DNA from: an uncultured Methanosarcinales archaeon
GTDB taxonomy: Archaea; Nanobdellota; Nanobdellia; Woesearchaeales; UBA583
NCBI GenBank assembly: GCA_964351975.1
Contig: CAYGPK010000002.1
Coordinates: forward strand, 88,772 to 152,771
Length of the DNA: 64,000 nucleotides
Direction: 5' to 3'
Below, in pieces: positions 1 to 64,000 of the stretch. Position numbers and translations under genes: made by a program. Position 1 is the first letter of the stretch. Each line of letters begins with the position of its first letter. The notes below the pieces were generated by a model. That model ran no database searches. It saw only the letters and a program-made list of their open reading frames with translations, and was not told the DNA's origin.

Positions 1-1
1 T

Positions 2-2275
2 ACATTTGTAGTTCCTAAATTACTAGGATTGTACAATCTAACATATACAGCAGTTGATTCCTCAGATAATATCAACAGCTCAATTGTAACTTTCTTTAAT
101 GCAATTGATAATACAAATCCAAATGTAACATCATTAATTCCTGTTAATGGAACAACATTCAATGTTTCAGATAGTATTGAAATAAGTTCAACTGTGTTTG
201 ATGATTTATTAGTTGATAGTGTTCTTGTAAATATTTCATATCCAAATGGAACTATTAATTTATTTACATTAGTAAATCAAACTGGAAATAAATACAATAC
301 TAGTTTTGTAATTCCAAATATTATTGGAAGATATAACATTACAATTATAGCAAATGATTCAACAAATAATACTAATAATAGTCAAACTACATACTTTAAT
401 GCAATTGATTTAGTAAGTCCTGTTATGACTTCATTTAGCCCAATATCAAATACTTCAATTAGAGCAAATAGTGTTTTTAATTTAACATTAAATATATCTG
501 ATAACGTTGAACTATCAAATGTATTTGCAACAATTTTCTATCCAAATTCAACTAGGATTAATTTAACACTAAATAATAATATAGGAAACAACTTTACTAA
601 TTCATTTAGTGTAAATAATCTAACAGGAAGATACAATGTAACATTTACTTCTAATGATACAAGTAATAATGTTTTAACAAATGATACTTTTTTTATGGTA
701 ACATTACCAAACATTTTATCAAGTAGTATTAGTAAGAGTGCTGTAGCAAATAGTAGTACAAACTCCTTTTTCATCTCAGCTGAGAACTTTGATGAGCTTT
801 ATGCAAATGTAACATTACCTGATTTAAATGTAACACAAATAAGTTTAACAAATGGAGTTGATACAACATTTAGTAATGTTTCTCAAATAGGAAATTACAG
901 TGTTTTACTTGTTGCAAAAGATTCATCAAATAATATTGCAACAAAATCACATACCTTTGAAGTATTTAACACCGTAACATTTACATCAAATGTTACAGGA
1001 TTCAATGGAACAGTTCTTAATGGAACATTTCAAATTATCTTCAATAACTCAGTTTTACAAAATGGAAGTTTATCCTCAGGAAATTTAAGTCAAACTACAA
1101 TTAGTACTCCTGTTACTTTGTTATACAAATTATTTAATAATAAAATAAGTATTAAATTTAATAACATAAATTTAACTCAAAATACAGGTAAATATTTTTA
1201 CTCTGATAACTATGATAATAAAAATGGATTCTTAACTGTATTAGGAGTTAATACTACATATAATTTCACAAATGCGACAGTTACTCTAACTTACAATGAT
1301 AGTGGTGTTACAACTGAAACTAATTTAAAATTGTTTTATTGTAGCAGTTATAATTTTGAAGCAAGAAATTGTACTTCATCATTTGTAGATATAACAAGTA
1401 GTGGAACTCTTGATACAACAAGTAATACATATACATTTACAGCAACAGGATTTTCAGCATATGCAGTTAAAGAAGTAACACCAACACCAACACCTTCAGG
1501 TGGTGGAGGTGGAGGTTCTTCAAGTAGTAGATCAACAACAACTACAATAAGTCCAAGTACTCAAGAACCAACAATTGCAACTAATGAAACTTGTACTTAT
1601 AATTGGGTATGTAGTGAGTGGTCTAATATTTGTCCAGTATCTGGAATTCAAACTAGAACTTGTAGCAATATAGGAACATGTTCAGGAAATGATGAGAAAC
1701 CTTCTCAAGAGAGAACTTGTAGTACTTACTTAGGAAAAGAAATCTCAATGATTAAACAAGCATTTCATAAAATTGGAACTGGAGTTGACGACATTTCAAT
1801 TGAACTTGATATTTCAGAGATTGTATCTGAAAATAATTTAAGTATTAATGATACTATAACTGCAATTTATCAATTAGTTGATTCAAATAAAGAAATTGCT
1901 CTTGAAGAAATAGCAAACGAAATTGTAAATGAAAATAATACAATTAATAGAAATATTAATACTAGAAATTTAAATGAAGGAAACTATGAATTTAAAATTA
2001 CATTAATTGCAAACGATAATAGATATCTTGATTTCAAACAAGTAATTGTAGATAATAAAGAATTGTATGTTGAACCTCAAAACGAAAGTATCAGCTCTCT
2101 TTCTGGTAACTTTTTACAAGATAGAAAATTATCAGTTATTGGATTAATTGTAGGAGTATTATTAATTGCAGTTGTGATTGTAAGTGTTAAATCATTTAGT
2201 ATTGAAAGTGGAAGATTAGTTAAGAGAAAAACTGAGAAACCAAAAGCTAAAAGAAATAAAATTAAGAAGATTTAA
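2..2275 (+). CDS. Large cell-surface protein, 5' end cut by the window edge; tandem Ig-like repeats, PT/G/S linker, Cys-rich TSP1-like motif, C-terminal TM anchor
   Basis: The frame is open from nt 2, and the ORF-track start at 29 is a TTG, so the true N-terminus lies upstream. Repeated ~95-aa units end in GRYN(I/V)T..(A/S)NDS(T/S)NN. N-x-S/T sequons are very frequent. Linker PTPTPSGGGGGGSSSS. Motif CTYNWVCSEWSNICPVSGIQTRTC. C-terminal VIGLIVGVLLIAVVIVSV followed by a K/R-rich tail. Confidence 0.8.
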   Translation, partial: TFVVPKLLGLYNLTYTAVDSSDNINSSIVTFFNAIDNTNPNVTSLIPVNGTTFNVSDSIEISSTVFDDLLVDSVLVNISYPNGTINLFTLVNQTGNKYNTSFVIPNIIGRYNITIIANDSTNNTNNSQTTYFNAIDLVSPVMTSFSPISNTSIRANSVFNLTLNISDNVELSNVFATIFYPNSTRINLTLNNNIGNNFTNSFSVNNLTGRYNVTFTSNDTSNNVLTNDTFFMVTLPNILSSSISKSAVANSSTNSFFISAENFDELYANVTLPDLNVTQISLTNGVDTTFSNVSQIGNYSVLLVAKDSSNNIATKSHTFEVFNTVTFTSNVTGFNGTVLNGTFQIIFNNSVLQNGSLSSGNLSQTTISTPVTLLYKLFNNKISIKFNNINLTQNTGKYFYSDNYDNKNGFLTVLGVNTTYNFTNATVTLTYNDSGVTTETNLKLFYCSSYNFEARNCTSSFVDITSSGTLDTTSNTYTFTATGFSAYAVKEVTPTPTPSGGGGGGSSSSRSTTTTISPSTQEPTIATNETCTYNWVCSEWSNICPVSGIQTRTCSNIGTCSGNDEKPSQERTCSTYLGKEISMIKQAFHKIGTGVDDISIELDISEIVSENNLSINDTITAIYQLVDSNKEIALEEIANEIVNENNTINRNINTRNLNEGNYEFKITLIANDNRYLDFKQVIVDNKELYVEPQNESISSLSGNFLQDRKLSVIGLIVGVLLIAVVIVSVKSFSIESGRLVKRKTEKPKAKRNKIKKI

Positions 2276-5200
2276 TTCAAATAATTCATACAACTTATAA
2301 TATTCATAATTACAGATTCACCTTCAAATATTACTGGTTGTTCATAAGTTATTATTTCATCACAATCACTATTTAAAAAGTTAATATTCTCATTTACAAA
2401 TTTAGTTTTTCTAAATGGACCTGCAGGACATTGAATATCATGGGAAACATTGTATTTAACATAACTTCCATCAATTAAAAAGTCACATAAAAGAGCAACA
2501 GCTTCTCCTCTCTGATCACCTACCTCTCCTTCACTTGCATAATATTCACAACCATTTAGATTTCTACACTCTTTAAGAAATCTATTTGGAGATGGTTTTG
2601 CAGTACAATCAGCTTGACAAGCACTTCCTTTATCTAAAAGTTTTAATGGTTCAGATTTAATAGCCTCAATATTATCATCCAAATCACTTGCACTAAATCT
2701 TAGATATTTAACACATCCCCAATCATAATCGCAACTGATTGTTAATGGAACTACTTGATCTGTAGTTGTTGTTCCAGAATTTGGATTACAAGTATCCTCA
2801 GTATCAATACAATATGATAACTCTTTAAATCCAACTCCACCTATATTATCATCTGAGTTTAAAGTCACTTTCATTGTATGCGCAATATAAGGGATATCTA
2901 CAGTTGTTGTTGGTGGAGTTAAGTCAACACCAAGGTGAACCCATATTCTCTTGTCTGTGTAACCACAATCTCCAAATAAAGATGAATTCTCTTCGTTAAT
3001 TGAACCTATACAAGAATAATTTCCTGTTGGATTGTTCTGTGAAATTCTAACATCCCAATAAATATCATTACGAGCGACAGAGATGAAAGATGGGAGAGGG
3101 GCGTTTTTCAAAAATGATAAATTTCCTACATTTGTATAATTGAATAAATTTATTGAATTACTCAATGCATTACTCGCACTCAAATCTTCAGTAATGTGTG
3201 CTATACACACTTTATATAATCTATCGCTAGTATCAGGATTATAAACTACCGTATCTTCTAGATCATCAATCTCTAAAATTTGAGCTTCTCCAGAATTACA
3301 ATCTGTTTGCCTATAATTTATAATTAATTCTCCTTCATTGTATAAAATAGGTTCTTGAGTAATAATAATATCACCACCTTCTGATTCTCCTTCTACTTCA
3401 TACTCAATTTCTTCACTTGAATCAGATTCGTTAAAATACCAACCGATAATTGGATCTTTATCAATAATAATTCTCTGACCACCACCATCAGAGAGAATGG
3501 TGATATCAGAAAGGTGAGGTGCGATATCTTTTGAGATAACTTGATAAATTGTAATGTTTTGTCTTTGTGCTTGTGGAATATCCTGCAGAGATAACTTAAC
3601 ATTAGTTTTATCGTTTAAATTGTCATAAGTTAAATTCTTAACAATATCAAATTTAGTCATAAGTCTTACTGTATCGTTAATAAATTTCTCTGCTTCATCT
3701 TTGTTCTTAATATGTTTAATTTTATGTCCAACAAGAGCAACTTTAACTGGGTCAACTTTCTCAGTTCTATCTAAAATTCCATCTTTGTAAATATAAATTT
3801 TCTTTTCTTCTTCTGTAACCTCAGATACTGTCAAATTAAATTGGTTTCCTGTTGAATCTTTAAATACTAAATTCTCAGAATTTAAATCTCCATATATTAA
3901 ATTATTAATTTGATTATCATCATATCTAAAATTACCATTGATATCTTGAATTAAAGTATTATCATAATTTTTAACAGTTCCAAAAACTCCACTATTTTCT
4001 GTATCAGTAATTTTTAAATTACCCCAATTAAAAACTGCAATACCCGGTCTTCCACCTAAAGTCAAACCAAAATTTGTATTAGAGCCATATTCACCTAAAT
4101 TTCCACCACTTCCTCCAACTCCTGCAAATGCTGCCTCTCCTCCCCTACAATCAAACTTTCCAGATTGACCACCATAATTCAAAGTTCCTGATTGTCCCCT
4201 ATAACAAGTTGCTTCATTACTTAAGCTACCTCCTAAACCACCTTGATAACCTGCACCCCCACCTCCCCCAGTTCCAGGATCATGATAACACTCAAAACAA
4301 ACAGCACCAGAACCTCCAGCTCCACCTCCTCCACCTGAACCAATTAAACCATAATTTTCAATTTCTAAAGAATTAACTTCACTAATTATAGCATCACCAC
4401 CATTTTGACCATTTGAACCTAAACTCACAAAAGTTCGTGAACCGCCACCTCCATTTCCACCATCTCCTCCTTTTCCAACAATACTTCCATAGTTAAAAAT
4501 TTTAATTTTTGCTTTATTTGCAAATCCATCAATATTTAAAGCTGGAACATCTGTTGATGTTGAGCCTATAATTACATTTGGAGCAATATAGATTCTATAA
4601 CTAGTTTTAGTTGTTGAAACTCCTTTTGATATTAATTCATTTTTTAAATTAATATTATTCTGACTTGAAGTAATTGCTAAATCATAAGTTGATAAACTTG
4701 AAGCAGTTGGAACTGTTATTGTTTGACTTGCTGAATTTACCTGAAACTCACTATTTTGTGATAAGTATCCATTTTGATTAAAATCACATTTTCCATCAAT
4801 TGGTACTGTATAAACTTTAACTTCGTAATTTCCACAAGAATTAGCATCCCCATCCAGACAAGCACTATTTTTATTATCTATAAAATTTTGAAGACCTGTA
4901 AAAGTAAATTGATTTGTATTAGGTTTTAATAAAACATAAGGAACTTTAAAATTTGTTGAGAATTTATTAAAAGCATTTGAATAAGATGAACCTAATAAAA
5001 ATATTTGATTAATAGTTGAACCCTGAGCTGTGTTATATTGATTTGAATTATATGTATAATAATCATAAGTATTATCTGGCAAGTATGAATTTATTATAGT
5101 TCCATCTTTATATACTTCTGCGAAAACAAATGTCTTCATATAGTAATAGTCATTAAGAAGTTCCTCTGGAACAGCGTAAGTTTGAGCTGATGTAATTTTA

Positions 5201-5724
5201 GTAATTGGATTAAGTGAAGAAGTAATTTGATAAGTATTTGTACTAGTAGGAGTAATTGAATTTATTTGACAAATATTACCTTGAAGGTCCTTATTGTTCC
5301 ATTGTGAAGCAGGAATAGAAACTGCTAAAGCACCATTTACATTAATTCTAAAAGGGTCTCTAATATTTTGTAAAGTGGTTGGAGTCATATATTTAATGTT
5401 CCAAGACTCTGGTTGTACTGTTTTTGAACCACTTCCCCAAGCATCATCATGAGAAGATATAGTTCTAAAATCTCCAATATAAATTATATTATTTTTCCAT
5501 CTACTAAAAGTATCTTGAAAGTTATATGTAAAACTAATTAAATTAGAATAATCAGGATAAATTTTAGAACCTAATGACATACAATCATTATTGTTTATAG
5601 GGTCACAATAATAACCAGAACCACCAAAATTTTTACCGTCTATTGAAGAATAGGTTATAGTATAAGCAGAAACAAAACTAATACTAAAAATAAAAATAAA
5701 AAAAAGCTGTAAAATTTTATACAT
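2272..5724 (-). CDS. Secreted giant protein (1150 aa) with a central glycine-rich block and a Cys-rich C-terminal region
   Basis: Signal-like N-terminus MYKILQLFFIFIFSISFVSA. G-rich block (GKGGDGGNGGGGS, GSGGGGGAGGSGA, GTGGGGGAGYQGGLGG) punctuated by FNYG / ENYG / FNWG motifs. DLTPPTTT Ig-like module. Many Cys in the last ~250 aa. No C-terminal TM segment. Confidence 0.8.
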   Translation of the reverse strand: MYKILQLFFIFIFSISFVSAYTITYSSIDGKNFGGSGYYCDPINNNDCMSLGSKIYPDYSNLISFTYNFQDTFSRWKNNIIYIGDFRTISSHDDAWGSGSKTVQPESWNIKYMTPTTLQNIRDPFRINVNGALAVSIPASQWNNKDLQGNICQINSITPTSTNTYQITSSLNPITKITSAQTYAVPEELLNDYYYMKTFVFAEVYKDGTIINSYLPDNTYDYYTYNSNQYNTAQGSTINQIFLLGSSYSNAFNKFSTNFKVPYVLLKPNTNQFTFTGLQNFIDNKNSACLDGDANSCGNYEVKVYTVPIDGKCDFNQNGYLSQNSEFQVNSASQTITVPTASSLSTYDLAITSSQNNINLKNELISKGVSTTKTSYRIYIAPNVIIGSTSTDVPALNIDGFANKAKIKIFNYGSIVGKGGDGGNGGGGSRTFVSLGSNGQNGGDAIISEVNSLEIENYGLIGSGGGGGAGGSGAVCFECYHDPGTGGGGGAGYQGGLGGSLSNEATCYRGQSGTLNYGGQSGKFDCRGGEAAFAGVGGSGGNLGEYGSNTNFGLTLGGRPGIAVFNWGNLKITDTENSGVFGTVKNYDNTLIQDINGNFRYDDNQINNLIYGDLNSENLVFKDSTGNQFNLTVSEVTEEEKKIYIYKDGILDRTEKVDPVKVALVGHKIKHIKNKDEAEKFINDTVRLMTKFDIVKNLTYDNLNDKTNVKLSLQDIPQAQRQNITIYQVISKDIAPHLSDITILSDGGGQRIIIDKDPIIGWYFNESDSSEEIEYEVEGESEGGDIIITQEPILYNEGELIINYRQTDCNSGEAQILEIDDLEDTVVYNPDTSDRLYKVCIAHITEDLSASNALSNSINLFNYTNVGNLSFLKNAPLPSFISVARNDIYWDVRISQNNPTGNYSCIGSINEENSSLFGDCGYTDKRIWVHLGVDLTPPTTTVDIPYIAHTMKVTLNSDDNIGGVGFKELSYCIDTEDTCNPNSGTTTTDQVVPLTISCDYDWGCVKYLRFSASDLDDNIEAIKSEPLKLLDKGSACQADCTAKPSPNRFLKECRNLNGCEYYASEGEVGDQRGEAVALLCDFLIDGSYVKYNVSHDIQCPAGPFRKTKFVNENINFLNSDCDEIITYEQPVIFEGESVIMNIISCMNYLN

Positions 5725-5788
5725 ATATCAGGTATAATTTTAATTTTTAAAAAAGATTGTTACTATTCATAAAGAAAAGATTAAAAAA

Positions 5789-6391
5789 TTATAATCCTGA
5801 ACCACCTGCGCCTGCACCACTACCGCCAGCTGAACCACTACCACTAGCTGAGCCTCCACCATCTCCACCGTCTCCACCGTCTCCACCAGATTCTTTACCA
5901 ATTTCATTTAAACCTAATGAGTTAAGTAAATCTGGATCTACTTTAAATTTAGTACTAAACCCAACATCATCTTTAATACCAATAAAATATCCATCATCAA
6001 ATTTATCTAATGCTTTAAGACCTTCCATTGTCATTAAATTATAATCTCTACCACCAACTGAAAATACAATAGATTCAGGAATACCACCAACAGATGATGC
6101 AGTTCTTGAAACAAGCCAAGCAAGTTCTTTCTCTAAACCTCTTAATTTTCCATCTCCATCTAAATCTACTATTTTCTTTAAATTAGCAGGAGTATGATAT
6201 AATTGAATATCCTTATTTGGAAGTGTAATACTTGCAGCCCATTCTGACTCAATTCCACCTAATGAAACAACCTTATCTTCTCTAGTAATTGTTATAGTTC
6301 CATATTCACTAGCTTTTGCAGAATTTGGTGCTAAAGCATATACCAAAGCACCACCTATACCTTTTAATAACTTTCTTCTTGTATTATCCAT
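5789..6391 (-). CDS. Secreted protein with a twin-arginine-type signal peptide and a G/D/S-rich C-terminal tail
   Basis: N-terminus MDNTRRKLLKGIGGALVYALAPNSAKA fits the (S/T)RRxFLK pattern plus h-region plus AxA. Tail is GGDGGDGGDGGGSASGSGSAGGSGAGAGGSGL. TTTATAAA lies 21 nt upstream of the ATG. Confidence 0.7.
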   Translation of the reverse strand: MDNTRRKLLKGIGGALVYALAPNSAKASEYGTITITREDKVVSLGGIESEWAASITLPNKDIQLYHTPANLKKIVDLDGDGKLRGLEKELAWLVSRTASSVGGIPESIVFSVGGRDYNLMTMEGLKALDKFDDGYFIGIKDDVGFSTKFKVDPDLLNSLGLNEIGKESGGDGGDGGDGGGSASGSGSAGGSGAGAGGSGL

Positions 6392-6412
6392 ATTTATACA
6401 AAGATACCCAGA

Positions 6413-6420
6413 TTTATAAA
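6413..6420 (-). promoter_or_regulatory. TATA box (TTTATAAA) for 5789..6391
   Basis: Palindromic octamer with 21 nt between the box and the ATG at 6391. Same spacing as at many other genes in the window. Confidence 0.55.
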
Positions 6421-6463
6421 TCTTATGTTTTGTTTTTCACTTGGAGTAGTGACAAAAAATAAA

Positions 6464-6471
6464 TTTATAAA
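6464..6471 (+). promoter_or_regulatory. TATA box (TTTATAAA) for 6494..6769
   Basis: 22 nt between the box and the ATG at 6494. Confidence 0.5.
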
Positions 6472-6493
6472 CAATAAATGATTACTAAAATAC

Positions 6494-6769
6494 ATGATAA
6501 CACCAATCTCACGCTCTGTATCTCCATATTTAGGCAAATCTCAACCTATGCAAGATGATCAACCTATAGTAAAGATAAAAGAAGCTAGCTACAAACCAAT
6601 TTCTCCTCAACCAACTCCTACTCCAGATATAATCATAAATGGAATACTACTAGCACAACAACTAAAACCAACAGAAACAGACTCAAGAATGGCAAGTAAT
6701 GCTTATCAAAGAATGCAACAATTAGCTACAGATACCCTAAGGACAAGAGGAATTGAAAGTAGAATTTAA
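6494..6769 (+). CDS. Hypothetical small protein (91 aa), Q/P/T-rich, no recognised family
   Basis: It is the only long ORF in a 385-nt gap between two minus-strand genes. It has a canonical TATA at the leaderless spacing. Composition is less K/N/I-rich than its neighbours. Confidence 0.5.
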   Translation: MITPISRSVSPYLGKSQPMQDDQPIVKIKEASYKPISPQPTPTPDIIINGILLAQQLKPTETDSRMASNAYQRMQQLATDTLRTRGIESRI

Positions 6770-6776
6770 TTCTAAA

Positions 6777-8246
6777 CTACAACATTAAAAACCATACTAA
6801 AACGCCAATAAAAACTGTTCCAACTCCAAATCCAATCAAACTAAAAGAATTATTCTCTAAAAAATTACCTGAGATCTTATCAGAATACTTCTCATCAGGT
6901 CTTAAAACAACTTCAAAATCATTTAAAGACGCATCTGTTAAATTAGATTTCTCAACAACATCAAACACTTCTTTAACTAAAGTTTCATTTGAAGTATTAC
7001 CAACTAAATCACTTATATTAATAACATCTTCATACTCTAAAGATTCGTTAACTACAACATTAACAAAAGAACTACCACCACTAGAACCACTTGAAGAGCC
7101 ACTAGATTTACTACTAACTACAATCGTTTCATTAACTTCTTGTTTCACATATTGAACAATAGGAGGATAAACATACTCATTATTACTCTCATTTAATTCA
7201 TATATATTATCATAAGAATCAACAAATAAATAAATCTCACTTAAATTTGAAGATAAATTATAACTAAAATTAAGAGATTCATTAGATAATAAATAAGGGG
7301 CTACAAATCTCTCACTATGATTTAAATTAGAATCAAAGAAATTAACGTAAAAATAAGAAGAATCACTTAAACCTAAATTCAAAATACTAAAATTAAACTC
7401 ACCAGAAGTTTCATTATAACTAACATTTCTAAAAACTAAATCTACTAAATTAGAATTCTCAAAATCATAATAAGAATAATCTTCTATTTGCAAATCATAA
7501 ACCTTTGAATCTAAAATCATAGAATCATTTCTAATCATAACACTCTTCAAAAAGTAAGGTCCAGATTTTCTCAAAGTTAAAACATCTAAAGAAGATAAAT
7601 TAATATTAAACTTATTACTATCTATATCCAAATAATCCTGTTTTAATATAACTCTCTCACCTAGATAATTCATAAATAAAGACCTAATTTCATATTCACC
7701 AGCTAAATCTAAATTCAACTCAATCTCAAATAAAAAATAATCAATTAGAGAATTAGAATTTAAATCAATTGTCTCATAACTAATATCTAAAAGCAAAGAA
7801 TCCTCTTCAATCACATCCAATTCCTCAAATGTATAATTAGAGATTAAATCAAAGCCTAAAAAACTATAATTTCTATAAATTACATCATTATATCTCTCTA
7901 AAAACAATATTAACTCATATTCACCCGTTTCTAAATCCTTTAAAGATTCATTAACTAAAAAATACATATAACTGGTATTCAAATCTAAAACTATACTTTT
8001 GCTCTTAAAAGTTTTAGTATTCGTTGAAATAATCTTAAAGTCCAATAAATAATCATCTTGGAATCCGTGTAAACTAAAATTAAAAAACAAAGTTTCATTT
8101 GAGATAGAATAATTCTCTAAACTAATCTCAACGTCCCCTGAATCATAATTAAAATCATACGAATCAATTAATTCATCTAAACTAATAGAATATAAATTAA
8201 AGGCCATAAAGCTCAACAAAACAAATACAAATAAAATTTTCTTCAT
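6777..8246 (-). CDS. Secreted beta-rich surface protein with a CARDB-like motif, S/G linker and C-terminal TM anchor
   Basis: Start is moved to the internal MKKILFVFVLLSFMAFNLYS (signal peptide), because the ORF-track extension to 8303 lacks promoter spacing. ELNESNNEY motif, SSKSSGSSSGSSGGSS linker, C-terminal FSLIGFGVGTVFIGVLVWFLML. Confidence 0.7.
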   Translation of the reverse strand: MKKILFVFVLLSFMAFNLYSISLDELIDSYDFNYDSGDVEISLENYSISNETLFFNFSLHGFQDDYLLDFKIISTNTKTFKSKSIVLDLNTSYMYFLVNESLKDLETGEYELILFLERYNDVIYRNYSFLGFDLISNYTFEELDVIEEDSLLLDISYETIDLNSNSLIDYFLFEIELNLDLAGEYEIRSLFMNYLGERVILKQDYLDIDSNKFNINLSSLDVLTLRKSGPYFLKSVMIRNDSMILDSKVYDLQIEDYSYYDFENSNLVDLVFRNVSYNETSGEFNFSILNLGLSDSSYFYVNFFDSNLNHSERFVAPYLLSNESLNFSYNLSSNLSEIYLFVDSYDNIYELNESNNEYVYPPIVQYVKQEVNETIVVSSKSSGSSSGSSGGSSFVNVVVNESLEYEDVINISDLVGNTSNETLVKEVFDVVEKSNLTDASLNDFEVVLRPDEKYSDKISGNFLENNSFSLIGFGVGTVFIGVLVWFLML

Positions 8247-8349
8247 AAAAACCCTTATTGAAATTTCAATAAAAATATTTAGATAAGAAATTTCAAAAAA
8301 CAATTAAAGTAGGATAAACAAACCAATTTAAGAAATTAATAATGTAAAA

Positions 8350-8357
8350 TTTATAAA
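8350..8357 (+). promoter_or_regulatory. TATA box (TTTATAAA) for trhO
   Basis: 21 nt between the box and the ATG at 8379. Confidence 0.55.
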
Positions 8358-8378
8358 TATCAAATCATTATTTTACCT

Positions 8379-9278
8379 ATGGATAATATCACTTTTTACA
8401 AATTTGTAGAAATTAAAGATTTGAAAAAAACAAGAGAACTAATTCTAAATAAAGCAAAATCACTAAATCTAAAAGGTAAAATACTACTTGCACCTGAGGG
8501 AATTAATGGATATATGAGTGGTGAAGATAATGAAATTAAAGAATTTGAAACTTTTATGCAATCACAAGTAGAATTTAAAGATATATGGTTTAAACACAAT
8601 TATACTGAAAAATTCAACTCAAAAAGAATGCTTGTTAAAATTAGAAAAGAAATAATTACCATGAAAAAGGATTATGACTATTCTAAAACCGGTAAATATC
8701 TTTCCCCAAAAGAACTTGATGAACTATACCAAAATAACGATGATTTTGTAATTTTTGATACTAGAAACGAATATGAATATGAAATGGGACATTTCAAAAA
8801 TGCAATTAAATTAGATACTAAAGAATTTACAGAATTTCCAAAAGAAATTGAAAAATACAAAGATATTGTTAAAGATAAAAAGGCAATCTTCTATTGTACT
8901 GGAGGTGTTAGATGTGAAAAAGCAACTGCTTGGGTTAAAGAAAACGGATTTGACGATGTTTACCAACTTGATGGTGGAGTTGTAAACTACGGAATTGAGA
9001 GAGGACAAGGAAACTGGGAAGGTAGACTATTTGTATTTGATGATCGTGGAGCAATTAAAATTGATCCAAAAGAACAAGAAAACGACAAATACATTCAATG
9101 TAGTATCTGTTTTGTACCAAATGAAGATAAACATATCTGTCTCTACTGTAATAACGAGTATATAATGTGTTCAAGGTGTGTTCCACTAATTGAGAATACT
9201 TGTTCAAAATTTTGTAGAAACAAAATGAGAGACATTAAAGAAAAAGAACTTGAAAAAGTTATTGAGATTAAAGTTTAA
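8379..9278 (+). CDS. trhO: Rhodanese-domain tRNA uridine(34) hydroxylase TrhO (UPF0176/YceA family)
   Basis: LLAPEGINGYMSG and FYCTGGVRCEKATAWVKENGFDDVYQLDGGVVNYG match the family signature around the active-site Cys. Cys-rich C-terminal tail. Confidence 0.8.
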   Translation: MDNITFYKFVEIKDLKKTRELILNKAKSLNLKGKILLAPEGINGYMSGEDNEIKEFETFMQSQVEFKDIWFKHNYTEKFNSKRMLVKIRKEIITMKKDYDYSKTGKYLSPKELDELYQNNDDFVIFDTRNEYEYEMGHFKNAIKLDTKEFTEFPKEIEKYKDIVKDKKAIFYCTGGVRCEKATAWVKENGFDDVYQLDGGVVNYGIERGQGNWEGRLFVFDDRGAIKIDPKEQENDKYIQCSICFVPNEDKHICLYCNNEYIMCSRCVPLIENTCSKFCRNKMRDIKEKELEKVIEIKV

Positions 9279-9297
9279 TATTTATTTCAAAAAAAAG

Positions 9298-9858
9298 TTA
9301 AAATCCATATACTCTTTCAAAATAAGCTCTATCGGCAGCTTCTGCAGCATCAGGAGTAAGATGTTCTGAACCATCTTTCGCCTTAAACCTTAAATTATAT
9401 CTCTCCCATTCTTCATCAGCAGCAAAAAGTTCTTCAGAAGTAGCATAATGTCCTCCATCTTTACTATTAAGCATAATTTTAGGAACAATACCTAAACCTT
9501 CTCTAAGAAAACCATCAATTCCCTCTCTTTGAGGAATATGAATTTTTAAAATATATAAATCACTAAAGATTTTTTCTAATATACTAGGACTATCATTATT
9601 TAAATTTGTGCTTCTTCTACTTTCATAATCTCTCATACCCATATCAACAGAAGCTTCAATACCATCTCTAAAATCTCTTCGAGATTCTTGAACCATTCTA
9701 TCAGTATCTATAAAATCATATCTGGGCTCAATATCAATCATTAATGCTCTTAATCTTTCTTGGTCTCTTCTAACCATTACAGCAGTATTAATCATATGAG
9801 GAAATGTGACAGGAGTACAAGTTTTTTCTAAATTAATAGGATTATATCTTTCTACCAT
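9298..9858 (-). CDS. Hypothetical protein (186 aa), R/D/E-rich, no recognised family
   Basis: Clean ORF with TTTATAAA (9880..9887) 21 nt upstream of the ATG. Arg-rich rather than Lys-rich, and visibly higher G+C than its surroundings. Confidence 0.6.
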   Translation of the reverse strand: MVERYNPINLEKTCTPVTFPHMINTAVMVRRDQERLRALMIDIEPRYDFIDTDRMVQESRRDFRDGIEASVDMGMRDYESRRSTNLNNDSPSILEKIFSDLYILKIHIPQREGIDGFLREGLGIVPKIMLNSKDGGHYATSEELFAADEEWERYNLRFKAKDGSEHLTPDAAEAADRAYFERVYGF

Positions 9859-9950
9859 AACTCTATATGTATTTCTATATTTATAAATCTACTCTTTATC
9901 TTTACCTATAGTAACAACAAATTCTATATATAGTTATCAACTAGAAAACC

Positions 9951-9958
9951 TTTATAAA
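9951..9958 (+). promoter_or_regulatory. TATA box (TTTATAAA) of the rps13 operon
   Basis: The only consensus box upstream of rps13. It lies 78 nt from the ATG, which implies a ~55-nt 5' UTR, unlike the leaderless genes. Confidence 0.5.
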
Positions 9959-9983
9959 GCGAAACTTGTTTCTTTTAACTAAT

Positions 9984-10019
9984 AGCGTACCGTGTGCCTT
10001 AAAGGTATGCGCTAGCACG
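9984..10019 (+). promoter_or_regulatory. GC-rich structured element in the rps13 operon leader (putative)
   Basis: agcgtaccgtgtgccttaaaggtatgcgctagcacg stands out in an AT-rich spacer. AGCG-UACC can pair with GGUA-(UG)-CGCU, giving 8 bp with a 2-nt bulge. Confidence 0.35.
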
Positions 10020-10036
10020 TTAATACATAACAAAAA

Positions 10037-10513
10037 ATGGCTATGCCGAATAAAAAACAAGAAATATCACTTATCAGAATTTTAGCAACTGATATCAGAG
10101 CAGAATCAACATTAATTTATGGCCTTTCAAATATTAAAGGTATAAGTTACATGTTTGCAAATGCAATGTGTAAAGTTCTAAAACTTGATAAACATATGAA
10201 AATCTCCGAATTGACAGATAAACAAATCGAGATGATTGAGCAGTTTTTAACAACTCCTAAAAAAACAGGAATTCCAAACTGGTTACTTAACAAAAGAAAG
10301 AACTATACAACTGGGGAAGATGAACATCTTGCATCAAAAGATATTGAATTCGACTTCTTACAATTACAAAGAAGATTAGGTAAAATCAAAACTTACAGAG
10401 GTTTAAGATTAAGATTAAGACTTACAGTAAGAGGTCAAAGAACTAAATCTAACTTTAGAAGAAGTAAAACACTCGCAGCAATGAAAGCTAAAAGTGGTGG
10501 AGGTAAGAAATAA
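10037..10513 (+). CDS. rps13: 30S ribosomal protein uS13
   Basis: RILATDIRAESTLIYGLSNIKGISYMFANAMC and the basic C-terminus are typical of S13. First gene of the conserved S13-S4-S11-RpoD cluster. Confidence 0.95.
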   Translation: MAMPNKKQEISLIRILATDIRAESTLIYGLSNIKGISYMFANAMCKVLKLDKHMKISELTDKQIEMIEQFLTTPKKTGIPNWLLNKRKNYTTGEDEHLASKDIEFDFLQLQRRLGKIKTYRGLRLRLRLTVRGQRTKSNFRRSKTLAAMKAKSGGGKK

Positions 10514-10515
10514 AA

Positions 10516-11160
10516 ATGGGTCTGCCTATCAAACACAGAAAAAAGTATGTTTCACATAAGAAAAAGTGGGACAAACAAACAATTGTTGATGAAGCAGTTT
10601 TAGTTTCAGATTATTCAATTAAGAATAAAAATGAAATTAGAAAAATTGAATTATTATTATCTAAATACAAAAAAATTGCTAAAGAAATGAATTCAAATGC
10701 TGATATCAAAAAAAGTGAAGAAGCAAAAAATTTTATTGAAAAATTAAAACAAAATGGATTTTTAACCTTAGAAGCAGAATCATTAGATGAAGTTTTAGAT
10801 ATTAAAGTAAGAGATATCCTTGAGCGAAGATTAGCAAATATTGTTTATAAAATGAAACTTGCAAAATCACCAAGTCAAGCAAGACAATTTGTAACTCATA
10901 AACATATTAGAGTTGGTGGAAAAATTATTACTTCTCCAACTTATCTGGTTTCATTAAAGTTAGAACCAACTATTGAATTTAGTGCTGTTTCAAGTTTAGC
11001 AGATGAAAATCATCCTGAAAGAAGATTAGGTGGAGATGGAATGGAAGCTGTTGAAGAAGAAATGGAACAAACACCACTTAAAGCTGTAGCTGATGAAAGT
11101 TTTGATGAAAAAGAAGCAAAACTAGATGAAGAAGAACAAGATGAGGATCAAAACAATTAA
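10516..11160 (+). CDS. rps4: 30S ribosomal protein uS4 with an acidic C-terminal extension
   Basis: N-terminus [21 protein letters not shown]4 RNA-binding domain [34 protein letters not shown] Shine-Dalgarno-like motif upstream. Tail is rich in D/E. Confidence 0.95.
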
Positions 11161-11161
11161 A

Positions 11162-11785
11162 ATGGCAGCAGAAACTAAAACCACTAAAAAAGCAGCTACT
11201 AAAACAGCTACTAAAAAAACTGAAAAAGTAGAAGCAAAAGTTAAAGATACAAAATCTGTTGAAATAGAAGTTCCAAAGGTTACTAAAGAAGAAGCAAAAA
11301 TTGCTAAACAAAAAGTTGAAGAAGCAACTAAAGAAACCAAACAAGAAATTGAACCAATTTTAGATAAAAAACCTGTTAGAAAAGAAGCAGTAAACAACAA
11401 CCTTAATTGGGGAATTTTACACATCTATTCATCATACAATAACACACACCTTCACGTAACTGATATTACTGGTTCAGAAACAATCGCAAAAGTTACAGGT
11501 GGAATGGTTACTAAATCCGATAGATTAAAAGCAACACCAAATATTGCAATGGCAGCAGCTAAGCAAGTTAGTGAAGATTGCCATAATAAAGGTGTTACAG
11601 CATTATATGTTAAACTTAGAGCAGTTGGAGGTCACAATGGACCAATGACACCAGGACCTGGAGCTCAAGCAGCAATTAGAATGCTTACAAGATATGGAAT
11701 TAAATTAGGTAGAATTGAAGATGTAACACCAGTTCCACACGACACTTGTCGTAAAAAAGGTGGAAGAAGAGGTAGAAGAGTATAA
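11162..11785 (+). CDS. rps11: 30S ribosomal protein uS11 with a K/E/T-rich N-terminal extension
   Basis: Core [21 protein letters not shown]...[30 protein letters not shown]...GGRRGRRV. Start set at the ATG just after the rps4 stop (MAAETK); the ORF-track start at 11126 overlaps rps4. Confidence 0.9.
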
Positions 11786-11786
11786 A

Positions 11787-12383
11787 ATGACTACCAAAAT
11801 TAAAACTGATGGTGACATCTCAACTTTCACATTTGAGAATACACACAATTCAATTGTAAACTCAATTAGAAGAACAATCTTAGATGATGTTCCTACATTT
11901 GCAATTGAAGATGTAGAAATTGTAGTAAATGATTCTCCTTTATATGATGAAACACTTGCACACAGATTAGGTTTAATACCTCTTCGAACTGATTTAAAGA
12001 GTTATAACTTTAGAGAAGATTGTAAATGTGGAGGAATTGGATGCGCTTTATGTGAAGTTAAAATGACACTTAAAGCAGATACAGAAGGTTTTGTTTATTC
12101 AAAAGAACTTAACTCAGATGATCCTAAAATTGTTCCTGCGAACGATGAAATTCCAATTACTAAATTATTTGGAAGTAAAAAACTAGAAGTTAATATGAAA
12201 GCAACGTTAGGAACAGGAAGAGTTCATGCAAAATGGGCACCAGCTCATTCATACTTAAAGGAAGATGGCAAAAAAATTGATTTAATTGTAGAATCATTTG
12301 GACAATTAGAATCAAAAGAAATCTATAATAAAGCAATTGATATTTTATGTGCTAAAATAGATGAATTAGGAGGAAAACTATAA
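11787..12383 (+). CDS. rpoD: DNA-directed RNA polymerase subunit D (Rpo3)
   Basis: NSIVNSIRRTILDDVPTFAIEDVEIVVNDSPLYDETLAHRLGLIPLRTD plus a CxC..C..C cluster. Start is the ATG 1 nt after the rps11 stop. Confidence 0.9.
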   Translation: MTTKIKTDGDISTFTFENTHNSIVNSIRRTILDDVPTFAIEDVEIVVNDSPLYDETLAHRLGLIPLRTDLKSYNFREDCKCGGIGCALCEVKMTLKADTEGFVYSKELNSDDPKIVPANDEIPITKLFGSKKLEVNMKATLGTGRVHAKWAPAHSYLKEDGKKIDLIVESFGQLESKEIYNKAIDILCAKIDELGGKL

Positions 12384-12862
12384 TGACCGAGACAGATAAT
12401 GTGAAAGGTGGAAAAGTGAAAGGCGATGAAAAGTTTACTGTAATTGACGGTAAAGATTTAGTTTTAGGAAGATTAGGAGGTAGCGTTGCAAAGAGACTTC
12501 TTATGGGAGAGAGTATAAAAATTGTTAATTGTAAAGACGTTGTTATCTTAGGTAGAAAACAATTCTTAGTTAAAAAATACAAAGAAAAAATTACAAATAA
12601 AGTAATTAAACAAGGACCATACTATTCAAGAGCACCAAGTGATATTGTTAAAAGAGCATTTAGAAACATGCTTCCCTACAAAAATCAAAGAGGAGCTGAA
12701 GCATTTAAGAGATTAAAATGTTATAATTCAACTCCAAGTACATTAATTAGTGCACCTAAAGAAGAAATTACATCAGCTAAAATGGATAGTGCAAGTGTAT
12801 TTTACTATACAAAGGTAGGAGAAATTTCATTAGTATTAGGATATACTAAACAAGGTGAATAA
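12383..12862 (+). CDS. rpl13: 50S ribosomal protein uL13
   Basis: VIDGKDLVLGRLGGSVAKRLLMGESIKIVNCKDVVILG. AGGAGG Shine-Dalgarno motif 8 nt upstream. Overlaps the rpoD stop by 1 nt. Confidence 0.95.
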   Translation: MTETDNVKGGKVKGDEKFTVIDGKDLVLGRLGGSVAKRLLMGESIKIVNCKDVVILGRKQFLVKKYKEKITNKVIKQGPYYSRAPSDIVKRAFRNMLPYKNQRGAEAFKRLKCYNSTPSTLISAPKEEITSAKMDSASVFYYTKVGEISLVLGYTKQGE

Positions 12863-12864
12863 AA

Positions 12865-13272
12865 ATGGTTAAAGAAAATATAGTACAAACAACTGGAAAA
12901 AGAAAAACAAGTATTGCAAGAGCAACTGTTAAGAAAGGATCAGGAAAACTTATTGTTAATAATCAAGATTTAGCAGCTTATGTAAATTCTAATATTGTTG
13001 AATTAAAGGTTCGTGAACCATTAGTTATCTCAGGATTAGAAACTAGCTACGACATTAAGATTAATGTTTTAGGTGGTGGAAATAATTCCCAAGCTGAAGC
13101 TATGAGACAAGCAATCGCAAGAGCAATTGTAGAAATTACTGGTAAAGAAGAAATTAAAAAACAATTCCTAGAATATGATAGAAGTTTACTTGTATCAGAT
13201 ACTAGATTCAAAGAAATGAAGAAACCAAATAACTCACATGCGAGAGCTAAGAGACAAAAATCATATCGTTAA
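12865..13272 (+). CDS. rps9: 30S ribosomal protein uS9
   Basis: TGKRKTSIARATVKKGSGKLIVNN and C-terminal ARAKRQKSYR. Confidence 0.95.
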   Translation: MVKENIVQTTGKRKTSIARATVKKGSGKLIVNNQDLAAYVNSNIVELKVREPLVISGLETSYDIKINVLGGGNNSQAEAMRQAIARAIVEITGKEEIKKQFLEYDRSLLVSDTRFKEMKKPNNSHARAKRQKSYR

Positions 13273-13274
13273 AA

Positions 13275-13451
13275 ATGAAAACTAATACTAACTACGGATT
13301 TGTAAAGATAAAATGCCATGAATGTGGTCATGAAATGACTATTTTTGGTAAAAGCGCAACTGAAATTAAATGTACTAAATGCAACGAAGTTGTTTCTGTC
13401 CCTAGAGGTGGAAAATCAGCTATTAAGGCTGAAATTTTAGAATTACTTTAA
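13275..13451 (+). CDS. rps27e: 30S ribosomal protein eS27 (58 aa; absent from the ORF track)
   Basis: My translation is MKTNTNYGFVKIKCHECGHEMTIFGKSATEIKCTKCNEVVSVPRGGKSAIKAEILELL. It has a CxxC...CxxC zinc ribbon and PRGGK...ILE, closely like archaeal S27e. Confidence 0.85.
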   Translation: MKTNTNYGFVKIKCHECGHEMTIFGKSATEIKCTKCNEVVSVPRGGKSAIKAEILELL

Positions 13452-13490
13452 TTCTAACTAATTTTTATTCTGATTAATATAAAAACAATA

Positions 13491-13498
13491 TTTATAAA
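13491..13498 (+). promoter_or_regulatory. TATA box (TTTATAAA) for 13520..14362
   Basis: 21 nt between the box and the ATG at 13520. Confidence 0.5.
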
Positions 13499-13519
13499 TT
13501 ATCCTTTTAATTCTAATAT

Positions 13520-14362
13520 ATGGATATACACTTAATTGTAATTCTTTTGCTTACAATAGGTTTTGGATTTTTTTCAATTAAGTCTGATTTTAAAGAAAGA
13601 AAAGTATCAAATAATCTAACCTTTCCTTTCTTTTTAATTTCTTTTGCTTTATTTTTAGCATCACTACCAAAATATGTTTGGTTTGATTTTATTATAATTA
13701 TTTTAACGATTCTAGGATCATTTTACGTTTATAAAAAAGGAATTTGGGGCGCTGCTGATGGAAAAATTTTTGCAGGAATATCATTGTTATTAATTGCATA
13801 TGGAGAATCAACATATATTTTAAATTTTATAGTTAATCTTATGGTCTTTTATTTAATAACTATAACACTAGTGACATTAATTAGAACTAAGAAAAAAGAT
13901 AAACTTCAAATAATTAGAAAAATAGATTTACTTGAAGAAACTCTAATTATACTTTTTGCATTTGTATTTGTAAGATTAATATTCCTATTTCTAAATATAG
14001 ACCTTTCAAATGTATACCTTTTATTACTAGTATTTATAGGAATTCTAATTTTAGTTAATTTAGCTAAAAAACAATTAAGAAAATATCTTGATTCAGCACA
14101 TGACGATTTTGAATTAATCTTTAGTTTTGTTCTTTTAGCACTACTGGTATTTCTCAATAAAAGTTTCACATTCATCTTCGGGTTTGTAATAATTTTAATA
14201 ATTAAATTATTAATAAATCTAATCTCAAATTTAGCGCAGCACAGTGAGAAAAGTAAAAAAAAATACTATAGTCCTTTTACACTCTATCTATTCTCAGCAG
14301 GAATTTTCACACTAATAACTGGAAATAGTATTTTATTAATCATAATTAGATTGTTTCTATAA
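13520..14362 (+). CDS. A24-family prepilin/preflagellin peptidase homologue (polytopic membrane protein)
   Basis: First Asp context SIKSDFKERKVSN. Second Asp motif GIWGAADGKIFAG (GxGD-type). Multiple TM segments. Confidence 0.65.
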   Translation: MDIHLIVILLLTIGFGFFSIKSDFKERKVSNNLTFPFFLISFALFLASLPKYVWFDFIIIILTILGSFYVYKKGIWGAADGKIFAGISLLLIAYGESTYILNFIVNLMVFYLITITLVTLIRTKKKDKLQIIRKIDLLEETLIILFAFVFVRLIFLFLNIDLSNVYLLLLVFIGILILVNLAKKQLRKYLDSAHDDFELIFSFVLLALLVFLNKSFTFIFGFVIILIIKLLINLISNLAQHSEKSKKKYYSPFTLYLFSAGIFTLITGNSILLIIIRLFL

Positions 14363-14375
14363 AAAAAAGAAAAAG

Positions 14376-14681
14376 TTATCTCACTTTATAATTAAATCTT
14401 TTCTCATAACTTTTATGGTCTAACCATTCTAAAACAATACTTACAATTTGAATCTCATCTGAAACAATAGTATAAATTAATCTCCAATCCTTGTTAAGCT
14501 TTAAAATTCTTAAATTGTCTATTCTATATTTCTTAATATAAATTTTTGGAATTTGCTTCTTTTTAACAATTATTGAATCAGTTGGATGAATTTGAATATA
14601 TTTTATACCATTAACTATTAATTGATAAAGTGTATTTTCAAAAGATTTTCCTTTCTTAAGTTTTTCTAAAGACTCATTCAA
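14376..14681 (-). CDS. RelE/ParE-superfamily-like toxin (putative)
   Basis: C-terminal WRLIYTIVSDEIQIVSIVLEWLDHKSYEKRF resembles RelE/YoeB-type toxins. The ORF-track start is a TTG. The frame stays open upstream to 14729 (..KFKVKFIDESL..), so the true start is uncertain. It abuts a small wHTH-like gene. Confidence 0.45.
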   Translation of the reverse strand: MNESLEKLKKGKSFENTLYQLIVNGIKYIQIHPTDSIIVKKKQIPKIYIKKYRIDNLRILKLNKDWRLIYTIVSDEIQIVSIVLEWLDHKSYEKRFNYKVR

Positions 14682-14722
14682 AGATTCATCAATAAACTTT
14701 ACTTTAAATTTTCCATCACTCG

Positions 14723-14968
14723 TTAAAATTTAACCTCAACAGATTTTTTTAATAATTCAGGATTAAATGTCCACATAATTCTGTTTTTATCAAAAATTAT
14801 TTTATTTGAATCTCTAAGATATTCAATTATTATCTTAAATGTTTGGTATTGTACTTTTTTAGGCAAAGACAGCCATAATTCTTTCCTATTTGGATAATAA
14901 TCTAAATTTTTAATAGTATCTTCAACCATAATAATTGTATCTAACCTAGGGTAATGTAAAACTTCCAT
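14723..14968 (-). CDS. Small DNA-binding-like protein, putative antitoxin (81 aa)
   Basis: Start set at the internal MEVLHYPRLD, which has a TATA box 20 nt upstream. YQTFKIIIEYLRDSNKIIFDKNRIMW looks wHTH-like. Lies directly upstream of the toxin-like ORF. Confidence 0.45.
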   Translation of the reverse strand: MEVLHYPRLDTIIMVEDTIKNLDYYPNRKELWLSLPKKVQYQTFKIIIEYLRDSNKIIFDKNRIMWTFNPELLKKSVEVKF

Positions 14969-14997
14969 AATTGTATAAGTATATACAATTATATAAA
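14969..14997 (-). promoter_or_regulatory. Promoter plus palindromic operator candidate of the TA-like pair
   Basis: aattgtata-agta-tatacaatt (9-bp inverted arms, 14969..14990) sits between the ATG (14968) and the TATA TTTATATAA (reverse complement of 14989..14997). Confidence 0.45.
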
Positions 14998-15152
14998 TCT
15001 TTCTGATGATTTTTTCAATATTTATAAAATATTTTAATTTTTTCTTAATTTTATTAAAAACAACTTTCAAATCTTATAAATAAGAAATCAAATATTTATA
15101 TTAGATACTTAGTTCCTGTATTCTTGTATAACATCTTCACCACAACAAAACT

Positions 15153-15160
15153 TTTATAAA
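15153..15160 (+). promoter_or_regulatory. TATA box (TTTATAAA) for cdc48
   Basis: 22 nt between the box and the ATG at 15183. Confidence 0.55.
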
Positions 15161-15182
15161 CTTGAAATTCTATTTATAGATT

Positions 15183-17639
15183 ATGACAGAGGATGTAAAA
15201 TTAAAGGTGGCAGAAGCACATCAAGACGATGTTAATAGAGGAATCGTTAGAATTGATAGTGCAATTATGAGACAATTAGGATTAAGTGTTGGTGAAGCAG
15301 TAGGAATTAAGGGAGAACGTGAGACAATTGCAATTGTTGATAGAGCATATCCTAGTGATTTAGGACTTGAAATTGTTCGTATGGATGGAATTATTCGTAA
15401 AAACGCTAAAGTTAGTGTTGGAGAACAAGTTAAAGTATTCAAACCTGAATTAAAAGAAGCTCAAAAAGTAGTATTATCCCCTATGCAAGAATTTGCAATG
15501 CATCCAACAACTCTAAATACAATTAAAAAAGGACTTCTAAGAAAACCAATTATGCAAGGTGATATCATTACAATTGGAAGTAGTGGACCCGATAAAAGAG
15601 TTCAATTCTCTTCAAATAATCCTTTCGCAATTGATTTATTTAACGCAATTGAAGTAGATTTTTTAGGTTTTAATGTGAATAGTGCTAAATTCAAAGTAAC
15701 AAATGCAAAACCACAAGGTGGTGCTCTTGTAATTGGACCACAAACAATTATTGAAATAACAAATAAACCTGAAGAAGAATTAGAGGCAGGTGTTAACTAC
15801 GAAGATATTGGTGGTTTGAAATCTCAATTAGCAAAAATTAGAGAACTTGTTGAACTTCCATTAAGACATCCAGAAATTTTTGCCCAATTAGGAATCAACC
15901 CCCCAAAAGGAATTTTATTATACGGTCCACCAGGAACTGGTAAAACACTTCTAGCAAGAGCAATTGCAAATGAAACTGAGGCTAGTTTTTACTCAATATC
16001 AGCTCCAGAGATTGTAAATAAATTCTATGGAGAGTCAGAGAAGAAACTAAGAGAATTATTTGAAAAAGCAGAAAAAGATTCTCCATCAATTATCTTTATT
16101 GATGAAATTGATGCAATCGCTGCTAAAAGAGAAGAAGTTCAAGGTGAAACTGAAAAAAGAATTGTAGCTCAGCTTTTAACATTAATGGATGGACTAAATA
16201 AGAGTAATAAAGTAATTGTTATTGCTGCAACAAACAGACCTGATGCTCTTGATGAAGCATTAAGAAGACCAGGAAGATTTGATCGCGAATTAGAAATTGG
16301 TGTTCCAAAAGAAGATGATAGATTAGAAATTTTAAAAATTCACACAAGAGGAATGCCACTTGAAGTTCCAAATGAGTTTAAAAAATATGAAGTAAGTCTT
16401 AATAATTTTATCAAAAAACTTGATGATAAAAACAAAGAAAAAATAGACATAGGTAAAATCAAAGATGCATTTAAAAAAAGTAAATATGAAGCCCTAAAAC
16501 TAATGCCTGAAGAAGTTGTTGAAATTGTTCGTAAAAAAGATTCAGAAAAAACTCTACAAGTAATGGCAAGAACAACTCACGGATTTGCAGGTGCAGATTT
16601 AGAAGCACTTGTTAAAGAAGCAGCTTTTAATGTTTTAAGAAGGCATTTTCCCGATATGACATTTAATGAAAAAGAAGAAATTTCTCCAGATATTTTAAGT
16701 AAACTTGAAATTACTCAAGACGATTTCGCAGAAGCGCTAAAAGTAATTAGACCTTCTGCCATGCGTGAGTTTATGGTAGAAGTACCCCATGTTAAATGGA
16801 GTGATATTGGTGGTCTTGAGAACTTAAAACAACAATTAGCTGAAATGGTTGAATGGCCACTAAAAAATCCAGAGGCATTTAAGAGATTGGGAATTAAAGC
16901 TCCTAAAGGTATTTTATTATACGGTCCACCAGGAACAGGAAAAACACTTCTTGCAAAAGCTGTTGCAACAGAGACATCTTGTAATTTTATTTATGTGAAA
17001 GGGCCTGAAATCATTAACAAATATGTTGGTGAGAGTGAAAAGGCAATTAGAAAACTATTTCAAAAAGCAAGACAAAACTCTCCAAGTATTTTGTTCTTTG
17101 ATGAATTCGATGCAATTGCAGGAACAAGACTAGGTGGAGATCGTGGAAAATCAACTGATACAATGGTTAATCAAATCTTAACTGAAATTGATGGACTTGA
17201 AGACTTGGTAAATGTTAAAGTTCTTGCTGCAACAAATAGACCAGGATTAATTGACCCTGCACTTTTAAGACCGGGAAGATTTGACAAATTAGTTTTAGTT
17301 GATATTCCAAATTTAGAAGCTAGAGAATCCATACTTAATATTTATCTAAACAGAAGTCCAATTAAAGGAGATAAAGAAAAATTAATTAAATTACTTGCAA
17401 GTAAAACAGAAGGATACGTTGGAGCAGATTTAGACGCTCTTACTCGTGAAGCAGGATTAATCGCCCTTCGAAGAGATATTAAAGCTGAAGAAATCGATGA
17501 GAAAGACTTTGACGAGGCTATGAAAGTAATCAAACCAAGTGTAAATATAGAATTACAAAAACACTATCAAGAAATTGAAAAAGATATGAAAAATCCTAAG
17601 AAAGAACTAGAAACTTTGAATATGTCAAGTTATAGTTAA
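15183..17639 (+). CDS. cdc48: CDC48/VCP-type AAA+ ATPase (N domain plus two AAA domains)
   Basis: GILLYGPPGTGKTLLA occurs twice, with IIFIDEIDA / ILFFDEFDA Walker B motifs and ATNRP..(L/I)D.AL.RPGRFD twice. N-terminal LKVAEAHQDDVNRGIVRID. Confidence 0.95.
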   Translation: MTEDVKLKVAEAHQDDVNRGIVRIDSAIMRQLGLSVGEAVGIKGERETIAIVDRAYPSDLGLEIVRMDGIIRKNAKVSVGEQVKVFKPELKEAQKVVLSPMQEFAMHPTTLNTIKKGLLRKPIMQGDIITIGSSGPDKRVQFSSNNPFAIDLFNAIEVDFLGFNVNSAKFKVTNAKPQGGALVIGPQTIIEITNKPEEELEAGVNYEDIGGLKSQLAKIRELVELPLRHPEIFAQLGINPPKGILLYGPPGTGKTLLARAIANETEASFYSISAPEIVNKFYGESEKKLRELFEKAEKDSPSIIFIDEIDAIAAKREEVQGETEKRIVAQLLTLMDGLNKSNKVIVIAATNRPDALDEALRRPGRFDRELEIGVPKEDDRLEILKIHTRGMPLEVPNEFKKYEVSLNNFIKKLDDKNKEKIDIGKIKDAFKKSKYEALKLMPEEVVEIVRKKDSEKTLQVMARTTHGFAGADLEALVKEAAFNVLRRHFPDMTFNEKEEISPDILSKLEITQDDFAEALKVIRPSAMREFMVEVPHVKWSDIGGLENLKQQLAEMVEWPLKNPEAFKRLGIKAPKGILLYGPPGTGKTLLAKAVATETSCNFIYVKGPEIINKYVGESEKAIRKLFQKARQNSPSILFFDEFDAIAGTRLGGDRGKSTDTMVNQILTEIDGLEDLVNVKVLAATNRPGLIDPALLRPGRFDKLVLVDIPNLEARESILNIYLNRSPIKGDKEKLIKLLASKTEGYVGADLDALTREAGLIALRRDIKAEEIDEKDFDEAMKVIKPSVNIELQKHYQEIEKDMKNPKKELETLNMSSYS

Positions 17640-17706
17640 AACTAATTGCGAGGCAGTTAAGAGATTTGTGATGTTTAAGAATTGTTAATTTCTGAAAATC
17701 TTAAAT

Positions 17707-17949
17707 TTATTTTAAACTTTTTTTTAAATTTAAATACAAATAAGAAATAAATAATAGTAAAATTAACAAAAATAAATTAGAAAAACCAAAAATAATAATT
17801 AAAATTTTATCAGAATAAAATCTAAAAAATAATTTATCTGCTAATAAAATAATTAAATTTCCTAATATCCCAAAAACTAAACCAAAAGTTAATCCTGTAA
17901 TAAGATGCATTAGAGATTCATTTGAATTTTTTTCTTCGTCTTTTACCAT
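17707..17949 (-). CDS. Small membrane protein (80 aa)
   Basis: Start set at the internal MVKDEEK, 1 nt after the upstream stop. Two hydrophobic helices. Confidence 0.45.
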   Translation of the reverse strand: MVKDEEKNSNESLMHLITGLTFGLVFGILGNLIILLADKLFFRFYSDKILIIIFGFSNLFLLILLLFISYLYLNLKKSLK

Positions 17950-17950
17950 T

Positions 17951-18535
17951 TTATTGGTCTTCATCACCATCAGAATCATTTTCTGTGCTAATTCTTTTCT
18001 GAAAATTAGTAAAATTATAATTAGTTGTTGCAAGAACTCCAACTATAACAAAATAAAATAAAAATATAGAACCTCCCATCGCCTGTAAATAAAAAGCATA
18101 AACATAATATACAAAAGGTAAAAACAATCCATTAAATGGAAGTGGCCAACCATTACTATGAGACTTCTCTAAAATCCAATTTCTCGCAGTTGATAAAAGT
18201 GAGGCTAATGCAAAAAAGTAAACAACAAGTAATACAATATAAGAATTTAAATCACTATAAAATACAACTCCAAAAACAATTGATGAAAGTCCAAACGCCA
18301 TAAAAACACCATGATTCTCAAGTAGTCTATTAAATTTAGATAATTGTATGTCATTATTTTTACCTATAAAATAAGTTAAAATATAAACAATAAATGCACC
18401 TATCATAGTTAAAAAACCTTCACCATAAGACTTTGATGCAAAATAATAAATCTCAAGCATACCCATAATAAAAAGAATAATTGGAAAAATACTCCCATAA
18501 TTAAAAAAATTCTGATCTAAATTATCATCATCCAT
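17951..18535 (-). CDS. Polytopic membrane protein (194 aa), acidic C-terminal tail
   Basis: Five to six hydrophobic segments. TATA-like TTTTAAAT 20 nt upstream of the ATG. No catalytic motif recognised. Confidence 0.6.
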   Translation of the reverse strand: MDDDNLDQNFFNYGSIFPIILFIMGMLEIYYFASKSYGEGFLTMIGAFIVYILTYFIGKNNDIQLSKFNRLLENHGVFMAFGLSSIVFGVVFYSDLNSYIVLLVVYFFALASLLSTARNWILEKSHSNGWPLPFNGLFLPFVYYVYAFYLQAMGGSIFLFYFVIVGVLATTNYNFTNFQKRISTENDSDGDEDQ

Positions 18536-18604
18536 AAACTATAATTACCAAATTCATTTAAAATAACTTTGTATTATTATTTGGGGAGAAATAGTAAACT
18601 AAAT

Positions 18605-18877
18605 TTATTTTGTAATCATTAATAATCTTGTTTTTCTGTAAATTTGGTAAGAATTATATCCTAAAAATGAAAAAATACCTGCAAAGTTTCCGTATACAAA
18701 AAGGTTTTTAACATTTTCAGGTAATTGTAAGTCTATAGATTTATCTAAATATATAGCAGCAGTTAATAAAACTCCAGAAACTAAAATATTTGAAGCATTA
18801 CTAGCTAAACTATCAGAATAATACTTTCTAAAATTAGCAAGACTAACTTCCCTACTTATGGACTTTTCTAAAGACAT
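18605..18877 (-). CDS. Small membrane protein (90 aa)
   Basis: Two hydrophobic segments. AT-rich TATA-like box ~25 nt upstream. Confidence 0.45.
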   Translation of the reverse strand: MSLEKSISREVSLANFRKYYSDSLASNASNILVSGVLLTAAIYLDKSIDLQLPENVKNLFVYGNFAGIFSFLGYNSYQIYRKTRLLMITK

Positions 18878-18990
18878 ATTAAATTTTAAAGAAGAAGTGT
18901 ATATTTAAAAAACTTAGGATATAAAATAAATCTATTATATTTACTTTCAACATAACAACAATCAAAGATTCTTATGAAAACAATAGTCTA

Positions 18991-21105
18991 TTATTTCCCA
19001 ACGTAACGTAAAATAAAGATTTCTTTAATATTTTCTACTTTACCAAACATAGAGAATAATTTAGTGGCATCGGATTCACTGATAGTTTCAGCAAGTTTTT
19101 TATCATAAGAAATCTCTTCAAATTTTTGATTTCCATAAAAATTCATATTTTCAATTTCTTTAACAAAAGAAACCTTATGTAATTCAAATTGCTTTTCAAC
19201 TTTTTTTAAAATTCCTTTTGTAGCAAGCGATTCACAAACTCTCATAATTTCATTAAACATAATATTTGTTTTAAGTAAAAGTTCAGCAGGGTTAAATCTA
19301 TTCTCAAGCTTTAAAATTTGTGATAAAATATTTTTTTCAGACTCTGATAAACTAGATAAATCAACATTTGCAGAAATTCCCTCATATGGAAATAAATTCT
19401 TAATTATCTGTTTGTTAACTCTATCATATAAAATACTAACTTCCTTATTATCATTAGTTCTAAATTTAATAATAGAGGCAGGAACTAATTGAATCTCAAC
19501 TTCATCCGTATCAAGCATTGCTTTAGCATCATCGATGTCAACTTCTGGTGCAACGTGTTGAATAAACTCATCATTGTCTCCTCTTTTAAAACCACTTTTA
19601 GTCTCATTTTGTTTTTTAGATTCAGAAACTCTTTCCCTCTGTTCAGATTCATCATCATTCTCATCAAATTTACCACCATAAGAAATTGAGTCTCCAATTT
19701 CATTTCCATTATCATCTATTTCATAAGGCAAAGTAATATCAACAGTTTCACCACCATGCTTTGAAATTCTTGGACGAATATTAACTTTAAGAGGAATATC
19801 AATAACACCAGTTAAAAGACAAGTCCCAATATTAAGCTTTTGAATCTCATTCTCACTCTCACTTGATACACCTTCACTTGATGCAATTACTGATTTCAAA
19901 TCATTAGGGTTTGTCATCTTAAGAAGAATTTGTGTTGAACACTGTGAAATAACGTTCTTATCAACTTTAGCAGGTCTTTGTGAAATACAGCATAAACCAA
20001 GACCAAATTTACGACCTTCACCCGCAATTATCCTAATAACTTTGGATGCCTTAGTTTCTCCCATACTTCTCTCAGGACAAAAATTATGCGCCTCTTCAAG
20101 TACAAGTAAAAAAGGAGGTATCTCTTCTTTTTTTCTTGCTTCAAATAAATCTCTTAAAAGTCCTGCAACAAAAGTTTCAGCAACGTAAGGCTCTACTCCC
20201 TTAAGTGAGATAATAGATGTTCTCTTGTACTTTACAATTTCTGTAAGTGGAGTTGGGTTAGAAGAGAATAATTTTAATTTCTTTAATTGTTCAAGCATCG
20301 TAATAAGTGACCATTTAGAACTTGACTCTTCATTTGAGATATTAAAAATCAACTCATCAATATTAATTCCATTAACTGAATTACTTAAAATATTAAAAAT
20401 AATATTTTGCTGAGCTGGACTCAATTTCTGAGGAAGTGAATCCACTAAATCGTGTGGTTTCAATTTGTTAATATCAAGAGTTATTCCTTCACATTGAGGA
20501 TTATTTTCAGTATCAGGCGAATACTCTTTAACTCTTTCTAAAAAACCTTCAGGACTAAGTCCAAATTTCTCTAGTCTCTTCAAATCCTTTTTCTCTGAAT
20601 TTGGATACTTTAAAGTTGAATATTCATTATGAGGATCAAGAATTACAATAGGAATATTTTTCTTCATAACTTCCTCTAAAATAACACCAACAGTATAAGA
20701 CTTTCCAGCACCGGATTTAGCCAGAATTGCAATATGTTTTGTAATTGTTTTTTTCAAATCAAGACTTATTTTTAATTCAGGATGATGCTCAAGTACTCCA
20801 ATAAAACTTTTATTATCTATATTTAAATCAACTACTTTCTCAATAAATTTATCATCTGCAATTTCAATATCAGCATCATTTGAAAAAGGTGTTCTAATAT
20901 TCTTTAAAATACCAGAATCACGATATCCAATAACTTTACAACTACCAATTAATTTGTCTGAATCTCTTGTTATGTTAATTACTTGTGTTAAAACATCTCC
21001 ACAATCATAATGTTTAACTTTTAGAAAATCAAATGTTTTAATATCACCAAAAATCTCCACCTTAAATTCATACACATCCGATTTTCCATATAATCTTGCA
21101 AGCAT
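18991..21105 (-). CDS. herA: HerA/DUF87-type ATPase with a ~250-aa C-terminal extension ending in a wHTH-like segment
   Basis: Walker A ILAKSGAGKSYTVGVILEE. ILDPHNEYS, LLVLEEAHNF (Walker B), CISQRP. The canonical end ..RPRISKHGGETV is followed by an acidic linker and LSESEKNILSQILKLENRFNPAELLL...CESLATKGILKKVE. Start set at the internal MLARLYG. Confidence 0.8.
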   Translation of the reverse strand: MLARLYGKSDVYEFKVEIFGDIKTFDFLKVKHYDCGDVLTQVINITRDSDKLIGSCKVIGYRDSGILKNIRTPFSNDADIEIADDKFIEKVVDLNIDNKSFIGVLEHHPELKISLDLKKTITKHIAILAKSGAGKSYTVGVILEEVMKKNIPIVILDPHNEYSTLKYPNSEKKDLKRLEKFGLSPEGFLERVKEYSPDTENNPQCEGITLDINKLKPHDLVDSLPQKLSPAQQNIIFNILSNSVNGINIDELIFNISNEESSSKWSLITMLEQLKKLKLFSSNPTPLTEIVKYKRTSIISLKGVEPYVAETFVAGLLRDLFEARKKEEIPPFLLVLEEAHNFCPERSMGETKASKVIRIIAGEGRKFGLGLCCISQRPAKVDKNVISQCSTQILLKMTNPNDLKSVIASSEGVSSESENEIQKLNIGTCLLTGVIDIPLKVNIRPRISKHGGETVDITLPYEIDDNGNEIGDSISYGGKFDENDDESEQRERVSESKKQNETKSGFKRGDNDEFIQHVAPEVDIDDAKAMLDTDEVEIQLVPASIIKFRTNDNKEVSILYDRVNKQIIKNLFPYEGISANVDLSSLSESEKNILSQILKLENRFNPAELLLKTNIMFNEIMRVCESLATKGILKKVEKQFELHKVSFVKEIENMNFYGNQKFEEISYDKKLAETISESDATKLFSMFGKVENIKEIFILRYVGK

Positions 21106-21207
21106 TTTTCTATAAATTATTTGAAAAAATAACCCTTTATAAAGTTTATTCCCTAACATATGAAAATCTTGTTAAGATTTAAATAAATACATCTATTCAT
21201 ATTATTA

Positions 21208-21816
21208 ATGAAATTATCAAACGATGATAAATATTTAGTTAAAATGGTCACTTCTCTTGCTTTAGGAAGTTGTGGACTTTTAGCAGTTATGTTATATATT
21301 CAAAATCTCTCTTCTGTAGATAGAAGACCAACTCAAGAATTAACTCTTCAGAAAATAGAAGAAATACAAGAGACAACTTCAAATCCAAATTCTCTTGAAG
21401 CAAAAATTGAATCTCCAGTAATTATAGAACAATCAAAAACCACTTCTAAACCAATAAGAGTAGAATACAACTTAACTGATAGACCGCAATACGATAAAAA
21501 AACAGGAAAATGTATGTATAATGGTATTGAAGCTTTATGGGAAATACCAACTGAAAAAGTAAGGGAGATGATTGTTTCTGTAACTGGTAAAGACATTAGA
21601 TATTATTGTATGAGATTTACTGGTGAAAAAGATTTAAGTGAATTAGACTTTCAAGCAAAAGACATTAGAGGTAGTGATTTTAGTAAAATTGGTATTTCAG
21701 GAAGTGATTTTAGAAGAGCATATGCACAAGGTGCAATTTTTATTGATGTAATAGCAGATGAAAAAACAGATTTTACAAATATGACAACTGATAAATATAC
21801 AATAAAATCAAATTAA
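21208..21816 (+). CDS. Membrane-anchored pentapeptide-repeat protein
   Basis: N-terminal TM segment VTSLALGSCGLLAVMLYI. C-terminal DLSELDFQAKDIRGSDFSKIGISGSDFRRAYAQGAIF fits an A(D/N)LxX-type repeat. Confidence 0.6.
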   Translation: MKLSNDDKYLVKMVTSLALGSCGLLAVMLYIQNLSSVDRRPTQELTLQKIEEIQETTSNPNSLEAKIESPVIIEQSKTTSKPIRVEYNLTDRPQYDKKTGKCMYNGIEALWEIPTEKVREMIVSVTGKDIRYYCMRFTGEKDLSELDFQAKDIRGSDFSKIGISGSDFRRAYAQGAIFIDVIADEKTDFTNMTTDKYTIKSN

Positions 21817-22518
21817 TTAATTTTTATCAATATAATACTCAGACTCATTATTTGAGTTGTTTTTAACATAACTCAACACTTCGTCAAGTATACTCTCATT
21901 AACTTCAATATGCATATGTAAAAACCCATTATCATCGTAAAACTCTTTAGAAATGCTCCCAAACTTTCTAAAATTACCGTAAAATGCTCCGCTGTATTGA
22001 GGTGGAACCTTTAAAATAACTTTAATTCTTGAAATAACAATTGGCATAACTTTCTTTAATATCTCTAAAACTTCTTTTGCCTGAGTTTTATAATCAATAT
22101 CGTATTTAAAATTAAATCTCAACTTCTCAACTTCTGATGTTAGCATTGTACTTGTATACTTAGACTTTGTAGTAGGATTAATTGCATTCTCACAAATATA
22201 ATTAATAACCTGTAATTTCTTTTCTTCACGTAATTTATTTAAAAAAGCTGTTGGAATTTGACACTCTCCTTCTAATAAGATTTCTTTAAGAACTTCATCA
22301 TTACTTTTACTACCAAAAGCTTTTTTTAAATCAGAATCTGAAATCTCATCTCCTTTTCTTTGATCTTTAAATATTTTAACATCAGCAAGAACATCGTAAA
22401 TTGAAATAGAATCTGGTTTTTTCTTGAACTCTTCTAATTTATCAAAATCAACTAGAACTTCAAAACTCTCTCCACCTTTCTTATACTTAACTTCAAAAGC
22501 ATCATCTACATTTACCAT
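21817..22518 (-). CDS. SBDS-family ribosome maturation protein (Sdo1)
   Basis: VKYKKGGESFEVLVDFDKLEEFKK...IYDVLADVKIFKDQRKGDEISDSDLKKAFGS is typical of the SBDS N-domain. Confidence 0.85.
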   Translation of the reverse strand: MVNVDDAFEVKYKKGGESFEVLVDFDKLEEFKKKPDSISIYDVLADVKIFKDQRKGDEISDSDLKKAFGSKSNDEVLKEILLEGECQIPTAFLNKLREEKKLQVINYICENAINPTTKSKYTSTMLTSEVEKLRFNFKYDIDYKTQAKEVLEILKKVMPIVISRIKVILKVPPQYSGAFYGNFRKFGSISKEFYDDNGFLHMHIEVNESILDEVLSYVKNNSNNESEYYIDKN

Positions 22519-22565
22519 AACAATATTAAATAAAGGTCATATATAAAGGTTTAGAATAAATTTAT

Positions 22566-23732
22566 CTAAACATACTTTTTAACAGACTCGCTAACCGCCG
22601 TACATACTCCCTTATCAAATGGACCAGGAATTACTTTATCAAAAGTAGGTTTCTTAACAAGCGCTGCAAGCGCTTTTGCTGCACCAATTTTCATATCATC
22701 TGTGATCCCTTTAGCTCTATAATCAATTGCTCCTTTGAAAATTCCAGGAAAAACCAAACTATTGTTAATTTGATTTGGAAAATCAGATCTTCCCGTTCCA
22801 ATAATTTTAACACCTAATTTCTTAGCAAGAGGTGGAGAAATCTCAGGAGTTGGATTGGCTAGAGCAAAAACAACTGGATCTTTGTTCATTGGTTTAATTT
22901 CTTTTTCTCCAAGTAAATTACCTTTTGAAAGACCAATAAAAATATCACAATCAACAAGTGCATCCAAAAGAGATCCCGATAAATTATCCTTATTGATAAT
23001 TTTAAGAAGTTCAACTTTTGTTGAATTTAAATCCTTTCTATCCTTTGAAATAATACCTTTAGAATCGCAAACAACAATGTTCTTTATTCCATACAAATGT
23101 AAAAGTTTAACTGTTGCAATTCCACCAGCACCAGCACCATTCATAACAACTTTAACTTTAGCCTTATCTTTTTTAAGTAATTTCAAACTATTGATAATTC
23201 CAGCAAGAACAACAATTGCTGTTCCGTGTTGATCATCATGAAAAACAGGAATATCTAGACTCTTCTTTAACCTTTCTTCAATCTCAAAACATCTTGGAGC
23301 TGAAATATCTTCTAAATTAATTCCTCCAAAACTTGGCGCAAGCATCTCAACAGTTTTAACAAACTCATCTACATTTTGTGTGTTTAAAGCAATAGGAAAA
23401 GCATTTAAACCACTAAATCTCTTAAATAAAACACATTTTCCTTCCATAACAGGAAGTGATGCCTTAGGACCAATATCTCCGAGTCCTAAAACTGCGCTAC
23501 CATCTGTAATTACAGCAACAGTCTTACCATTCATAACTAAATCACGAACTAAATCAGGGTTCTTTTGAATTGCAAGACAAGGCCCAGCAATACCTGGAGA
23601 ATAAGCAATACTTAAATCAACTTTATTTGAAACTTTAACTTTAGAGTGCATCTCTAATTTTCCATTAATCTTCTTATGAAGATCAGTACTTAACTTATTA
23701 TAATCAACTACTTTTTTTTTACCAAATACCAT
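22566..23732 (-). CDS. NAD(P)-dependent malic enzyme (short prokaryotic form)
   Basis: YSPGIAGPCLAIQKNP, VAVITDGSAVLGLGDIGP.ASLPVMEGKCVLFK, MNGAGAGGIA. Start set at MVFGKKK, supported by TTTATAAA (23755..23762) 22 nt upstream. Confidence 0.9.
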   Translation of the reverse strand: MVFGKKKVVDYNKLSTDLHKKINGKLEMHSKVKVSNKVDLSIAYSPGIAGPCLAIQKNPDLVRDLVMNGKTVAVITDGSAVLGLGDIGPKASLPVMEGKCVLFKRFSGLNAFPIALNTQNVDEFVKTVEMLAPSFGGINLEDISAPRCFEIEERLKKSLDIPVFHDDQHGTAIVVLAGIINSLKLLKKDKAKVKVVMNGAGAGGIATVKLLHLYGIKNIVVCDSKGIISKDRKDLNSTKVELLKIINKDNLSGSLLDALVDCDIFIGLSKGNLLGEKEIKPMNKDPVVFALANPTPEISPPLAKKLGVKIIGTGRSDFPNQINNSLVFPGIFKGAIDYRAKGITDDMKIGAAKALAALVKKPTFDKVIPGPFDKGVCTAVSESVKKYV

Positions 23733-23866
23733 AACAATTATATAATGATAATCATTTATAAACATAATTTAAATGAGAACATTACAACTAGTTTAGCACA
23801 TAGGCCGAAATTCCTTAAAAATAGACCTATGAAAAGCTTTAAAAATGAAAAGAGTTTAATGAAGTT

Positions 23867-24325
23867 ATGTTAGGAAGACGAAAAGTCGTTAGAAAAAATG
23901 TAGATTTTCTATTACAAAATTCACATTACAAAAAATTACATCTATATCTCTATTTTTTCACATTAATTGTTATTTTAGCAATTTATTTTATAATCGTTTT
24001 AATCTTCAAAGATAGCTCAATTGTAGTAATTACAATGGGAATTATTTCACTATTAGTAGGGATTTACTCAGTATTTAAAAGAGATGAAATTGTTAAAAAA
24101 ATAAGTGAAAAACTTGATAGCAACAAAAAAAAAAAGATGAAAAAAGATGATAAATACGGACTTAAATCAACTCTACGAAGAATAACACCAAGGAATAAAA
24201 AACTTAAATTTAATATCAAAAACAAAACAACTCTTAAAGAAAAAATTGATAACTTTAAATCCAAATTCAAGCCTGAAGAAAAAGACCCTAAAAAGAAAAA
24301 ACCCGATTATATTGAGTTAGAATAA
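23867..24325 (+). CDS. Membrane protein with a Lys-rich C-terminal tail
   Basis: Two TM helices followed by a KKKKMKKDDK...KKKKP low-complexity tail. Confidence 0.5.
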   Translation: MLGRRKVVRKNVDFLLQNSHYKKLHLYLYFFTLIVILAIYFIIVLIFKDSSIVVITMGIISLLVGIYSVFKRDEIVKKISEKLDSNKKKKMKKDDKYGLKSTLRRITPRNKKLKFNIKNKTTLKEKIDNFKSKFKPEEKDPKKKKPDYIELE

Positions 24326-24338
24326 ATATATATTAATA

Positions 24339-24740
24339 CTACTCTAAGGCTTTATTTGCAAGTTCATCAGCAACACTATTCTCTTCTCGCCTTATCCAAT
24401 TAAATTTAATCTCTAGACCCTCACACAAACTCTTTGCGTATTCGTATAATGGAATTACCTTTTCAGCCTTAACTTTATACTCTCCTTTCATCTGTTTAAC
24501 AACTAATTGAGAATCAGCAAATACATTAACCCTCTCAATCCTAATGCCTTTTTTCTTCTTTTCATCAATCCACTCTAAAGCTCGAATTAAAGCAAAATAC
24601 TCAGCCTCATTATTAGTTTTAATACCCAAATAAGAAGAAATAGTATCAACTAAATCTCCCTTAGAATAAATTGCAACTCCAGCGCCTGCTTTTCCAGGGT
24701 TTCCCTTTGATGCACCATCTGTAAATATATTTAATATCAT
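24339..24740 (-). CDS. rnhA: Ribonuclease HI
   Basis: IFTDGASKGNPGKAGAGV, NNEAEYFALIRALEW, VFADSQLVVKQM, NSVADELAN (DEDD catalytic pattern). Confidence 0.9.
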   Translation of the reverse strand: MILNIFTDGASKGNPGKAGAGVAIYSKGDLVDTISSYLGIKTNNEAEYFALIRALEWIDEKKKKGIRIERVNVFADSQLVVKQMKGEYKVKAEKVIPLYEYAKSLCEGLEIKFNWIRREENSVADELANKALE

Positions 24741-24754
24741 TTTTTAGTATAGTT

Positions 24755-26572
24755 TTAAGGATAAGTCAAAGTAAAATTCTTAGCAACATTTCCAGTCCAA
24801 GATGACTCACCTGTAACATCAAGTAAAGTTACTTCTTCTCCTGTAAAATCTCCAATATTAGATGCTAAAAGTTTGAAATCTTGTGGAGCTCTAGGATTTC
24901 CTTGAGGTATTAATAATATATTAGTAGGTACAATCTGATTTCCAGAACCTAAGTCAATTTCAAGCCAACCATAACTCTGAACACTAGTATGCCAAGAAGC
25001 AGGATCGGTTAAATCCCCATCAAAAGCAATGTATGCTGCTTGACCACCACTATTTGCACTTGATGCTGACGCTACTAATGGTGAAGGCAATGAATTAGAT
25101 GTCATATTAGAAGTTGGATATTCAATTCCATTTTCAAATAACATCATTTCAGCAATAGCTGTATAAGAATCTCCATTATTAGAACTTATATTCAAACGAA
25201 AATACCTATAACCAGCATTTACAGTAATTGAATCACTAGAAGACCTTAATCCACTATAACAACCAATATTATAAGTTTTAGTTACATCTGTGTAAACAAT
25301 TTGACTTCCTGAACTATTAAGAGTTCCACTCCAATCTCCACTAGCTAAACAGTAATCTGAATACTCTGAAGTCCAATTAAGTGATATTGAATTATTTCCC
25401 CCATAGATCATGGAATTATTTGCAGTAAAATTAATAATCACTTCTTGTGGAGCATTTGTAACAGTAAAATTTTTAGGAACATTTGCAGTCCAAGATGTTT
25501 CTCCTGAAACATCAAGTAATGTGTCTTCTTCTCCACTAAAAGAACCAGTATTAGATGCTAAGATTTTAAAATCTCTAGGATCTCTACTAAAACTATCACC
25601 TAATCCAATTAATGTTAAAATATTAGGAGCAATTGTATTTCCAGAACCTAAATCTATTGTCACCCACCCTGAAGTTTGACCTACAGAGGTATGCCAACCT
25701 GGTGGATTTGTTAAATCTCCATCAAAAGCAACAAATGCTGCTTGAGTACCCCCATTTTCAGTAGATGCTGAAGCTACAAGTGGTGAGGGTAATGAATTTG
25801 TAGTCATATTAGAAGTTGGATATTCAATCCCATTATCAAATAACATCATCTCTACAAGAGCCGTATAAGAATCTCCATTATTAGCAGTAATATTTAAACG
25901 AAAATATCTATAATCATTATATTGGAAAACTGAGACATTTAAAGTTGAAGAAACAGAGTCACAAGTTAAAGTATAACTTGAATTTTCAGTTGGACTAAGA
26001 ACTTCACTACTGTTAATTGTTTTACTTCCACTCCAATAACCACTACCGCTACAACTATCAGCACCATTAGATGTCCAACTTAAATTTATACTAGAACCAT
26101 TGTAAATATAACTAGTATTTGTTGAAAAAGTCAAACTAATATTACCTGAACTAGAATTGCTAGATGAACTTGTGATTTGATTTGTCAAATACAATTTCTT
26201 ACTAAACACTTTTTGATTTGAAATTACAACAACTTCATTAGAACCACTTGTTCCGTTAACACAACTACTTACATCGATAGAGCTAACACCAGGAGATAAA
26301 CTCTGCGAAACATTACAACTAACACCACCAACCCTAATACTACTAATTGTAATATTACTTGTTCCTGAATTCATAAAATAAAGAGTTCCATCAATTATAC
26401 TATCAATATTAGAACTACTAACGCTATCTCCAGACTGAACTTCGACATCACCAAAAATATTACTAGAATAAGTATTAAACCAAGTTTGAAAACTAACTAC
26501 GGCAACAATTGCAACAACTAAAAGTAAACCACTAGCTATAACAGGACCAATGGCTTTATTACCAACAAACAT
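24755..26572 (-). CDS. Archaeal type IV pilin-like (Pilin_N-type class III signal) protein with two [Ig-like + discoidin/F5-8-type-C-like] modules
   Basis: N-terminus MFVGNKA/IGPVIASGLLLVVAIVAVVSFQTWFN. Two modules carry YRYFRLNI..NNGDSYTA..EMMLF...A(F/Y)(V/I)AFDGDLT....WHTS....GW..IDLGSGN....DFK(I/L)LASN. Confidence 0.8.
   Translation of the reverse strand: MFVGNKAIGPVIASGLLLVVAIVAVVSFQTWFNTYSSNIFGDVEVQSGDSVSSSNIDSIIDGTLYFMNSGTSNITISSIRVGGVSCNVSQSLSPGVSSIDVSSCVNGTSGSNEVVVISNQKVFSKKLYLTNQITSSSSNSSSGNISLTFSTNTSYIYNGSSINLSWTSNGADSCSGSGYWSGSKTINSSEVLSPTENSSYTLTCDSVSSTLNVSVFQYNDYRYFRLNITANNGDSYTALVEMMLFDNGIEYPTSNMTTNSLPSPLVASASTENGGTQAAFVAFDGDLTNPPGWHTSVGQTSGWVTIDLGSGNTIAPNILTLIGLGDSFSRDPRDFKILASNTGSFSGEEDTLLDVSGETSWTANVPKNFTVTNAPQEVIINFTANNSMIYGGNNSISLNWTSEYSDYCLASGDWSGTLNSSGSQIVYTDVTKTYNIGCYSGLRSSSDSITVNAGYRYFRLNISSNNGDSYTAIAEMMLFENGIEYPTSNMTSNSLPSPLVASASSANSGGQAAYIAFDGDLTDPASWHTSVQSYGWLEIDLGSGNQIVPTNILLIPQGNPRAPQDFKLLASNIGDFTGEEVTLLDVTGESSWTGNVAKNFTLTYP
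24758..25212 (-). repeat. Internal duplication, copy 2 (C-terminal discoidin-like module)
   Basis: Nucleotide-level repeat of 25460..25914, offset ~702 nt. I counted 17 mismatches over a ~132-nt stretch (25078.. vs 25780..). Confidence 0.8.
25460..25914 (-). repeat. Internal duplication, copy 1
   Basis: See 24758..25212. Confidence 0.8.
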
Positions 26573-26594
26573 ACTAAAATCTCAATAAAATAAC

Positions 26595-26602
26595 TTTTAA
26601 AA
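26595..26602 (-). promoter_or_regulatory. TATA-like box (TTTTAAAA) for 24755..26572
   Basis: 22 nt between the box and the ATG at 26572. Confidence 0.45.
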
Positions 26603-26609
26603 CTTTGTA

Positions 26610-27533
26610 TTAACTAATAATATAAATATAATAACTAACACCATTTAATACAATAACTTCTGAATCTTCAAGTTCAAGCTCGTGTTTCTCATAGTATTTC
26701 TTATCAATTTTTTCTCTTGAAATAACACAAATTGCATTTTTACAAATATACTCAGCTTGATAAAAAAACTGATCTAAAAATTTATCACGAACACTATCTT
26801 CTTTAAAAATTGGAAGTGAGGTTATCACAAAATCAAATTGTTCCTCTTTAAATTTAACATCAATCCAGTCTAATTCAAACTTTGAAACTTTAATTTTCTC
26901 AGGAGATTTATTTAAATTCTCACGAAGCTTTGAAAAATCTTTATCCGATTGAACAACGGCATTGTATTTATTTCTATCAATCTGACTCTTAGGAACATTA
27001 ACACTCATATGTTTAAAACCCTTATAAATATTTAAGCTATGTCTCTCTTTAACATTAAGTGCCTTTCTAGGATTAAATAGTGATGCCTCTAAAATCACAT
27101 CTCCAAAACCTGCAGATAAATCAGTAATTGAATATTTATCTTCCTCATCAAGACCTAGCAAATAAAAACAACTATTAATAATAAGTGGATTAATTGAATC
27201 AGAATTCAAATTAATTTTATATTCACGCTTCGATAAATCAAAACCAACTAAATCATAGACTTTAATTTTCTTGCCATTTAAATCCATATCAATTTTAGGC
27301 ATAGAAAAAAAACTATTTTGTGATTCAACCTTTAAATAAATATTCTCAATTGTTCTTGAATAATAAACTAATTCATAAACTAAATTAAATAAAATTTTAT
27401 CATCTTTATCATCAACTTTAATCTCTAAAATTGAATCAGAAATTGCTTTTGATTCAAAATTTGTTAAATCAAAAATTTCATCAGAAGTTAAATCAATTAA
27501 CCAATCATAAGTTTTTATATATATTGTATGCAT
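26610..27533 (-). CDS. UPF0020/THUMP-associated RNA methyltransferase-like protein with degenerate SAM and catalytic motifs
   Basis: KREYKINLNSDSINPLIINSCFYLLGL....ITDLSAGFGDVILEASLF aligns with the family pattern R.Y........L...lA..l..la......DPmCGSGT..iEA. The NPPYG position reads SLPIF. Confidence 0.45.
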   Translation of the reverse strand: MHTIYIKTYDWLIDLTSDEIFDLTNFESKAISDSILEIKVDDKDDKILFNLVYELVYYSRTIENIYLKVESQNSFFSMPKIDMDLNGKKIKVYDLVGFDLSKREYKINLNSDSINPLIINSCFYLLGLDEEDKYSITDLSAGFGDVILEASLFNPRKALNVKERHSLNIYKGFKHMSVNVPKSQIDRNKYNAVVQSDKDFSKLRENLNKSPEKIKVSKFELDWIDVKFKEEQFDFVITSLPIFKEDSVRDKFLDQFFYQAEYICKNAICVISREKIDKKYYEKHELELEDSEVIVLNGVSYYIYIIS

Positions 27534-27546
27534 TTTCTAACCCAAA

Positions 27547-28965
27547 TTAAACCCTATCCAAGATATAACCATCTTTACTTTCTTTAGAATCACGAACAAT
27601 ATAACCTAAATCTTTAATCTTATCACGTAGTTCATCAGACAATTTAAAATCTTTATTCTCTCTTGCCTTAACTCTCTCTTTTGCAAGTTTAATAACTTTA
27701 GCAGGAATTTTTTCCTCTTTTTCTAAAAGCCCTAAAACTTCATCTGTTTCTTCTAAAAATTTAATTACTAATTCAATATCACATTTAGAATACAACCTAG
27801 TTTTATTAACATAGTTTTTAAATTCATAAAGTGCCGCAAGAGCTTTAGGAGTATTCAAATCATCCTCAATAGCCAGATTAAACTCCTTTAAATAATTATC
27901 ATAAATTGGTTTTAAAACATCTTTCTCAGAGTTTACTTTAAGATTTTTAAAGGTAGAATAAAAATCATTAATTTTATCAACATTATTTTGACCAGCAGCT
28001 AATGAAGCAAAAGTAAAATTTAAATTTTTTCTATAATGAGTTCTCAAACAAACTTCACGAAAAGCGATTGGAGAATATCCTTTTTCAATAAAATCAGAAA
28101 TATAATAAACATTTCCCAAAGATTTTGACATTTTCTCTGAATCAACTTGAAGGTGATCATTATGTATCCAATAATTTACTTTTATTCCATGTGAACAAGT
28201 ATTTTGGGCAATTTCATTTTCGTGATGAATAGGAATATGTTCAATCCCCCCAGTATGAATATCAAAATGAGTTCCTAAATATTTTTCAGACATTGCAGAA
28301 CATTCAATGTGCCAACCTGGAAATCCAATCCCCCAAGGAGATTCCCATTTCATTATGTGATTAATATTCTCCCCCCTTAAAAACTTCCATAATGAAAAAT
28401 CTTGAGGATTTCTTTTTTCAGAATCAACTTCAACTCTTGCTCCAGATTTTTTATCTGATAGTTTTTGTCCAGATAATTTACCATAATCTTTAAACTTTGA
28501 AACATCAAAATAAACTCCATCAGAAGTTACATAAGCAATACCTTTTTTTTCCAATTCTTCAATTAATTTAATTTGTTCTTTAATATGTTCCGTTGCCCTC
28601 GGCAAATATTTTGGTAAAATAACATTTAATCTGTTTAAATCTTCAACAAATAATTTTTCATAAAACTTAGCTATCTCATAAGGATCTTTTTTTTCCTTAA
28701 TAGATGCTTTTAACATTTTATCTTCTCCAAAATCAGAATCAGAAACTAAATGCCCAACATCAGTAATATTAATAACATCTAAAACTTCATAATTAAAATG
28801 TCTCAATGTCCTTTTTAAAATATCAGAGAAAATCATTGCCCTCATATTTCCAATATGTTGAGTAGAATAAACAGTTGGACCACAAGAATAAATCTTAACT
28901 TTACCTTTTTCAATTGGTTTAAAAATTTCTTTTTTTCTAGTTAAAGAGTTATAAAACTTAATCAT
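27547..28965 (-). CDS. cysS: Cysteine--tRNA ligase
   Basis: YSCGPTVYSTQHIGNMR (HIGH motif), WHIECSAM, KMSKSLGN. Confidence 0.95.
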   Translation of the reverse strand: MIKFYNSLTRKKEIFKPIEKGKVKIYSCGPTVYSTQHIGNMRAMIFSDILKRTLRHFNYEVLDVINITDVGHLVSDSDFGEDKMLKASIKEKKDPYEIAKFYEKLFVEDLNRLNVILPKYLPRATEHIKEQIKLIEELEKKGIAYVTSDGVYFDVSKFKDYGKLSGQKLSDKKSGARVEVDSEKRNPQDFSLWKFLRGENINHIMKWESPWGIGFPGWHIECSAMSEKYLGTHFDIHTGGIEHIPIHHENEIAQNTCSHGIKVNYWIHNDHLQVDSEKMSKSLGNVYYISDFIEKGYSPIAFREVCLRTHYRKNLNFTFASLAAGQNNVDKINDFYSTFKNLKVNSEKDVLKPIYDNYLKEFNLAIEDDLNTPKALAALYEFKNYVNKTRLYSKCDIELVIKFLEETDEVLGLLEKEEKIPAKVIKLAKERVKARENKDFKLSDELRDKIKDLGYIVRDSKESKDGYILDRV

Positions 28966-29017
28966 ATTTATATTAAAATAATGTTATTTAAAAACATTGA
29001 GGTCTCATCAAAACTAA

Positions 29018-29809
29018 CTAATCTAAAAAGTTAGGGTTAACAATTTCCCAAGTTCCTAAACTTGCAGTTAAAGTCTCAACTTTATTTTCAGTTTTTGTAA
29101 CAGCTCCTTTTGAATCTAAAAACTCTTTAGTATATGAAACCAAAACCTTAAACTTCAATGATTCTGAAGATTTGTATTTAGTCGTATCAGATAAAGAAAA
29201 TTCAAGATTATCTTGCTTTGAACCTAAAGTCGTAAAAGCCTTATTCAAAACATTAGATGAATAAATAATTCCCTGTGAATTCTCAATTAATATCTCATCA
29301 ATAATAATCCCTGAAATTCTTGAAGAAGTTTGCGGTAATTTCAAAAGTTCAATATCAAGAACAACTTTATTTTCATTATATAAATTTTGAATAAAAGGCT
29401 TATTCAAATTAACTCTTGCTGAGAAGACAACATCAGAATTTTTAAACTCAAGAGATTTAGTTTGCTCTACAATTTGTTTATTTTGAGCTAAAACACAAGT
29501 TTGTTCAGAACTACAAGTGTATTCTAAATATTCTCCTTCCTCCCCATTACACCCTAGAGTTGGATGAACTTTAGGAACATCCTTTGCGCAAGAACAAAAA
29601 CTCTCTCCATCTTCAATAATTCCATTTCCACAAACATCTTTTTGAATTTGATTACTTACAACACACAACTCTTGCTCAGAATCATAAGTGTATTTAACAT
29701 AACTAGTGTCTTGACTAGAACAATCAACTGGTCCAGAACAAGCAGATAAAAATATCAAAAAAATAATAGAAAAAGGGAAAAATAATCTTTTGAAATTCAT
29801 TTTACTCAA
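29018..29809 (-). CDS. Secreted Cys-rich lipoprotein-like protein
   Basis: Signal with lipobox-like FLSAC. CGNGIIEDGESFC motif. Overlaps the upstream pilin-like gene by 8 nt. Confidence 0.6.
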   Translation of the reverse strand: MSKMNFKRLFFPFSIIFLIFLSACSGPVDCSSQDTSYVKYTYDSEQELCVVSNQIQKDVCGNGIIEDGESFCSCAKDVPKVHPTLGCNGEEGEYLEYTCSSEQTCVLAQNKQIVEQTKSLEFKNSDVVFSARVNLNKPFIQNLYNENKVVLDIELLKLPQTSSRISGIIIDEILIENSQGIIYSSNVLNKAFTTLGSKQDNLEFSLSDTTKYKSSESLKFKVLVSYTKEFLDSKGAVTKTENKVETLTASLGTWEIVNPNFLD

Positions 29810-30401
29810 CTTGTAGTGTTAAAACAATAGGAGATTGATATGTTGAAACATCATCATTATCAGTTGCATCAAGACCTATTGTAACATAATAAGTTCCTGG
29901 TAAAACTGAAGTTCCAGGATTAATAGTATACATACGACTTGCCTCAGTTCCTGATTGTAGTGCAACAAAACCTTGACCTTCTAAAGTAAATTTAGCGTTA
30001 TCACCTGCCGTTGAAGCAAAAAGGTTTGTATTTGGCTCAGAACCACTAATTATAAACACATTAATTCTACAATCTCCCTCTGGAAGTAATAAACCTGGAT
30101 TACAATTCATATTCGTATCACCAACATTTCTAACTTTAATATAAACTTTATTTTGCTCACCTTTTCTAACAGTTACAGTAGGTTTAGGTAAAATACATAA
30201 ATTATCTTTACAATTTGATACTTCATCTAATTTTAACTGGTCTTGTTCACCAATTTGATTCTCAAAAGTCCCCTTACCTTTGTTAACAAGACTGTTAACA
30301 AATCCTATAACTAGTCCTAAAACTACAATACCAATAATTAACATAATAATTAAATTAAGACTCATTTCAACAGCCCCTTTTCTATTTGAATTCATTTTCA
30401 T
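29802..30401 (-). CDS. Class III signal peptide (type IV pilin-like) protein
   Basis: MKMNSNRKG/AVEMSLNLIIMLIIGIVVLGLVIGFVNSLV has a basic n-region, KG, then a long hydrophobic helix. Start is chosen among internal Met codons, so it is uncertain by a few codons. Confidence 0.55.
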   Translation of the reverse strand: MKMNSNRKGAVEMSLNLIIMLIIGIVVLGLVIGFVNSLVNKGKGTFENQIGEQDQLKLDEVSNCKDNLCILPKPTVTVRKGEQNKVYIKVRNVGDTNMNCNPGLLLPEGDCRINVFIISGSEPNTNLFASTAGDNAKFTLEGQGFVALQSGTEASRMYTINPGTSVLPGTYYVTIGLDATDNDDVSTYQSPIVLTLQVE

Positions 30402-30499
30402 AGTAAACAAGCACAATAGTATTTTAAATATATTTTTCATATAGTATAGGAGTAACAAAGCAAAGTATTAAACTTTTAACAACTCAGATTATAAATACA

Positions 30500-30507
30500 T
30501 TTATAAA
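30500..30507 (+). promoter_or_regulatory. TATA box (TTTATAAA) for trpS
   Basis: 21 nt between the box and the ATG at 30529. Confidence 0.55.
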
Positions 30508-30528
30508 TAATTTTCATAAAGATAAAGT

Positions 30529-31686
30529 ATGACAAATAATAAAGTTACACCTTGGGAGGTTGAAGGAAAAGTTGATTATGATAAATTAATCAAAGAATTC
30601 GGTGTAAACAAACTATCAAATGAAATAAAAAAAAAAATTCAAGAATTATCAAAAAAGAAAGGAATTTCTTACCATCTCTACCTTAAAAGAGAGTTATTTT
30701 TTTCACATCGAGATTTTGAAAAAGCACTAGAAATGTATGAGAAAGGTAAACCTTTTTTTCTATACACTGGTAGAGCACCAGGAGGAAGTATGCATATTGG
30801 ACATTTAATTCCGTTCTTATTCACAAAATATCTACAAGAAATATTTGATTGTAATTTGTATATTCAAATTCCAGATGATGAAAAATTTTTATTCAAAAAA
30901 GATTTAACAAGAAAAAAAATTAATGAATTAGCAAAAATAGATTTAGAAGATATATCAGCAATAGGTTTCAACCCAGATAAAACTTTTATTTTTAGAAATA
31001 GTGAATTCATCAAAGTAATGTTTCCATTATATCTTGAAACAGCAAAAAAAATCACATATTCCCAAGCTAGAAACACATTTGGATTTTCAAATGATTCAAA
31101 TGTCGGTATGATAAATTATCCTGTACTTCAAATAATTCCAACCTTTTTTGAAAAAAATCCTTGTGTAATTCCTTGCGCTATAGATCAAGATCCATACTTT
31201 AGATTACAAAGAGATTATGCTCAAGGTTTAGGCTATTTCAAATGCTCAACTATCCTATCCAAATTTCTAACAGCATTAACAGGACCAGAAGGAAAGATGT
31301 CAGCATCACAACCAGATAAGGCAATTCTTTTGACAGACGAACCATCAGTTGTTAAAAAAAAAGTTAATAAATACGCGTTCTCAGGAGGAAAAGCAACTCT
31401 AGAAGAACACAGAAAAAGAGGAGGTGATACAAGTATTGATGTAGCGTACCAATGGTTGTATTATTTATTTGAAGAAGATGATAATAAAATAGAACAAATT
31501 AAAAAATCCTACGAATCAGGTGAAATGCTCTCTGGTGAAATTAAGGCAATCCTAATTGAGAAAATTAATTTATTTTTAGAAGAACATAGAAAGAAAAAAG
31601 AACTTGCTAAAAAAAATAAACTACTAGACAAATATATGTATAGCGGAAAACTTGCAAAAACAATGTGGGCAAAAAAGTTTGAATAA
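30529..31686 (+). CDS. trpS: Tryptophan--tRNA ligase (archaeal/eukaryotic type)
   Basis: TPWEVEGKVDYDKLIKEFG, YTGRAPGGSMHIGHLIPF, KMSAS. Confidence 0.95.
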   Translation: MTNNKVTPWEVEGKVDYDKLIKEFGVNKLSNEIKKKIQELSKKKGISYHLYLKRELFFSHRDFEKALEMYEKGKPFFLYTGRAPGGSMHIGHLIPFLFTKYLQEIFDCNLYIQIPDDEKFLFKKDLTRKKINELAKIDLEDISAIGFNPDKTFIFRNSEFIKVMFPLYLETAKKITYSQARNTFGFSNDSNVGMINYPVLQIIPTFFEKNPCVIPCAIDQDPYFRLQRDYAQGLGYFKCSTILSKFLTALTGPEGKMSASQPDKAILLTDEPSVVKKKVNKYAFSGGKATLEEHRKRGGDTSIDVAYQWLYYLFEEDDNKIEQIKKSYESGEMLSGEIKAILIEKINLFLEEHRKKKELAKKNKLLDKYMYSGKLAKTMWAKKFE

Positions 31687-31697
31687 CAATTAAAAAT

Positions 31698-32477
31698 ATG
31701 AAATTAAAATCCTTTTCAATTTTATTACTAATAATAATTCTAAGTCCATTTATCTATTCAAATCATTACGCAGATATTCAAATTGACGTTCTTAGTGATG
31801 GAAGTGTTTCAATTGATGGAACAACAAACTACAAACAATTACTAGAAATTAAAAACTCTCAACTCTACACTTCAAAAAATAAAAATCTCTGGACTTTTAA
31901 TTTAACAATAAATGAAACATTTGATAATTTTATTTATGAACTTAATTTACCTGAGTACTCTCAAATAAACTACATTAAAACAACACCAACATTTAGAATT
32001 GCAAATGATGAAAATAGAATTCAACTTATTGGAACCGGAGAAAACAGAGCTCTTGTAATAATTGTTCAATATGAAATTAATACTCCTCAAAAATTTATAT
32101 CTAAATATAAATATCTATTGTCGGGATTTGGAGTATTTCTTTTATTAATAATTATACTAAGATTATTTGGATTTAAATTAAAAAGAATAAAATCAAAAAA
32201 TAATAAAATAAATGATAGTAATAAGGATATTGAGAATAAAAAAATTCAAAAAGAACCAAAAGAGTTAGAAAATAAAATAGACTATAACTTATTATCAGAG
32301 AGACAAAAAGACATTGTTAAAATTTTAGAAAAAACTAAGAGATTAACTCAAAAAGAATTAGAAGAAAAAATGAGTATTCCTAAATCCTCAGTTTCAAGAA
32401 ATATTAGAACACTTGAAATCAAAGAAATAATTAAAAAAGAAAAGGTAGGCCAAACAAATTATATTTCTTTAAAATAA
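31698..32477 (+). CDS. Membrane-tethered winged-helix transcription regulator (signal/TM, ectodomain, TM, cytoplasmic wHTH)
   Basis: N-terminal FSILLLIIILSPFIYS. Second TM segment LLSGFGVFLLLIIILRLFGF. C-terminal LSERQKDIVKILEKTKRLTQKELEEKMSIPKSSVSRNIRTLEIKEIIKKEKVGQTNYISL is MarR/ArsR-like. Confidence 0.6.
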   Translation: MKLKSFSILLLIIILSPFIYSNHYADIQIDVLSDGSVSIDGTTNYKQLLEIKNSQLYTSKNKNLWTFNLTINETFDNFIYELNLPEYSQINYIKTTPTFRIANDENRIQLIGTGENRALVIIVQYEINTPQKFISKYKYLLSGFGVFLLLIIILRLFGFKLKRIKSKNNKINDSNKDIENKKIQKEPKELENKIDYNLLSERQKDIVKILEKTKRLTQKELEEKMSIPKSSVSRNIRTLEIKEIIKKEKVGQTNYISLK

Positions 32478-32490
32478 ATACAATTCCTCT

Positions 32491-32542
32491 TAGTTCCACC
32501 TAGTTCCGGTTATATCCACACAATATTTATATATAGTTCCAC
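32491..32542. promoter_or_regulatory. Cluster of TAGTTCC(A/G)(C/G) / TATATCCAC repeats flanking an AT-rich TATA-like stretch
   Basis: tagttccac at 32491, tagttccgg at 32501, tatatccac at 32511 and tagttccac at 32534. They lie immediately downstream of the wHTH gene and upstream of 32590. Confidence 0.4.
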
Positions 32543-32589
32543 TCCTATATTCATACCAAACAAAAATAAAATAAATTTAAAATATAAAA

Positions 32590-33750
32590 ATGTTAAAAAC
32601 AATTAAAATAATATTTATATCACTGCTACTATTAGCAACAGTTCCAGCATATACATTTGCTGATGATAACGAAACTGCAATTGCTGTAACAACAAGTATT
32701 GATATAAATGAAGATGAACATTCAGAAATGAATGAAATGGAACACACAAGAGGACATTTTCAAAATGAAGATGAGAGAAATGCACATATTACTAAAACAT
32801 CACTTGGTGCAAAAATTAGAGTACTACAATTAAAACAATCTCTTGAACATCAAATAAATGGTGCAAATATTATTATTGATTACTTAAATAATAAAAATGA
32901 ATCAACTGATGAACTTGAATCAATTGCAGTAAATTTTGAAGGTCTAGTTGAAGAAATTGATTCAATAACAATTGATAATAAAACTTCAGAACAACTAGCA
33001 GAAGAATTCATTGCAATTAAAGATAAAGCAAAAGAACTATCTCTTGAATTTAAAACAACAATAAGCGCTTCTTTAACAGATGAAGAAAAAGTTGAGCTTA
33101 GAGAATTATTAAAAAAAAATAAAGAGGAACATAAAGAAGATAATAACGAAATTAGAGACTTAATTCACGAATATAATACTCAAAAAACTAAAGAAATCTT
33201 AGATAAGTTAGGAATTGATTCAGCTCAAATTGCAATGCAAATTAGAACTGGAGAATTAAATCTGCAAGATATTAAAGATAGAATTAGAAATCAATTCTCA
33301 AATATTAATGAATCTGAAAGAGAAAGAGTTAAAGTTGAATTTAGAGAAGATGCCCAAAAAATTAAAATTGAAGCAAGAGAAAGAGAAGCTGAATTAAGAA
33401 TTGAAGCTAAAGAAAGAACTCAAGAATTAAGAGAAAAACTTCAAGAAAAACATGAAGATCTTATGAAACTTAGAATGAAAAATGAAGAACTTCGAGCTGA
33501 AATGAAAATGAAAGGCGATGAAATTGAAATGAAAATTCGTGAAGGAGATACAAGATTTGAGTTAAGAAAAGATGGAGAACAAAGATTCAGACAGGATAAT
33601 AGAGAAGTTAGAATTAAAACCGACGGATCAATTGAAGTTAGAGATTTAACTGATGATGAATTAGAAGAAGAAAATTATGAAGAAAAAACAGAAGAACATT
33701 CTGAAAATGAATCTGAAGAAGAACACGAAGATGAGGTTGAGAATAGATAA
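32590..33750 (+). CDS. Secreted K/E/R-rich coiled-coil protein with internal repeats
   Basis: Signal peptide IIFISLLLLATVPAYTFA. Long charged helical region with repeated (I/V)E(A/F)RE..E / ELR units. Acidic C-terminus. Confidence 0.6.
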   Translation: MLKTIKIIFISLLLLATVPAYTFADDNETAIAVTTSIDINEDEHSEMNEMEHTRGHFQNEDERNAHITKTSLGAKIRVLQLKQSLEHQINGANIIIDYLNNKNESTDELESIAVNFEGLVEEIDSITIDNKTSEQLAEEFIAIKDKAKELSLEFKTTISASLTDEEKVELRELLKKNKEEHKEDNNEIRDLIHEYNTQKTKEILDKLGIDSAQIAMQIRTGELNLQDIKDRIRNQFSNINESERERVKVEFREDAQKIKIEAREREAELRIEAKERTQELREKLQEKHEDLMKLRMKNEELRAEMKMKGDEIEMKIREGDTRFELRKDGEQRFRQDNREVRIKTDGSIEVRDLTDDELEEENYEEKTEEHSENESEEEHEDEVENR

Positions 33751-33822
33751 ATTTTTCTTTATTAACTTCTTTTAGTTAATAAAAATATTTATAAAAAATA
33801 ATCTCAAAAAAATACTATCAAA

Positions 33823-34059
33823 ATGGTGAAAAAAATAACAAATCTCATTGCTATTTCATTTATTATGCTATTAGTCTTATTTACTGGATGTTCATCCCAA
33901 AATAGCCTAACTGAAACAACACCACAAATTGATGTTGATACAACAGCTGATAATACAAATACGCAAATAACACAAGAACCGCAAGATGTACTTGATGAAA
34001 CTCTAGATTCAGAATTAATTGCTGAAGATGAAGAAGTTGAAATCGGCGAGTTGATATAA
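33823..34059 (+). CDS. Small acidic lipoprotein-like protein
   Basis: Lipobox-like LFTGCSS after a hydrophobic signal. TTTATAAA at 33788..33795. Preferred over the antisense ORF 33804..34064. Confidence 0.45.
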   Translation: MVKKITNLIAISFIMLLVLFTGCSSQNSLTETTPQIDVDTTADNTNTQITQEPQDVLDETLDSELIAEDEEVEIGELI

Positions 34060-34128
34060 ATCAACTTATTAAAAATTTCTTAAATTTTTTCCAAACCAAT
34101 TTTCTAAAATATTTAAAATTATATATTT

Positions 34129-35532
34129 CTAAAATATAAACATTAAAATAAATCCAATAAATAATGCTGGTAAAAATGCAATTCCATCTTTAACGTAGAG
34201 TTTTGTAAGTTCTTTATTATGTTTTGCAAGTTCTTTAATTTTAGCAAGTTGAAACTCATCAATACCTATTTTAAAATCTGAAATTTGATAGTATAATTTA
34301 TCTTTTATTTTAATATCTTGAACAATCCAATCTCCAAGAACAATTTTATCAAGTGGTTTTTGTGAAACAAATACAAAACTTTCAACAGCTTTTGCAATTT
34401 TAACAAATAAATAAATAGGAAATAAAATTAAAAACCAGCTAAATTTAATACCAAAAAAACCTATTAAAAAAAGTATTAAAAAAAAAAGAGGGAAACTAGC
34501 AAATTTTTCCAATTTATTAAATGATAATTCAACTTTTTTAAAGTTCTTAATAAAAAGATAGAGAACTAAAAATACTGCAATTACACCTCCTGCCATAAAT
34601 GAATAAAATAAAAATTTAAGCATAAATGATAAAATCCCTAAATTTGTTTTTGCAAGTGATTCAATTGTTACAATTTTAAAAAGATAAACTACAAAATTTA
34701 AACCAATAAGAATTGAGTAAGGGAAAATTTTTCTAACATCAATAAATCCTTCACCTTCCTCTTTAACATTTTCTCTAATCTCATGAACTTGTTCATTTGA
34801 TAAAACTTTATATCCGCTCTCATCAACATCAACTAATTTTTTTTTATTAAAAATCAAATCCGAATCAATAACATCACCTGATTTTAAATCCATATAATCT
34901 TTTTTATATTTAATAAACACAGAAGAAAAAGATCCTTCTCTTGCAAAAAATATTAAAATAAAAACTATAAATCCAATTAGAACAAGTGTTAAAGAATCAT
35001 ATTTAAAATACAGACCTAAAAATAATAAAAATAATACTATAAACAAATATAATAAATTTTGACCCTCATTTCTATTCTTAATTGAAAGAAATCTCACAAG
35101 TAAAAATAAAATAAATAAACCATCTAAAAATAAAATATAAGTTAAAAAAGTATCTAAAAACAAACTAATTCCAAGCGATAACAAATCTACAAAATAATTA
35201 TAAACAAAACCTGTATTTTCGATTTGTAAAACAAAGCTCATCAAATAATAAGAAGCACCAGAAAAACCTAAAATAAATTTAGAATCACCTCCACCCCAAA
35301 TTCCAAAATAAAATAACATTGCTCCAAATGCAAAACCTATAGTCATACCAAAACTAACATATTTTATAGGATCATAAGAAGAAATTACAAAACTATGAAC
35401 AATAGCTACAATTAAAATAATAAAAGCAAGTGAAAAATTAAGATAATCATAAACTTCTCTTTTTTTTATGTCTTCATAACAAGCTAAAATAAATGCAAAT
35501 AAAATTAAAATTAGAACAAAATATTCAATCAT
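34129..35532 (-). CDS. A24-family prepilin peptidase homologue fused to a long polytopic extension with a soluble insert
   Basis: ACYEDIKKREVYDYLN (first Asp) and GIWGGGDSKFILGF (GxGD). This is followed by more TM helices, a ~70-aa charged soluble segment, more TM helices and a soluble C-terminal region. Confidence 0.65.
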   Translation of the reverse strand: MIEYFVLILILFAFILACYEDIKKREVYDYLNFSLAFIILIVAIVHSFVISSYDPIKYVSFGMTIGFAFGAMLFYFGIWGGGDSKFILGFSGASYYLMSFVLQIENTGFVYNYFVDLLSLGISLFLDTFLTYILFLDGLFILFLLVRFLSIKNRNEGQNLLYLFIVLFLLFLGLYFKYDSLTLVLIGFIVFILIFFAREGSFSSVFIKYKKDYMDLKSGDVIDSDLIFNKKKLVDVDESGYKVLSNEQVHEIRENVKEEGEGFIDVRKIFPYSILIGLNFVVYLFKIVTIESLAKTNLGILSFMLKFLFYSFMAGGVIAVFLVLYLFIKNFKKVELSFNKLEKFASFPLFFLILFLIGFFGIKFSWFLILFPIYLFVKIAKAVESFVFVSQKPLDKIVLGDWIVQDIKIKDKLYYQISDFKIGIDEFQLAKIKELAKHNKELTKLYVKDGIAFLPALFIGFILMFIF

Positions 35533-35765
35533 TATTCAATATTAATATTATAAACTGAGTATACAATTAGTATAATTGAACTAATAACTGAGAGGTAATA
35601 ACCTGTTAATGAATTAGTTCCCGCAGAACTTGTAATTAATGATAAATATGGAAGTAAAGAAATGATTGTTACCATATTTAATATAAACATAGTAAGTCCT
35701 ACTCCTAAAAAAACTAGGCCAATCTTTTTTTTATCAAGTTCAATATAAATTCCTTTTTTTTTCAT
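35532..35765 (-). CDS. Small two-TM membrane protein
   Basis: Two hydrophobic helices. Same architecture as 35798..36022. Stop and start share nt 35532 with the downstream peptidase gene. Confidence 0.45.
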   Translation of the reverse strand: MKKKGIYIELDKKKIGLVFLGVGLTMFILNMVTIISLLPYLSLITSSAGTNSLTGYYLSVISSIILIVYSVYNINIE

Positions 35766-35797
35766 TTTAAATATTATAAAAATTTAGAAAAATAATA

Positions 35798-36022
35798 TTA
35801 TTTTTTCTCATGTAATGTATAAACAATATATACAATAGCTAAAACAGCTGAAAATACCGAAATATTAAAAGCCAATGTGGAATAATTCATAGGTAAAAAA
35901 CTAAGCATCGCACTTAAATTTAATCCAAATAATAGAAGAAAAACTCCTAAAAAGACATATGAAACTGCCTTCCACTCTTTCTCAAGGTAAACACCTAAAC
36001 TACTTAACATACTTTTTGTCAT
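35798..36022 (-). CDS. Small two-TM membrane protein (paralogue-like of 35532..35765)
   Basis: VFLGVFLLLFGLN...VLAIVYIVYTL parallels VFLGVGLTMFILN...SIILIVYSVYN. Confidence 0.45.
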   Translation of the reverse strand: MTKSMLSSLGVYLEKEWKAVSYVFLGVFLLLFGLNLSAMLSFLPMNYSTLAFNISVFSAVLAIVYIVYTLHEKK

Positions 36023-36263
36023 ACTCTAATTCTTTGAAAAAGACATTTAAAGATAATTATGAACTAATAAGTGAATAATAATACTCTTACTAACTCTAAG
36101 TATAAATTTAAAGAAAATAACTAATTTTATAAATACAATAAATTCTTTCTATATAATATAATGAAACCTGAGAAATTAATCAAAAAACACTCTCAACAAT
36201 TTCTTCTAAAAAATTGTATTGAAATTCTTGGATGTTTTTTTATAATTAACCTAAATTAGAAAA

Positions 36264-38024
36264 ATGAAAATAGATAAATTAATAAAAAAACAAATGATTG
36301 AGGAAGCATCTGCAAATCCTAAAAAATATTTTCCTGTTGATACTCTAGAAAAACTTGGAATGAAAAGACAAAAATGTTCAAATTGTAATGTTATGTTTTG
36401 GGCAAGTGTCAAAAGGGATATTTGTGGTGATACAAACTGTGTTGGAGATTATTCTTTTATCGAAAATACTCCAGCTAAAGTTTCTATGGAATTTCCTACA
36501 TTATACAACACTTGGAGAAAATATATTGAGAAAAGAGGATACACACATGTTGATAGATTTCCAATTGTTGCAAGATGGCGTGATGATTTAGATTTTAACA
36601 TAGCATCAATAATTGGATTTCAACCTTATATTACAAAAGGTGAAGTAGCTCCGCCCGCAGAACTTGTTTCAATTCCTCAAAACTGTTTAAGATTCTCAGA
36701 CATAGATAATATTGGATATACCGGAAGACATGGAACTGGTTTTACAATGATTGGACAATTAGCATTTAAGAAACCACAAGAATATGACCAAGCAAAATAT
36801 GTAAAAGACTTATTTGAATGGTTTACAATTGAAATGAAAATTCCAAAAGAAGAACTACAAATTCACGAAGATGCATGGGTTGGTGGTGGAGATTGTGGAC
36901 CTAGTATGGAATTTTTTTCAAGAGGACTTGAAATTGCAAATCAAGTTTACATGTGGTTTGATATGAGCAATGCACGTGACTTAAGCGATTTGAAACCTTT
37001 AAAAATTAAAGTATTAGATATGGGAATGGGAGCAGAGAGAGCTTGTTGGTTTTCAAAAGGTTCTATGAATCAATATGAAGCAACGATGCCAAGAGTTTGT
37101 AAATACCTTTTTGAAAAAACAGAACTTAAACCAAATTGGGAAGTATATAAAAAGTTTCTACCATACTCAGGAATTCTAAATCTAGATGAAACAGATGACA
37201 TAGAAAAAGAATGGCAAACAATTGCTGATAAAATAAAAGTTGATGTAAATATTTTAAAAACTCAAGTTGAACCACTTGCAGGATTATATTCAATTGCAGA
37301 TCATACTAGAACTCTTCTCTACGCTTTAACAGATGGAGCACTCCCTTCAAATGTTAAAGGTGGATACAATTTAAGACTAGTTCTAAGAAGAGCATTAGAT
37401 TTTATCAACAAATTTAATTGGAATATTGACTTATACGATGTAATAGTTTTGCACTCAGAAGAGTTATCTCCTTTGTATCCTGAATTAAAAAATGAACTCG
37501 AAGGAATTAAAAAAATAATTGATTTAGAAGTTTCCAAACACAAAACTCACAAAGAAAAAGTTGAAAACAAAATTAAAAATTTAGTTAAAACTGGTAAAGA
37601 AATATCACAAGAAGATTTTGTTAAATACTATATCTCTGAAGGAATAACTCCTGATGAAATTAAAGAAGCTTTCGCAAAACAAAATCAAAAAATAAAAATT
37701 CCTGCAAACTTCTTTACATTAGTTACTGAATTTTTTGAAAGTAGAAAAGATTCAGAAAAAAAAGAACAAAAAAATAAATTATCAGAATTTATTACAGATG
37801 TTAAAGAAACAGAAATTTTATTTTACGCTGATACTTACAAAAGTGAAAGTGATGTAAAAATAGTAAAAGAATTTGAATTTGAAAAAAAGAAATATATTAT
37901 ACTTGACAAAACTCTATTCTATCCAACGATGGGTGGACAAAATCATGACATAGGTTTTATAGGTGAAAATAAAGTAGTTAATGTAATTAAAGTTGGACAA
38001 GTAATACTACATCAAGTTGAATAA
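36264..38024 (+). CDS. alaS: Alanine--tRNA ligase, N-terminal (catalytic/tRNA-recognition) part only
   Basis: Archaeal AlaRS-like features: FPIVARWRDDL, GTGFTMIGQLAFKK, MGMGAERACW. It ends ..KTLFYPTMGGQNHDIGFIGENKVVNVIKVGQVILHQVE* at the start of the beta-barrel domain. No HxxxH/CxxxH editing domain follows. Confidence 0.85.
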   Translation: MKIDKLIKKQMIEEASANPKKYFPVDTLEKLGMKRQKCSNCNVMFWASVKRDICGDTNCVGDYSFIENTPAKVSMEFPTLYNTWRKYIEKRGYTHVDRFPIVARWRDDLDFNIASIIGFQPYITKGEVAPPAELVSIPQNCLRFSDIDNIGYTGRHGTGFTMIGQLAFKKPQEYDQAKYVKDLFEWFTIEMKIPKEELQIHEDAWVGGGDCGPSMEFFSRGLEIANQVYMWFDMSNARDLSDLKPLKIKVLDMGMGAERACWFSKGSMNQYEATMPRVCKYLFEKTELKPNWEVYKKFLPYSGILNLDETDDIEKEWQTIADKIKVDVNILKTQVEPLAGLYSIADHTRTLLYALTDGALPSNVKGGYNLRLVLRRALDFINKFNWNIDLYDVIVLHSEELSPLYPELKNELEGIKKIIDLEVSKHKTHKEKVENKIKNLVKTGKEISQEDFVKYYISEGITPDEIKEAFAKQNQKIKIPANFFTLVTEFFESRKDSEKKEQKNKLSEFITDVKETEILFYADTYKSESDVKIVKEFEFEKKKYIILDKTLFYPTMGGQNHDIGFIGENKVVNVIKVGQVILHQVE

Positions 38025-38047
38025 AATTATGATTAAATAAAATATTT

Positions 38048-38554
38048 TTAATCTTTTTTAATTACATTTCTAACTTTCAGAAAATCTAGTATTCCTTGAT
38101 ATTGATTTAATGTTGCAAATAATTCCTCATCATCAATAGTGTTATATTTATTATAAATTGAAATTAAATGTGCCGATAATAAATTCAAATCTTGATAATG
38201 TAAATTACTAAATCTTGTTGATAAGAACAAAGTTATAAAAAATAGTGTAGTTCCAAAAAAACTAACTATTTTACTAATAAATAAAGCAACACTAGATAAA
38301 ATCAAAGAATCTGAAAATATATAAGAAATAAATGAAAAATAAATTCCGACATAAGAAAAAAGAATTATAAGTTGTAACCTTTTTACTGCCCTTAATCTCT
38401 CCTCAACTAAGTTCTCAATTCTTGCAACATTTCTCTTATCTTTCTCATCAGAAACATTTATTTTTTCAGATAAATAAGAGAGATAATTTTGAATTCTCAC
38501 ATATCTCGTAATACCAAGTAAATAATATTTTTCTTTTATTTTACCTAAAACCAT
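38048..38554 (-). CDS. Membrane protein (168 aa)
   Basis: Charged N-terminal region followed by two to three TM helices. No family recognised. Confidence 0.5.
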   Translation of the reverse strand: MVLGKIKEKYYLLGITRYVRIQNYLSYLSEKINVSDEKDKRNVARIENLVEERLRAVKRLQLIILFSYVGIYFSFISYIFSDSLILSSVALFISKIVSFFGTTLFFITLFLSTRFSNLHYQDLNLLSAHLISIYNKYNTIDDEELFATLNQYQGILDFLKVRNVIKKD

Positions 38555-38657
38555 TTTATACCTAAACTAAAATTGAACTTAATTGTTTATAAAACTTCTT
38601 CATAATCCCTTAAAAGAAACAACAAAGCTATATTAAAACTTAAAATATTATATAAAT

Positions 38658-39458
38658 ATGAATCAAAAAGAAATCGAAAAAGCAATTAATAAGCTTTCAA
38701 CAAATGGAAAAACATTATTCTTAGCGCAAGATCAAGGTCTTGAACATGGGCCTCACGAATTAGAAGGTGAAACTCTAAATCCTGATTACATTTTTAACAT
38801 AGCAGAGAAAGGTGAATTTGATGGTTTTATCTGTCATAAAGGACTTGCTGAAAAATATGGAAGTAGTTACAAAACAAATATTGTTCTTAAAGTAAATGGT
38901 AAATCTCTACTTGGACCAAAAGATGATCCTTATTCACCAGTTGTATGCAGTGTTAAAAGAGCAGTTGATTTAAACGCTAAAGCAATTGGATTTACAAATT
39001 TTCCAGGTTCAAAATATCAAGATAAAATCTTTGAAGACTTTAGAAAAGTTCAAGAAGAAGCTCATGATTTTGGATTACCTGTAACTAGTTGGATGTACCC
39101 TAGAGGGACTGCGATAAAAAATGATATAGAGAGAGAAACATTGGCATATTCAGCGAGAATTGGCCTAGAATTAGGTGCCGATATGGTAAAAATGAAATAC
39201 AACGGCAATAAAGAAGATATGAAATACCAAATCAAAGCTGCAGGTAAAGCAAAACTCTTAATGGCAGGTGGTTCTAAAACACACACATCTAAAGAATTTC
39301 TAAAAGAAGTTCAAGATGTTAACGAGTGCGGAGCACATGGGTTTGCAATTGGTAGAAACATATGGCTTCATAAAAATCCAATTGGAATGAGCAAAGCAAT
39401 AAGAGATGTACAAATAAGACAAAAAAGTATTTACGATGCTCTAAAAAGATTAGAATAA
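38658..39458 (+). CDS. Class I (DhnA/archaeal-type) fructose-bisphosphate aldolase family protein
   Basis: LAQDQGLEHGP, GADMVKMKY (Schiff-base Lys context), GFAIGRNIW. Cannot be distinguished from the ADH-synthase paralogue by eye. Confidence 0.75.
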   Translation: MNQKEIEKAINKLSTNGKTLFLAQDQGLEHGPHELEGETLNPDYIFNIAEKGEFDGFICHKGLAEKYGSSYKTNIVLKVNGKSLLGPKDDPYSPVVCSVKRAVDLNAKAIGFTNFPGSKYQDKIFEDFRKVQEEAHDFGLPVTSWMYPRGTAIKNDIERETLAYSARIGLELGADMVKMKYNGNKEDMKYQIKAAGKAKLLMAGGSKTHTSKEFLKEVQDVNECGAHGFAIGRNIWLHKNPIGMSKAIRDVQIRQKSIYDALKRLE

Positions 39459-39475
39459 ATACCAAAATAAAAAGA

Positions 39476-39483
39476 TTTATAAA
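39476..39483 (+). promoter_or_regulatory. TATA box (TTTATAAA) for the 5S rRNA gene
   Basis: ~22-24 nt upstream of the inferred 5' end of 5S. Confidence 0.5.
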
Positions 39484-39505
39484 GCAAATCTAGTTATTCT
39501 ATATT

Positions 39506-39620
39506 AAGAAGGTTCATATAGCTTCGGGTTACACCTGTTCCCATCTCGAACACAGAAGTTAAGACGAGTTAGCCTTTACGAGTACTGTTATCTAACGGAA
39601 AAGTAGAGGTGACCTTCCAC
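39506..39620 (+). rRNA. rrf: 5S ribosomal RNA (ends +/- 5 nt)
   Basis: Conserved core cacctgttcccatctcgaacacagaagttaag. The terminal helix GAAGGU (39508..) pairs with ACCUUC (..39617). G+C-rich island in an AT-rich spacer. Confidence 0.85.
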
Positions 39621-39708
39621 TTAATCTAAACATAAATAATCAAAACTACTAATTATACTCTATTAAATTACAAATAACAATTATAAACTTTAAATTCTAA
39701 TTAGACAT

Positions 39709-39963
39709 ATGTCAAATATTAAATTATACACTAAACCAACCTGTCCATTTTGTAATCACGCCAAAGACTTGTTAAAATCATTAGAACAAACTTATGAAGA
39801 TGTAAATGTATATGAGAATAATGAGGAATACGAAAGAATTGCAAAAGAATTAAATTATGAAACTGTTCCATTAATCTTCATTAATAATAAATTTATTGGA
39901 GGAGATTCTGAATTAATTCAATTATTAGATTCAGGAGAATTAGTTAAAATGTTAAAAGATTAG
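39709..39963 (+). CDS. Glutaredoxin-like protein
   Basis: KLYTKPTCPFCNHAKDLL (CPFC active site), TVPLIFINNKFIGG. Confidence 0.85.
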   Translation: MSNIKLYTKPTCPFCNHAKDLLKSLEQTYEDVNVYENNEEYERIAKELNYETVPLIFINNKFIGGDSELIQLLDSGELVKMLKD

Positions 39964-40019
39964 AATAATAGATTTCAGTAAAAACAAATCTATATAAACA
40001 ATATTTATTAAATATAACT

Positions 40020-40784
40020 ATGGATAAGGATATTCAAAAAGGAATTAAAATTGCTATAGGATTTTTTTTTACTTTAACAATTCTTTTTGGTATTGTCTTT
40101 GCAGTTGGATTTCACAGCGCATCAGAAATTGTTGCTGGGGTTTTTCAAGGTGATTATACCTTTAATGGTTCTATAATTATAAATGATAATGCAACATTTA
40201 ATGGAGATGTAAATTTTACAGGTACTGTAATAGGTGTTGACTCAGTCCCACAAAATGCAGTTTTAAGTTTTAACGATAGTTCTTGCCCTACTGGTTGGTC
40301 AGTATATTCTTCAAGTACTTTTACAAGTGATTTAGTTCCAACTCTTAGTTCTAACACTCACGTAGATGGAAATGCCACAGGTTCAAGTGGAACAATTTAT
40401 GTAGCATTTAATGAAGTATATACTGGATACGGAAATAGTTGGGATGGAGGACCACCCCCTTCATGGATAGGATTTAATTTTACAACTCCACAAACTATTG
40501 GACAATATACAATTCGTGCTAGAAATACTGATAGTAATGATGCATCCTATTCTCCAAATACTTGGAATTTCCAAGGATACAACGGAACTTCTTGGGTTAC
40601 AATTGAAAGTCAATCTGGACAAACATTTTCTAGTGGCCAACAAAGAATATACAACAGTTTTACAAACACAAATTCCTACAATGCTTATAGAGTATACATA
40701 ACTGCAAACAATGGAGGTTATGGTTCTTTAATTGGAGAAATGGAAATGATGGGAATAAGTACAGTTACTTGTAGTAAAGATTAG
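40020..40784 (+). CDS. Class III-signal-like / membrane-anchored protein with one canonical-order discoidin (F5/8 type C)-like domain
   Basis: N-terminus MDKDIQKG/IKIAIGFFFTLTILFGIVFAVGF. PSWIGFNFTTPQTIGQYTIRARN...WNFQGYNGTSWVTI...AYRVYITANNGGYGSLIGEMEMMG. Confidence 0.6.
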   Translation: MDKDIQKGIKIAIGFFFTLTILFGIVFAVGFHSASEIVAGVFQGDYTFNGSIIINDNATFNGDVNFTGTVIGVDSVPQNAVLSFNDSSCPTGWSVYSSSTFTSDLVPTLSSNTHVDGNATGSSGTIYVAFNEVYTGYGNSWDGGPPPSWIGFNFTTPQTIGQYTIRARNTDSNDASYSPNTWNFQGYNGTSWVTIESQSGQTFSSGQQRIYNSFTNTNSYNAYRVYITANNGGYGSLIGEMEMMGISTVTCSKD

Positions 40785-40790
40785 AATATT

Positions 40791-43649
40791 TTACTCTTCA
40801 AAAAGTTCCATCAAATCTTGCCATTCAAGTTTCTTCATAACACCGTTATCCTCAACAACAATGTTCTCAAATAGATTACCTTTTCTCTCTTGTAATTTAA
40901 GGATTTTCTCTTCAATTGAATTCTTTGTAATAAATTTGTAAATATTAACTTTCTTAGTTTGACCAATTCTATGAGCACGATCAACTGCTTGTTGTTCTGC
41001 CATTGGGTTCCACCAAGGATCATATAAAAAAACAGCACTTGCTGAAGTTAAATTAAGTCCGACTCCACCCGCTTTAAGACTTATTAAAAATACTTTAATA
41101 TCATCGTCGTCGTTGAATCTATCAACAACTTCTTGTCTGTTCTTAGTTGAACCATCAAGTCTTACAAAAGTAATACCTTTCTCATTCAAATCTTTCTCAA
41201 AAATATTAAGCATACTTGTAAACTGACTAAATACAAGAACCTTCTCTCCACCTTCAATAACTTCAGTTAAAAGTTCTAAAAATTGATTGTACTTACCTGA
41301 AATATCTTGCTCTCCTTTAAAAGTATCATCAATTAAACTTGGATGATTACAAACTTGCCTTAATTTAAGAAGAGCTGATAAAACTTGAATTCTTGATCTA
41401 TCAAACCCTTGCGTTTGAACTAATTTATTAACTTCGTCTTTAACACGATTCAATACTTCACTGTAAACTGCAACTTGTTTATTAGTCATCTCATTATATA
41501 CAATTTGCTCTTGTTTATCTGGTAATTCTTTAAGTACTTCTTTCTTTGTTCTTCTTAAGATAAAAGGCCTAATCTTTGCCTGTAAAATTTCAAGTGCGAT
41601 CATATTGTTTCTCTCAACCTTTGAAACAAAATCACGTCTAAACTCTAACTTAGAACCTAAATATCCTGGCATAATTAACTCAAAAGTTCCATATAATTCA
41701 TCTAAATTATTTTCAAGCGGAGTTCCAGTTAAAAGAACCTTTCTTCTAGCAGGAATTAATCTTACCGCCTTTGAGGATAAAGTCTTCATATTCTTAACAT
41801 AATGAGCCTCATCAAGTATCGCATAATTGAATTTAGCGTTAACATCTATATACTCAACATAATCTTTTTGAAGCATTGAATAAGAAGTAATTACAATATC
41901 ATATCCTTCAATCTCTGCAATTAATCTCTTTCTTTTATCAGAATCATTATCTACAATCAAAACTTTCATATGTGGATAATACTTCTTAACTTCATTCTCC
42001 CAATTATAAATTAAAGATTTAGGACAAATAACAATATGTGGAACACCTTCTACTCTATTCATATCTAAAACAGTTAGTGCTTGAATAGTTTTTCCAAGAC
42101 CCATTTCATCAGCTAAAATCCCACCAAATCCATATTTTTTCAAAAAATGAAGCCAATACACACCTTCCTTCTGATAATCTCTTAAAATTCCTCTAGTGTT
42201 CTCAGGCATATCAATTTCTTCAATAGGAGTTCTATCTTTAAGTTCCATAATCAAGTTTTTATATTCATCATTGGACTTAACAGTTTTTCCTTCCATATCT
42301 TTTAAAAATTCATCAAGTTCAAGAGCTGTCGCTTGTTCAGTCTTATACATACCTTCACTTTTTTTAAATTCAAATTTATTCAAAAATTCAATCCATTTGT
42401 TAATCTCACGTATATTCTCAATATTAACTGTTGAACCATCTTTTAATTGAATAAATTTCTTATTCTTTTGCATAAGCTCTTTTAAAAAATCTAAATCAAA
42501 ATACTCTTCTCCAACTTTAAATTTTACTTTAAATTCAAATAAGTTAAGATTTCTTTTAAGCATTGAATCAATTTCAAAATTAATTCTTCCAACTGAAAAA
42601 TCAAGACGCCTTCCATCTTTATATTTAATATCAAATAACTCTTCAATCTTTGGAACAATCTTATTTGTAAAAACATCCAAGTTAGAAATAGGAACTAAAA
42701 TTTGAAAAGGTGTTTTTTCACTACTTGAATATCTAATCCTTATTCCTTCAAAGATTTCAGAAATAACATCTTTTGAAAAAGTTTCATCGCATACATATCT
42801 AAGAAGTTTATTTTCTTCTTTAACAACTTTAATTTCAGATTTTTTATCAAGCCAATTAATAGTCTCAAAATATTTATAATTATCAACAGGAAATAAATCC
42901 TCCCCAATTTGATATCTAAAATTCATATTAATGAAATGAGCACTCTTTCCAATCTCAATAACAATTGGTGCAACTTTAGTCTCAACATTCATAGAAAAAA
43001 GTTTCTTTACATCTTCTGATAAAGATACAGTCTCAGCATTTTTTAAACTATAAATCAAAGTATCTTTCAAATCTAAAAATATTTCAATTGGGAATTTATT
43101 CTTCCCAGAAACAAACTCTTTGTAAATTCGCAGAGGCAAAGTTTGATTAACATGATATAAAATATTATCTTTTAAGAAGTAACCTCTTGTAACACCAAAG
43201 AAAAATTCACCTGAATCAATAATTTTAATTTCAACATTAGAACTCTCATCAATAAATACTTCCATATTAAATTTGAAATCTTTTTTTGCAAATTTAATTT
43301 CTGAATCATTGAAAATAATTTTTTGATTAGAACCTTCCAAATCAGAAAATACAATCTCAACATCCCCAATTACTTTGTGAATAGTTTGAACAATTCCTAA
43401 TTTGTGAATTAAATGTGTAATTAATCTAACATCGGATTCTGATAAGAATTTTTTAGATTCATTTAAGGTTAAAAGTGCATTTAATTCTCCAGGGTTTAAC
43501 CTATCTGAATCAATTTCACAGTAAATTTCAAAATGAAAATTTTCTAGACTTCTAAGTACATACTTAAAATCTTTATACTTCTCAACAATTGGATATGTTT
43601 TCTTATCTTGCCCCTTTAGAATATTTGTATCAAAATAATTTTTACTCAT
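40791..43649 (-). CDS. SNF2-family helicase with a ~480-aa N-terminal accessory domain
   Basis: LADEMGLGKTIQ (motif I), AILDEAHYVKN (DEAH), LLTGTPLENN, SLKAGGVGLNLT, QQAVDRAHRIGQ. Confidence 0.9.
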   Translation of the reverse strand: MSKNYFDTNILKGQDKKTYPIVEKYKDFKYVLRSLENFHFEIYCEIDSDRLNPGELNALLTLNESKKFLSESDVRLITHLIHKLGIVQTIHKVIGDVEIVFSDLEGSNQKIIFNDSEIKFAKKDFKFNMEVFIDESSNVEIKIIDSGEFFFGVTRGYFLKDNILYHVNQTLPLRIYKEFVSGKNKFPIEIFLDLKDTLIYSLKNAETVSLSEDVKKLFSMNVETKVAPIVIEIGKSAHFINMNFRYQIGEDLFPVDNYKYFETINWLDKKSEIKVVKEENKLLRYVCDETFSKDVISEIFEGIRIRYSSSEKTPFQILVPISNLDVFTNKIVPKIEELFDIKYKDGRRLDFSVGRINFEIDSMLKRNLNLFEFKVKFKVGEEYFDLDFLKELMQKNKKFIQLKDGSTVNIENIREINKWIEFLNKFEFKKSEGMYKTEQATALELDEFLKDMEGKTVKSNDEYKNLIMELKDRTPIEEIDMPENTRGILRDYQKEGVYWLHFLKKYGFGGILADEMGLGKTIQALTVLDMNRVEGVPHIVICPKSLIYNWENEVKKYYPHMKVLIVDNDSDKRKRLIAEIEGYDIVITSYSMLQKDYVEYIDVNAKFNYAILDEAHYVKNMKTLSSKAVRLIPARRKVLLTGTPLENNLDELYGTFELIMPGYLGSKLEFRRDFVSKVERNNMIALEILQAKIRPFILRRTKKEVLKELPDKQEQIVYNEMTNKQVAVYSEVLNRVKDEVNKLVQTQGFDRSRIQVLSALLKLRQVCNHPSLIDDTFKGEQDISGKYNQFLELLTEVIEGGEKVLVFSQFTSMLNIFEKDLNEKGITFVRLDGSTKNRQEVVDRFNDDDDIKVFLISLKAGGVGLNLTSASAVFLYDPWWNPMAEQQAVDRAHRIGQTKKVNIYKFITKNSIEEKILKLQERKGNLFENIVVEDNGVMKKLEWQDLMELFEE

Positions 43650-43769
43650 AAATCACCGGAAGAGATAATGATTTATAAAATCTTCCATTATATGAAATTA
43701 TCATACAGATAGTTTTATAAAGGGTTTCTTATTGTTTTTAATTAGATTAACATCGGGTAAATAATAAAA

Positions 43770-43931
43770 ATGAAAGGAACACCATCAATGGGAAAAAAGA
43801 GCTCTGGAAAGCTCCATATTATGTGTAGAAGATGCGGTAGAAGATCTTTTCACATGAAAAGAAAAGTATGTTCATCTTGCAATTACGGTAAATCCGCAAG
43901 AATGAGAAGTTATAGTTGCTATAACGATTAA
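43770..43931 (+). CDS. rpl37e: 50S ribosomal protein eL37 (53 aa; absent from the ORF track)
   Basis: My translation is [55 protein letters not shown]...C..C zinc ribbon, closely like archaeal L37e. Confidence 0.85.
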
Positions 43932-43952
43932 AAATATTAACAAACTTTTATT

Positions 43953-45053
43953 CTAATCTAAAATAGTAACTATCTTATCTTTATTTTGTTTAATATATTT
44001 TTTCAAAATCTTTAAATCATCAATTTTAACTTTTCCAATAAATAAGTCTTTTACATCATTTTTTTCAGCAAATTTTTTAACTTTTAAATATCCACTAAAA
44101 TAAACATAATCCTTCGTAAAACCCCCTTTTTGTGAAGTGTCACATAAATTTCTCTTAACCCTAAAAGTAATTGCAAATGCAGCATCATCTCTAAATTCTA
44201 GTTTTTTTAAAATCATAAAAATTTCATAAAAGCTTTTCTTAGGAGCGTAATAAGATGCAATAACACGCCCTGCATAAATAAACATTTGCGCCTTAGAACT
44301 AACTCCTTTTAACTCTTCCATATAAGCTGCAAGACCTTCCTCAGTTTCCAAATAGTTCTTAGTTCCAGTCTCAAGAATTCTTCTACCTAAAAGATGACCA
44401 TTGTAATATCTCATATAATGTGTTCCAATTTCATGTACTTTTAATCTCTTCAAATCAAGACTTGTAAAAGTTTCATCTGGGTTAATTTGTATTAAATTTG
44501 CATAAGCTTCAATGTTTACTTTAGCATTAATTTGTGCATATCTAATAGTTATATTTTTTCCAGTTAATCTCTTAACTTCTTTTTTTAAGTCATCACCAAC
44601 AACCTTGGGAGTTATTCTTTTAAATCTAACTTTTTCTCTCTCAAATTCCTTACAAAATTTCATAGCTTTTTTAAACAAAAAATAATTAGGTAACCCCCAA
44701 TATTTAATAGCGTAAACAGATCCAAGAGGATGTCCCCAATGATTATGATAATTAACTTGAAGAATTTTATTTTTAATAACTTCAAGATATAATTTCTTAA
44801 AACCAAATTTATTACCTGATTTGAAAGTAAAATTGTTCAATTCTTCAAGAACTTCAATATTTTGTTTTTTTTTTACATATCTTAGTTGTGGGTTATATAT
44901 TTCATCATCTACTAATGCCTTAAAAAAAGTTTTTTTTTCAGATTGTAAATTAAGAGGTTTTGGAAAAATAAATGAAAATTTATTTAATATTTCAAAATAA
45001 TCTTTTTCTATCTCTTCAATCTCTCTCCAATACTTCTCCTCTTTATCTTTCAC
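43953..45053 (-). CDS. DUF1704/MATCAP-like putative metallocarboxypeptidase (QEGLA-motif family)
   Basis: VHEIGTHYMRY (HExxxH-type) and ETEEGLAAYME (EGLA motif) at the spacing I recall for this family. Confidence 0.45.
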   Translation of the reverse strand: MKDKEEKYWREIEEIEKDYFEILNKFSFIFPKPLNLQSEKKTFFKALVDDEIYNPQLRYVKKKQNIEVLEELNNFTFKSGNKFGFKKLYLEVIKNKILQVNYHNHWGHPLGSVYAIKYWGLPNYFLFKKAMKFCKEFEREKVRFKRITPKVVGDDLKKEVKRLTGKNITIRYAQINAKVNIEAYANLIQINPDETFTSLDLKRLKVHEIGTHYMRYYNGHLLGRRILETGTKNYLETEEGLAAYMEELKGVSSKAQMFIYAGRVIASYYAPKKSFYEIFMILKKLEFRDDAAFAITFRVKRNLCDTSQKGGFTKDYVYFSGYLKVKKFAEKNDVKDLFIGKVKIDDLKILKKYIKQNKDKIVTILD

Positions 45054-45558
45054 TTTCTAATAAACCTCTAAATGTGAAATTAAATTGTTTTGCTCTATCA
45101 AGAGAAGTTTTAGCTTTACTTCTTTTAATACTTGAAGAAGTCTCATATTGAAATTTAGATCTTTTTAGTCTTTCTAATTCATAATTTTCAACTAAAGATT
45201 GAGATAAAGATAAAGCTTCTTCTTTTTCCTCTTCATAATTCTCTAAGAAATCATAGATTTCTTGATTTTTAACTAATACAAATAAACTATCTGAAACTAC
45301 TTTATGGACTATTTTATGTGAAACCTTATATCCTAATTTTAACAAATAAGCATTAGCTAAATAAAATTGAGAATAATAAGAAATAACTATTACACATAAA
45401 TCTGAGTTATTTTCATTAAAAAGTTTATTTGCAACTTCCAAGCTTTCTTGAGAATTTTTCAAATAAGTATCATAAATTAGAGGATTAAAATCAACTTTCT
45501 TTATTAGCCCATCATTCAAATACTGTTTAAAATTTTGCTCTGCTTTTTTTCTATCCAT
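45043..45558 (-). CDS. HEPN-like helical protein (partner of the upstream nucleotidyltransferase)
   Basis: ESLEVANKLF......VISYYSQFYLANAYLLKLGYKVSHKIVH is HEPN-like. Overlaps the MNT gene by 8 nt. I see no Rx4-6H motif. Confidence 0.45.
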   Translation of the reverse strand: MDRKKAEQNFKQYLNDGLIKKVDFNPLIYDTYLKNSQESLEVANKLFNENNSDLCVIVISYYSQFYLANAYLLKLGYKVSHKIVHKVVSDSLFVLVKNQEIYDFLENYEEEKEEALSLSQSLVENYELERLKRSKFQYETSSSIKRSKAKTSLDRAKQFNFTFRGLLESER

Positions 45559-46126
45559 TTTTTATTAAATCATAATAACTTTCAATACCAAATAAGATAA
45601 TATTTTTTTTAGTTATTTCAGAAGAAATGTCTACATTTTTTACATTTAACATTGATTTATATTCTTCAAATGAAAAAGTCTGTAAATGAATATCAAGAGG
45701 TAAAATTGAAAATTTTGAAGTTATTTTTTTTACTATCTCATTATTATCACAAATTATACAAATATCTATATCTGAATTTTTATTTTGTTTATTATTAACA
45801 TAAGAACCAAAAAGTAAAACAATTAAAAAAGAATAATTTAAGCTATTAATATCATTGAATACCCTTTTAATATCCTTACTTCTTTCAATAACTTTTAATC
45901 TTCTTCGAGTTTCGACTTCTAAAACTTTTTTATTAAAATTAAAATTAAATGATATTTGATTTGAATTTCCTACTTTTTTTAAATTAATTAAATTTTCAGT
46001 TTCTAATCTTTTTATAATTTCATATGTTACCTTATAACTAATTTCTAAGTTTTTAGAGATTTCATTAATTGTATAAATTTTATCATTATTTTCAATTAAG
46101 TAAGTTAATATTTTCATCTCAGTCAT
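45551..46126 (-). CDS. wHTH-fused minimal nucleotidyltransferase (MNT)
   Basis: N-terminal ILTYLIENNDKIYTINEISKNLEISYKVTYEIIKRLETENLI (wHTH). LLFGSYVNNKQNKNSDIDICII (GSx10-12DxD NTase motif). Confidence 0.65.
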   Translation of the reverse strand: MTEMKILTYLIENNDKIYTINEISKNLEISYKVTYEIIKRLETENLINLKKVGNSNQISFNFNFNKKVLEVETRRRLKVIERSKDIKRVFNDINSLNYSFLIVLLFGSYVNNKQNKNSDIDICIICDNNEIVKKITSKFSILPLDIHLQTFSFEEYKSMLNVKNVDISSEITKKNIILFGIESYYDLIKNG

Positions 46127-46132
46127 ATTTCT

Positions 46133-46174
46133 ATTATAACCTTTAAGTTATAGTATTATAACTTTTTAAGTATA
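46133..46174. promoter_or_regulatory. Two tandem imperfect ~20-bp repeats upstream of the MNT/HEPN pair (operator candidate)
   Basis: attataacctttaagttata (46133..46152) and attataactttttaagtata (46155..46174). They lie between the ATG (46126) and a TTTAAATA box (reverse complement of 46173..46180). Confidence 0.4.
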
Positions 46175-46238
46175 TTTAAATCTTTTGTTTTATTTCTATT
46201 GGATTTAGTAAAAAGTTACTAATGTTAGTAAAAAACTA

Positions 46239-46940
46239 TTAATCATCTTCTTCTGCTTTAATTCCTAGAATATTTTGCATCTCTTTTCTAATTTCTGGAA
46301 CTTGTTCACAGTAATCAGGTGCTCCATTAAAGTAATCAAAACCTTCTTCAAAGATACTCATAATAATTTGCGCAAGTGCCATAGTATCTGTTGCAATAAG
46401 AAAAGCTGAAGCTGCAATTAATTGACCAGAAGTAGGAGTCCCAACAAAAGAACAAATCCAAGAACTAGCACCAGGGAAACATGAACCTGTAACTAATGTT
46501 CTTGCAACTTTAGTTCCAGCAGCCCATAATAAACCAATTGGATTTTCAAGTATTTGAGCAACTGCTGCTCTAAAAAATTCTAATATTGCCATTGGAGGTA
46601 GAGCAAATATCTCTCCAACAATGTATTTACACATATTATACTCATACTCTTTAGTACAAAAAGCAGGATCTATTCCAACTTTAACAGCCTCATAAGTACA
46701 AACAATTTGTCTACATTTGTATTGTCTTTGCTCTTCTACTTTCTCAATAATACCTGGCAAACATCCAGTAACTGCAGATAATATAAATGAATCTTTAACT
46801 TCGCCACTAAATCCTCCACACATACTCTGAACATCAGATCTATAAGGTGCTGCTGAAACTGTATTTATATTCATAGGAATTATAAAAATTAAACTTAAAA
46901 TTAAAAAAATACCAAAGAAACTATTAAATTTATTTTTCAT
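46239..46940 (-). CDS. Secreted Cys-rich protein with amphipathic/hydrophobic helices (233 aa)
   Basis: Signal FFGIFLILSLIFIIPMNINTVSAA. More than 10 Cys. G/A/V/P-rich and K/N-poor relative to neighbours. Its start lies 2 nt after the upstream stop. Confidence 0.7.
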   Translation of the reverse strand: MKNKFNSFFGIFLILSLIFIIPMNINTVSAAPYRSDVQSMCGGFSGEVKDSFILSAVTGCLPGIIEKVEEQRQYKCRQIVCTYEAVKVGIDPAFCTKEYEYNMCKYIVGEIFALPPMAILEFFRAAVAQILENPIGLLWAAGTKVARTLVTGSCFPGASSWICSFVGTPTSGQLIAASAFLIATDTMALAQIIMSIFEEGFDYFNGAPDYCEQVPEIRKEMQNILGIKAEEDD

Positions 46941-46942
46941 TT

Positions 46943-49762
46943 TTATGGACCAAACCTCTTCATTAATGGATCAGTATCTCCACAAACTGCACCAGCTAAT
47001 TCATTTTGAACATCTATCAAATCTCCCAATACAGGGATATCACCTAAAATATCACTATTTGAAGTTCCAACAGAGTCAGTAACCATTCCTAAAATATGAG
47101 CTCCATTACGACAAGTTACCCAATCACAGGCTGCTTTAATAGGCCCAGTTATATCAGATAAACTATCTAATAATCCATCTTTTGAAACTTCTAAAGCTCC
47201 TTGGGTATTAACTGAGGCTTTGTTTCCTAAATGTGTTTCCCAACATTGGGCAAAACCTACTGGTTGTGGCGTTGGACAAGGTATAAGTACACCTGAAGCC
47301 GGATTTATCTTACTAATTACAGGAGTTCCAATTTGACAACTTACACCTGGAACAGCAAGTACTGGATAAGTTACAGAGACTGAAGCTTCTATAGAAAGAG
47401 ATGTACATTCAACAAATGCTTCAGAATCAGTTAAAACTTTATAACTTTTATATATATCCGTTGCAGTAGTCAATACACCACCACCAGTTGTTACAACATT
47501 ACACAATTCACTTAGTAAATGATAAATACTAAATAAAGTATCAAACCAACCCTCAGCCCAAGCAACTTCATTTGTCATAGAAAGTATATTACTTGCTTGT
47601 CTTTCTAATAAATCTCCACCTGGAACATCAAAGAAACTAAAAACAACGTTAAATTCAACAAGCTCAGGAGCATAAACTTGTGTATCATCTCTCTTTAAAA
47701 CTGACATTGTACATTTCATATTAATATCATTTAAATCTCCTAAATTAGGATGATTTCGCAGTTCAAAAAATAAAGCAAAATCCAAATCATCTCCTTCTCC
47801 TACAACAACTCCATTTTCTGGATATAAACCAAAATCTAAAATAATTAGTGGATCAATATTACTCTCATCACAACTTTGTAATTGATAATTAATAACAGTC
47901 ATCTGATTATCTTTTGTTGTAAGCTTTCCTTCAAACCAAGCTGTTCCACCACGAGATTTCATAACATCATGATTAATTGGATTTAAAGTATTAATATTTG
48001 AAATTTTATAAGAACTTACAACTTCATTTGAAACTTTAAAAATCTCAACCCTATAATCTGAAATAACAGTATTTCCTGCTGAATCCGAAATAGTAAAATG
48101 AACCTCCCTATCTAAATAACCATTAACAACTTCAATTCCATTAAAATCACATTGAACTGTATTTTCACTATACAAACTACAAAGGCCAGCTTTTTCTTCA
48201 AACCCATCCCTAAAATCAATCTCTGAAAAATCTCCAAAAATAAAATATTCTCCATTATACAAATTAGAATCTGATACTCTAATTCTAAAATTTACTTTCT
48301 CCATTGACTTTAAAATTCCATCTTTAATAGATTCAGTCTCAATAAATTCAATGCTATCAATAGTTGGTTCAGTATTATCAACTACAAAATTTAATTCTTT
48401 TACATTATAATTACCATACAAGTCTGAAACACCAACCCTCAAAGTAAAACTTTTATCATCTGAATTAGCAAATGCTGAGACACCACCTGATAATTCCCAA
48501 ATACATTCACCTGAATCTCCAACAAACGTACAATCCTTAATTGGGAAAGGTAAGCTTCCAAACTCCTCAGCAACTACAACTCCTCCTTCTGAAACACTCT
48601 CATCTGTAAATTTCAAAACAACTCTGGCATTTGTATCAGTTGAGCTTAAAATATTTCTAACCCCTAAACTATTCTCCAAATAAAACTCACTGATAACTGG
48701 CCCAGTTTTATCAACAAAAATTTCTTCATTAAAAGTTTGTAATCCTGTATTTAAAACAACATCATTCGAACTAAATTTAATTGGAACTGTAGTTGTATCA
48801 CCTAAAGTGATTTGTACATCATTAAAATTACAAGTAAAAGTATCTAGACTTATCTTTGTACAAGAACCAGTCATAACACCAACAGAAGGGTTAATTGGAG
48901 TTAAATCTGCAGTTACAACAGGAACAAAAGAATCCACAATTTCAAAAGATTCATCTTTAACATCAACACTTAAAGACACACGCCTAGTCCCATCATATTC
49001 GTAAACTTTTCTTAAATTTAAATATGAAGGTCCATTACCATCAACAGTTAAATCTACAGATTTAACATTTCTAAAACCAAGTTTATCTTCTGCTGTAAAA
49101 GTGTATGTTCTACTTGAACTAGGTGTATCAACAAACTCTCCAGTATAAGAACCATCAGAATCAAAACTTATAATTTGTGAAATTCCTCCAGTAATAGAGA
49201 GATAATCTAAACCAGAACCAGAATCAGAAACTGTATAATCTACACTAAACTCATCACCAGATTTAATAATAGAATCAGCTGAAGTAACAAAACTATCAAA
49301 AGCTGGTGCAGAATTATCTGGTAAGAATTGTAATGATCCACTTCCACTTCCACCAATTAAATTTGAAACACTGTAAGTCGATAAAAATGGACTTGTAACT
49401 ACAATCTCAACATCAAAAGTAAAAAGAACCTTAGTTAAATAATTACTTCCAGATGCAGAAGTTATTACTGAATTTGCATTAATTTGACTTCCTGTTGAAA
49501 ATAATTTGAACTTAAAAGAATCGCTATCATAACAACTGTTTTCATCATTTAAAATACTATATTCTAAAGTTAAAGGATTTGCATCTAAATCTGCTCTAAT
49601 ATAAACTTGATCAGAATCATCAAAGCTTCCTAAATTTTTTGAACCAGAACTAATAGCAATAGAATCAGGAATAATTTTACAACTTGCAAAAACAGAATAA
49701 GAAGAAAAAGTTAAAACTATACCTAAAGTTAATACAAAGAACAGTTTCTTTAAGTTAATCAT
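46943..49762 (-). CDS. Secreted 939-aa protein: Ig-like repeats followed by a Cys-rich, G/V/T-rich C-terminal domain
   Basis: Signal LFFVLTLGIVLTFSSYSVFA. SDSGSGLDYLSI and EPTIDSIEF Ig-like hallmarks. C-terminal ~250 aa contain VTTGGGVLTTATD and many Cys. TATA-like box 22 nt upstream. Confidence 0.75.
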   Translation of the reverse strand: MINLKKLFFVLTLGIVLTFSSYSVFASCKIIPDSIAISSGSKNLGSFDDSDQVYIRADLDANPLTLEYSILNDENSCYDSDSFKFKLFSTGSQINANSVITSASGSNYLTKVLFTFDVEIVVTSPFLSTYSVSNLIGGSGSGSLQFLPDNSAPAFDSFVTSADSIIKSGDEFSVDYTVSDSGSGLDYLSITGGISQIISFDSDGSYTGEFVDTPSSSRTYTFTAEDKLGFRNVKSVDLTVDGNGPSYLNLRKVYEYDGTRRVSLSVDVKDESFEIVDSFVPVVTADLTPINPSVGVMTGSCTKISLDTFTCNFNDVQITLGDTTTVPIKFSSNDVVLNTGLQTFNEEIFVDKTGPVISEFYLENSLGVRNILSSTDTNARVVLKFTDESVSEGGVVVAEEFGSLPFPIKDCTFVGDSGECIWELSGGVSAFANSDDKSFTLRVGVSDLYGNYNVKELNFVVDNTEPTIDSIEFIETESIKDGILKSMEKVNFRIRVSDSNLYNGEYFIFGDFSEIDFRDGFEEKAGLCSLYSENTVQCDFNGIEVVNGYLDREVHFTISDSAGNTVISDYRVEIFKVSNEVVSSYKISNINTLNPINHDVMKSRGGTAWFEGKLTTKDNQMTVINYQLQSCDESNIDPLIILDFGLYPENGVVVGEGDDLDFALFFELRNHPNLGDLNDINMKCTMSVLKRDDTQVYAPELVEFNVVFSFFDVPGGDLLERQASNILSMTNEVAWAEGWFDTLFSIYHLLSELCNVVTTGGGVLTTATDIYKSYKVLTDSEAFVECTSLSIEASVSVTYPVLAVPGVSCQIGTPVISKINPASGVLIPCPTPQPVGFAQCWETHLGNKASVNTQGALEVSKDGLLDSLSDITGPIKAACDWVTCRNGAHILGMVTDSVGTSNSDILGDIPVLGDLIDVQNELAGAVCGDTDPLMKRFGP

Positions 49763-49844
49763 AAAGAAATCTCAAAAATAAGAGTTTTAAACTTTATTAT
49801 TTACTCTATAGGACAAACTAGAATAAAATCTAAATTTCATCCAA

Positions 49845-52800
49845 TTAATTTAATGGTTTTTCAGCAAACGCTATGTAAATAAAAGACCCACTATTTGCAT
49901 TAACTTCTGCTCCAGCATTTCTAAGCTTAAATCCATTTGATAAGAAGTCAAAATAACCTGCAGTATTTTCAGCCTCAGTTGTACTAGCTCTTAAATATCC
50001 ATCAAAAGGATTATATCCAACTCTTTTTGAATCTTGTATTCTCCAATCTCCAGTAGAATCTGTTCTTTTAATCATAACAAAAGCAGGTTTAAATCCAGTA
50101 TAAATAACAGGTCCGTCTGTGTTTCCATTACCTGTATAGCTTCCAATCTTACTAAATCCTTCTTTCTCTGCAAATAAATAAGCAATCATCCTATTTGTAT
50201 TTCCATTAACACCAACATTAGTTCCTATTGTAAAAACTTCAGAAGTAGGTTGGGTTCTGTTAAAGGTAGGAGTATTTAGAACATTTGTATCAAGAGCATT
50301 TGAAGTAAAAGTAAAAAAATTATTTGCAGGAGCACCATTAACATTAAGATTCGAAACAGATTGATGATAAATAGTCCAACTATTTGTTGTATCTAAATTC
50401 TTGAAAATCATTAAAGCAGGAACTACTCCTAAACTATGGTTTATTGAACGAGCTGTTGCAGTTCCAGTATAAGATACAATATCAAAAATACTTTCATTCT
50501 CTTTCCAATTCCAACTTACAAAATCTTCAGTATTATCATTATAACCACTAGCACCTGTTCCTAATTCAAAACCATCAGAATTAAAATTAGTTAAACCATT
50601 TGAATCTGTCCCTTCAACAGCAGTTGAATCAGAACTCAACTCTTTTGTAACACCACGCAAACTATCTATTAATTTATGCTCATCTGTTGTATCACGATTC
50701 TTAATCCAAACTAAATCTGGACTAAATGATAAACCAGTAATGTTTCTTACAGCAGAATTTCCAGTATAAAGAATTGTATCAAAGAATTCACTAGCATTAA
50801 CTTTTCCAGTTATGTTGTTAATATTATTAACGCTTAATGCTTTGAATCCACTAGGTGGAGTATAAACAAAACTTCCTCCTGCAGAAGAATTGTAAGTTGT
50901 TGAACTTCCACTTAAACTAGATAATTGTCCAAAATTAATTCTCTGAGAATTTGTAGCTATTCCTGTTCCATCTCCAACCATTGAAAAAACTTCTCCGGTT
51001 ATTCCATTTAAAAAAGCTCCAATATTATTTGATGGATCTCCTATAACATCACTACTGTTATCTAACCAAACTCCATCAATACCAAACCAAATTTTACCCT
51101 CATCCATATCTAAAGCAACCATTATAGTATTTGTACTATCAAATGCCCAAGATGAATTATCAGGAGTTGAAGTTGTAAGTGTTCCGCCAATAGGATTGTC
51201 ATGATAACGTCCATTAAAATTTAGAACCCAATTTCCAACTCCATCATTTTGATTACCACTACTTTGACTTAAATCTGTATGTGAAGAATAAACTCCAACT
51301 TCTCCTCCATTACCAGTTTGATCAACTTCCCAATACCATTTACCTGAACTTACTCCTAGCGTAGCTACTTCTCCTGCAAGATTAGATGAGGTTATATCTA
51401 AATTTCCATTTGAAAATGTCCCTGAACCTGTTGTTATTGGATTTAAAATCGCAAAATTATTTGTAGGCACATCAGTTACTTGATCATCACTTGGCGCATC
51501 TAAAATTGTAGCAGAAGCAGTCGGAGGAGTAAAATCTCTTGTCCAAAGAGCTTTTCCTTTAGTAATTCTGATTTCATCAAAATATCCTGATGAATAATCA
51601 GGAGAAGAACCATAATCTCTAGCTCCTATTCTTATTTCTCTATCATTATTATAAATAGTAGAAGATGATGATGTTGAACTAACCCTAGTTCCATTAATAT
51701 ACAAACTAAAATTATTACCATATCTTGTAACTGCTATATGATGCCAACTATTTTCTGAAATATTTAAAAGACTACCTGAATATAAATTTGCAATCTCAGA
51801 GTTTCCATCATTTGATGCTTGAAATAATATTTCTCCTTGAGAACCAGTACTATGAATTGCCCACCCCTTATTTGATGTCGGACCTGAACCCCATTTGCTA
51901 AATAAAGTTTGATAAGCACTCAAATCATTTGGATTAAACCAAAAATCAATGGTAAAGTCTCCTGTTCCAAACTCTAGTTCTGAAGTATCTGAAATACTTA
52001 AATAATCTCCACTCCCATCAAAATAAATTGAAGAGTTACTAAACTTACTATTATTTGTTTCGTGGCTAACATCTCCATTAGCAGTTATACTGTGCCCTAT
52101 TCCACTTGAATCAACAAAAATAGTTGAACCATCACTATTGTCTGAATGAATTAATAATCCTTGACCTTCCTCTATATTATTCACTGTAAAATTATTAGCA
52201 TTTCCACTAAAATCCCTTCCTAAATTAGTAGATTGATTAAATGGTAAATAAAAACCATTTGTCCCATAACTTCCTTTAGAAGTGTTTGTAACATTAAATT
52301 CTTTAGGAATCCAATTTCCATAAGAATCATTTTCTCCAAAATACTCTGGACCAAGTGCTTGTCCATCAACAAAATTAACATCTGACATATAACCATCAAA
52401 ATAATTTGAAGCAGCTGCATTACTTCCTATTGCATGAACATATTGACCATTTATAACATCATTACCAGAAGACCAAGTATAACCATTAGCATTTAAACTT
52501 TGAAGTTCTCCATTAACATAAATTTTAATAGCATCACTTAATGAGGCTTGAGTTGAATCATGATACAAAACAATATGATTCCAATTATTTATATCTCTAA
52601 ATAAAGCATCAGTAGAAGCATATGCAACATACCCTGAACCTCTTTGAGTTGAAAAATGTAGTTGATTAGTATTTCTGAAATATAATCCTGCAAAATTATT
52701 CCCATCTTGATAACCATTAAAAATACCTTGCCAAGTATCTAATGTTCCTCTTTTAATCCAACCACTCCAAGTCCAAGTTGTTCTATTACCTTCTACACCC

Positions 52801-53327
52801 GGAGTCCTATTCAAATAAGCACTATCTCCATCATTAAATAGCAAACTATTACTGGCACCATAACTAGAACTACTACTAACTGATTCTTCTTCACTAGAAT
52901 TAGAGCTCAAAGAAGTACTTGCACTAACATTACGATTGTAAAAATAAGTTGAATAAGGTCCCTTATTTGTATAAACAACAGCTTCAATCTTACTACTTGT
53001 TAAATTAGTTGTACAATTGCTATTCAAACTAATTTGAGTCAAACTATCGCCATTCGCAGTCAGACTCCCCAAGTTACAGGAATTACCACCAATTTTAACA
53101 TCAGTAATTGTCAAATTCTCAGTAAAACCATTACGAAAATATAAAGTATCACCTAACAATTGGTCAATTTTTGTTTGAGAAACACTACTAGAACTTTTAC
53201 TCTCAACATCAGAAAATAAAGTTGTAGAATAAGAATTAAACCAAGTTTGAAAACCAATAATTGCAACAACAGCAACAACAATTAACAAAGAACTCGCAAT
53301 AACAGGACCTATTCCCTTTTTATTCAT
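49845..53327 (-). CDS. Pilin_N-type class III signal peptide protein (1160 aa) with two LamG-like domains, one SPRY-like domain and a repeated C-terminal motif
   Basis: N-terminus MNKKG/IGPVIASSLLIVVAVVAIIGFQTWFN. LamG-like WTWSGWIKRG...IVLYHD and FTIDFWFNPND...WHHIAVTRYGNNFSLYINGT. SPRY-like SGKWYWEV...IMVALDMDEGKIWFGIDG. TTTATAAA 22 nt upstream. Confidence 0.8.
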   Translation of the reverse strand: MNKKGIGPVIASSLLIVVAVVAIIGFQTWFNSYSTTLFSDVESKSSSSVSQTKIDQLLGDTLYFRNGFTENLTITDVKIGGNSCNLGSLTANGDSLTQISLNSNCTTNLTSSKIEAVVYTNKGPYSTYFYNRNVSASTSLSSNSSEEESVSSSSSYGASNSLLFNDGDSAYLNRTPGVEGNRTTWTWSGWIKRGTLDTWQGIFNGYQDGNNFAGLYFRNTNQLHFSTQRGSGYVAYASTDALFRDINNWNHIVLYHDSTQASLSDAIKIYVNGELQSLNANGYTWSSGNDVINGQYVHAIGSNAAASNYFDGYMSDVNFVDGQALGPEYFGENDSYGNWIPKEFNVTNTSKGSYGTNGFYLPFNQSTNLGRDFSGNANNFTVNNIEEGQGLLIHSDNSDGSTIFVDSSGIGHSITANGDVSHETNNSKFSNSSIYFDGSGDYLSISDTSELEFGTGDFTIDFWFNPNDLSAYQTLFSKWGSGPTSNKGWAIHSTGSQGEILFQASNDGNSEIANLYSGSLLNISENSWHHIAVTRYGNNFSLYINGTRVSSTSSSSTIYNNDREIRIGARDYGSSPDYSSGYFDEIRITKGKALWTRDFTPPTASATILDAPSDDQVTDVPTNNFAILNPITTGSGTFSNGNLDITSSNLAGEVATLGVSSGKWYWEVDQTGNGGEVGVYSSHTDLSQSSGNQNDGVGNWVLNFNGRYHDNPIGGTLTTSTPDNSSWAFDSTNTIMVALDMDEGKIWFGIDGVWLDNSSDVIGDPSNNIGAFLNGITGEVFSMVGDGTGIATNSQRINFGQLSSLSGSSTTYNSSAGGSFVYTPPSGFKALSVNNINNITGKVNASEFFDTILYTGNSAVRNITGLSFSPDLVWIKNRDTTDEHKLIDSLRGVTKELSSDSTAVEGTDSNGLTNFNSDGFELGTGASGYNDNTEDFVSWNWKENESIFDIVSYTGTATARSINHSLGVVPALMIFKNLDTTNSWTIYHQSVSNLNVNGAPANNFFTFTSNALDTNVLNTPTFNRTQPTSEVFTIGTNVGVNGNTNRMIAYLFAEKEGFSKIGSYTGNGNTDGPVIYTGFKPAFVMIKRTDSTGDWRIQDSKRVGYNPFDGYLRASTTEAENTAGYFDFLSNGFKLRNAGAEVNANSGSFIYIAFAEKPLN

Positions 53328-53349
53328 AAATTAAACTCAAGAATTTAAG

Positions 53350-53357
53350 TTTATAAA
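53350..53357 (-). promoter_or_regulatory. TATA box (TTTATAAA) for 49845..53327
   Basis: 22 nt between the box and the ATG at 53327. Confidence 0.55.
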
Positions 53358-53389
53358 ACTTTTTAACTAAAAAAATAAATATGAATAAC

Positions 53390-53938
53390 TTACTTCTTTT
53401 TTAATTTCTTAACTTTAACTTTATCAGAAATAATCGCAGAATTTCCAGAATCATCAATTAATTTAATAGTAATTTTTTTCTCACCAGATTTAACTTCTTC
53501 AATTCCTTTTAAAATATTCTTTAGTTTTTTTCTCTTCTCTTTTTCTAAATCATCATCACTTTTTAAAAATTCAATTTGCTTCTTGAATCTATCCAAAAGT
53601 CCTTCAACATTTGAGATGAAACCTTCACTGTTCATTGTTGAATCAACACTAATTCTAAAATTTGGAATCTTGATTTCACAAGCACCAGATTTAATAATTC
53701 TAATATTCAAATCTTCTTTAGACTCAACTTCTAAAGTATACTCACAAGGTTCACCTGGCTCTAAAAATTCTAAATCTGAATTCTTGAAACCACAAGCTGA
53801 GCATTTTATTGAAAAAATTGCAATAGGTCCTGCAAGAGGATCTTCAATTTCATACTCTGTAAAAGTTGCTTTATTTACAGAACAAACAGGACACTGTTGA
53901 TTATCAATTACAAAAATATCATTGCTTTCTTCACTCAT
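53390..53938 (-). CDS. ZPR1-type zinc-finger protein
   Basis: CPVCS...(27 aa)...CSACGF zinc ribbon followed by a beta-rich domain. Size and layout are typical of archaeal ZPR1 homologues. Confidence 0.7.
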   Translation of the reverse strand: MSEESNDIFVIDNQQCPVCSVNKATFTEYEIEDPLAGPIAIFSIKCSACGFKNSDLEFLEPGEPCEYTLEVESKEDLNIRIIKSGACEIKIPNFRISVDSTMNSEGFISNVEGLLDRFKKQIEFLKSDDDLEKEKRKKLKNILKGIEEVKSGEKKITIKLIDDSGNSAIISDKVKVKKLKKK

Positions 53939-53992
53939 ACTTTAAACTAAAATAATTTGTTTAAAAACTTATCGAAATTAAAAGAAATAAAT

Positions 53993-55318
53993 CTAATTTT
54001 TTAATTTAATTTTAACTTTTTTAACAAAGTCAATATCACGATTTAACAACAATTTAAATTTCTCTTTATTAAACTTACAAACATCTTTTAAATTTGTAAA
54101 TTTTCTTTTCTCATATGAACAAACTCTATCTTCTTCAACAAAATATTCTTTTCGAACTTTCATAAAATTCTTAAGAGGAACTTTCATAAAAATTTTTGGA
54201 CCATTAATTAGTCTTAAATCTGAAATCTCTGTATTCTCAAAAAAATAAACAAAAGAACAATCACCAGTTTTCATATCAATAAAAAAATCAGATTTAAACA
54301 CCTTAAAATCTAAATCTTCAAAATGCTTAATTAAAATTTTAGATAATCTCTTAAGCTTTGACCCTACAATATCTTCACTTTCCTCTTTTATATCAAATTT
54401 TATTTTATACAATAAAACTTTAAGTCTATTTGAATTAGCAAATTTAATCTCTTTCTTTATCAAAGATTTCATAGATTCTTCTTTAACTACAAAATCATCA
54501 AATTTTAAATCCTTAAAATTTAGTGCTTCAACCAAAAATTTATTATAATTTGTAACTGATAAAGCTCTTGAAGCATTTCTATCTTTCATAATAGGATCAA
54601 CTATAATCAAAGAAGATAATTTATCTTTTTCAAGAATCTCTATAGCTTCTTCCTTACTTTTGTAAAAACTATTTATATCAATAAAATGATTCTCTCCCCA
54701 TTCTTTTGCACTCTCAATTAAGTTCTTAAGCGAACCGTAATTTGCAATTAATATATCAATAATATGTCCTGAGAATCCTTCAATATAACTCTCAGCTCCA
54801 TACAAGCCCTTTGCTTTAAAATATTGCTTTGCAAGTCTTATTTCATCAGACAAATGCAAATTCTCTTTAATCCTTTCTTTAATAAAATCAACATGAAAAA
54901 CAGATAAATCTGTAGAATTTCTTGCTTCACTTAAATCTTTAATTTTAACAACGGGAATTGCTTCAAAATGAACGTTAATTCTTTTATGTGAAAAATTTCC
55001 TGAAAAATAATTCCTTGAGCCTTTTTGTTTTTTAAAATTCAATTTACAACTCTTTAAAATTTCTTCTAAATGAATAGATAAACTATCATCGTCATAACTC
55101 TTATCAAATCTAAAAAATAAATCTACATCAAAACTCCCTTTAAGATAAGTTCCTTTCCCAAAACTTCCACCTAAGGCAATCTCACATTCAAAATCTAATT
55201 CTATAATCTTTTTTTCTAGAATTGAAATTAATTCAGCAACTGTACTCTCAAATTCTTTTGATTCTTTTTCGTTAGGTTTAACCCTTTGTAAAATTTCTTT
55301 TTTAGTTAAAATTGACAT
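53993..55318 (-). CDS. cca: CCA-adding tRNA nucleotidyltransferase (archaeal class I)
   Basis: ALGGSFGKGTYLKGSFDVDLFFRF (class I NTase GS...DxD). Length ~440 aa. Confidence 0.85.
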   Translation of the reverse strand: MSILTKKEILQRVKPNEKESKEFESTVAELISILEKKIIELDFECEIALGGSFGKGTYLKGSFDVDLFFRFDKSYDDDSLSIHLEEILKSCKLNFKKQKGSRNYFSGNFSHKRINVHFEAIPVVKIKDLSEARNSTDLSVFHVDFIKERIKENLHLSDEIRLAKQYFKAKGLYGAESYIEGFSGHIIDILIANYGSLKNLIESAKEWGENHFIDINSFYKSKEEAIEILEKDKLSSLIIVDPIMKDRNASRALSVTNYNKFLVEALNFKDLKFDDFVVKEESMKSLIKKEIKFANSNRLKVLLYKIKFDIKEESEDIVGSKLKRLSKILIKHFEDLDFKVFKSDFFIDMKTGDCSFVYFFENTEISDLRLINGPKIFMKVPLKNFMKVRKEYFVEEDRVCSYEKRKFTNLKDVCKFNKEKFKLLLNRDIDFVKKVKIKLKN

Positions 55319-55414
55319 TTTTTAATATATTTTAATTATTATATACTAGTAAATATAATCACCTATATTTAAATTAATCGAAAATAAATAAAAAAATAAC
55401 TCATATTATTCTAT

Positions 55415-56182
55415 TTAACCAAACACAAATACAAATACTTCGTTAATCGCAATTTTAGCATAACCAATAAAAGGAACCCTTGCTATACTAACACCTATAA
55501 TTTTGTCTTCAATTATATCATTCTCAAAATTTTCAATTGATCTAGGGTTATGATCACCCTTAGTTCTAAAATGATATTTACCATCATCATCCATCCATTT
55601 ATCAACAATTCTATGAATAACTGGTCCTTTCTCAACAAAAAATCTCTCATCTTGTGGAATAAAAACTAAAACTTCACCAATTTCAATTTTAGATGGATCT
55701 TTTCCATATAATACCATAACATCACCGATATTAAGTCCATTTTTGTATTCAAATTCTCTAAATTCCTCAGAAGTCAAATTATAATTACTTTCATAGTAAT
55801 TGCCACAAAAACTCCACCACTCATCAAAATCTAAATTCTTTTTCTTAACATCCATAACATTAACATTACAAACATTTGAAAAAGAGTATGACTCTTTCAA
55901 ACAAGCTTTTTTAGTTCCCAAAAGTCCAAATAAAATATTTTTATCACCCACACTTGAACAAGAATAAGTTGGAACTATTTTATGCTCCATACTACCAGAT
56001 ACAATTGCAACAATGGGATAGTCATTATTTAAAATAAATCCTAGTCCTGGAAAAAGTAAAAACTTAATTACAACAAAGGCAACTGCAAAATTTAATACAT
56101 AAGATCCAAAAGAGTCATCATACCAAAGATAATTCCAAAACTTCTTTAGAAAAACTAAAATCTGTTCTAATTTTTTATTCAT
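55415..56182 (-). CDS. Signal peptidase I (S26B/Sec11-type) with a Cys-containing insertion
   Basis: VSGSMEHK (Ser box), VIHRIV (His box), TKGDHNP. N-terminal TM anchor. Confidence 0.8.
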   Translation of the reverse strand: MNKKLEQILVFLKKFWNYLWYDDSFGSYVLNFAVAFVVIKFLLFPGLGFILNNDYPIVAIVSGSMEHKIVPTYSCSSVGDKNILFGLLGTKKACLKESYSFSNVCNVNVMDVKKKNLDFDEWWSFCGNYYESNYNLTSEEFREFEYKNGLNIGDVMVLYGKDPSKIEIGEVLVFIPQDERFFVEKGPVIHRIVDKWMDDDGKYHFRTKGDHNPRSIENFENDIIEDKIIGVSIARVPFIGYAKIAINEVFVFVFG

Positions 56183-56194
56183 ACTTTAAAAAAC

Positions 56195-58957
56195 CTATTT
56201 CTTTTTATTATCTTTTCCCTTTTTATTCTTATAATAATTCTCGAAATCATCTGCATCCTTATCTATTGAGTTAGACTTCTTAGAAACATCTTCAAGTTCT
56301 TTGGATTTATTATAAAACTCATCAACATCTTTTTGAGAAATCTCTCCTTTCTTCTCACTCATGTGTGTATCTTCATATTTCTTAACCTTACCTTTACTAC
56401 TTCCTTCAAATTTGTCAAAAATATCACTTCCTTTCTTTAAAGTTCCATCTATAAACTCATTCAGTTTATTATAATTATGTTCATAACTATCTTTCTTTTC
56501 TGAACTCTTTGTTTTATTAAATAAAGACTTCTTATTAGAACTATTAGAAGAAGAACTATTATTACTAGATTTACTCCCTTTATTATCATCTTTAGGAACA
56601 ATTCCAAATTTCTCTAATTGCTCATCTAAATATCCTTTCCTATAAGCATAATAACTTCCCCCACCTAAACTTGCAAGAACAAATACAAGAGCAGCAATTA
56701 TTCCTAAAGCACCCCCACCAGAATTCGTTTCAGGTTTAAAATTTGAAGGAGTGAATGGGTCTATTTCCTGTTCTTCTTCAACTTCAAAAGTTACATTCTC
56801 AAAATTTTCAGTTATATTTTCATCTGGAGTTTCAAAATCAAAAAGAATTACTTTTTGAGCTGTAACTTCATTACCAACTCCATCTCTTCCTAAAGCACAA
56901 ATATAATTATAACCCTCAATTAAAACACTTGAATTTAAATCATATGTAATTGAAGGATTACACTCAATAGAAGTTTTTGCAAGTCCATATTTAATTAAAT
57001 TACACCCACTCTCCAAATCGAAACAAGAAATGGATACTCTATCCCCTAAATTATTAAAACTAATAACAGGATCTGTCAAATCAAATTTAACTATTTTCTC
57101 AAGAGTTGAACTATTAACATTAATTATACTTTGAACTTTAACACTAATTTTAGAAGCTGTTTTAAAATCTCCAGAAATTGAATCTGAATTAGAAGAAACA
57201 ACCTCTGTAACACTACCATTTTCTAAAAATACAGTAATATAATATTTTTCAATTGGTGTTAAAGATTCAACATCAAAGTCAAACCCAATGTTATTATAAC
57301 TTGAAACATAATTACTTCTAATTCCTGAATTTACAAAAGTTAAATTTGATAATTTAGGTCCATCTAAATCATAAACAACATTTAGTGAATCTGACCATAT
57401 CTCACCCTCTTTTTCACAATAAATATAAAACTTATTATCCCCAACTGAAAGTCCAGATGCTTGAAAACTTTTTTGTAATCCAGAACCTGAAAGTTCAGTT
57501 AAAGAATCAAAATCAGATGTTGATTTTTGACTAGAACTAAATCTACAAATAGACTCCTCACTAAGTACAACTGAAACATCAGTTGTTTGTAAATTTGTAT
57601 ATTTAGGATTAAAATCAACAACCTTAACACCATTTAAACTATCAACTTTTACACTTCTACTCTCTTTATCAATATTATATAAAACATCAAAACACTCAAA
57701 ATTAAAATTATAACTTCCATCACTTAATGATAAATCAAATTTATTATGATTAAGAAAATCAGAACTACTCAAATAAACATCAGAACCTCCTAAATTATAT
57801 TTACAAACAGCGCCAGAACTAGTTTTTACATTTACATCAAATAAATTAGAACTTACTAAAGAATTTGGTAAAATCAAATCAATATTAACTGGATTACCAT
57901 TATATTTTTTAATATTAATCAGTCCAGGAATATTCATCTCTTTTGATAAATAAACAACATCATCAGGATAAATTGGATTTTGACAAGCAACCCAAATCTT
58001 TGAATTAAGAACATTCATAGATGCACTATGTGTTAAACCATTGGAAGAGTCCATTTTAGTTTTTTGTGATACATCATAAATTTCCCTAAATGAAAGTAAA
58101 CTCGTTGAATAATAACAAGTAGAAAATTTTGAGGTCCTAACTGTTAATTTATATTCATCATCAGAAACATAAATTGTATTTGCAAAAAACTCTCTAAAGT
58201 TTTTATCAAAAAAATAATTCAAATTACTATCTTCTTTTTTAGTAACTAAACTAACAGTTAAATCAGAATTTCTAAATAAAATATCAAAATTTGAAATACC
58301 TTTATTTAAAGCTAAATCTACATACTCAACACTTAAAATATTTCCACCTTCTTTAAGTTTAGATAAATCAACTAAATATTCAAAATTATTAAAATAATCT
58401 TCTTCAAAAGAACTAGGATTACTAAAAGATTTTACAGTAACCCCATTTAGTTTAATATTATAAGATAACAGATTTTCATTAAATCTAAATTTAATTACTT
58501 TATCAAAAGTATTAATATTAATTCCTAAATCAACAGACGGAGAATATAATTTTGGAACTTCTTTATCAACAATAATTTCAAAATTAGTAGGATCACCAAG
58601 TGGAGTTATTTGCTTATCATCAAAACCAATAGCATCTAAACTAAAAAATATCTCATCTGAACTAGTTAAATTTAAAACACCAAAATCTACACTTGAAATA
58701 AAACCATAATCTAAACTATCACCAACTCCTAGAAAATCATTAATTTCTTTAATATTATCAATTGAATTAACATTCAAATTAGCACTCTGAATTCTAACAG
58801 GTTCATTAGGACTCTCAATTGATAAATTAATCCCAGGATCAGAATTTGAAACATAATACAGATAATTTGAATTTCTATCATAAACTCCTATTGAAAAAAC
58901 CAAATTTGTTAAAAAAAATAATACCAAAATATATACAATTGATTTTCGATACATCAT
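56195..58957 (-). CDS. Type I membrane surface protein (920 aa): signal, beta-rich ectodomain, TM, K/S/N-rich cytoplasmic tail
   Basis: Signal IVYILVLFFLTNLVFS. TM segment GGGALGIIAALVFVLASLGGGSYYAY. ~190-aa charged tail. Confidence 0.75.
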   Translation of the reverse strand: MMYRKSIVYILVLFFLTNLVFSIGVYDRNSNYLYYVSNSDPGINLSIESPNEPVRIQSANLNVNSIDNIKEINDFLGVGDSLDYGFISSVDFGVLNLTSSDEIFFSLDAIGFDDKQITPLGDPTNFEIIVDKEVPKLYSPSVDLGININTFDKVIKFRFNENLLSYNIKLNGVTVKSFSNPSSFEEDYFNNFEYLVDLSKLKEGGNILSVEYVDLALNKGISNFDILFRNSDLTVSLVTKKEDSNLNYFFDKNFREFFANTIYVSDDEYKLTVRTSKFSTCYYSTSLLSFREIYDVSQKTKMDSSNGLTHSASMNVLNSKIWVACQNPIYPDDVVYLSKEMNIPGLINIKKYNGNPVNIDLILPNSLVSSNLFDVNVKTSSGAVCKYNLGGSDVYLSSSDFLNHNKFDLSLSDGSYNFNFECFDVLYNIDKESRSVKVDSLNGVKVVDFNPKYTNLQTTDVSVVLSEESICRFSSSQKSTSDFDSLTELSGSGLQKSFQASGLSVGDNKFYIYCEKEGEIWSDSLNVVYDLDGPKLSNLTFVNSGIRSNYVSSYNNIGFDFDVESLTPIEKYYITVFLENGSVTEVVSSNSDSISGDFKTASKISVKVQSIINVNSSTLEKIVKFDLTDPVISFNNLGDRVSISCFDLESGCNLIKYGLAKTSIECNPSITYDLNSSVLIEGYNYICALGRDGVGNEVTAQKVILFDFETPDENITENFENVTFEVEEEQEIDPFTPSNFKPETNSGGGALGIIAALVFVLASLGGGSYYAYRKGYLDEQLEKFGIVPKDDNKGSKSSNNSSSSNSSNKKSLFNKTKSSEKKDSYEHNYNKLNEFIDGTLKKGSDIFDKFEGSSKGKVKKYEDTHMSEKKGEISQKDVDEFYNKSKELEDVSKKSNSIDKDADDFENYYKNKKGKDNKKK

Positions 58958-59011
58958 TGATAAAAATTCACAAAAAAATAATTTAAAATAATGTAAACAC
59001 TAATTAGTGGG

Positions 59012-59632
59012 TTACCTATAGTAAAGTGCAAGTTCAAGCTCAACATTTCTCTGTGATGTTGCCCAAGTAACCAAACCTGATGTTGCTTTTTTATAACTTA
59101 AACCTCGATAATTTTCAAAATCAACTTTATCTCCACGAAATTCTATTTCACCAAAATTAGTTATAGTTACATTACTTAATAAAGAATTAGAATTACTAGG
59201 CAAATCAATATTTAACACAAAAGGAATAGAACCAACAAGAGCATTAGATGAATCTGAGTTATTATAAATTTCGTGCAAACTTTCATTTAAAATATCTAAA
59301 GCATATTCACAAGACTTAACTTCAAAAGTTGAAAAACTACACTCGATTGTAGGATCATTTCCTGAATAGGTGTAATCCAAACAATAATTTATCAAATCTT
59401 GAACGGTATCTTTTCCATTCTCAACTATACAGCCAGTACTAATTCCCAAAATTGTATCAAGTGATCTTTGTGCAAGTATTTCATATTCAGCTTCTCTTTG
59501 AGAAAGTTCATCACGATTCGGACTAAGAGATTTAATCTGAGAATAAACTAAAACACCAACAATAATTACAACAAATAAAAGGGCAATTCCGAAAATTTCT
59601 CCCTGAGATTTATTTTTAAAAAAACAATTCAT
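59012..59632 (-). CDS. Class III signal peptide (type IV pilin-like) protein
   Basis: MNCFFKNKSQG/EIFGIALLFVVIIVGVLVYSQ. Cys-containing globular domain. Confidence 0.55.
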   Translation of the reverse strand: MNCFFKNKSQGEIFGIALLFVVIIVGVLVYSQIKSLSPNRDELSQREAEYEILAQRSLDTILGISTGCIVENGKDTVQDLINYCLDYTYSGNDPTIECSFSTFEVKSCEYALDILNESLHEIYNNSDSSNALVGSIPFVLNIDLPSNSNSLLSNVTITNFGEIEFRGDKVDFENYRGLSYKKATSGLVTWATSQRNVELELALYYR

Positions 59633-59653
59633 ATATTATATATAACATAAAGT

Positions 59654-59661
59654 TTTATAAA
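59654..59661. promoter_or_regulatory. Single palindromic TATA box (TTTATAAA) shared by divergent genes
   Basis: Exactly 21 nt from the ATG at 59632 (minus strand) and 21 nt from the ATG at 59683 (plus strand), in a 50-nt spacer. Confidence 0.55.
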
Positions 59662-59682
59662 TCTTAATAATAAAATTTAACT

Positions 59683-61665
59683 ATGAGAAAACAAATATTA
59701 GTTTTAATCTTTATTTTAATTGGATTACAAACAATAATTTTTGCACAAGATGATAATACTAATTCTTACGAGTATCTAAAACTTAAAATTAATCAAGAAA
59801 TTGAATTTCAAATTAATTTTGAAAATGAATATAATGTAAATACATTTAATGTCTATTCTTATTTCTTTCCACAAACTTTTGAAAATGCACAATCTCTTAA
59901 TTCATTTACTTCTAATCTACAAAATTATAACTTAATCAAAATTGATGAAATTCCCCATTTGAAATATAATTTTGATAAGTCCAATCTTAAAACCTCAAAT
60001 AAAATTTCAAATGAATTCATAATTGAGAGTATAGTTAACAGACCTAAAATAACAGAAAAAGTAGAATATCCACTTTCCAAAGAAAATAAAGATAAATATC
60101 AAAAATATCTGGAATACTCGTCATTAATTGATATTGATGATGATATTAAAACTCAAGCATCAAATCTTGCAAAAGGTGAAGATGACGTTTATATAATTGC
60201 AAGTAAAGTTGCTAAATGGATAATTGAAGATGTAGATTATGATTTATCATCAGTACTTGCAAATCCAAATCAAAAATCTTCAGAAGTATTTAAATCTAAA
60301 AATGGAGTTTGTAAAGAAATTACTAATTTATATATATCAATGATGAGAAGCCTCGGAATTCCAACAAGAGTTGTTACAGGATATTCTTATACAACCTCAG
60401 AAGAATTAATTGATTTTGTAGGAAGTAGTTGGGGAGGACATGCTTGGGCTGAAGTATTAATAGGTGATACTTGGGTTCCATTTGATTTAACATATAATCA
60501 ATATGGATTTGTTGACTCAACACATATAATAACAGATAAGTTCACTGAAATAAGAGGTAGAAGTGCTCAAATTAATGCCACAGGCTATGGATTTAAAATA
60601 ACTCCAAACTCTCTTAAAACAGATACAGAATTTGAGATTATTGATTCAAGAGATATACCATTTAATCCAGGATTTGAAATTACTTTAAGTGGACACGATA
60701 AATTAGGTTTTAATAGTTATGGATATATTGAAGTGAATGCACATAATACTGAAAATTTTTATCAATTACTATTTTTAAATATAAATAATAAATTTAAAAA
60801 TGGTGATGGAACAATTACTGAAATTGAATTATTAGACTCTTCTGAAAAAATGCTTGTTTTCAAACCAAATGAAAAAAAGACAACTTATTTCAGATTTAAA
60901 ATCCCAGAAATTGATGAAGGATATACATATACATTTCCAATTACTATATATAATCAGTTTGTAAAAAAAGAATTTAATTTGAAAGTTGATAAAGACTCAC
61001 CAGTAATTAAAAAAATTGGACTGCCAGAAGAAGAAATTGAAAATAAATCTCTATCAAATAACAAATTAGACTTTGATTGTAATTATATAATAAAAGAAAT
61101 AACAAACTCAATTATTTGCTCAGTTGCAAATTATAATAATTACGAGATAACTAATCTGAAAATCTGTCAAGAAGAAAATTGTCAAAGTTTATATTTAAAA
61201 CTAAATGAAGTTCAATCTTTCAAGTTTGAAACAGAAAATTTAGAAGAAACAATTAAATTCAGTTATAATAATGAAAGTGGGAAGTTAAAAATTGGAGCAG
61301 TTATTCCTAAAATTCAAATAATAACTAAAAAATTAAGTTATGATAATACTAATAAGAATAATGTTTTAGGAATTGAGTATGATATTAATGACTCAATTGA
61401 AAATCTAGTATTAGAAGTTCTATTAAATGATGAAATAATTAAATTAAATTCTGTTCCTGAAGAAAAGAAATTACAAATTAATTTAAATGAAGGAAACAAC
61501 TCAATAACTATGAATCTAAAAATTGGTGATAAAATTCTAGATAATAAATTTTTAAATTATGAAATAACCAAAGAAGATATTAAAAATTTAAAAAAAGAAA
61601 ATACTAAAAATTTAAATTTCTTTGAAAAAATTTTATACTACATCACTAATTTTATTACCTTTTAA
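59683..61665 (+). CDS. Secreted transglutaminase-like (Cys-His-Asp core) protein
   Basis: Signal ILVLIFILIGLQTIIFA. NGVCKEITNLYISMMRSLGIPTRVVTGY....GGHAWAEVLIGDTWVPFDLT. Confidence 0.8.
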   Translation: MRKQILVLIFILIGLQTIIFAQDDNTNSYEYLKLKINQEIEFQINFENEYNVNTFNVYSYFFPQTFENAQSLNSFTSNLQNYNLIKIDEIPHLKYNFDKSNLKTSNKISNEFIIESIVNRPKITEKVEYPLSKENKDKYQKYLEYSSLIDIDDDIKTQASNLAKGEDDVYIIASKVAKWIIEDVDYDLSSVLANPNQKSSEVFKSKNGVCKEITNLYISMMRSLGIPTRVVTGYSYTTSEELIDFVGSSWGGHAWAEVLIGDTWVPFDLTYNQYGFVDSTHIITDKFTEIRGRSAQINATGYGFKITPNSLKTDTEFEIIDSRDIPFNPGFEITLSGHDKLGFNSYGYIEVNAHNTENFYQLLFLNINNKFKNGDGTITEIELLDSSEKMLVFKPNEKKTTYFRFKIPEIDEGYTYTFPITIYNQFVKKEFNLKVDKDSPVIKKIGLPEEEIENKSLSNNKLDFDCNYIIKEITNSIICSVANYNNYEITNLKICQEENCQSLYLKLNEVQSFKFETENLEETIKFSYNNESGKLKIGAVIPKIQIITKKLSYDNTNKNNVLGIEYDINDSIENLVLEVLLNDEIIKLNSVPEEKKLQINLNEGNNSITMNLKIGDKILDNKFLNYEITKEDIKNLKKENTKNLNFFEKILYYITNFITF

Positions 61666-61666
61666 A

Positions 61667-62737
61667 ATGGAAGAAATAAAAAAATTAGTTGATGAATTGC
61701 ACAAGTTTCAAAGTGAAAAAGATATTGAAAACGAAATAAAAACTTTATTTAAAATCTCAAATCTTTATTACATAGAAAAAGATTATGATAAGTCCAATCG
61801 TACTTTAAAACAAATATTAAATTTACAAAAAAATATTACAAAAGTTAATTACTATATTGCAATAAATTACTTAAATCTAAATGATCTACTAGAAGGTCAA
61901 AAATATTTAAAAAAAGAAATTCAAATTGATTCAAATAATGTGAAAGCAAAGATATTACTAGAAAAATTATATGTCAGATCAAATATTCCTATTGCTACAA
62001 TATTAATTTTCGTTTTAATTTTAATTTGCTATTTTGTTATTGGAAATGAATTTGAATCAATTTTAAGGTATACAATAAGTTCTTATAACTTCAATATATT
62101 TACAGCAGTAACGAGTAATTTTATTCATTTAAATATTTATCATTTACTCTTAAATGTAATAATGCTATTAATTTTTGGAATTCATTTAGAAAAATATATA
62201 GGATCATTAAAATTTGCTTTAATCTTCTTTTTAGGAGGAATAATTGGAAATATGATTCAATCACTATTAATTCCAGGATCTTTTATTCTAGGAGCAAGTA
62301 GCGCAATATTTGCAATTATAGGAAGTGTTGTAATGCGTGAACCACTTATGAAAATTAATTTACTTTTCATATTTAGAATTCCAATAATTCTAGTATTTAG
62401 TATTGTATTTTTATTACAAGAATTAGTTAATGTATTTTTTACAAATTTGAGTTTAACAAATGCCAATATTGCACATTTATTTGGATTTCTAACCGGTATG
62501 TTAATAACAGGCTTATTCTTTAAAGATACAATCAAAACATTTTATAATTGGCTTGCTATTGCATTTGGGTTTTGGATTTTTATTAATTCAATTACTAAAT
62601 TAAGCTTTATAAATTCACAAGAGAGTATATTGTATATGTCATTTGCATTAATAGGACTATTTATAGTAATATACTCTTATGTGAAATTAACTTATAGTGA
62701 TAGAAATGTAATCAGAGGTGATAAAAATGAAAATTAA
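61667..62737 (+). CDS. Rhomboid-family intramembrane serine protease with an N-terminal TPR-like region
   Basis: HLLLNVIMLLIFG (HxxxN), GASSAIFAIIG (GxSx), AHLFGFLTG. Start set at the ATG 1 nt after the upstream stop. Confidence 0.8.
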   Translation: MEEIKKLVDELHKFQSEKDIENEIKTLFKISNLYYIEKDYDKSNRTLKQILNLQKNITKVNYYIAINYLNLNDLLEGQKYLKKEIQIDSNNVKAKILLEKLYVRSNIPIATILIFVLILICYFVIGNEFESILRYTISSYNFNIFTAVTSNFIHLNIYHLLLNVIMLLIFGIHLEKYIGSLKFALIFFLGGIIGNMIQSLLIPGSFILGASSAIFAIIGSVVMREPLMKINLLFIFRIPIILVFSIVFLLQELVNVFFTNLSLTNANIAHLFGFLTGMLITGLFFKDTIKTFYNWLAIAFGFWIFINSITKLSFINSQESILYMSFALIGLFIVIYSYVKLTYSDRNVIRGDKNEN

Positions 62738-63215
62738 TCTAACTGAAATAATAATTACTATAATAACTATCATATTAGTTTTTAGTATTAGTTTTTATCA
62801 AACATCTCAAGTTGAACCTGGTAATATTTGTAGTCAAGATTTAAATTGTATAATCAAATTAATAGATAATAAAGAAAATAATTCTAATTACTGTCAATCT
62901 GCAAAAGAACCAACATCTTGTTATTCAACAATTGCATTTACAATAAATTCTAAATTTTGTAATAACACAACTAACTCATCTAAATGTTTTGAAAATAATG
63001 CTGTTTTAAAAGAAAACATCAGTCTTTGTGAATTTACCAACAATTATGATAATTGTATCTTTCAAATTGCTTCAAATTCAAACAAAGCAATCATTTGTGA
63101 ACACAGTGAAAATATAGATAGATGTTATTATTCATATGCTCTCGCATTAAAAAGTAAGTCATTATGTGATAAAGCAAATACTCTAAAAGAATTATGCTTA
63201 AGTAAATTAGAATAA
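62727..63215 (+). CDS. Membrane-anchored Cys-repeat protein
   Basis: N-terminal TM segment IIITIITIILVFSISF. Recurring C-x6-9-C pairs (~24-aa periodicity). Overlaps the rhomboid gene by 11 nt. Confidence 0.5.
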   Translation: MKINLTEIIITIITIILVFSISFYQTSQVEPGNICSQDLNCIIKLIDNKENNSNYCQSAKEPTSCYSTIAFTINSKFCNNTTNSSKCFENNAVLKENISLCEFTNNYDNCIFQIASNSNKAIICEHSENIDRCYYSYALALKSKSLCDKANTLKELCLSKLE

Positions 63216-63239
63216 TAAATTTAATTAAATCTTTGATAT

Positions 63240-63896
63240 TTAAAATCCACTAAGTAAATCTTTAATAGCAAATTTTACATCTTTTGCTTTAACAACACCA
63301 GATGCAACAAGAATTCCTTTAGCACCTAATTTAATAGAAGCCCTAACATCATTTCCATTTTTAACGCCAGCTCCAACTAAAAGAGGAATTCTGCCGACTG
63401 CTTTAACTGAATCAGAAATTAAACTGGGTTTTGCACTTGAAATTGAAATATCACCCCCAATAAGCTCTTTTGGTTCAACTGCAATATAATCAGGTTTAAA
63501 TTTGGCAATCTCTTTTGCAACCTTTGAATTTCTAGCGCAAACACAACTCTCAAGCTTTAATTTCTTACAAATTTTAATTCTCTGCTCTATCTCTGATAAC
63601 TTTAAAATATGCTCACTATGACTAATTAAAGAGCCAACAGCACCAACATCTTTAACAAACTTAGGTATAACATAACCAGTATAAGCTCCAGATTCAAAAG
63701 TATCTATATGCTGAGAATAAATCTTAACCTTACTTTTAACTAAGTCTTTTAAATCAATAGAATTTGAACAAAGGATAATCTCAACATTTTTCTTTTTAGC
63801 ATCTTTTTCTAAACTTTTAACTATTTTTGCAATCTTTAAAGCATTAGCACCAAAAGATTCATCATAATTTTTTAAATTAATAATTAATTTGTACAT
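63240..63896 (-). CDS. tpiA: Triosephosphate isomerase (short archaeal type)
   Basis: INLKNY, GSLISHSEH, AVEPKELIGG, VGAGV. TTTATAAA (63918..63925) lies 21 nt upstream. Confidence 0.9.
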   Translation of the reverse strand: MYKLIINLKNYDESFGANALKIAKIVKSLEKDAKKKNVEIILCSNSIDLKDLVKSKVKIYSQHIDTFESGAYTGYVIPKFVKDVGAVGSLISHSEHILKLSEIEQRIKICKKLKLESCVCARNSKVAKEIAKFKPDYIAVEPKELIGGDISISSAKPSLISDSVKAVGRIPLLVGAGVKNGNDVRASIKLGAKGILVASGVVKAKDVKFAIKDLLSGF

Positions 63897-64000
63897 ACCA
63901 TAAAAGTAAATTCTATATTTATAAAACTTTATCTAAACTAAAAATCACAACTATATAACAGTAAATAAACAATATATACACGTTTAATTATGAAATCACT

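Follow-up and report, generated by a model that had tools for sequence, protein, structure and literature searches.

The Gene Pair and Its Sequence Signals

The window (the whole 64,000-nucleotide stretch of DNA that was analyzed) carries on its (-) strand two adjacent open reading frames (ORFs), one encoding a protein of 939 amino acids (46943..49762), here called the big subunit, and the other a protein of 233 amino acids (46239..46940), the small subunit. Both were taken from the ORF listing, and the coordinates and the short gap reported by an earlier sequence-only reading were confirmed in the sequence: the spacer between the stop codon of the 939-aa frame and the ATG of the 233-aa frame is 2 nt, and the two ORFs lie in different frames.

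An intergenic gap of 82 nt separates the 939-aa gene from a gene for a 1160-aa protein. A TATA-like box (aaagtttaaaa; 49785..49795, (-) strand), read from the sequence about 23-33 nt 5' of the 939-aa ATG, is a putative promoter of the pair's own. Directly 3' of the small-subunit stop two T-tracts (T6 and T5; 46210..46235, (-) strand) are likewise read from the sequence and may represent an archaeal terminator-like signal. Gene spacing, TATA-like box and T-tracts together suggest that the 939- and 233-aa genes are co-transcribed.

The Big Subunit

The 939-aa protein begins with a predicted Sec-type signal peptide (residues 1-26, ..SVFA before SC; 49685..49762, (-) strand), recognized by its hydrophobic N-terminus (Kyte-Doolittle > 1.5) and kept in homologs, and an invariant cysteine, C28, stands right behind it. 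It is followed by about six beta-sandwich (Ig-like) domains (residues 30-712; 47627..49675, (-) strand), which were delimited by AlphaFold2, Foldseek and alignment to the homolog P0106. The Ig-like repeats that the sequence-only reading had described are supported by the AlphaFold2 model of this region, a confident beta-sandwich array (pLDDT ~90, about 85-95) with VD..(A/G)P junction motifs and the Cys pairs 301/311, 411/420, 528/538 and 631/684. The only Pfam match of the protein is a sub-threshold one to Big_12 (13.9 bits vs a cut-off of 27), and Rib/Big profiles match the array weakly in both Pfam and PDB sequence-profile searches. Foldseek returned generic Ig-array matches, including cadherins, contactins and the S-layer proteins SbsB, EA1 and Nitrosopumilus SLP, those to cadherins and other adhesins being as good as those to S-layer proteins. 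The 913 mature residues contain no N-x-S/T sequon where ~10 are expected (P about 3e-5), and an AglB/STT3 gene is present in the genome; among homologs the number of sequons ranges from 0 to 25.

The remainder of the protein is a helical, Cys-bearing tail (residues 713-939; 46946..47626, (-) strand), defined by conservation by region and by collinearity with the 'FC.F..C' motif of fused homologs. Its parts are a conserved long helix at 717-779 (WFD..Y.IY..L..CN), a loop rich in indels (781-870), the CDWVTCRN motif, which is conserved (879-886), and an end that varies. C754, C879 and C884 are invariant in 34 sequences, fused forms included; C927 is counted as invariant within the split family only, its column in the 34-sequence alignment being possibly distorted by misaligned fused rows.

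The Small Subunit and Its Cys-Rich Helical Domain

The 233-aa protein has a predicted Sec-type signal peptide of its own (residues 1-30, ..NTVSA before A, motif S-x-x-F-x-x-P; 46851..46940, (-) strand), identified by its hydrophobic N-terminus and by conservation in the family. It occurs in 74 out of 74 true stand-alone homologs, and no comparable hydrophobic segment was found at the same site in 14 aligned fused proteins; the signal peptide is newly acquired. Behind it lies an all-helical, Cys-rich C-terminal domain (residues 45-225; 46266..46808, (-) strand), delimited by HMMER and AlphaFold2. The domain spans ~170 aa with ~8 conserved Cys and the core motif KDS..LS..T.CLPGII....(K/E).RQ..C..(I/V).C; C60, C76, C81, C95, C104 and C211 are invariant in 57 sequences. 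N-glycosylation sequons are strongly depleted in the domain family (20 observed vs 89 expected). The N-terminal hydrophobic signal peptides of both proteins and the invariant Cys in the alignments agree with the sequence-only description of the pair as secreted and Cys-rich.

Predicted disorder of these parts was regarded by the sequence-only reading as counting against its proposal. The 233-aa protein is modeled by AlphaFold2 as a helical bundle (pLDDT 74) and not as disordered, whereas the tail of the 939-aa protein folded alone is of low confidence (pLDDT < 50).

Scans of both proteins against Pfam, NCBIfam and PHROGs assigned no family. In a PDB sequence-profile search the C-terminal domain had no match and the array had weak Ig-like ones only, and Foldseek with the 233-aa model retrieved nothing significant from the PDB (best E 6.9-9.6) or from a viral fold library (best E 0.76). 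The absence of a recognized family, also stated in the sequence-only reading, therefore holds across all these sequence and fold searches. The two Cys-rich parts do not share a common origin, as judged by sequence: BLASTP detected no homology between the 939-aa tail and the 233-aa protein, and an hhalign match between them was rejected as an artifact produced by the C-terminal domains of fused rows aligned under the 939-aa end.

Composition and GC Content

Composition counts bear out the shift noticed from the sequence, in which the last ~225 residues of the 939-aa protein and the whole 233-aa protein are richer in Ala, Gly, Pro and Cys and poorer in Lys and Asn. Residues 691-939 contain 6.8% Ala, 3.2% Cys, 5.6% Pro and 6.8% Lys plus Asn, vs 1.7, 1.7, 2.2 and 13.9%, respectively, in residues 461-690; the mature 233-aa protein contains 10.3% Ala, 4.4% Cys and 6.4% Lys plus Asn. 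The GC content reaches 0.34-0.375 over 46200-46800 and 47000-47600 vs 0.17-0.30 in the flanks. GC3 is 0.11-0.13 throughout and the GC increase is confined to codon positions 1 and 2; it therefore mirrors the amino-acid composition, and a foreign origin of the shift is ruled out by the unchanged GC3.

Fission of an Ancestral Secreted Protein

Sequence comparison identifies the 939- and 233-aa proteins as the halves of one ancestral secreted protein, here named F, produced by a single ancient gene fission. F is usually one polypeptide of ~1,050 aa (about 1,000-1,350 aa) and is found in most genomes of the order Woesearchaeales. Its parts, in sequence, are a signal peptide, about six Ig-like domains, a helical tail bearing C-x4-C, a variable linker and, at the C-terminus, the Cys-rich helical domain. 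The profile of the 233-aa family has matches in 143 of the 201 genomes of the order, about one third being without a match, and a broader profile in 201 of 301 genomes of a phylum sample. Most of the genomes, which are 0.6-2 Mb in size, have one F match and some have two. Beyond the window's genus the matches nearly always form the C-terminus of one 1,000-1,600-aa frame. An exhaustive HMMER search with the C-terminal domain (E <= 1e-3) collected 866 cluster representatives, ~75 of them stand-alone proteins (200-270 aa, all with signal peptides) and the rest C-termini of 950-1,350-aa proteins.

Several comparisons connect the two halves with the fused form. The 233-aa profile reaches E values down to 1e-112 for its own family and 1e-15 to 1e-25 against fused genes; hhalign places residues 145-767 of the 939-aa family collinear with residues 126-769 of the fused P0106 (probability 98.3%); the concatenated 939-aa tail and 233-aa protein align end to end with fused C-termini; and the same fused ORFs are matched by both window proteins in BLASTP. 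The sequence-only reading had made joint conservation of the two modules a test of its proposal, and they are indeed conserved together, as neighbors or within one protein, in hundreds of relatives. The profile search, HMMER, hhalign and the concatenated alignment show them to be halves of one ancestral protein and not two independent effector modules.

In the window the pair is the split variant of F and not a single polypeptide, with a stop, a new start and a signal peptide at 46940-46945. The stop codon of the big subunit (46943..46945, (-) strand) marks the fission point, which the sequence and the alignment with fused C-termini place in the variable linker of the fused homologs. All 74 true small subunits fall into one pure clade of the tree and therefore point to a single fission event; 14 changes in an earlier tree with loosely defined 'split' rows were due to gene-call fragments, and true stand-alone rows were used instead. 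The distance between big and small genes is -17 to +4 nt in 10 of 10 evaluable relatives (L021, which is masked, and L029, with a frameshifted small subunit, were excluded). A sequencing error as the source of the stop codon is ruled out, since the reading frames of the halves vary from one relative to another.

Neighboring Genes and Module D

The trio of the pair and the pilin-headed 1160-aa gene, singled out by the sequence-only reading, is not conserved: in L001-L004, four relatives, the big subunit comes immediately after ZPR1, the 1160-aa gene is missing from these syntenic loci, and its product has no BLASTP match among genes beside fused F. The pilin-headed gene is an insertion. An upstream 920-aa protein was also considered as a partner and rejected, being unrelated to the neighbors of fused genes. 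Pilin-like proteins (class III signal) are recurrent beside F.

A different neighbor, a second undescribed module named D, is encoded 1-5 kb downstream of F in many genomes, and four lineages (G057, G106, G044 and G060) have F and D fused in one ORF. In relatives D bears an N-terminal hydrophobic segment. D was not found in the window's genus; a search of the window's genome for the families D and M250 returned neither, and only U has homologs there, on contig C3.

Proposed Function of the Two-Chain Protein

The most likely function suggested by these sequence features is that of a two-chain, disulfide-stabilized cell-surface protein, and for the explanation as a whole, fission of F together with such a protein, we estimate a probability of about 0.6. 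Both halves would be exported separately by Sec, their signal peptides cut off and the Cys of both chains oxidized. An extracellular, disulfide-bonded state is proposed because both chains have signal peptides and invariant Cys and because three DsbA-like genes are present in the genome. The 233-aa chain would then re-associate with the helical tail of the 939-aa chain, a step suggested by the fused homologs only, and the two would together restore the helical, disulfide-stapled base module of F, from which the variable Ig-like array would point outward. In this small-genome archaeon the complex may have a structural or adhesive role at the cell surface, its conserved base providing oligomerization or envelope attachment; in relatives the base may work with the partner module D, adjacent to F or fused to it. 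Hydropathy analysis detected no membrane anchor in either chain and no transmembrane-grade segment after the signal peptides. This result, the lack of N-x-S/T sequons in the 939-aa protein, the generic Foldseek matches of the Ig array and the failure to find D in the window's genus were counted against this explanation.

Known Systems and Significance

The closest relatives of the pair are ~1,050-aa 'hypothetical proteins' of Woesearchaeota MAGs (e.g., PIN74950.1, 1,056 aa; representatives P0084-P0164), true homologs with the same order of parts. They are single polypeptides, while in the window's clade there are two genes, the second with its own signal peptide. No name, Pfam family or published study was found for them, and a literature search on the family, its accessions, Woesearchaeal S-layers and DPANN gene fissions retrieved nothing specific. 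SlaA/SlaB of Sulfolobales are alike in design only, as a large secreted outer protein with a smaller partner side by side at the surface; there is no sequence or fold similarity, and the window's chains stem from one ancestral chain. Unlike SlaB, which is built with a coiled-coil stalk and a C-terminal transmembrane anchor, the 233-aa protein has no transmembrane helix behind its signal peptide. Multi-Ig surface proteins (Big_3_3/Big_12/Rib-type adhesins; SbsB, EA1, Nitrosopumilus SLP) share the tandem beta-sandwich array behind a Sec signal. Profile matches to Big_12, Big_3_3 and Rib/R28 are weak, the Pfam ones being below or near threshold (among fused homologs Big_3_3 scores 31.5 bits in one, with a cut-off of 27, and below the cut-off in the others). 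The C-terminal module of F, in contrast, is unrelated to the known anchors LPXTG, SLH, PGF-CTERM and transmembrane helix.

Few uncultivated DPANN archaea are as widespread as the Woesearchaeales. To our knowledge nothing is known about the envelope proteins of this order, which has no cultured member. Two anonymous ORFs have become one well-defined, order-wide family with 866 cluster representatives and a clear domain plan; it has a conserved C-terminal domain without Pfam, PDB or fold match and a genomic partner, D, linked to it by adjacency and natural fusions. The fission is a natural experiment indicating that the conserved base is able to exist as a separate secreted chain. As such it lends itself readily to expression, to structure determination and to localization by antibody or tag in enrichments. 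The speculative readings of the pair as a 'pore-forming effector' and as part of a 'three-gene apparatus' are removed. Without an envelope role the finding would amount to a routine case of gene fission within a hypothetical surface protein.

Alternative Explanations

A more specific proposal takes F (939 plus 233 aa) as the lattice-forming S-layer protein of Woesearchaeales, with the helical Cys-rich base as lattice or anchor element and the split form as a two-component S-layer like SlaA/SlaB. This would fit a gene that is nearly universal in the order, mostly with one match per genome, as well as the Sec signal, acidic pI (4.1-4.5) and multi-Ig architecture, the solved S-layer proteins among the fold matches, a conserved base under variable outer domains, and relatives with an adjacent partner gene D that has an N-terminal hydrophobic segment. 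Unspecified 'S-layer protein genes' among the top expressed in Woesearchaeota metatranscriptomes (PMC11606122) were also counted in its favor. We nevertheless consider it unlikely: neither a C-terminal transmembrane helix nor PGF-CTERM, the known archaeal anchors, is present and the C-terminus is acidic, D was not found in the window's genus, about one third of the order's genomes have no F match, and cadherins and other adhesins match the fold equally well. Archaeal S-layer proteins are usually N-glycosylated, and the window's 939-aa protein has zero sequons despite AglB. It is equally doubtful that F is the order's main envelope or S-layer-type protein, standing on an undescribed disulfide-stapled helical base that docks to module D. 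If it were, the split (939 and 233), single (F) and super-fused (F-D) forms would be a natural series that already maps the domains of a new kind of archaeal surface assembly, and the sequon-free variant of the window's genome would point to a surface that needs to stay unglycosylated.

The sequence-only reading had suggested, as a speculation, pore-forming or membrane-interacting effectors of an episymbiont. On this view the Cys-rich helical modules would insert into a host membrane and the Ig-like array would serve delivery or adhesion. The domain is indeed all-helical with moderately hydrophobic helices (in the window, residues 174-197 score up to 1.7 on the Kyte-Doolittle scale). A 19-mer at >= 1.6 occurs in about half of the family members, which individually are borderline with a median maximum of 1.6. 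It is strongly conserved in a lineage thought to be host-dwelling, and its depletion in sequons would fit a surface in close contact with something. Alpha-helical pore-forming toxins and saposin-like proteins are also small, helical, partly hydrophobic secreted domains, the latter disulfide-stapled as well, but their Cys pattern and size differ from the ~170 aa and ~8 Cys found here, and no conserved transmembrane-grade hydrophobic hairpin is present. The family-mean 19-mer hydropathy peaks at ~1.4-1.5 (at most ~1.46, Kyte-Doolittle), below transmembrane level, and the most hydrophobic helix of the window's protein is amphipathic and charged in fused homologs. There is no significant fold or sequence likeness to a pore-former, saposin-like protein or fusogen, the best alpha-pore-former match being AhlB (Foldseek vs PDB, E = 7.3, probability 0.04). 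The ~8 conserved Cys are typical of a rigid stapled fold rather than of one that refolds in membranes, and in relatives the domain is fused to further soluble modules. A role of this kind is thus unsupported and quite improbable.

That the pair is a pseudogene, or an assembly or frameshift artifact of a normally single F gene, as ORFs only 2 nt apart in different frames and the frameshifted small subunit of L029 could suggest, is effectively refuted by the split in more than 10 independent assemblies with varied junctions (some overlap by 1, 4 or ~17 nt, others leave 1-4 nt between the genes), by a conserved signal peptide on every small subunit that was not seen there in the fused proteins examined, by the 74 split forms constituting one old, diverse clade, and by purifying selection on both halves, whose motifs and Cys are invariant.

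Two adjacent genes encoding a split form of a secreted family

The 939-aa protein (46943..49762, minus strand) and the 233-aa protein (46239..46940, minus strand) are encoded at the positions assigned by the sequence-only reading, with the 2 nt it gave between the stop of the former and the ATG of the latter, and both start with a hydrophobic Sec-type signal peptide. Together they were shown to be a stable product of fission within an undescribed family of secreted proteins that spans the order; this family, here termed F, combines an Ig-like array with a novel Cys-rich helical C-terminal domain and usually occurs as a single gene for ~1,050 residues. The absence of a recognizable family, also noted from the sequence, was confirmed: Pfam gave only a sub-threshold Big_12 match for the 939-aa protein and none for the 233-aa protein, NCBIfam and PHROGs scans matched neither, and no publication on the F family was found in the literature. 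The first homologues, retrieved by word-index search (six for the 233-aa and eight for the 939-aa protein), were all unnamed or 'hypothetical' proteins from Nanoarchaeota/Woesearchaeota MAGs.

The compositional shift proposed for the end of the large protein and the whole small one is borne out by residue percentages and GC content. The last ~250 residues of the 939-aa protein contain 6.8% A, 3.2% C, 5.6% P and 6.8% K+N, vs 1.7, 1.7, 2.2 and 13.9% in the 230 residues preceding them, and the mature 233-aa protein contains 10.3% A, 4.4% C and 6.4% K+N. GC rises to 0.34-0.375 across these Cys-rich stretches while GC3 stays at 0.11-0.13, the increase being restricted to codon positions 1 and 2; the shift thus reflects amino-acid composition, and foreign DNA is ruled out as its source.

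Evidence for gene fission

Of 201 genomes of the same order, 143 contain a match to a profile of the 233-aa family, and outside the genus of the window's genome the match was almost always C-terminal within a single open frame of 1,000-1,600 aa. When 1.84 billion representatives were searched exhaustively with HMMER (E <= 1e-3), 866 proteins were retrieved, ~75 of them stand-alone (200-270 aa, every one with a signal peptide) and the remainder being C-termini of secreted proteins of 950-1,350 aa. BLASTP searches with either window protein return the same fused ORFs. The 939-aa family is collinear with one fused member (PIN74950.1, Candidatus Woesearchaeota) over ~770 residues at the latter's N-terminal end (hhalign probability 98.3%). 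When the 939-aa tail is joined to the 233-aa protein, the composite aligns over its whole length with fused C-termini, in an alignment that covers the helix of the tail, C879 and C884 of the C-x4-C motif, a linker of variable sequence and the core KDS..LS..CLPGII..RQI.C. The cut falls within the variable linker, where 14 aligned fused proteins have no hydrophobic segment comparable to the signal peptide of the 233-aa protein. Phylogenetic analysis of the C-terminal domain placed 74 stand-alone proteins with a signal peptide, including that of the window, in one pure clade; four proteins that seemed to deviate proved to be truncated gene calls. The pattern is consistent with one ancient fission as the putative origin of the split.

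The signal peptides of the small subunits (46851..46940, minus strand, in the window) have a motif in common at fixed positions, S-x-x-F-x-x-P-x-(N/Q)-I...(Y/F)-(A/G), conserved above what is usual for Sec signals, and fused F proteins likewise present a Pro 7-9 residues ahead of the cleavage site of their N-terminal signals. In a minority of the family, both F proteins and small subunits (P0091, P0092, P0098, P0152, P0023 and P0027), the sequence ends with a stretch of acidic residues and then G-(L/I/F)-F, perhaps serving as a short motif for docking or sorting; the window's protein does not have this ending.

Conservation of the gene pair

On four contigs of relatives the gene order is fixed: CCA-adding enzyme, ZPR1, a ~900-aa gene, a ~220-aa gene, a MATCAP-like peptidase and a SNF2 helicase. 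Relative to this order the window shows two insertions specific to its genome, a 1160-aa pilin-headed LamG/DUF7483 gene (49845..53327, minus strand) and a wHTH-nucleotidyltransferase/HEPN pair (45043..46126, minus strand). The large and small genes are therefore conserved together, as had been anticipated, whereas the trio that was to include the 1160-aa gene is not a conserved unit because that gene is an insertion. A sequencing artefact or recent pseudogene is excluded by the spacing of -17 to +4 nt in variable frames in all 10 evaluable relatives. The junction is masked (N) at one further locus (L021), and in one Woesearchaeota chromosome assembly (OZ242164.1, 6001-6643) the small-subunit gene is frameshifted, perhaps by a long-read error or perhaps as a pseudogene.

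Predicted structure and function

AlphaFold2 confidently predicted residues 30-712 of the 939-aa protein (34-sequence alignment) as a string of ~six beta-sandwich domains (pLDDT ~90), in agreement with the Ig-like repeats read from the sequence. The 233-aa protein (57 sequences) was predicted as an all-helical bundle in which a short N-terminal helix is followed by six others (mean pLDDT 74.4, pTM 0.49) and is thus not disordered, whereas residues 714-939 of the 939-aa protein gave only low-confidence helices. Foldseek retrieved generic Ig arrays for the 939-aa model (cadherins, contactins and several S-layer proteins) but nothing for the 233-aa model, for which the lowest E value was 6.9 against the PDB and 0.76 against a viral library; PDB sequence-profile searches agreed for both. 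The 939-aa tail is not homologous with the 233-aa protein.

The suggestion that the Cys-rich modules interact with membranes or form pores, and with it their speculative effector role, found no support: a hydropathy scan of the 233-aa family detected no conserved transmembrane segment, and the 233-aa protein has no similarity to pore-formers. Its residues 174-197 are the most hydrophobic helix past the signal peptide in the window (Kyte-Doolittle 1.7); the family-mean maximum is ~1.46, and in fused homologues the equivalent helix is amphipathic and bears charges.

The split form is probably a surface protein with a structural or adhesive function. Both of its chains would be exported and oxidised, after which the 939-aa tail and the 233-aa protein would re-associate and rebuild the base module. 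F may possibly be the S-layer itself: its near-universal occurrence, its architecture, its conserved base and the existence of a partner gene speak for this, but F has no known anchor and the window's 939-aa protein lacks sequons.

Glycosylation and disulfides

The 939-aa protein (46946..49762, minus strand) contains 0 N-x-S/T sequons vs ~10 expected (Poisson P ~3e-5). The genome encodes an AglB/STT3 homologue (C5:41621-43018), and other giant ORFs in it are sequon-rich (e.g., C2:82714-87555, 121 vs 62 expected). The small-subunit family is depleted overall (20 observed vs 89 expected), and fused homologues carry 0 to 25 sequons. Three DsbA-like (PF13462) genes in this 1.1-Mb genome (C2:64291-64809, C2:168064-168588 and C8:26308-26868) are consistent with extracellular disulfide formation; no VKOR homologue was found there, and the three genes suggest that extracytoplasmic disulfide formation is active with a different re-oxidant.

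Genomic context of fused F genes

In Woesearchaeal relatives (metagenome loci L030-L062; L068-L072) fused F genes lie in a recurrent four-part cluster with U, which is large and has an N-terminus of the pilin-like, class III type (KRGQI(T/S)IF); D, 740-1,200 aa long, which combines a hydrophobic segment at the N-terminus with a conserved C-terminal domain of ~250 aa carrying FFSDE..W...VD.FF..YLG.EYW.S.IC; and occasionally M250, a polytopic membrane protein of ~250 aa (5-7 TM). Pfam has no family for any part. Of 200 other genomes of the order, 99 encode D, mostly on the same strand 1-5 kb downstream of F, and in four lineages (G057, G106, G044 and G060) the Ig array and the C-terminal domains of F and D share one ORF of 1,245-1,607 aa, so that F and D are linked by both neighbourhood and natural fusion. 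D was not found in the genus of the window's genome (three genomes, including a single-contig one), and neither D nor M250 was detected in the window's own genome. Two U homologues were found there (C3:126160-128349, minus strand, E = 1e-33; C3:31347-33374, plus strand, E = 5e-13), both with class III signal-peptide-like N-termini and distant from the F pair.

Follow-up and report, generated by a model that had tools for sequence, protein, structure and literature searches.

A probable archaeal modular type IV pilin with a large lectin-type cargo shared with marine phage virion proteins

The product of the reading frame at 49845..53327 (minus strand, as for all features below unless stated otherwise) is probably an archaeal modular type IV pilin. 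In the 64,000-nucleotide stretch of DNA analyzed here (the window), this frame encodes a protein of 1160 amino acids, to which domain searches and an AF2 model assigned a pilin head, a linker, two LamG domains, a SPRY domain and DUF7483. Because the pilin is linked to a lectin-like block that is found whole in marine phage virion proteins, the protein is read as probably being an adhesin displayed on a pilus or on the cell surface, and not as part of a new three-gene apparatus. The role in surface attachment or recognition suggested by the earlier note was retained, together with the domain content given there (pilin N-terminus, LamG, SPRY fold): adhesion or recognition at the cell surface is very probably what the protein serves in this DPANN-type archaeon, a tiny Woesearchaeota-like organism of symbiotic type.

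The pilin head and its family

The reading frame was checked in the sequence and proved to be real: it is intact, starts with ATG on the minus strand, and its product is identical to a database protein (P0001) encoded on a 168,689-bp contig at NCBI. A promoter of its own had also been claimed for this gene. A TATA-like box, TTTTATAA, was read from the sequence at 53351..53358, about 27 nt upstream of the ATG, with an A-rich BRE-like element (AAAAAG) on its 5' side. This box is a putative promoter of the gene and would be compatible with a leaderless or near-leaderless mRNA; because the genome has a GC content of 27%, such a motif is weak evidence for the claim. A scan of the upstream region with bacterial-type models, which do not cover archaeal promoters, returned no more sites than were obtained in shuffled sequences.

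The protein begins with a class III signal peptide, which is recognized by a short basic leader, a Gly or Ala at position -1 and a hydrophobic stretch of about 20 residues. The leader MNKKG (residues 1-5; 53313..53327) is predicted to be cut by a class III signal peptidase between G5 and I6 (KKG|IGPVIA), giving MNKKG|IGPVIASSLLIVVAVVAIIGF. In an alignment with the Iho670 chains of 3J1R and 5KYH (VSPVIATLLLI at their start), I6 falls on residue 1 of these chains, and in our reading it would be the N-terminus of the mature pilin. Downstream of the leader, AF2 predicted the long N-terminal helix and the β-rich globular domain that are typical of pilins, namely a hydrophobic α1 helix (residues 6-45; 53193..53312) and a small β-sandwich (residues 46-133; 52929..53192), with strands over residues 53-130 at a pLDDT of 84-94. 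The only two cysteines of the whole protein, C84 and C105, lie in this β domain and are probably disulfide-bonded. C84 is invariant and C105 nearly so in an alignment of 22 head sequences, and the equivalent columns behave alike in an alignment of 109 members.

When analyzed by phmmer as a single sequence, residues 1-133, including the α1 helix, matched 8FK7_A, the type IV pilus subunit of Pyrobaculum calidifontis, with an E value of 1.5e-5; the E value was 7.8e-8 with a profile of the head family, and 0.0067 for the match of the head to Iho670. The leader, the 8FK7 match and the AF2 model thus bear out the class III (type IV pilin) N-terminus and the small β domain that had been proposed as common to this protein and a 605-residue paralogue. 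The Pfam family put forward for this region, Pilin_N (PF07790), is another matter, as it gave no match to the protein even at E values up to 10. The only Pfam hit of the head was Flp1_like, far below threshold (16.1 bits versus a cutoff of 33.5), and Pilin_N was matched by only 4 of 22 head-family members, always below threshold. The head is a family of its own, which no Pfam model captures above threshold.

The head is followed by a flexible Ser/Glu-rich linker (residues 134-158; 52854..52928) with 56% Ser+Thr, for which AF2 predicted no secondary structure (pLDDT 33-54, and below 50 for residues 134-154). The protein is therefore built as a modular pilin, in which a complete pilin module (1-133) and a linker (134-158) precede modules foreign to pili (LamG/LamG/SPRY/DUF7483).

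The paralogue mentioned above lies at 24755..26572 and carries two F5/8-type-C (discoidin) domains behind the same head. The paralogy noted earlier was confirmed by BLASTP (E value 7e-18 over residues 4-156 of the 1160-residue protein), the heads being 47% identical. Of the window's ORFs with 50 aa or more, only these two have the N-terminal motif [KR][GAS]x(1-3)P[VIL][IVL][GAST]. The cargo of the paralogue also matches phrog_17517, a 'tail protein'. A further paralogue, P0004, whose contig has the length of the P0001 contig (168,689 bp) and is presumably the same one, has a head 98% identical to that of the 1160-residue protein and a different cargo.

More generally, the head profile defines a large family that is missed by current Pfam models, with 1033 representative clusters at 50% identity, in all of which the head is N-terminal. 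Its members share the motif [KR][KR][GA] followed by [IVL][SG]P[VI][VI]A. The best 149 of these clusters comprise 20 stand-alone proteins (at most 170 aa) and 129 with a C-terminal cargo. The stand-alone relatives, of about 127-142 aa, correspond exactly to the head module and are expected to be the major pilins. The cargo found among 109 family members includes Laminin_G_3 (17 members), SBBP, DUF285, Gly_rich_2, FGE-sulfatase, PQQ propellers, Fibrinogen_C and Lcl_C. Since most of the best members carry cargo, and since bacterial and archaeal precedents exist (PMC8179133, PMC4858521), the view that pilins are small and that a large cargo is atypical was overstated. In this archaeal head family, the modular design, previously reported from bacteria, prevails.

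The cargo and its phage homologues

The cargo starts with two LamG/ConA-like domains. Domain A (residues 159-388; 52164..52853), which begins where the phage and metagenomic homologues have their N-terminus, was modelled by AF2 with a pLDDT of 80-94; the model of domain B (residues 389-607; 51507..52163) was weaker (pLDDT 35-80). Laminin_G_3 (PF13385) was found in two stretches, the best of which, at residues 437-589 in domain B, scored 123.5 bits against a cutoff of 27.6 (E value 1.1e-35). The LamG positions given in the earlier note, which correspond to residues 167-300 and 440-600, fall inside these stretches. The jelly-roll fold was recovered by Foldseek, with matches to neurexin, laminin LG domains and pentraxins at E values down to 4e-13; laminin LG and pentraxin folds were retrieved with domain A. 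In addition, phrog_27411 covers residues 168-557.

The SPRY domain (residues 608-844; 50796..51506), placed previously at residues 643-777, stands as a fold and not as a Pfam assignment, because the Pfam SPRY model (PF00622, residues 663-755) scored 18.4 bits, below its gathering cutoff of 26.3. Foldseek matched the region to SPRY7 (TMt 0.80, E value 5e-7) and to the SPRY domains of DDX1, SPSB2 and Ash2L, and PDB sequences gave the SPRY domains of SPSB1 and GUSTAVUS at E values of about 1e-3. In the homologue P0002, SPRY is above threshold (48.5 bits).

The distal C-terminal domain is DUF7483 (PF24299; residues 845-1160; 49848..50795). The model was matched almost from end to end (positions 2-330 of 330) by residues 845-1158, with 327.5 bits against a cutoff of 27 and an E value of 1.2e-97. 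This domain, the largest and best conserved of the protein, had been missed in the earlier reading. It consists of three internal repeats of about 100 aa (z values of 7-9.5 versus shuffles) and, when modelled alone by AF2, reached a pLDDT of 90.2 and a pTM of 0.90. The model resembled viral models in BFVD (TM 0.78-0.90), and no counterpart was found among PDB structures (best TM 0.33).

The folds of the four cargo modules are all of a non-catalytic, binding type, and no catalytic family was matched in Pfam or NCBIfam. This bears on the idea that, in place of a cell-cell adhesin, the protein is a carbohydrate-active enzyme, secreted or at the surface, or a nutrient-scavenging binding protein of the ConA-like glucanase superfamily. 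Foldseek did list glycoside-hydrolase-associated LamG domains, among them BT3469 and trans-sialidase lectin domains; considering the lack of a catalytic family and the fact that the homologues are proteins of phage structural regions, we regard this alternative as improbable.

The homology of the whole ectodomain to phage virion proteins had also escaped the earlier reading. Residues ~155-1160 are colinear with complete proteins, which occur in cyanophages, pelagiphages and other marine phages and are annotated as virion structural proteins; in alignments with homologues, the colinear part is residues ~145-1159, from about residue 4 of the homologue. The N-termini of the homologues lie some 20 aa ahead of the motif SLRFNxxDSAYLxRTPxxxGNRxTWTWSGW in domain A. 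By tblastn, the cargo matched 349 phage records, with query coverages of 94% for gp16 of Methylophilales phage MEP301 ('SPRY domain containing protein') and 99% for Synechococcus phage S-SRM01; further matches were the 'virion structural protein' CYYG_00029 of Cyanophage SS120-1 and 'lectin domain' proteins of pelagiphages, such as the 'lectin domain containing protein' of Pelagibacter phage HTVC031P. The families phrog_19943 ('virion structural protein') and phrog_24898 ('tail fiber protein') were matched with E values of 1.5e-157 and 4.3e-59, respectively. In podophages, the homologous genes adjoin those of tail fibres and internal virion proteins. What these proteins do in phages is read only from the position of their genes and from annotation labels.

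The phage LamG-SPRY-DUF7483 proteins match essentially the entire ectodomain of the archaeal protein, with 29-37% identity and a coverage of up to 99%, and have modules and the DUF7483 fold in common with it. The number and order of modules vary among the phage proteins, many of which are LamG-DUF7483-SPRY-DUF7483. In contrast to the archaeal protein, the phage proteins carry neither a pilin head nor a signal peptide, start about 20 aa before domain A and are encoded in phage structural modules. From end to end, one such cargo is thereby connected with a family of marine phage virion proteins that is very abundant and uncharacterized.

The locus

The gene had been presented as the first of a three-gene system with two downstream Cys-rich genes. 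This pair is kept next to ZPR1 in six related genomes (Woesearchaeota relatives); in all five of those relatives in which the junction is visible, ZPR1 is directly followed by the pair, with no pilin gene between them. A three-gene apparatus failed this test of co-conservation and was rejected. Since the relatives have the ZPR1-Cys-rich junction without it, the pilin gene is a lineage-specific insertion of a single gene of about 3.5 kb, which does not form an operon with its neighbours. The gene downstream of it has a conserved promoter region of its own.

The presence of an insertion with strong PHROG matches to virion structural and tail-fibre families, and with hundreds of matching phage records, could point to a tail-fibre or virion gene of an integrated viral element, and not to a cellular gene. 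The surroundings argue against this. The insertion is a single gene placed between ZPR1 and a Cys-rich gene, with housekeeping synteny on both sides (ZPR1 and the CCA-adding enzyme on one, the conserved cellular gene pair on the other) and no other viral genes. The gene content of the window is cellular, including a ribosomal protein operon, aminoacyl-tRNA synthetases, CDC48, a 5S rRNA, the CCA-adding enzyme and ZPR1. Furthermore, the pilin head is a cellular archaeal module that was absent from the viral contigs of IMG/VR, and the chromosomal gene at 24755..26572 has the same head. A proviral origin of this kind is hence very improbable.

Two candidate prepilin peptidases are encoded in the window, both just above the gathering cutoff of the Pfam family Peptidase_A24 (26.5 bits): a class III signal peptidase of 467 aa at 34129..35532 (27.6 bits) and a second candidate of 280 aa at 13520..14362 on the plus strand (30.8 bits). 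No gene for an assembly ATPase or a TadC/FlaJ-like platform was found among the scanned ORFs of the 64-kb window, which belongs to a contig of at least 168 kb. This solitary position of the modular pilin gene in the window, the missing PF07790 match and the distant Flp1_like score are points against the pilin reading.

Proposed function and relation to known systems

In the course of events that we propose, the class III signal peptide would insert the precursor into the membrane and one of the A24 peptidases would remove MNKKG. The pilin module (residues 6-133), with its 40-residue α1 helix and its two-cysteine β domain, would then allow a type IV pilus machinery to incorporate the protein, most plausibly as a low-abundance or tip subunit, as follows from the bulk of the cargo. 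The 25-residue Ser-rich linker would hold out a string of about 1000 residues, made of four β-rich modules of the binding type (LamG, LamG, SPRY and the triple-repeat DUF7483), which may bind a structure, probably a glycan, on the surface of another cell. Such a task is likely because the string is homologous over its full length to phage proteins encoded beside tail-fibre genes. The bound cell would be a host or partner of the Woesearchaeota-type DPANN archaeon. We infer this cleavage, filament incorporation, tip position and glycan or host binding, as we do the direction of any transfer between phage and cell.

For steric reasons, a cargo of about 1000 residues may not fit into the body of a filament. 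Surface proteins that form no filaments, such as the binding proteins of the Sulfolobus bindosome, can likewise have class III signal peptides (see also PMC4858521). Alternatively, the protein could be membrane-anchored, or like a pseudopilus or bindosome component; the peptide would then serve export and anchoring only, the helix left after cleavage would remain membrane-embedded or form part of a very short stub, and the cell surface or S-layer would be decorated by the lectin string outside any long pilus. The solitary gene, without assembly genes nearby in the window, and the bulk of the cargo would suit such an arrangement. In addition, cellular contigs encode homologous LamG-SPRY-DUF7483 units on anchors of a different kind: P0003, whose gene lies beside those of SecA and a signal peptidase, is hydrophobic in its N-terminal segment, and the N-termini of P0020, P0035, P0056 and P0109 are hydrophobic or signal-like. 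Domain B also resembles an S-layer-domain protein (PDB 4qvs, E value 1e-7). However, the head goes beyond a mere signal peptide, being a complete pilin fold that also occurs in stand-alone proteins of 130-140 aa, and it is homologous to the filament-forming subunit 8FK7. We therefore consider anchoring without a filament possible but clearly less likely than the modular pilin.

A bolder extension of the modular pilin reading is that a Woesearchaeota-like DPANN archaeon fused a whole receptor-binding protein of phage type to a type IV pilin, making a "tail fibre on a pilus" for finding and holding its host, with the head as a portable carrier whose cargos would be swapped by recombination. The portable carrier is suggested by the 98% identical head that the presumed same-contig paralogue joins to a different cargo; as a whole, this scenario is speculative and rather unlikely. 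If true, episymbionts and phages would share one stock of modules for host recognition and might be competitors for the same receptors. To our knowledge, little has been learned of how DPANN archaea recognize their partner cells and adhere to them, and most of their pilins lack an annotation. Should the cargo serve receptor binding in phage and archaeon alike, the archaeal protein would be a concrete candidate for host recognition, and the study of either protein would inform that of the other.

Among known systems, the bacterial modular type IV pilins of Streptococcus sanguinis, PilC (pilin and ConA-like lectin) and PilB (pilin and vWA) (Raynaud et al. 2021, PMC8179133; Shahin et al. 2023, PMC9934059), have the same plan, in which a linker connects a small complete pilin module with a ligand-binding module not restricted to pili. 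PF13385 lectins are among the commonest cargos of bacterial modular pilins, for which adhesion by display at the tip was proposed (PMC8179133). The archaeal protein differs by its class III leader (KKG|IGPVIA), which is not the bacterial IPR012902 motif and lacks Glu5 (G|F..E5 pattern), and by a cargo of four modules and about 1000 aa (2001 aa for the whole homologue P0002); the most extreme multi-domain bacterial modular pilin mentioned has 860 residues (PMC8179133).

The solved archaeal filaments, namely the flagellar-like T4P of P. calidifontis (8FK7, PMC10334743) and the Iho670 adhesion filament of Ignicoccus hospitalis (5KYH/3J1R), share significant sequence similarity with the head over the leader and α1 helix, and the stand-alone head-family members are of the same size class (about 130-144 aa). 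Their subunits, however, are simple and without cargo, and beyond the helix no similarity is detectable by sequence. Large adhesins with class III signal peptides were also predicted in archaeal T4P loci (PMC4858521; bioRxiv 10.64898/2026.04.22.720090). These proteins resemble the present one in their archaeal origin, signal peptide, large adhesin-type C-terminal part and predicted attachment role; unlike the solitary gene described here, they lie inside T4P loci, their head family and cargo are different, and no phage-homologous cargo was reported for them.

Finally, DPANN archaea possess LamG surface proteins that are thought to mediate contact between symbiont and host, as the protein studied here may do: the giant SPEARE proteins of Nanohaloarchaeota and Sec-secreted LamG proteins (PMC9563170). 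They are Sec-exported or much larger multi-enzyme proteins, and not pilin fusions; no pilins could be annotated in the genomes of that study. What is new here is best described as the unusually large, phage-shared cargo on an archaeal modular pilin, modular pilins themselves having already been described for bacteria.

Pilin head and domain layout of the 1160-aa protein

The open reading frame at 49845..53327 (- strand), to which the earlier note had drawn attention, was found as described: it begins with ATG, is uninterrupted and specifies 1160 residues. Its claimed paralogy with the 605-aa product of 24755..26572 (- strand) was borne out by BLASTP (E 7e-18 over the first ~156 residues; heads 47% identical), and when all ORFs of at least 50 aa were considered, only these two in the window carried a class-III-like N-terminal motif. 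The family identity proposed for the head, PF07790 (Pilin_N), was rejected, the Pfam model giving no match to the 1160-aa protein.

The head proved to be a genuine pilin module. Residues 1-57 were matched by 8FK7, the type IV pilus subunit of the archaeon Pyrobaculum calidifontis (PMC10334743); the search with the single sequence gave E 1.5e-5 and that with a family profile E 7.8e-8. The Iho670 chains begin with VSPVIATLLLI and their residue 1 was aligned to I6 of the query, so that a cut MNKKG|IGPVIA is predicted; from this alignment, we take I6 as the putative mature N-terminus. In the AlphaFold2 prediction, residues 6-45 form a 40-residue helix and residues 53-130 a compact beta domain with pLDDT values of 84-94. 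C84 and C105, the sole cysteines of the whole protein, both lie within this beta domain; in an alignment of 22 head sequences the former is invariant and the latter nearly so, and the corresponding columns of the 109-member alignment are alike.

The head belongs to a large family that escapes current models, which is a noteworthy feature of this protein. Clustered at 50% identity, the matches to a profile of the head comprise 1033 representatives, of which 683 have E <= 1e-10, and the module is N-terminal in every case. Among the best 149 members, 129 have C-terminal extensions and 20 stand alone (<=170 aa), the latter being ordinary small pilins. The GTDB loci that carry the head are found in archaeal MAGs of low GC content, which have several copies each, and some of these loci encode stand-alone pilins 134-142 aa long. 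The 64 kb also contain two genes for prepilin peptidases (Peptidase_A24), one assigned by Pfam at 13520..14362 (+ strand) and one at 34129..35532 (- strand), whose product is unusually long (467 aa) with the A24 domain confined to residues 9-98.

After the head comes a Ser-rich linker (residues 134-158), disordered in the predicted structure, and then LamG_A (159-388), LamG_B (389-607), SPRY (608-844) and DUF7483 (845-1160; window 49848..50795, - strand). The LamG and SPRY segments that had been read from the DNA correspond to residues 167-300, 440-600 and 643-777. The two LamG assignments coincide with Pfam Laminin_G_3 (two stretches, E 1.1e-35). For SPRY, a Pfam match was obtained at the expected place (663-755), although its 18.4 bits fall below the gathering score of 26.3. 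When the full-length model was submitted to Foldseek, LamG and SPRY matches dominated the list. DUF7483 (PF24299), which had been overlooked, covers the C-terminal 315 residues over the full model length (E 1.2e-97).

Phage-type cargo and its C-terminal domain

In total, more than 4200 database homologues of the query were found. Nearly all of the best 120 lack the pilin head, which was present on four only: the query itself, P0004, P0005 and P0002. Apart from the query, these are the only fusions of the head to DUF7483, and exact look-ups of all four returned no record. The headless proteins among these 120 start ~20 residues ahead of the LamG_A opening motif (SLRFNxxDSAYLxRTP..GNRxTWTWSGW), and several homologues are colinear with query residues ~145-1159, counting from about their own residue 4. 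In PHROGs, the protein matched phrog_19943, labelled "virion structural protein", at E 1.5e-157, and phrog_24898, labelled "tail fiber protein", at E 4e-59. By tblastn, homologues were detected in 349 phage records, including cyanophages, pelagiphages, roseophages and Methylophilales phage MEP301, at 29-37% identity and with coverage up to 99%; in podophage genomes, the gene adjoins those for tail-fibre and internal virion proteins. Some cargo homologues are bacterial cell-surface proteins on other anchors, such as P0003, whose gene adjoins those of SecA and signal peptidase, and a GTDB scan with the whole 1160-aa protein returned the cargo only on bacterial or CPR-labelled MAG contigs. As judged by these alignments, the cargo is a whole phage-type protein. 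Its homology, over the full length, to a virion protein that is abundant in marine phages but uncharacterised is the second noteworthy feature.

DUF7483 was also modelled alone (pLDDT 90.2, pTM 0.90). It consists of three internal tandem repeats of ~100 residues (z 7-9.5 vs shuffles), each opening with F-x-x-[IV]-x-Y-T-G and containing P-[DA]-[LF]-[VM]-x-[IF]-K-x-x-D-[TS]-T. A Foldseek search of solved structures yielded no convincing PDB counterpart (best TM-score 0.33); the top matches were pseudo-threefold beta assemblies such as the SUL-I lectin, the APC-beta domain and the PCSK9 C-terminal domain. Predicted viral proteins superposed on the model at TM 0.78-0.90, and none of the papers in the library searched mentions DUF7483. 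By BLAST rank, the copies of the pilin-headed P0004, P0005 and P0002 come first (47-60% identity), and the next ones, that of phage SS120-1 included, follow at 41-45%. DUF7483 may be an undescribed pseudo-threefold beta fold, abundant in marine phages. From its distal position and conservation, we infer that it is the best candidate for the ligand-binding end.

Elsewhere in the window, the product of the ORF at 2272..5724 (- strand) is 1150 aa long, contains 26 cysteines and has a Sec-type signal peptide. Pfam reported GP38, a phage T-even tail-fibre adhesin, at E 8.6e-15 (55.6 bits; cutoff 25), the match falling on residues 351-566, which are rich in Gly (26%). Either the surface proteome of this archaeon has another module of phage-adhesin type here, or the match is compositional.

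Organism and gene neighbourhood

The window has a GC content of 27% and carries archaeal-type genes: an S13-S4-S11-Rpb3-L13 operon, CDC48, HerA, an archaeal CCA-adding enzyme, ZPR1 and 5S rRNA, together with Cys-, Ala- and Tyr/Trp-tRNA synthetases. When the Cys-rich protein was aligned, the nearest named relatives of the syntenic block were "Candidatus Woesearchaeota archaeon" genomes, including the complete CP060218.1, and the organism would therefore be a Woesearchaeota-like DPANN archaeon. A provirus gene, as the phage-type cargo might be read, is extremely unlikely: the gene context is cellular and an IMG/VR profile scan did not find the head in viral contigs, so that this reading was rejected.

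The 5S rRNA gene (39508..39618, + strand, 56.4 bits) is isolated, with no further rRNA match and no tRNA gene in the 64 kb. Loci L010-L017 and L030 (CAZLRR01, CAYSDY01 and CAYLKB01) belong to TPA MAGs of 26-33% GC labelled 'uncultured Methanosarcinales archaeon'. Since these MAGs combine several head-family pilins with Woesearchaeota-type ZPR1/Cys-rich synteny, the label is doubtful and probably wrong. Likewise, L021, labelled Bdellovibrionales (GC 25%), seems to be an archaeal contig that was misbinned. A conserved trio (55415..59632, - strand; loci L024, L025, L026 and L012), located upstream of the gene for the CCA enzyme, encodes a 206-aa protein with a pilin-like N-terminus (KSQG|EIFGIALLFVVIIVGVLVY), a 920-aa protein with a signal peptide and no domain match, and a 255-aa membrane protein whose GSMEH motif recalls type I signal peptidase; at L012, a homologue of the 206-aa protein lies ~2-3 kb from a head-family gene.

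The earlier note had joined the pilin gene and the two Cys-rich secreted-protein genes downstream (46239..49762, - strand; 939 aa with 18 Cys, 233 aa with 9 Cys) into a candidate apparatus. The pair has no Pfam or NCBIfam domain, and the 939-aa protein has three database homologues only, plus three more loci in GTDB genomes. In six of six Woesearchaeota-like genomes (L024, L025, L026, L030, L031 and L032), the 233-aa gene follows the 939-aa gene. In all five genomes where the upstream side is visible, the gene directly before the latter is ZPR1, at a distance of 76 to ~340 bp, and the interval holds no pilin gene. No homologue of either Cys-rich protein was found near other head-family genes (12 loci). 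When the window is compared with L024, the Cys-rich gene shows a conserved promoter-proximal sequence, and the 1160-aa gene has a TATA-like element of its own. The three-gene system is thus refuted, and the 1160-aa gene represents 3.5 kb inserted, specifically in this lineage, into a housekeeping block that is conserved, outside any operon or conserved apparatus; the Cys-rich pair is lineage-restricted, conserved and independent of it.

Two small genes (45043..46126, - strand; 171 and 191 aa) separate the 233-aa Cys-rich gene from the MATCAP/QEGLA gene, whereas these two are adjacent at L024 and L025, where the small genes are absent from this position. In the 191-aa protein, a winged-helix N-terminus is combined with an MntA-like nucleotidyltransferase motif. 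The small genes look like a second small insertion in the same block and may form a toxin-antitoxin pair of the HEPN/MNT type.

Proposed function and relation to modular pilins

The part of the earlier interpretation that stood is thus a pilin combined with a lectin adhesin, stripped of Pilin_N, the apparatus and the co-conserved cluster. We consider it fairly probable that the 1160-aa protein is a class III signal-peptide modular pilin: the pilin module would be processed and then taken up by a type IV pilus machinery, probably as a tip or sparse subunit, and the flexible lectin-like string would be held out to bind a surface structure on another cell. The main rival, to which we give a smaller though real chance, is that the same protein is anchored at the cell surface and does not enter a long filament. 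An enzyme is poorly supported and very unlikely. That the modular pilin displays a phage receptor-binding protein on a DPANN pilus for host recognition is the boldest reading and a rather doubtful one, which would be of high interest if true.

The cargo of the head family is varied. The 109 fused members carry Laminin_G_3 (17), SBBP propellers (9), DUF285 (7), Gly_rich_2 (6), FGE-sulfatase/CLec (5), PQQ propellers (5), Fibrinogen_C (5), Lcl_C (3) and others, and the 605-aa paralogue at 24755..26572 carries two discoidin domains. P0004 is a 910-aa paralogue outside the window, presumably on the same 168,689-bp contig as the query. Its first 156 residues (head and linker) are 98% identical to those of the query, vs 49-67% for the remainder, in which LamG_B is absent and the cargo different and shorter; this comparison suggests that gene conversion or a cassette exchange recently took place at the linker, between head and cargo.

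The FGE-sulfatase/CLec fold is one that is typically diversified by diversity-generating retroelements. In addition, the gene of P0003 (1849 aa, bacterial context; L028 9600..15550, JGI Ga0196980_1000061) is directly preceded by that of bAvd, the accessory variability determinant of such retroelements. These two observations hint that targeted hypermutation may be connected with these adhesins.

The head family is the archaeal counterpart of the bacterial "modular pilin" design, which comprises >1200 proteins in 264 architectures, with PF13385 lectin cargo common and a tip-adhesin role shown or proposed for S. sanguinis PilB and PilC (PMC8179133). In archaeal type IV pilus loci, large class III signal-peptide adhesin or minor-pilin candidates have been predicted (PMC4858521; 2026 preprint bioRxiv 10.64898/2026.04.22.720090). 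In the light of both, a big cargo on a pilin is not new in itself. Its size here is extreme (1160 aa in the query, 2001 aa in P0002), and the 1160-aa protein is an archaeal modular pilin, i.e., a known design in a new form.
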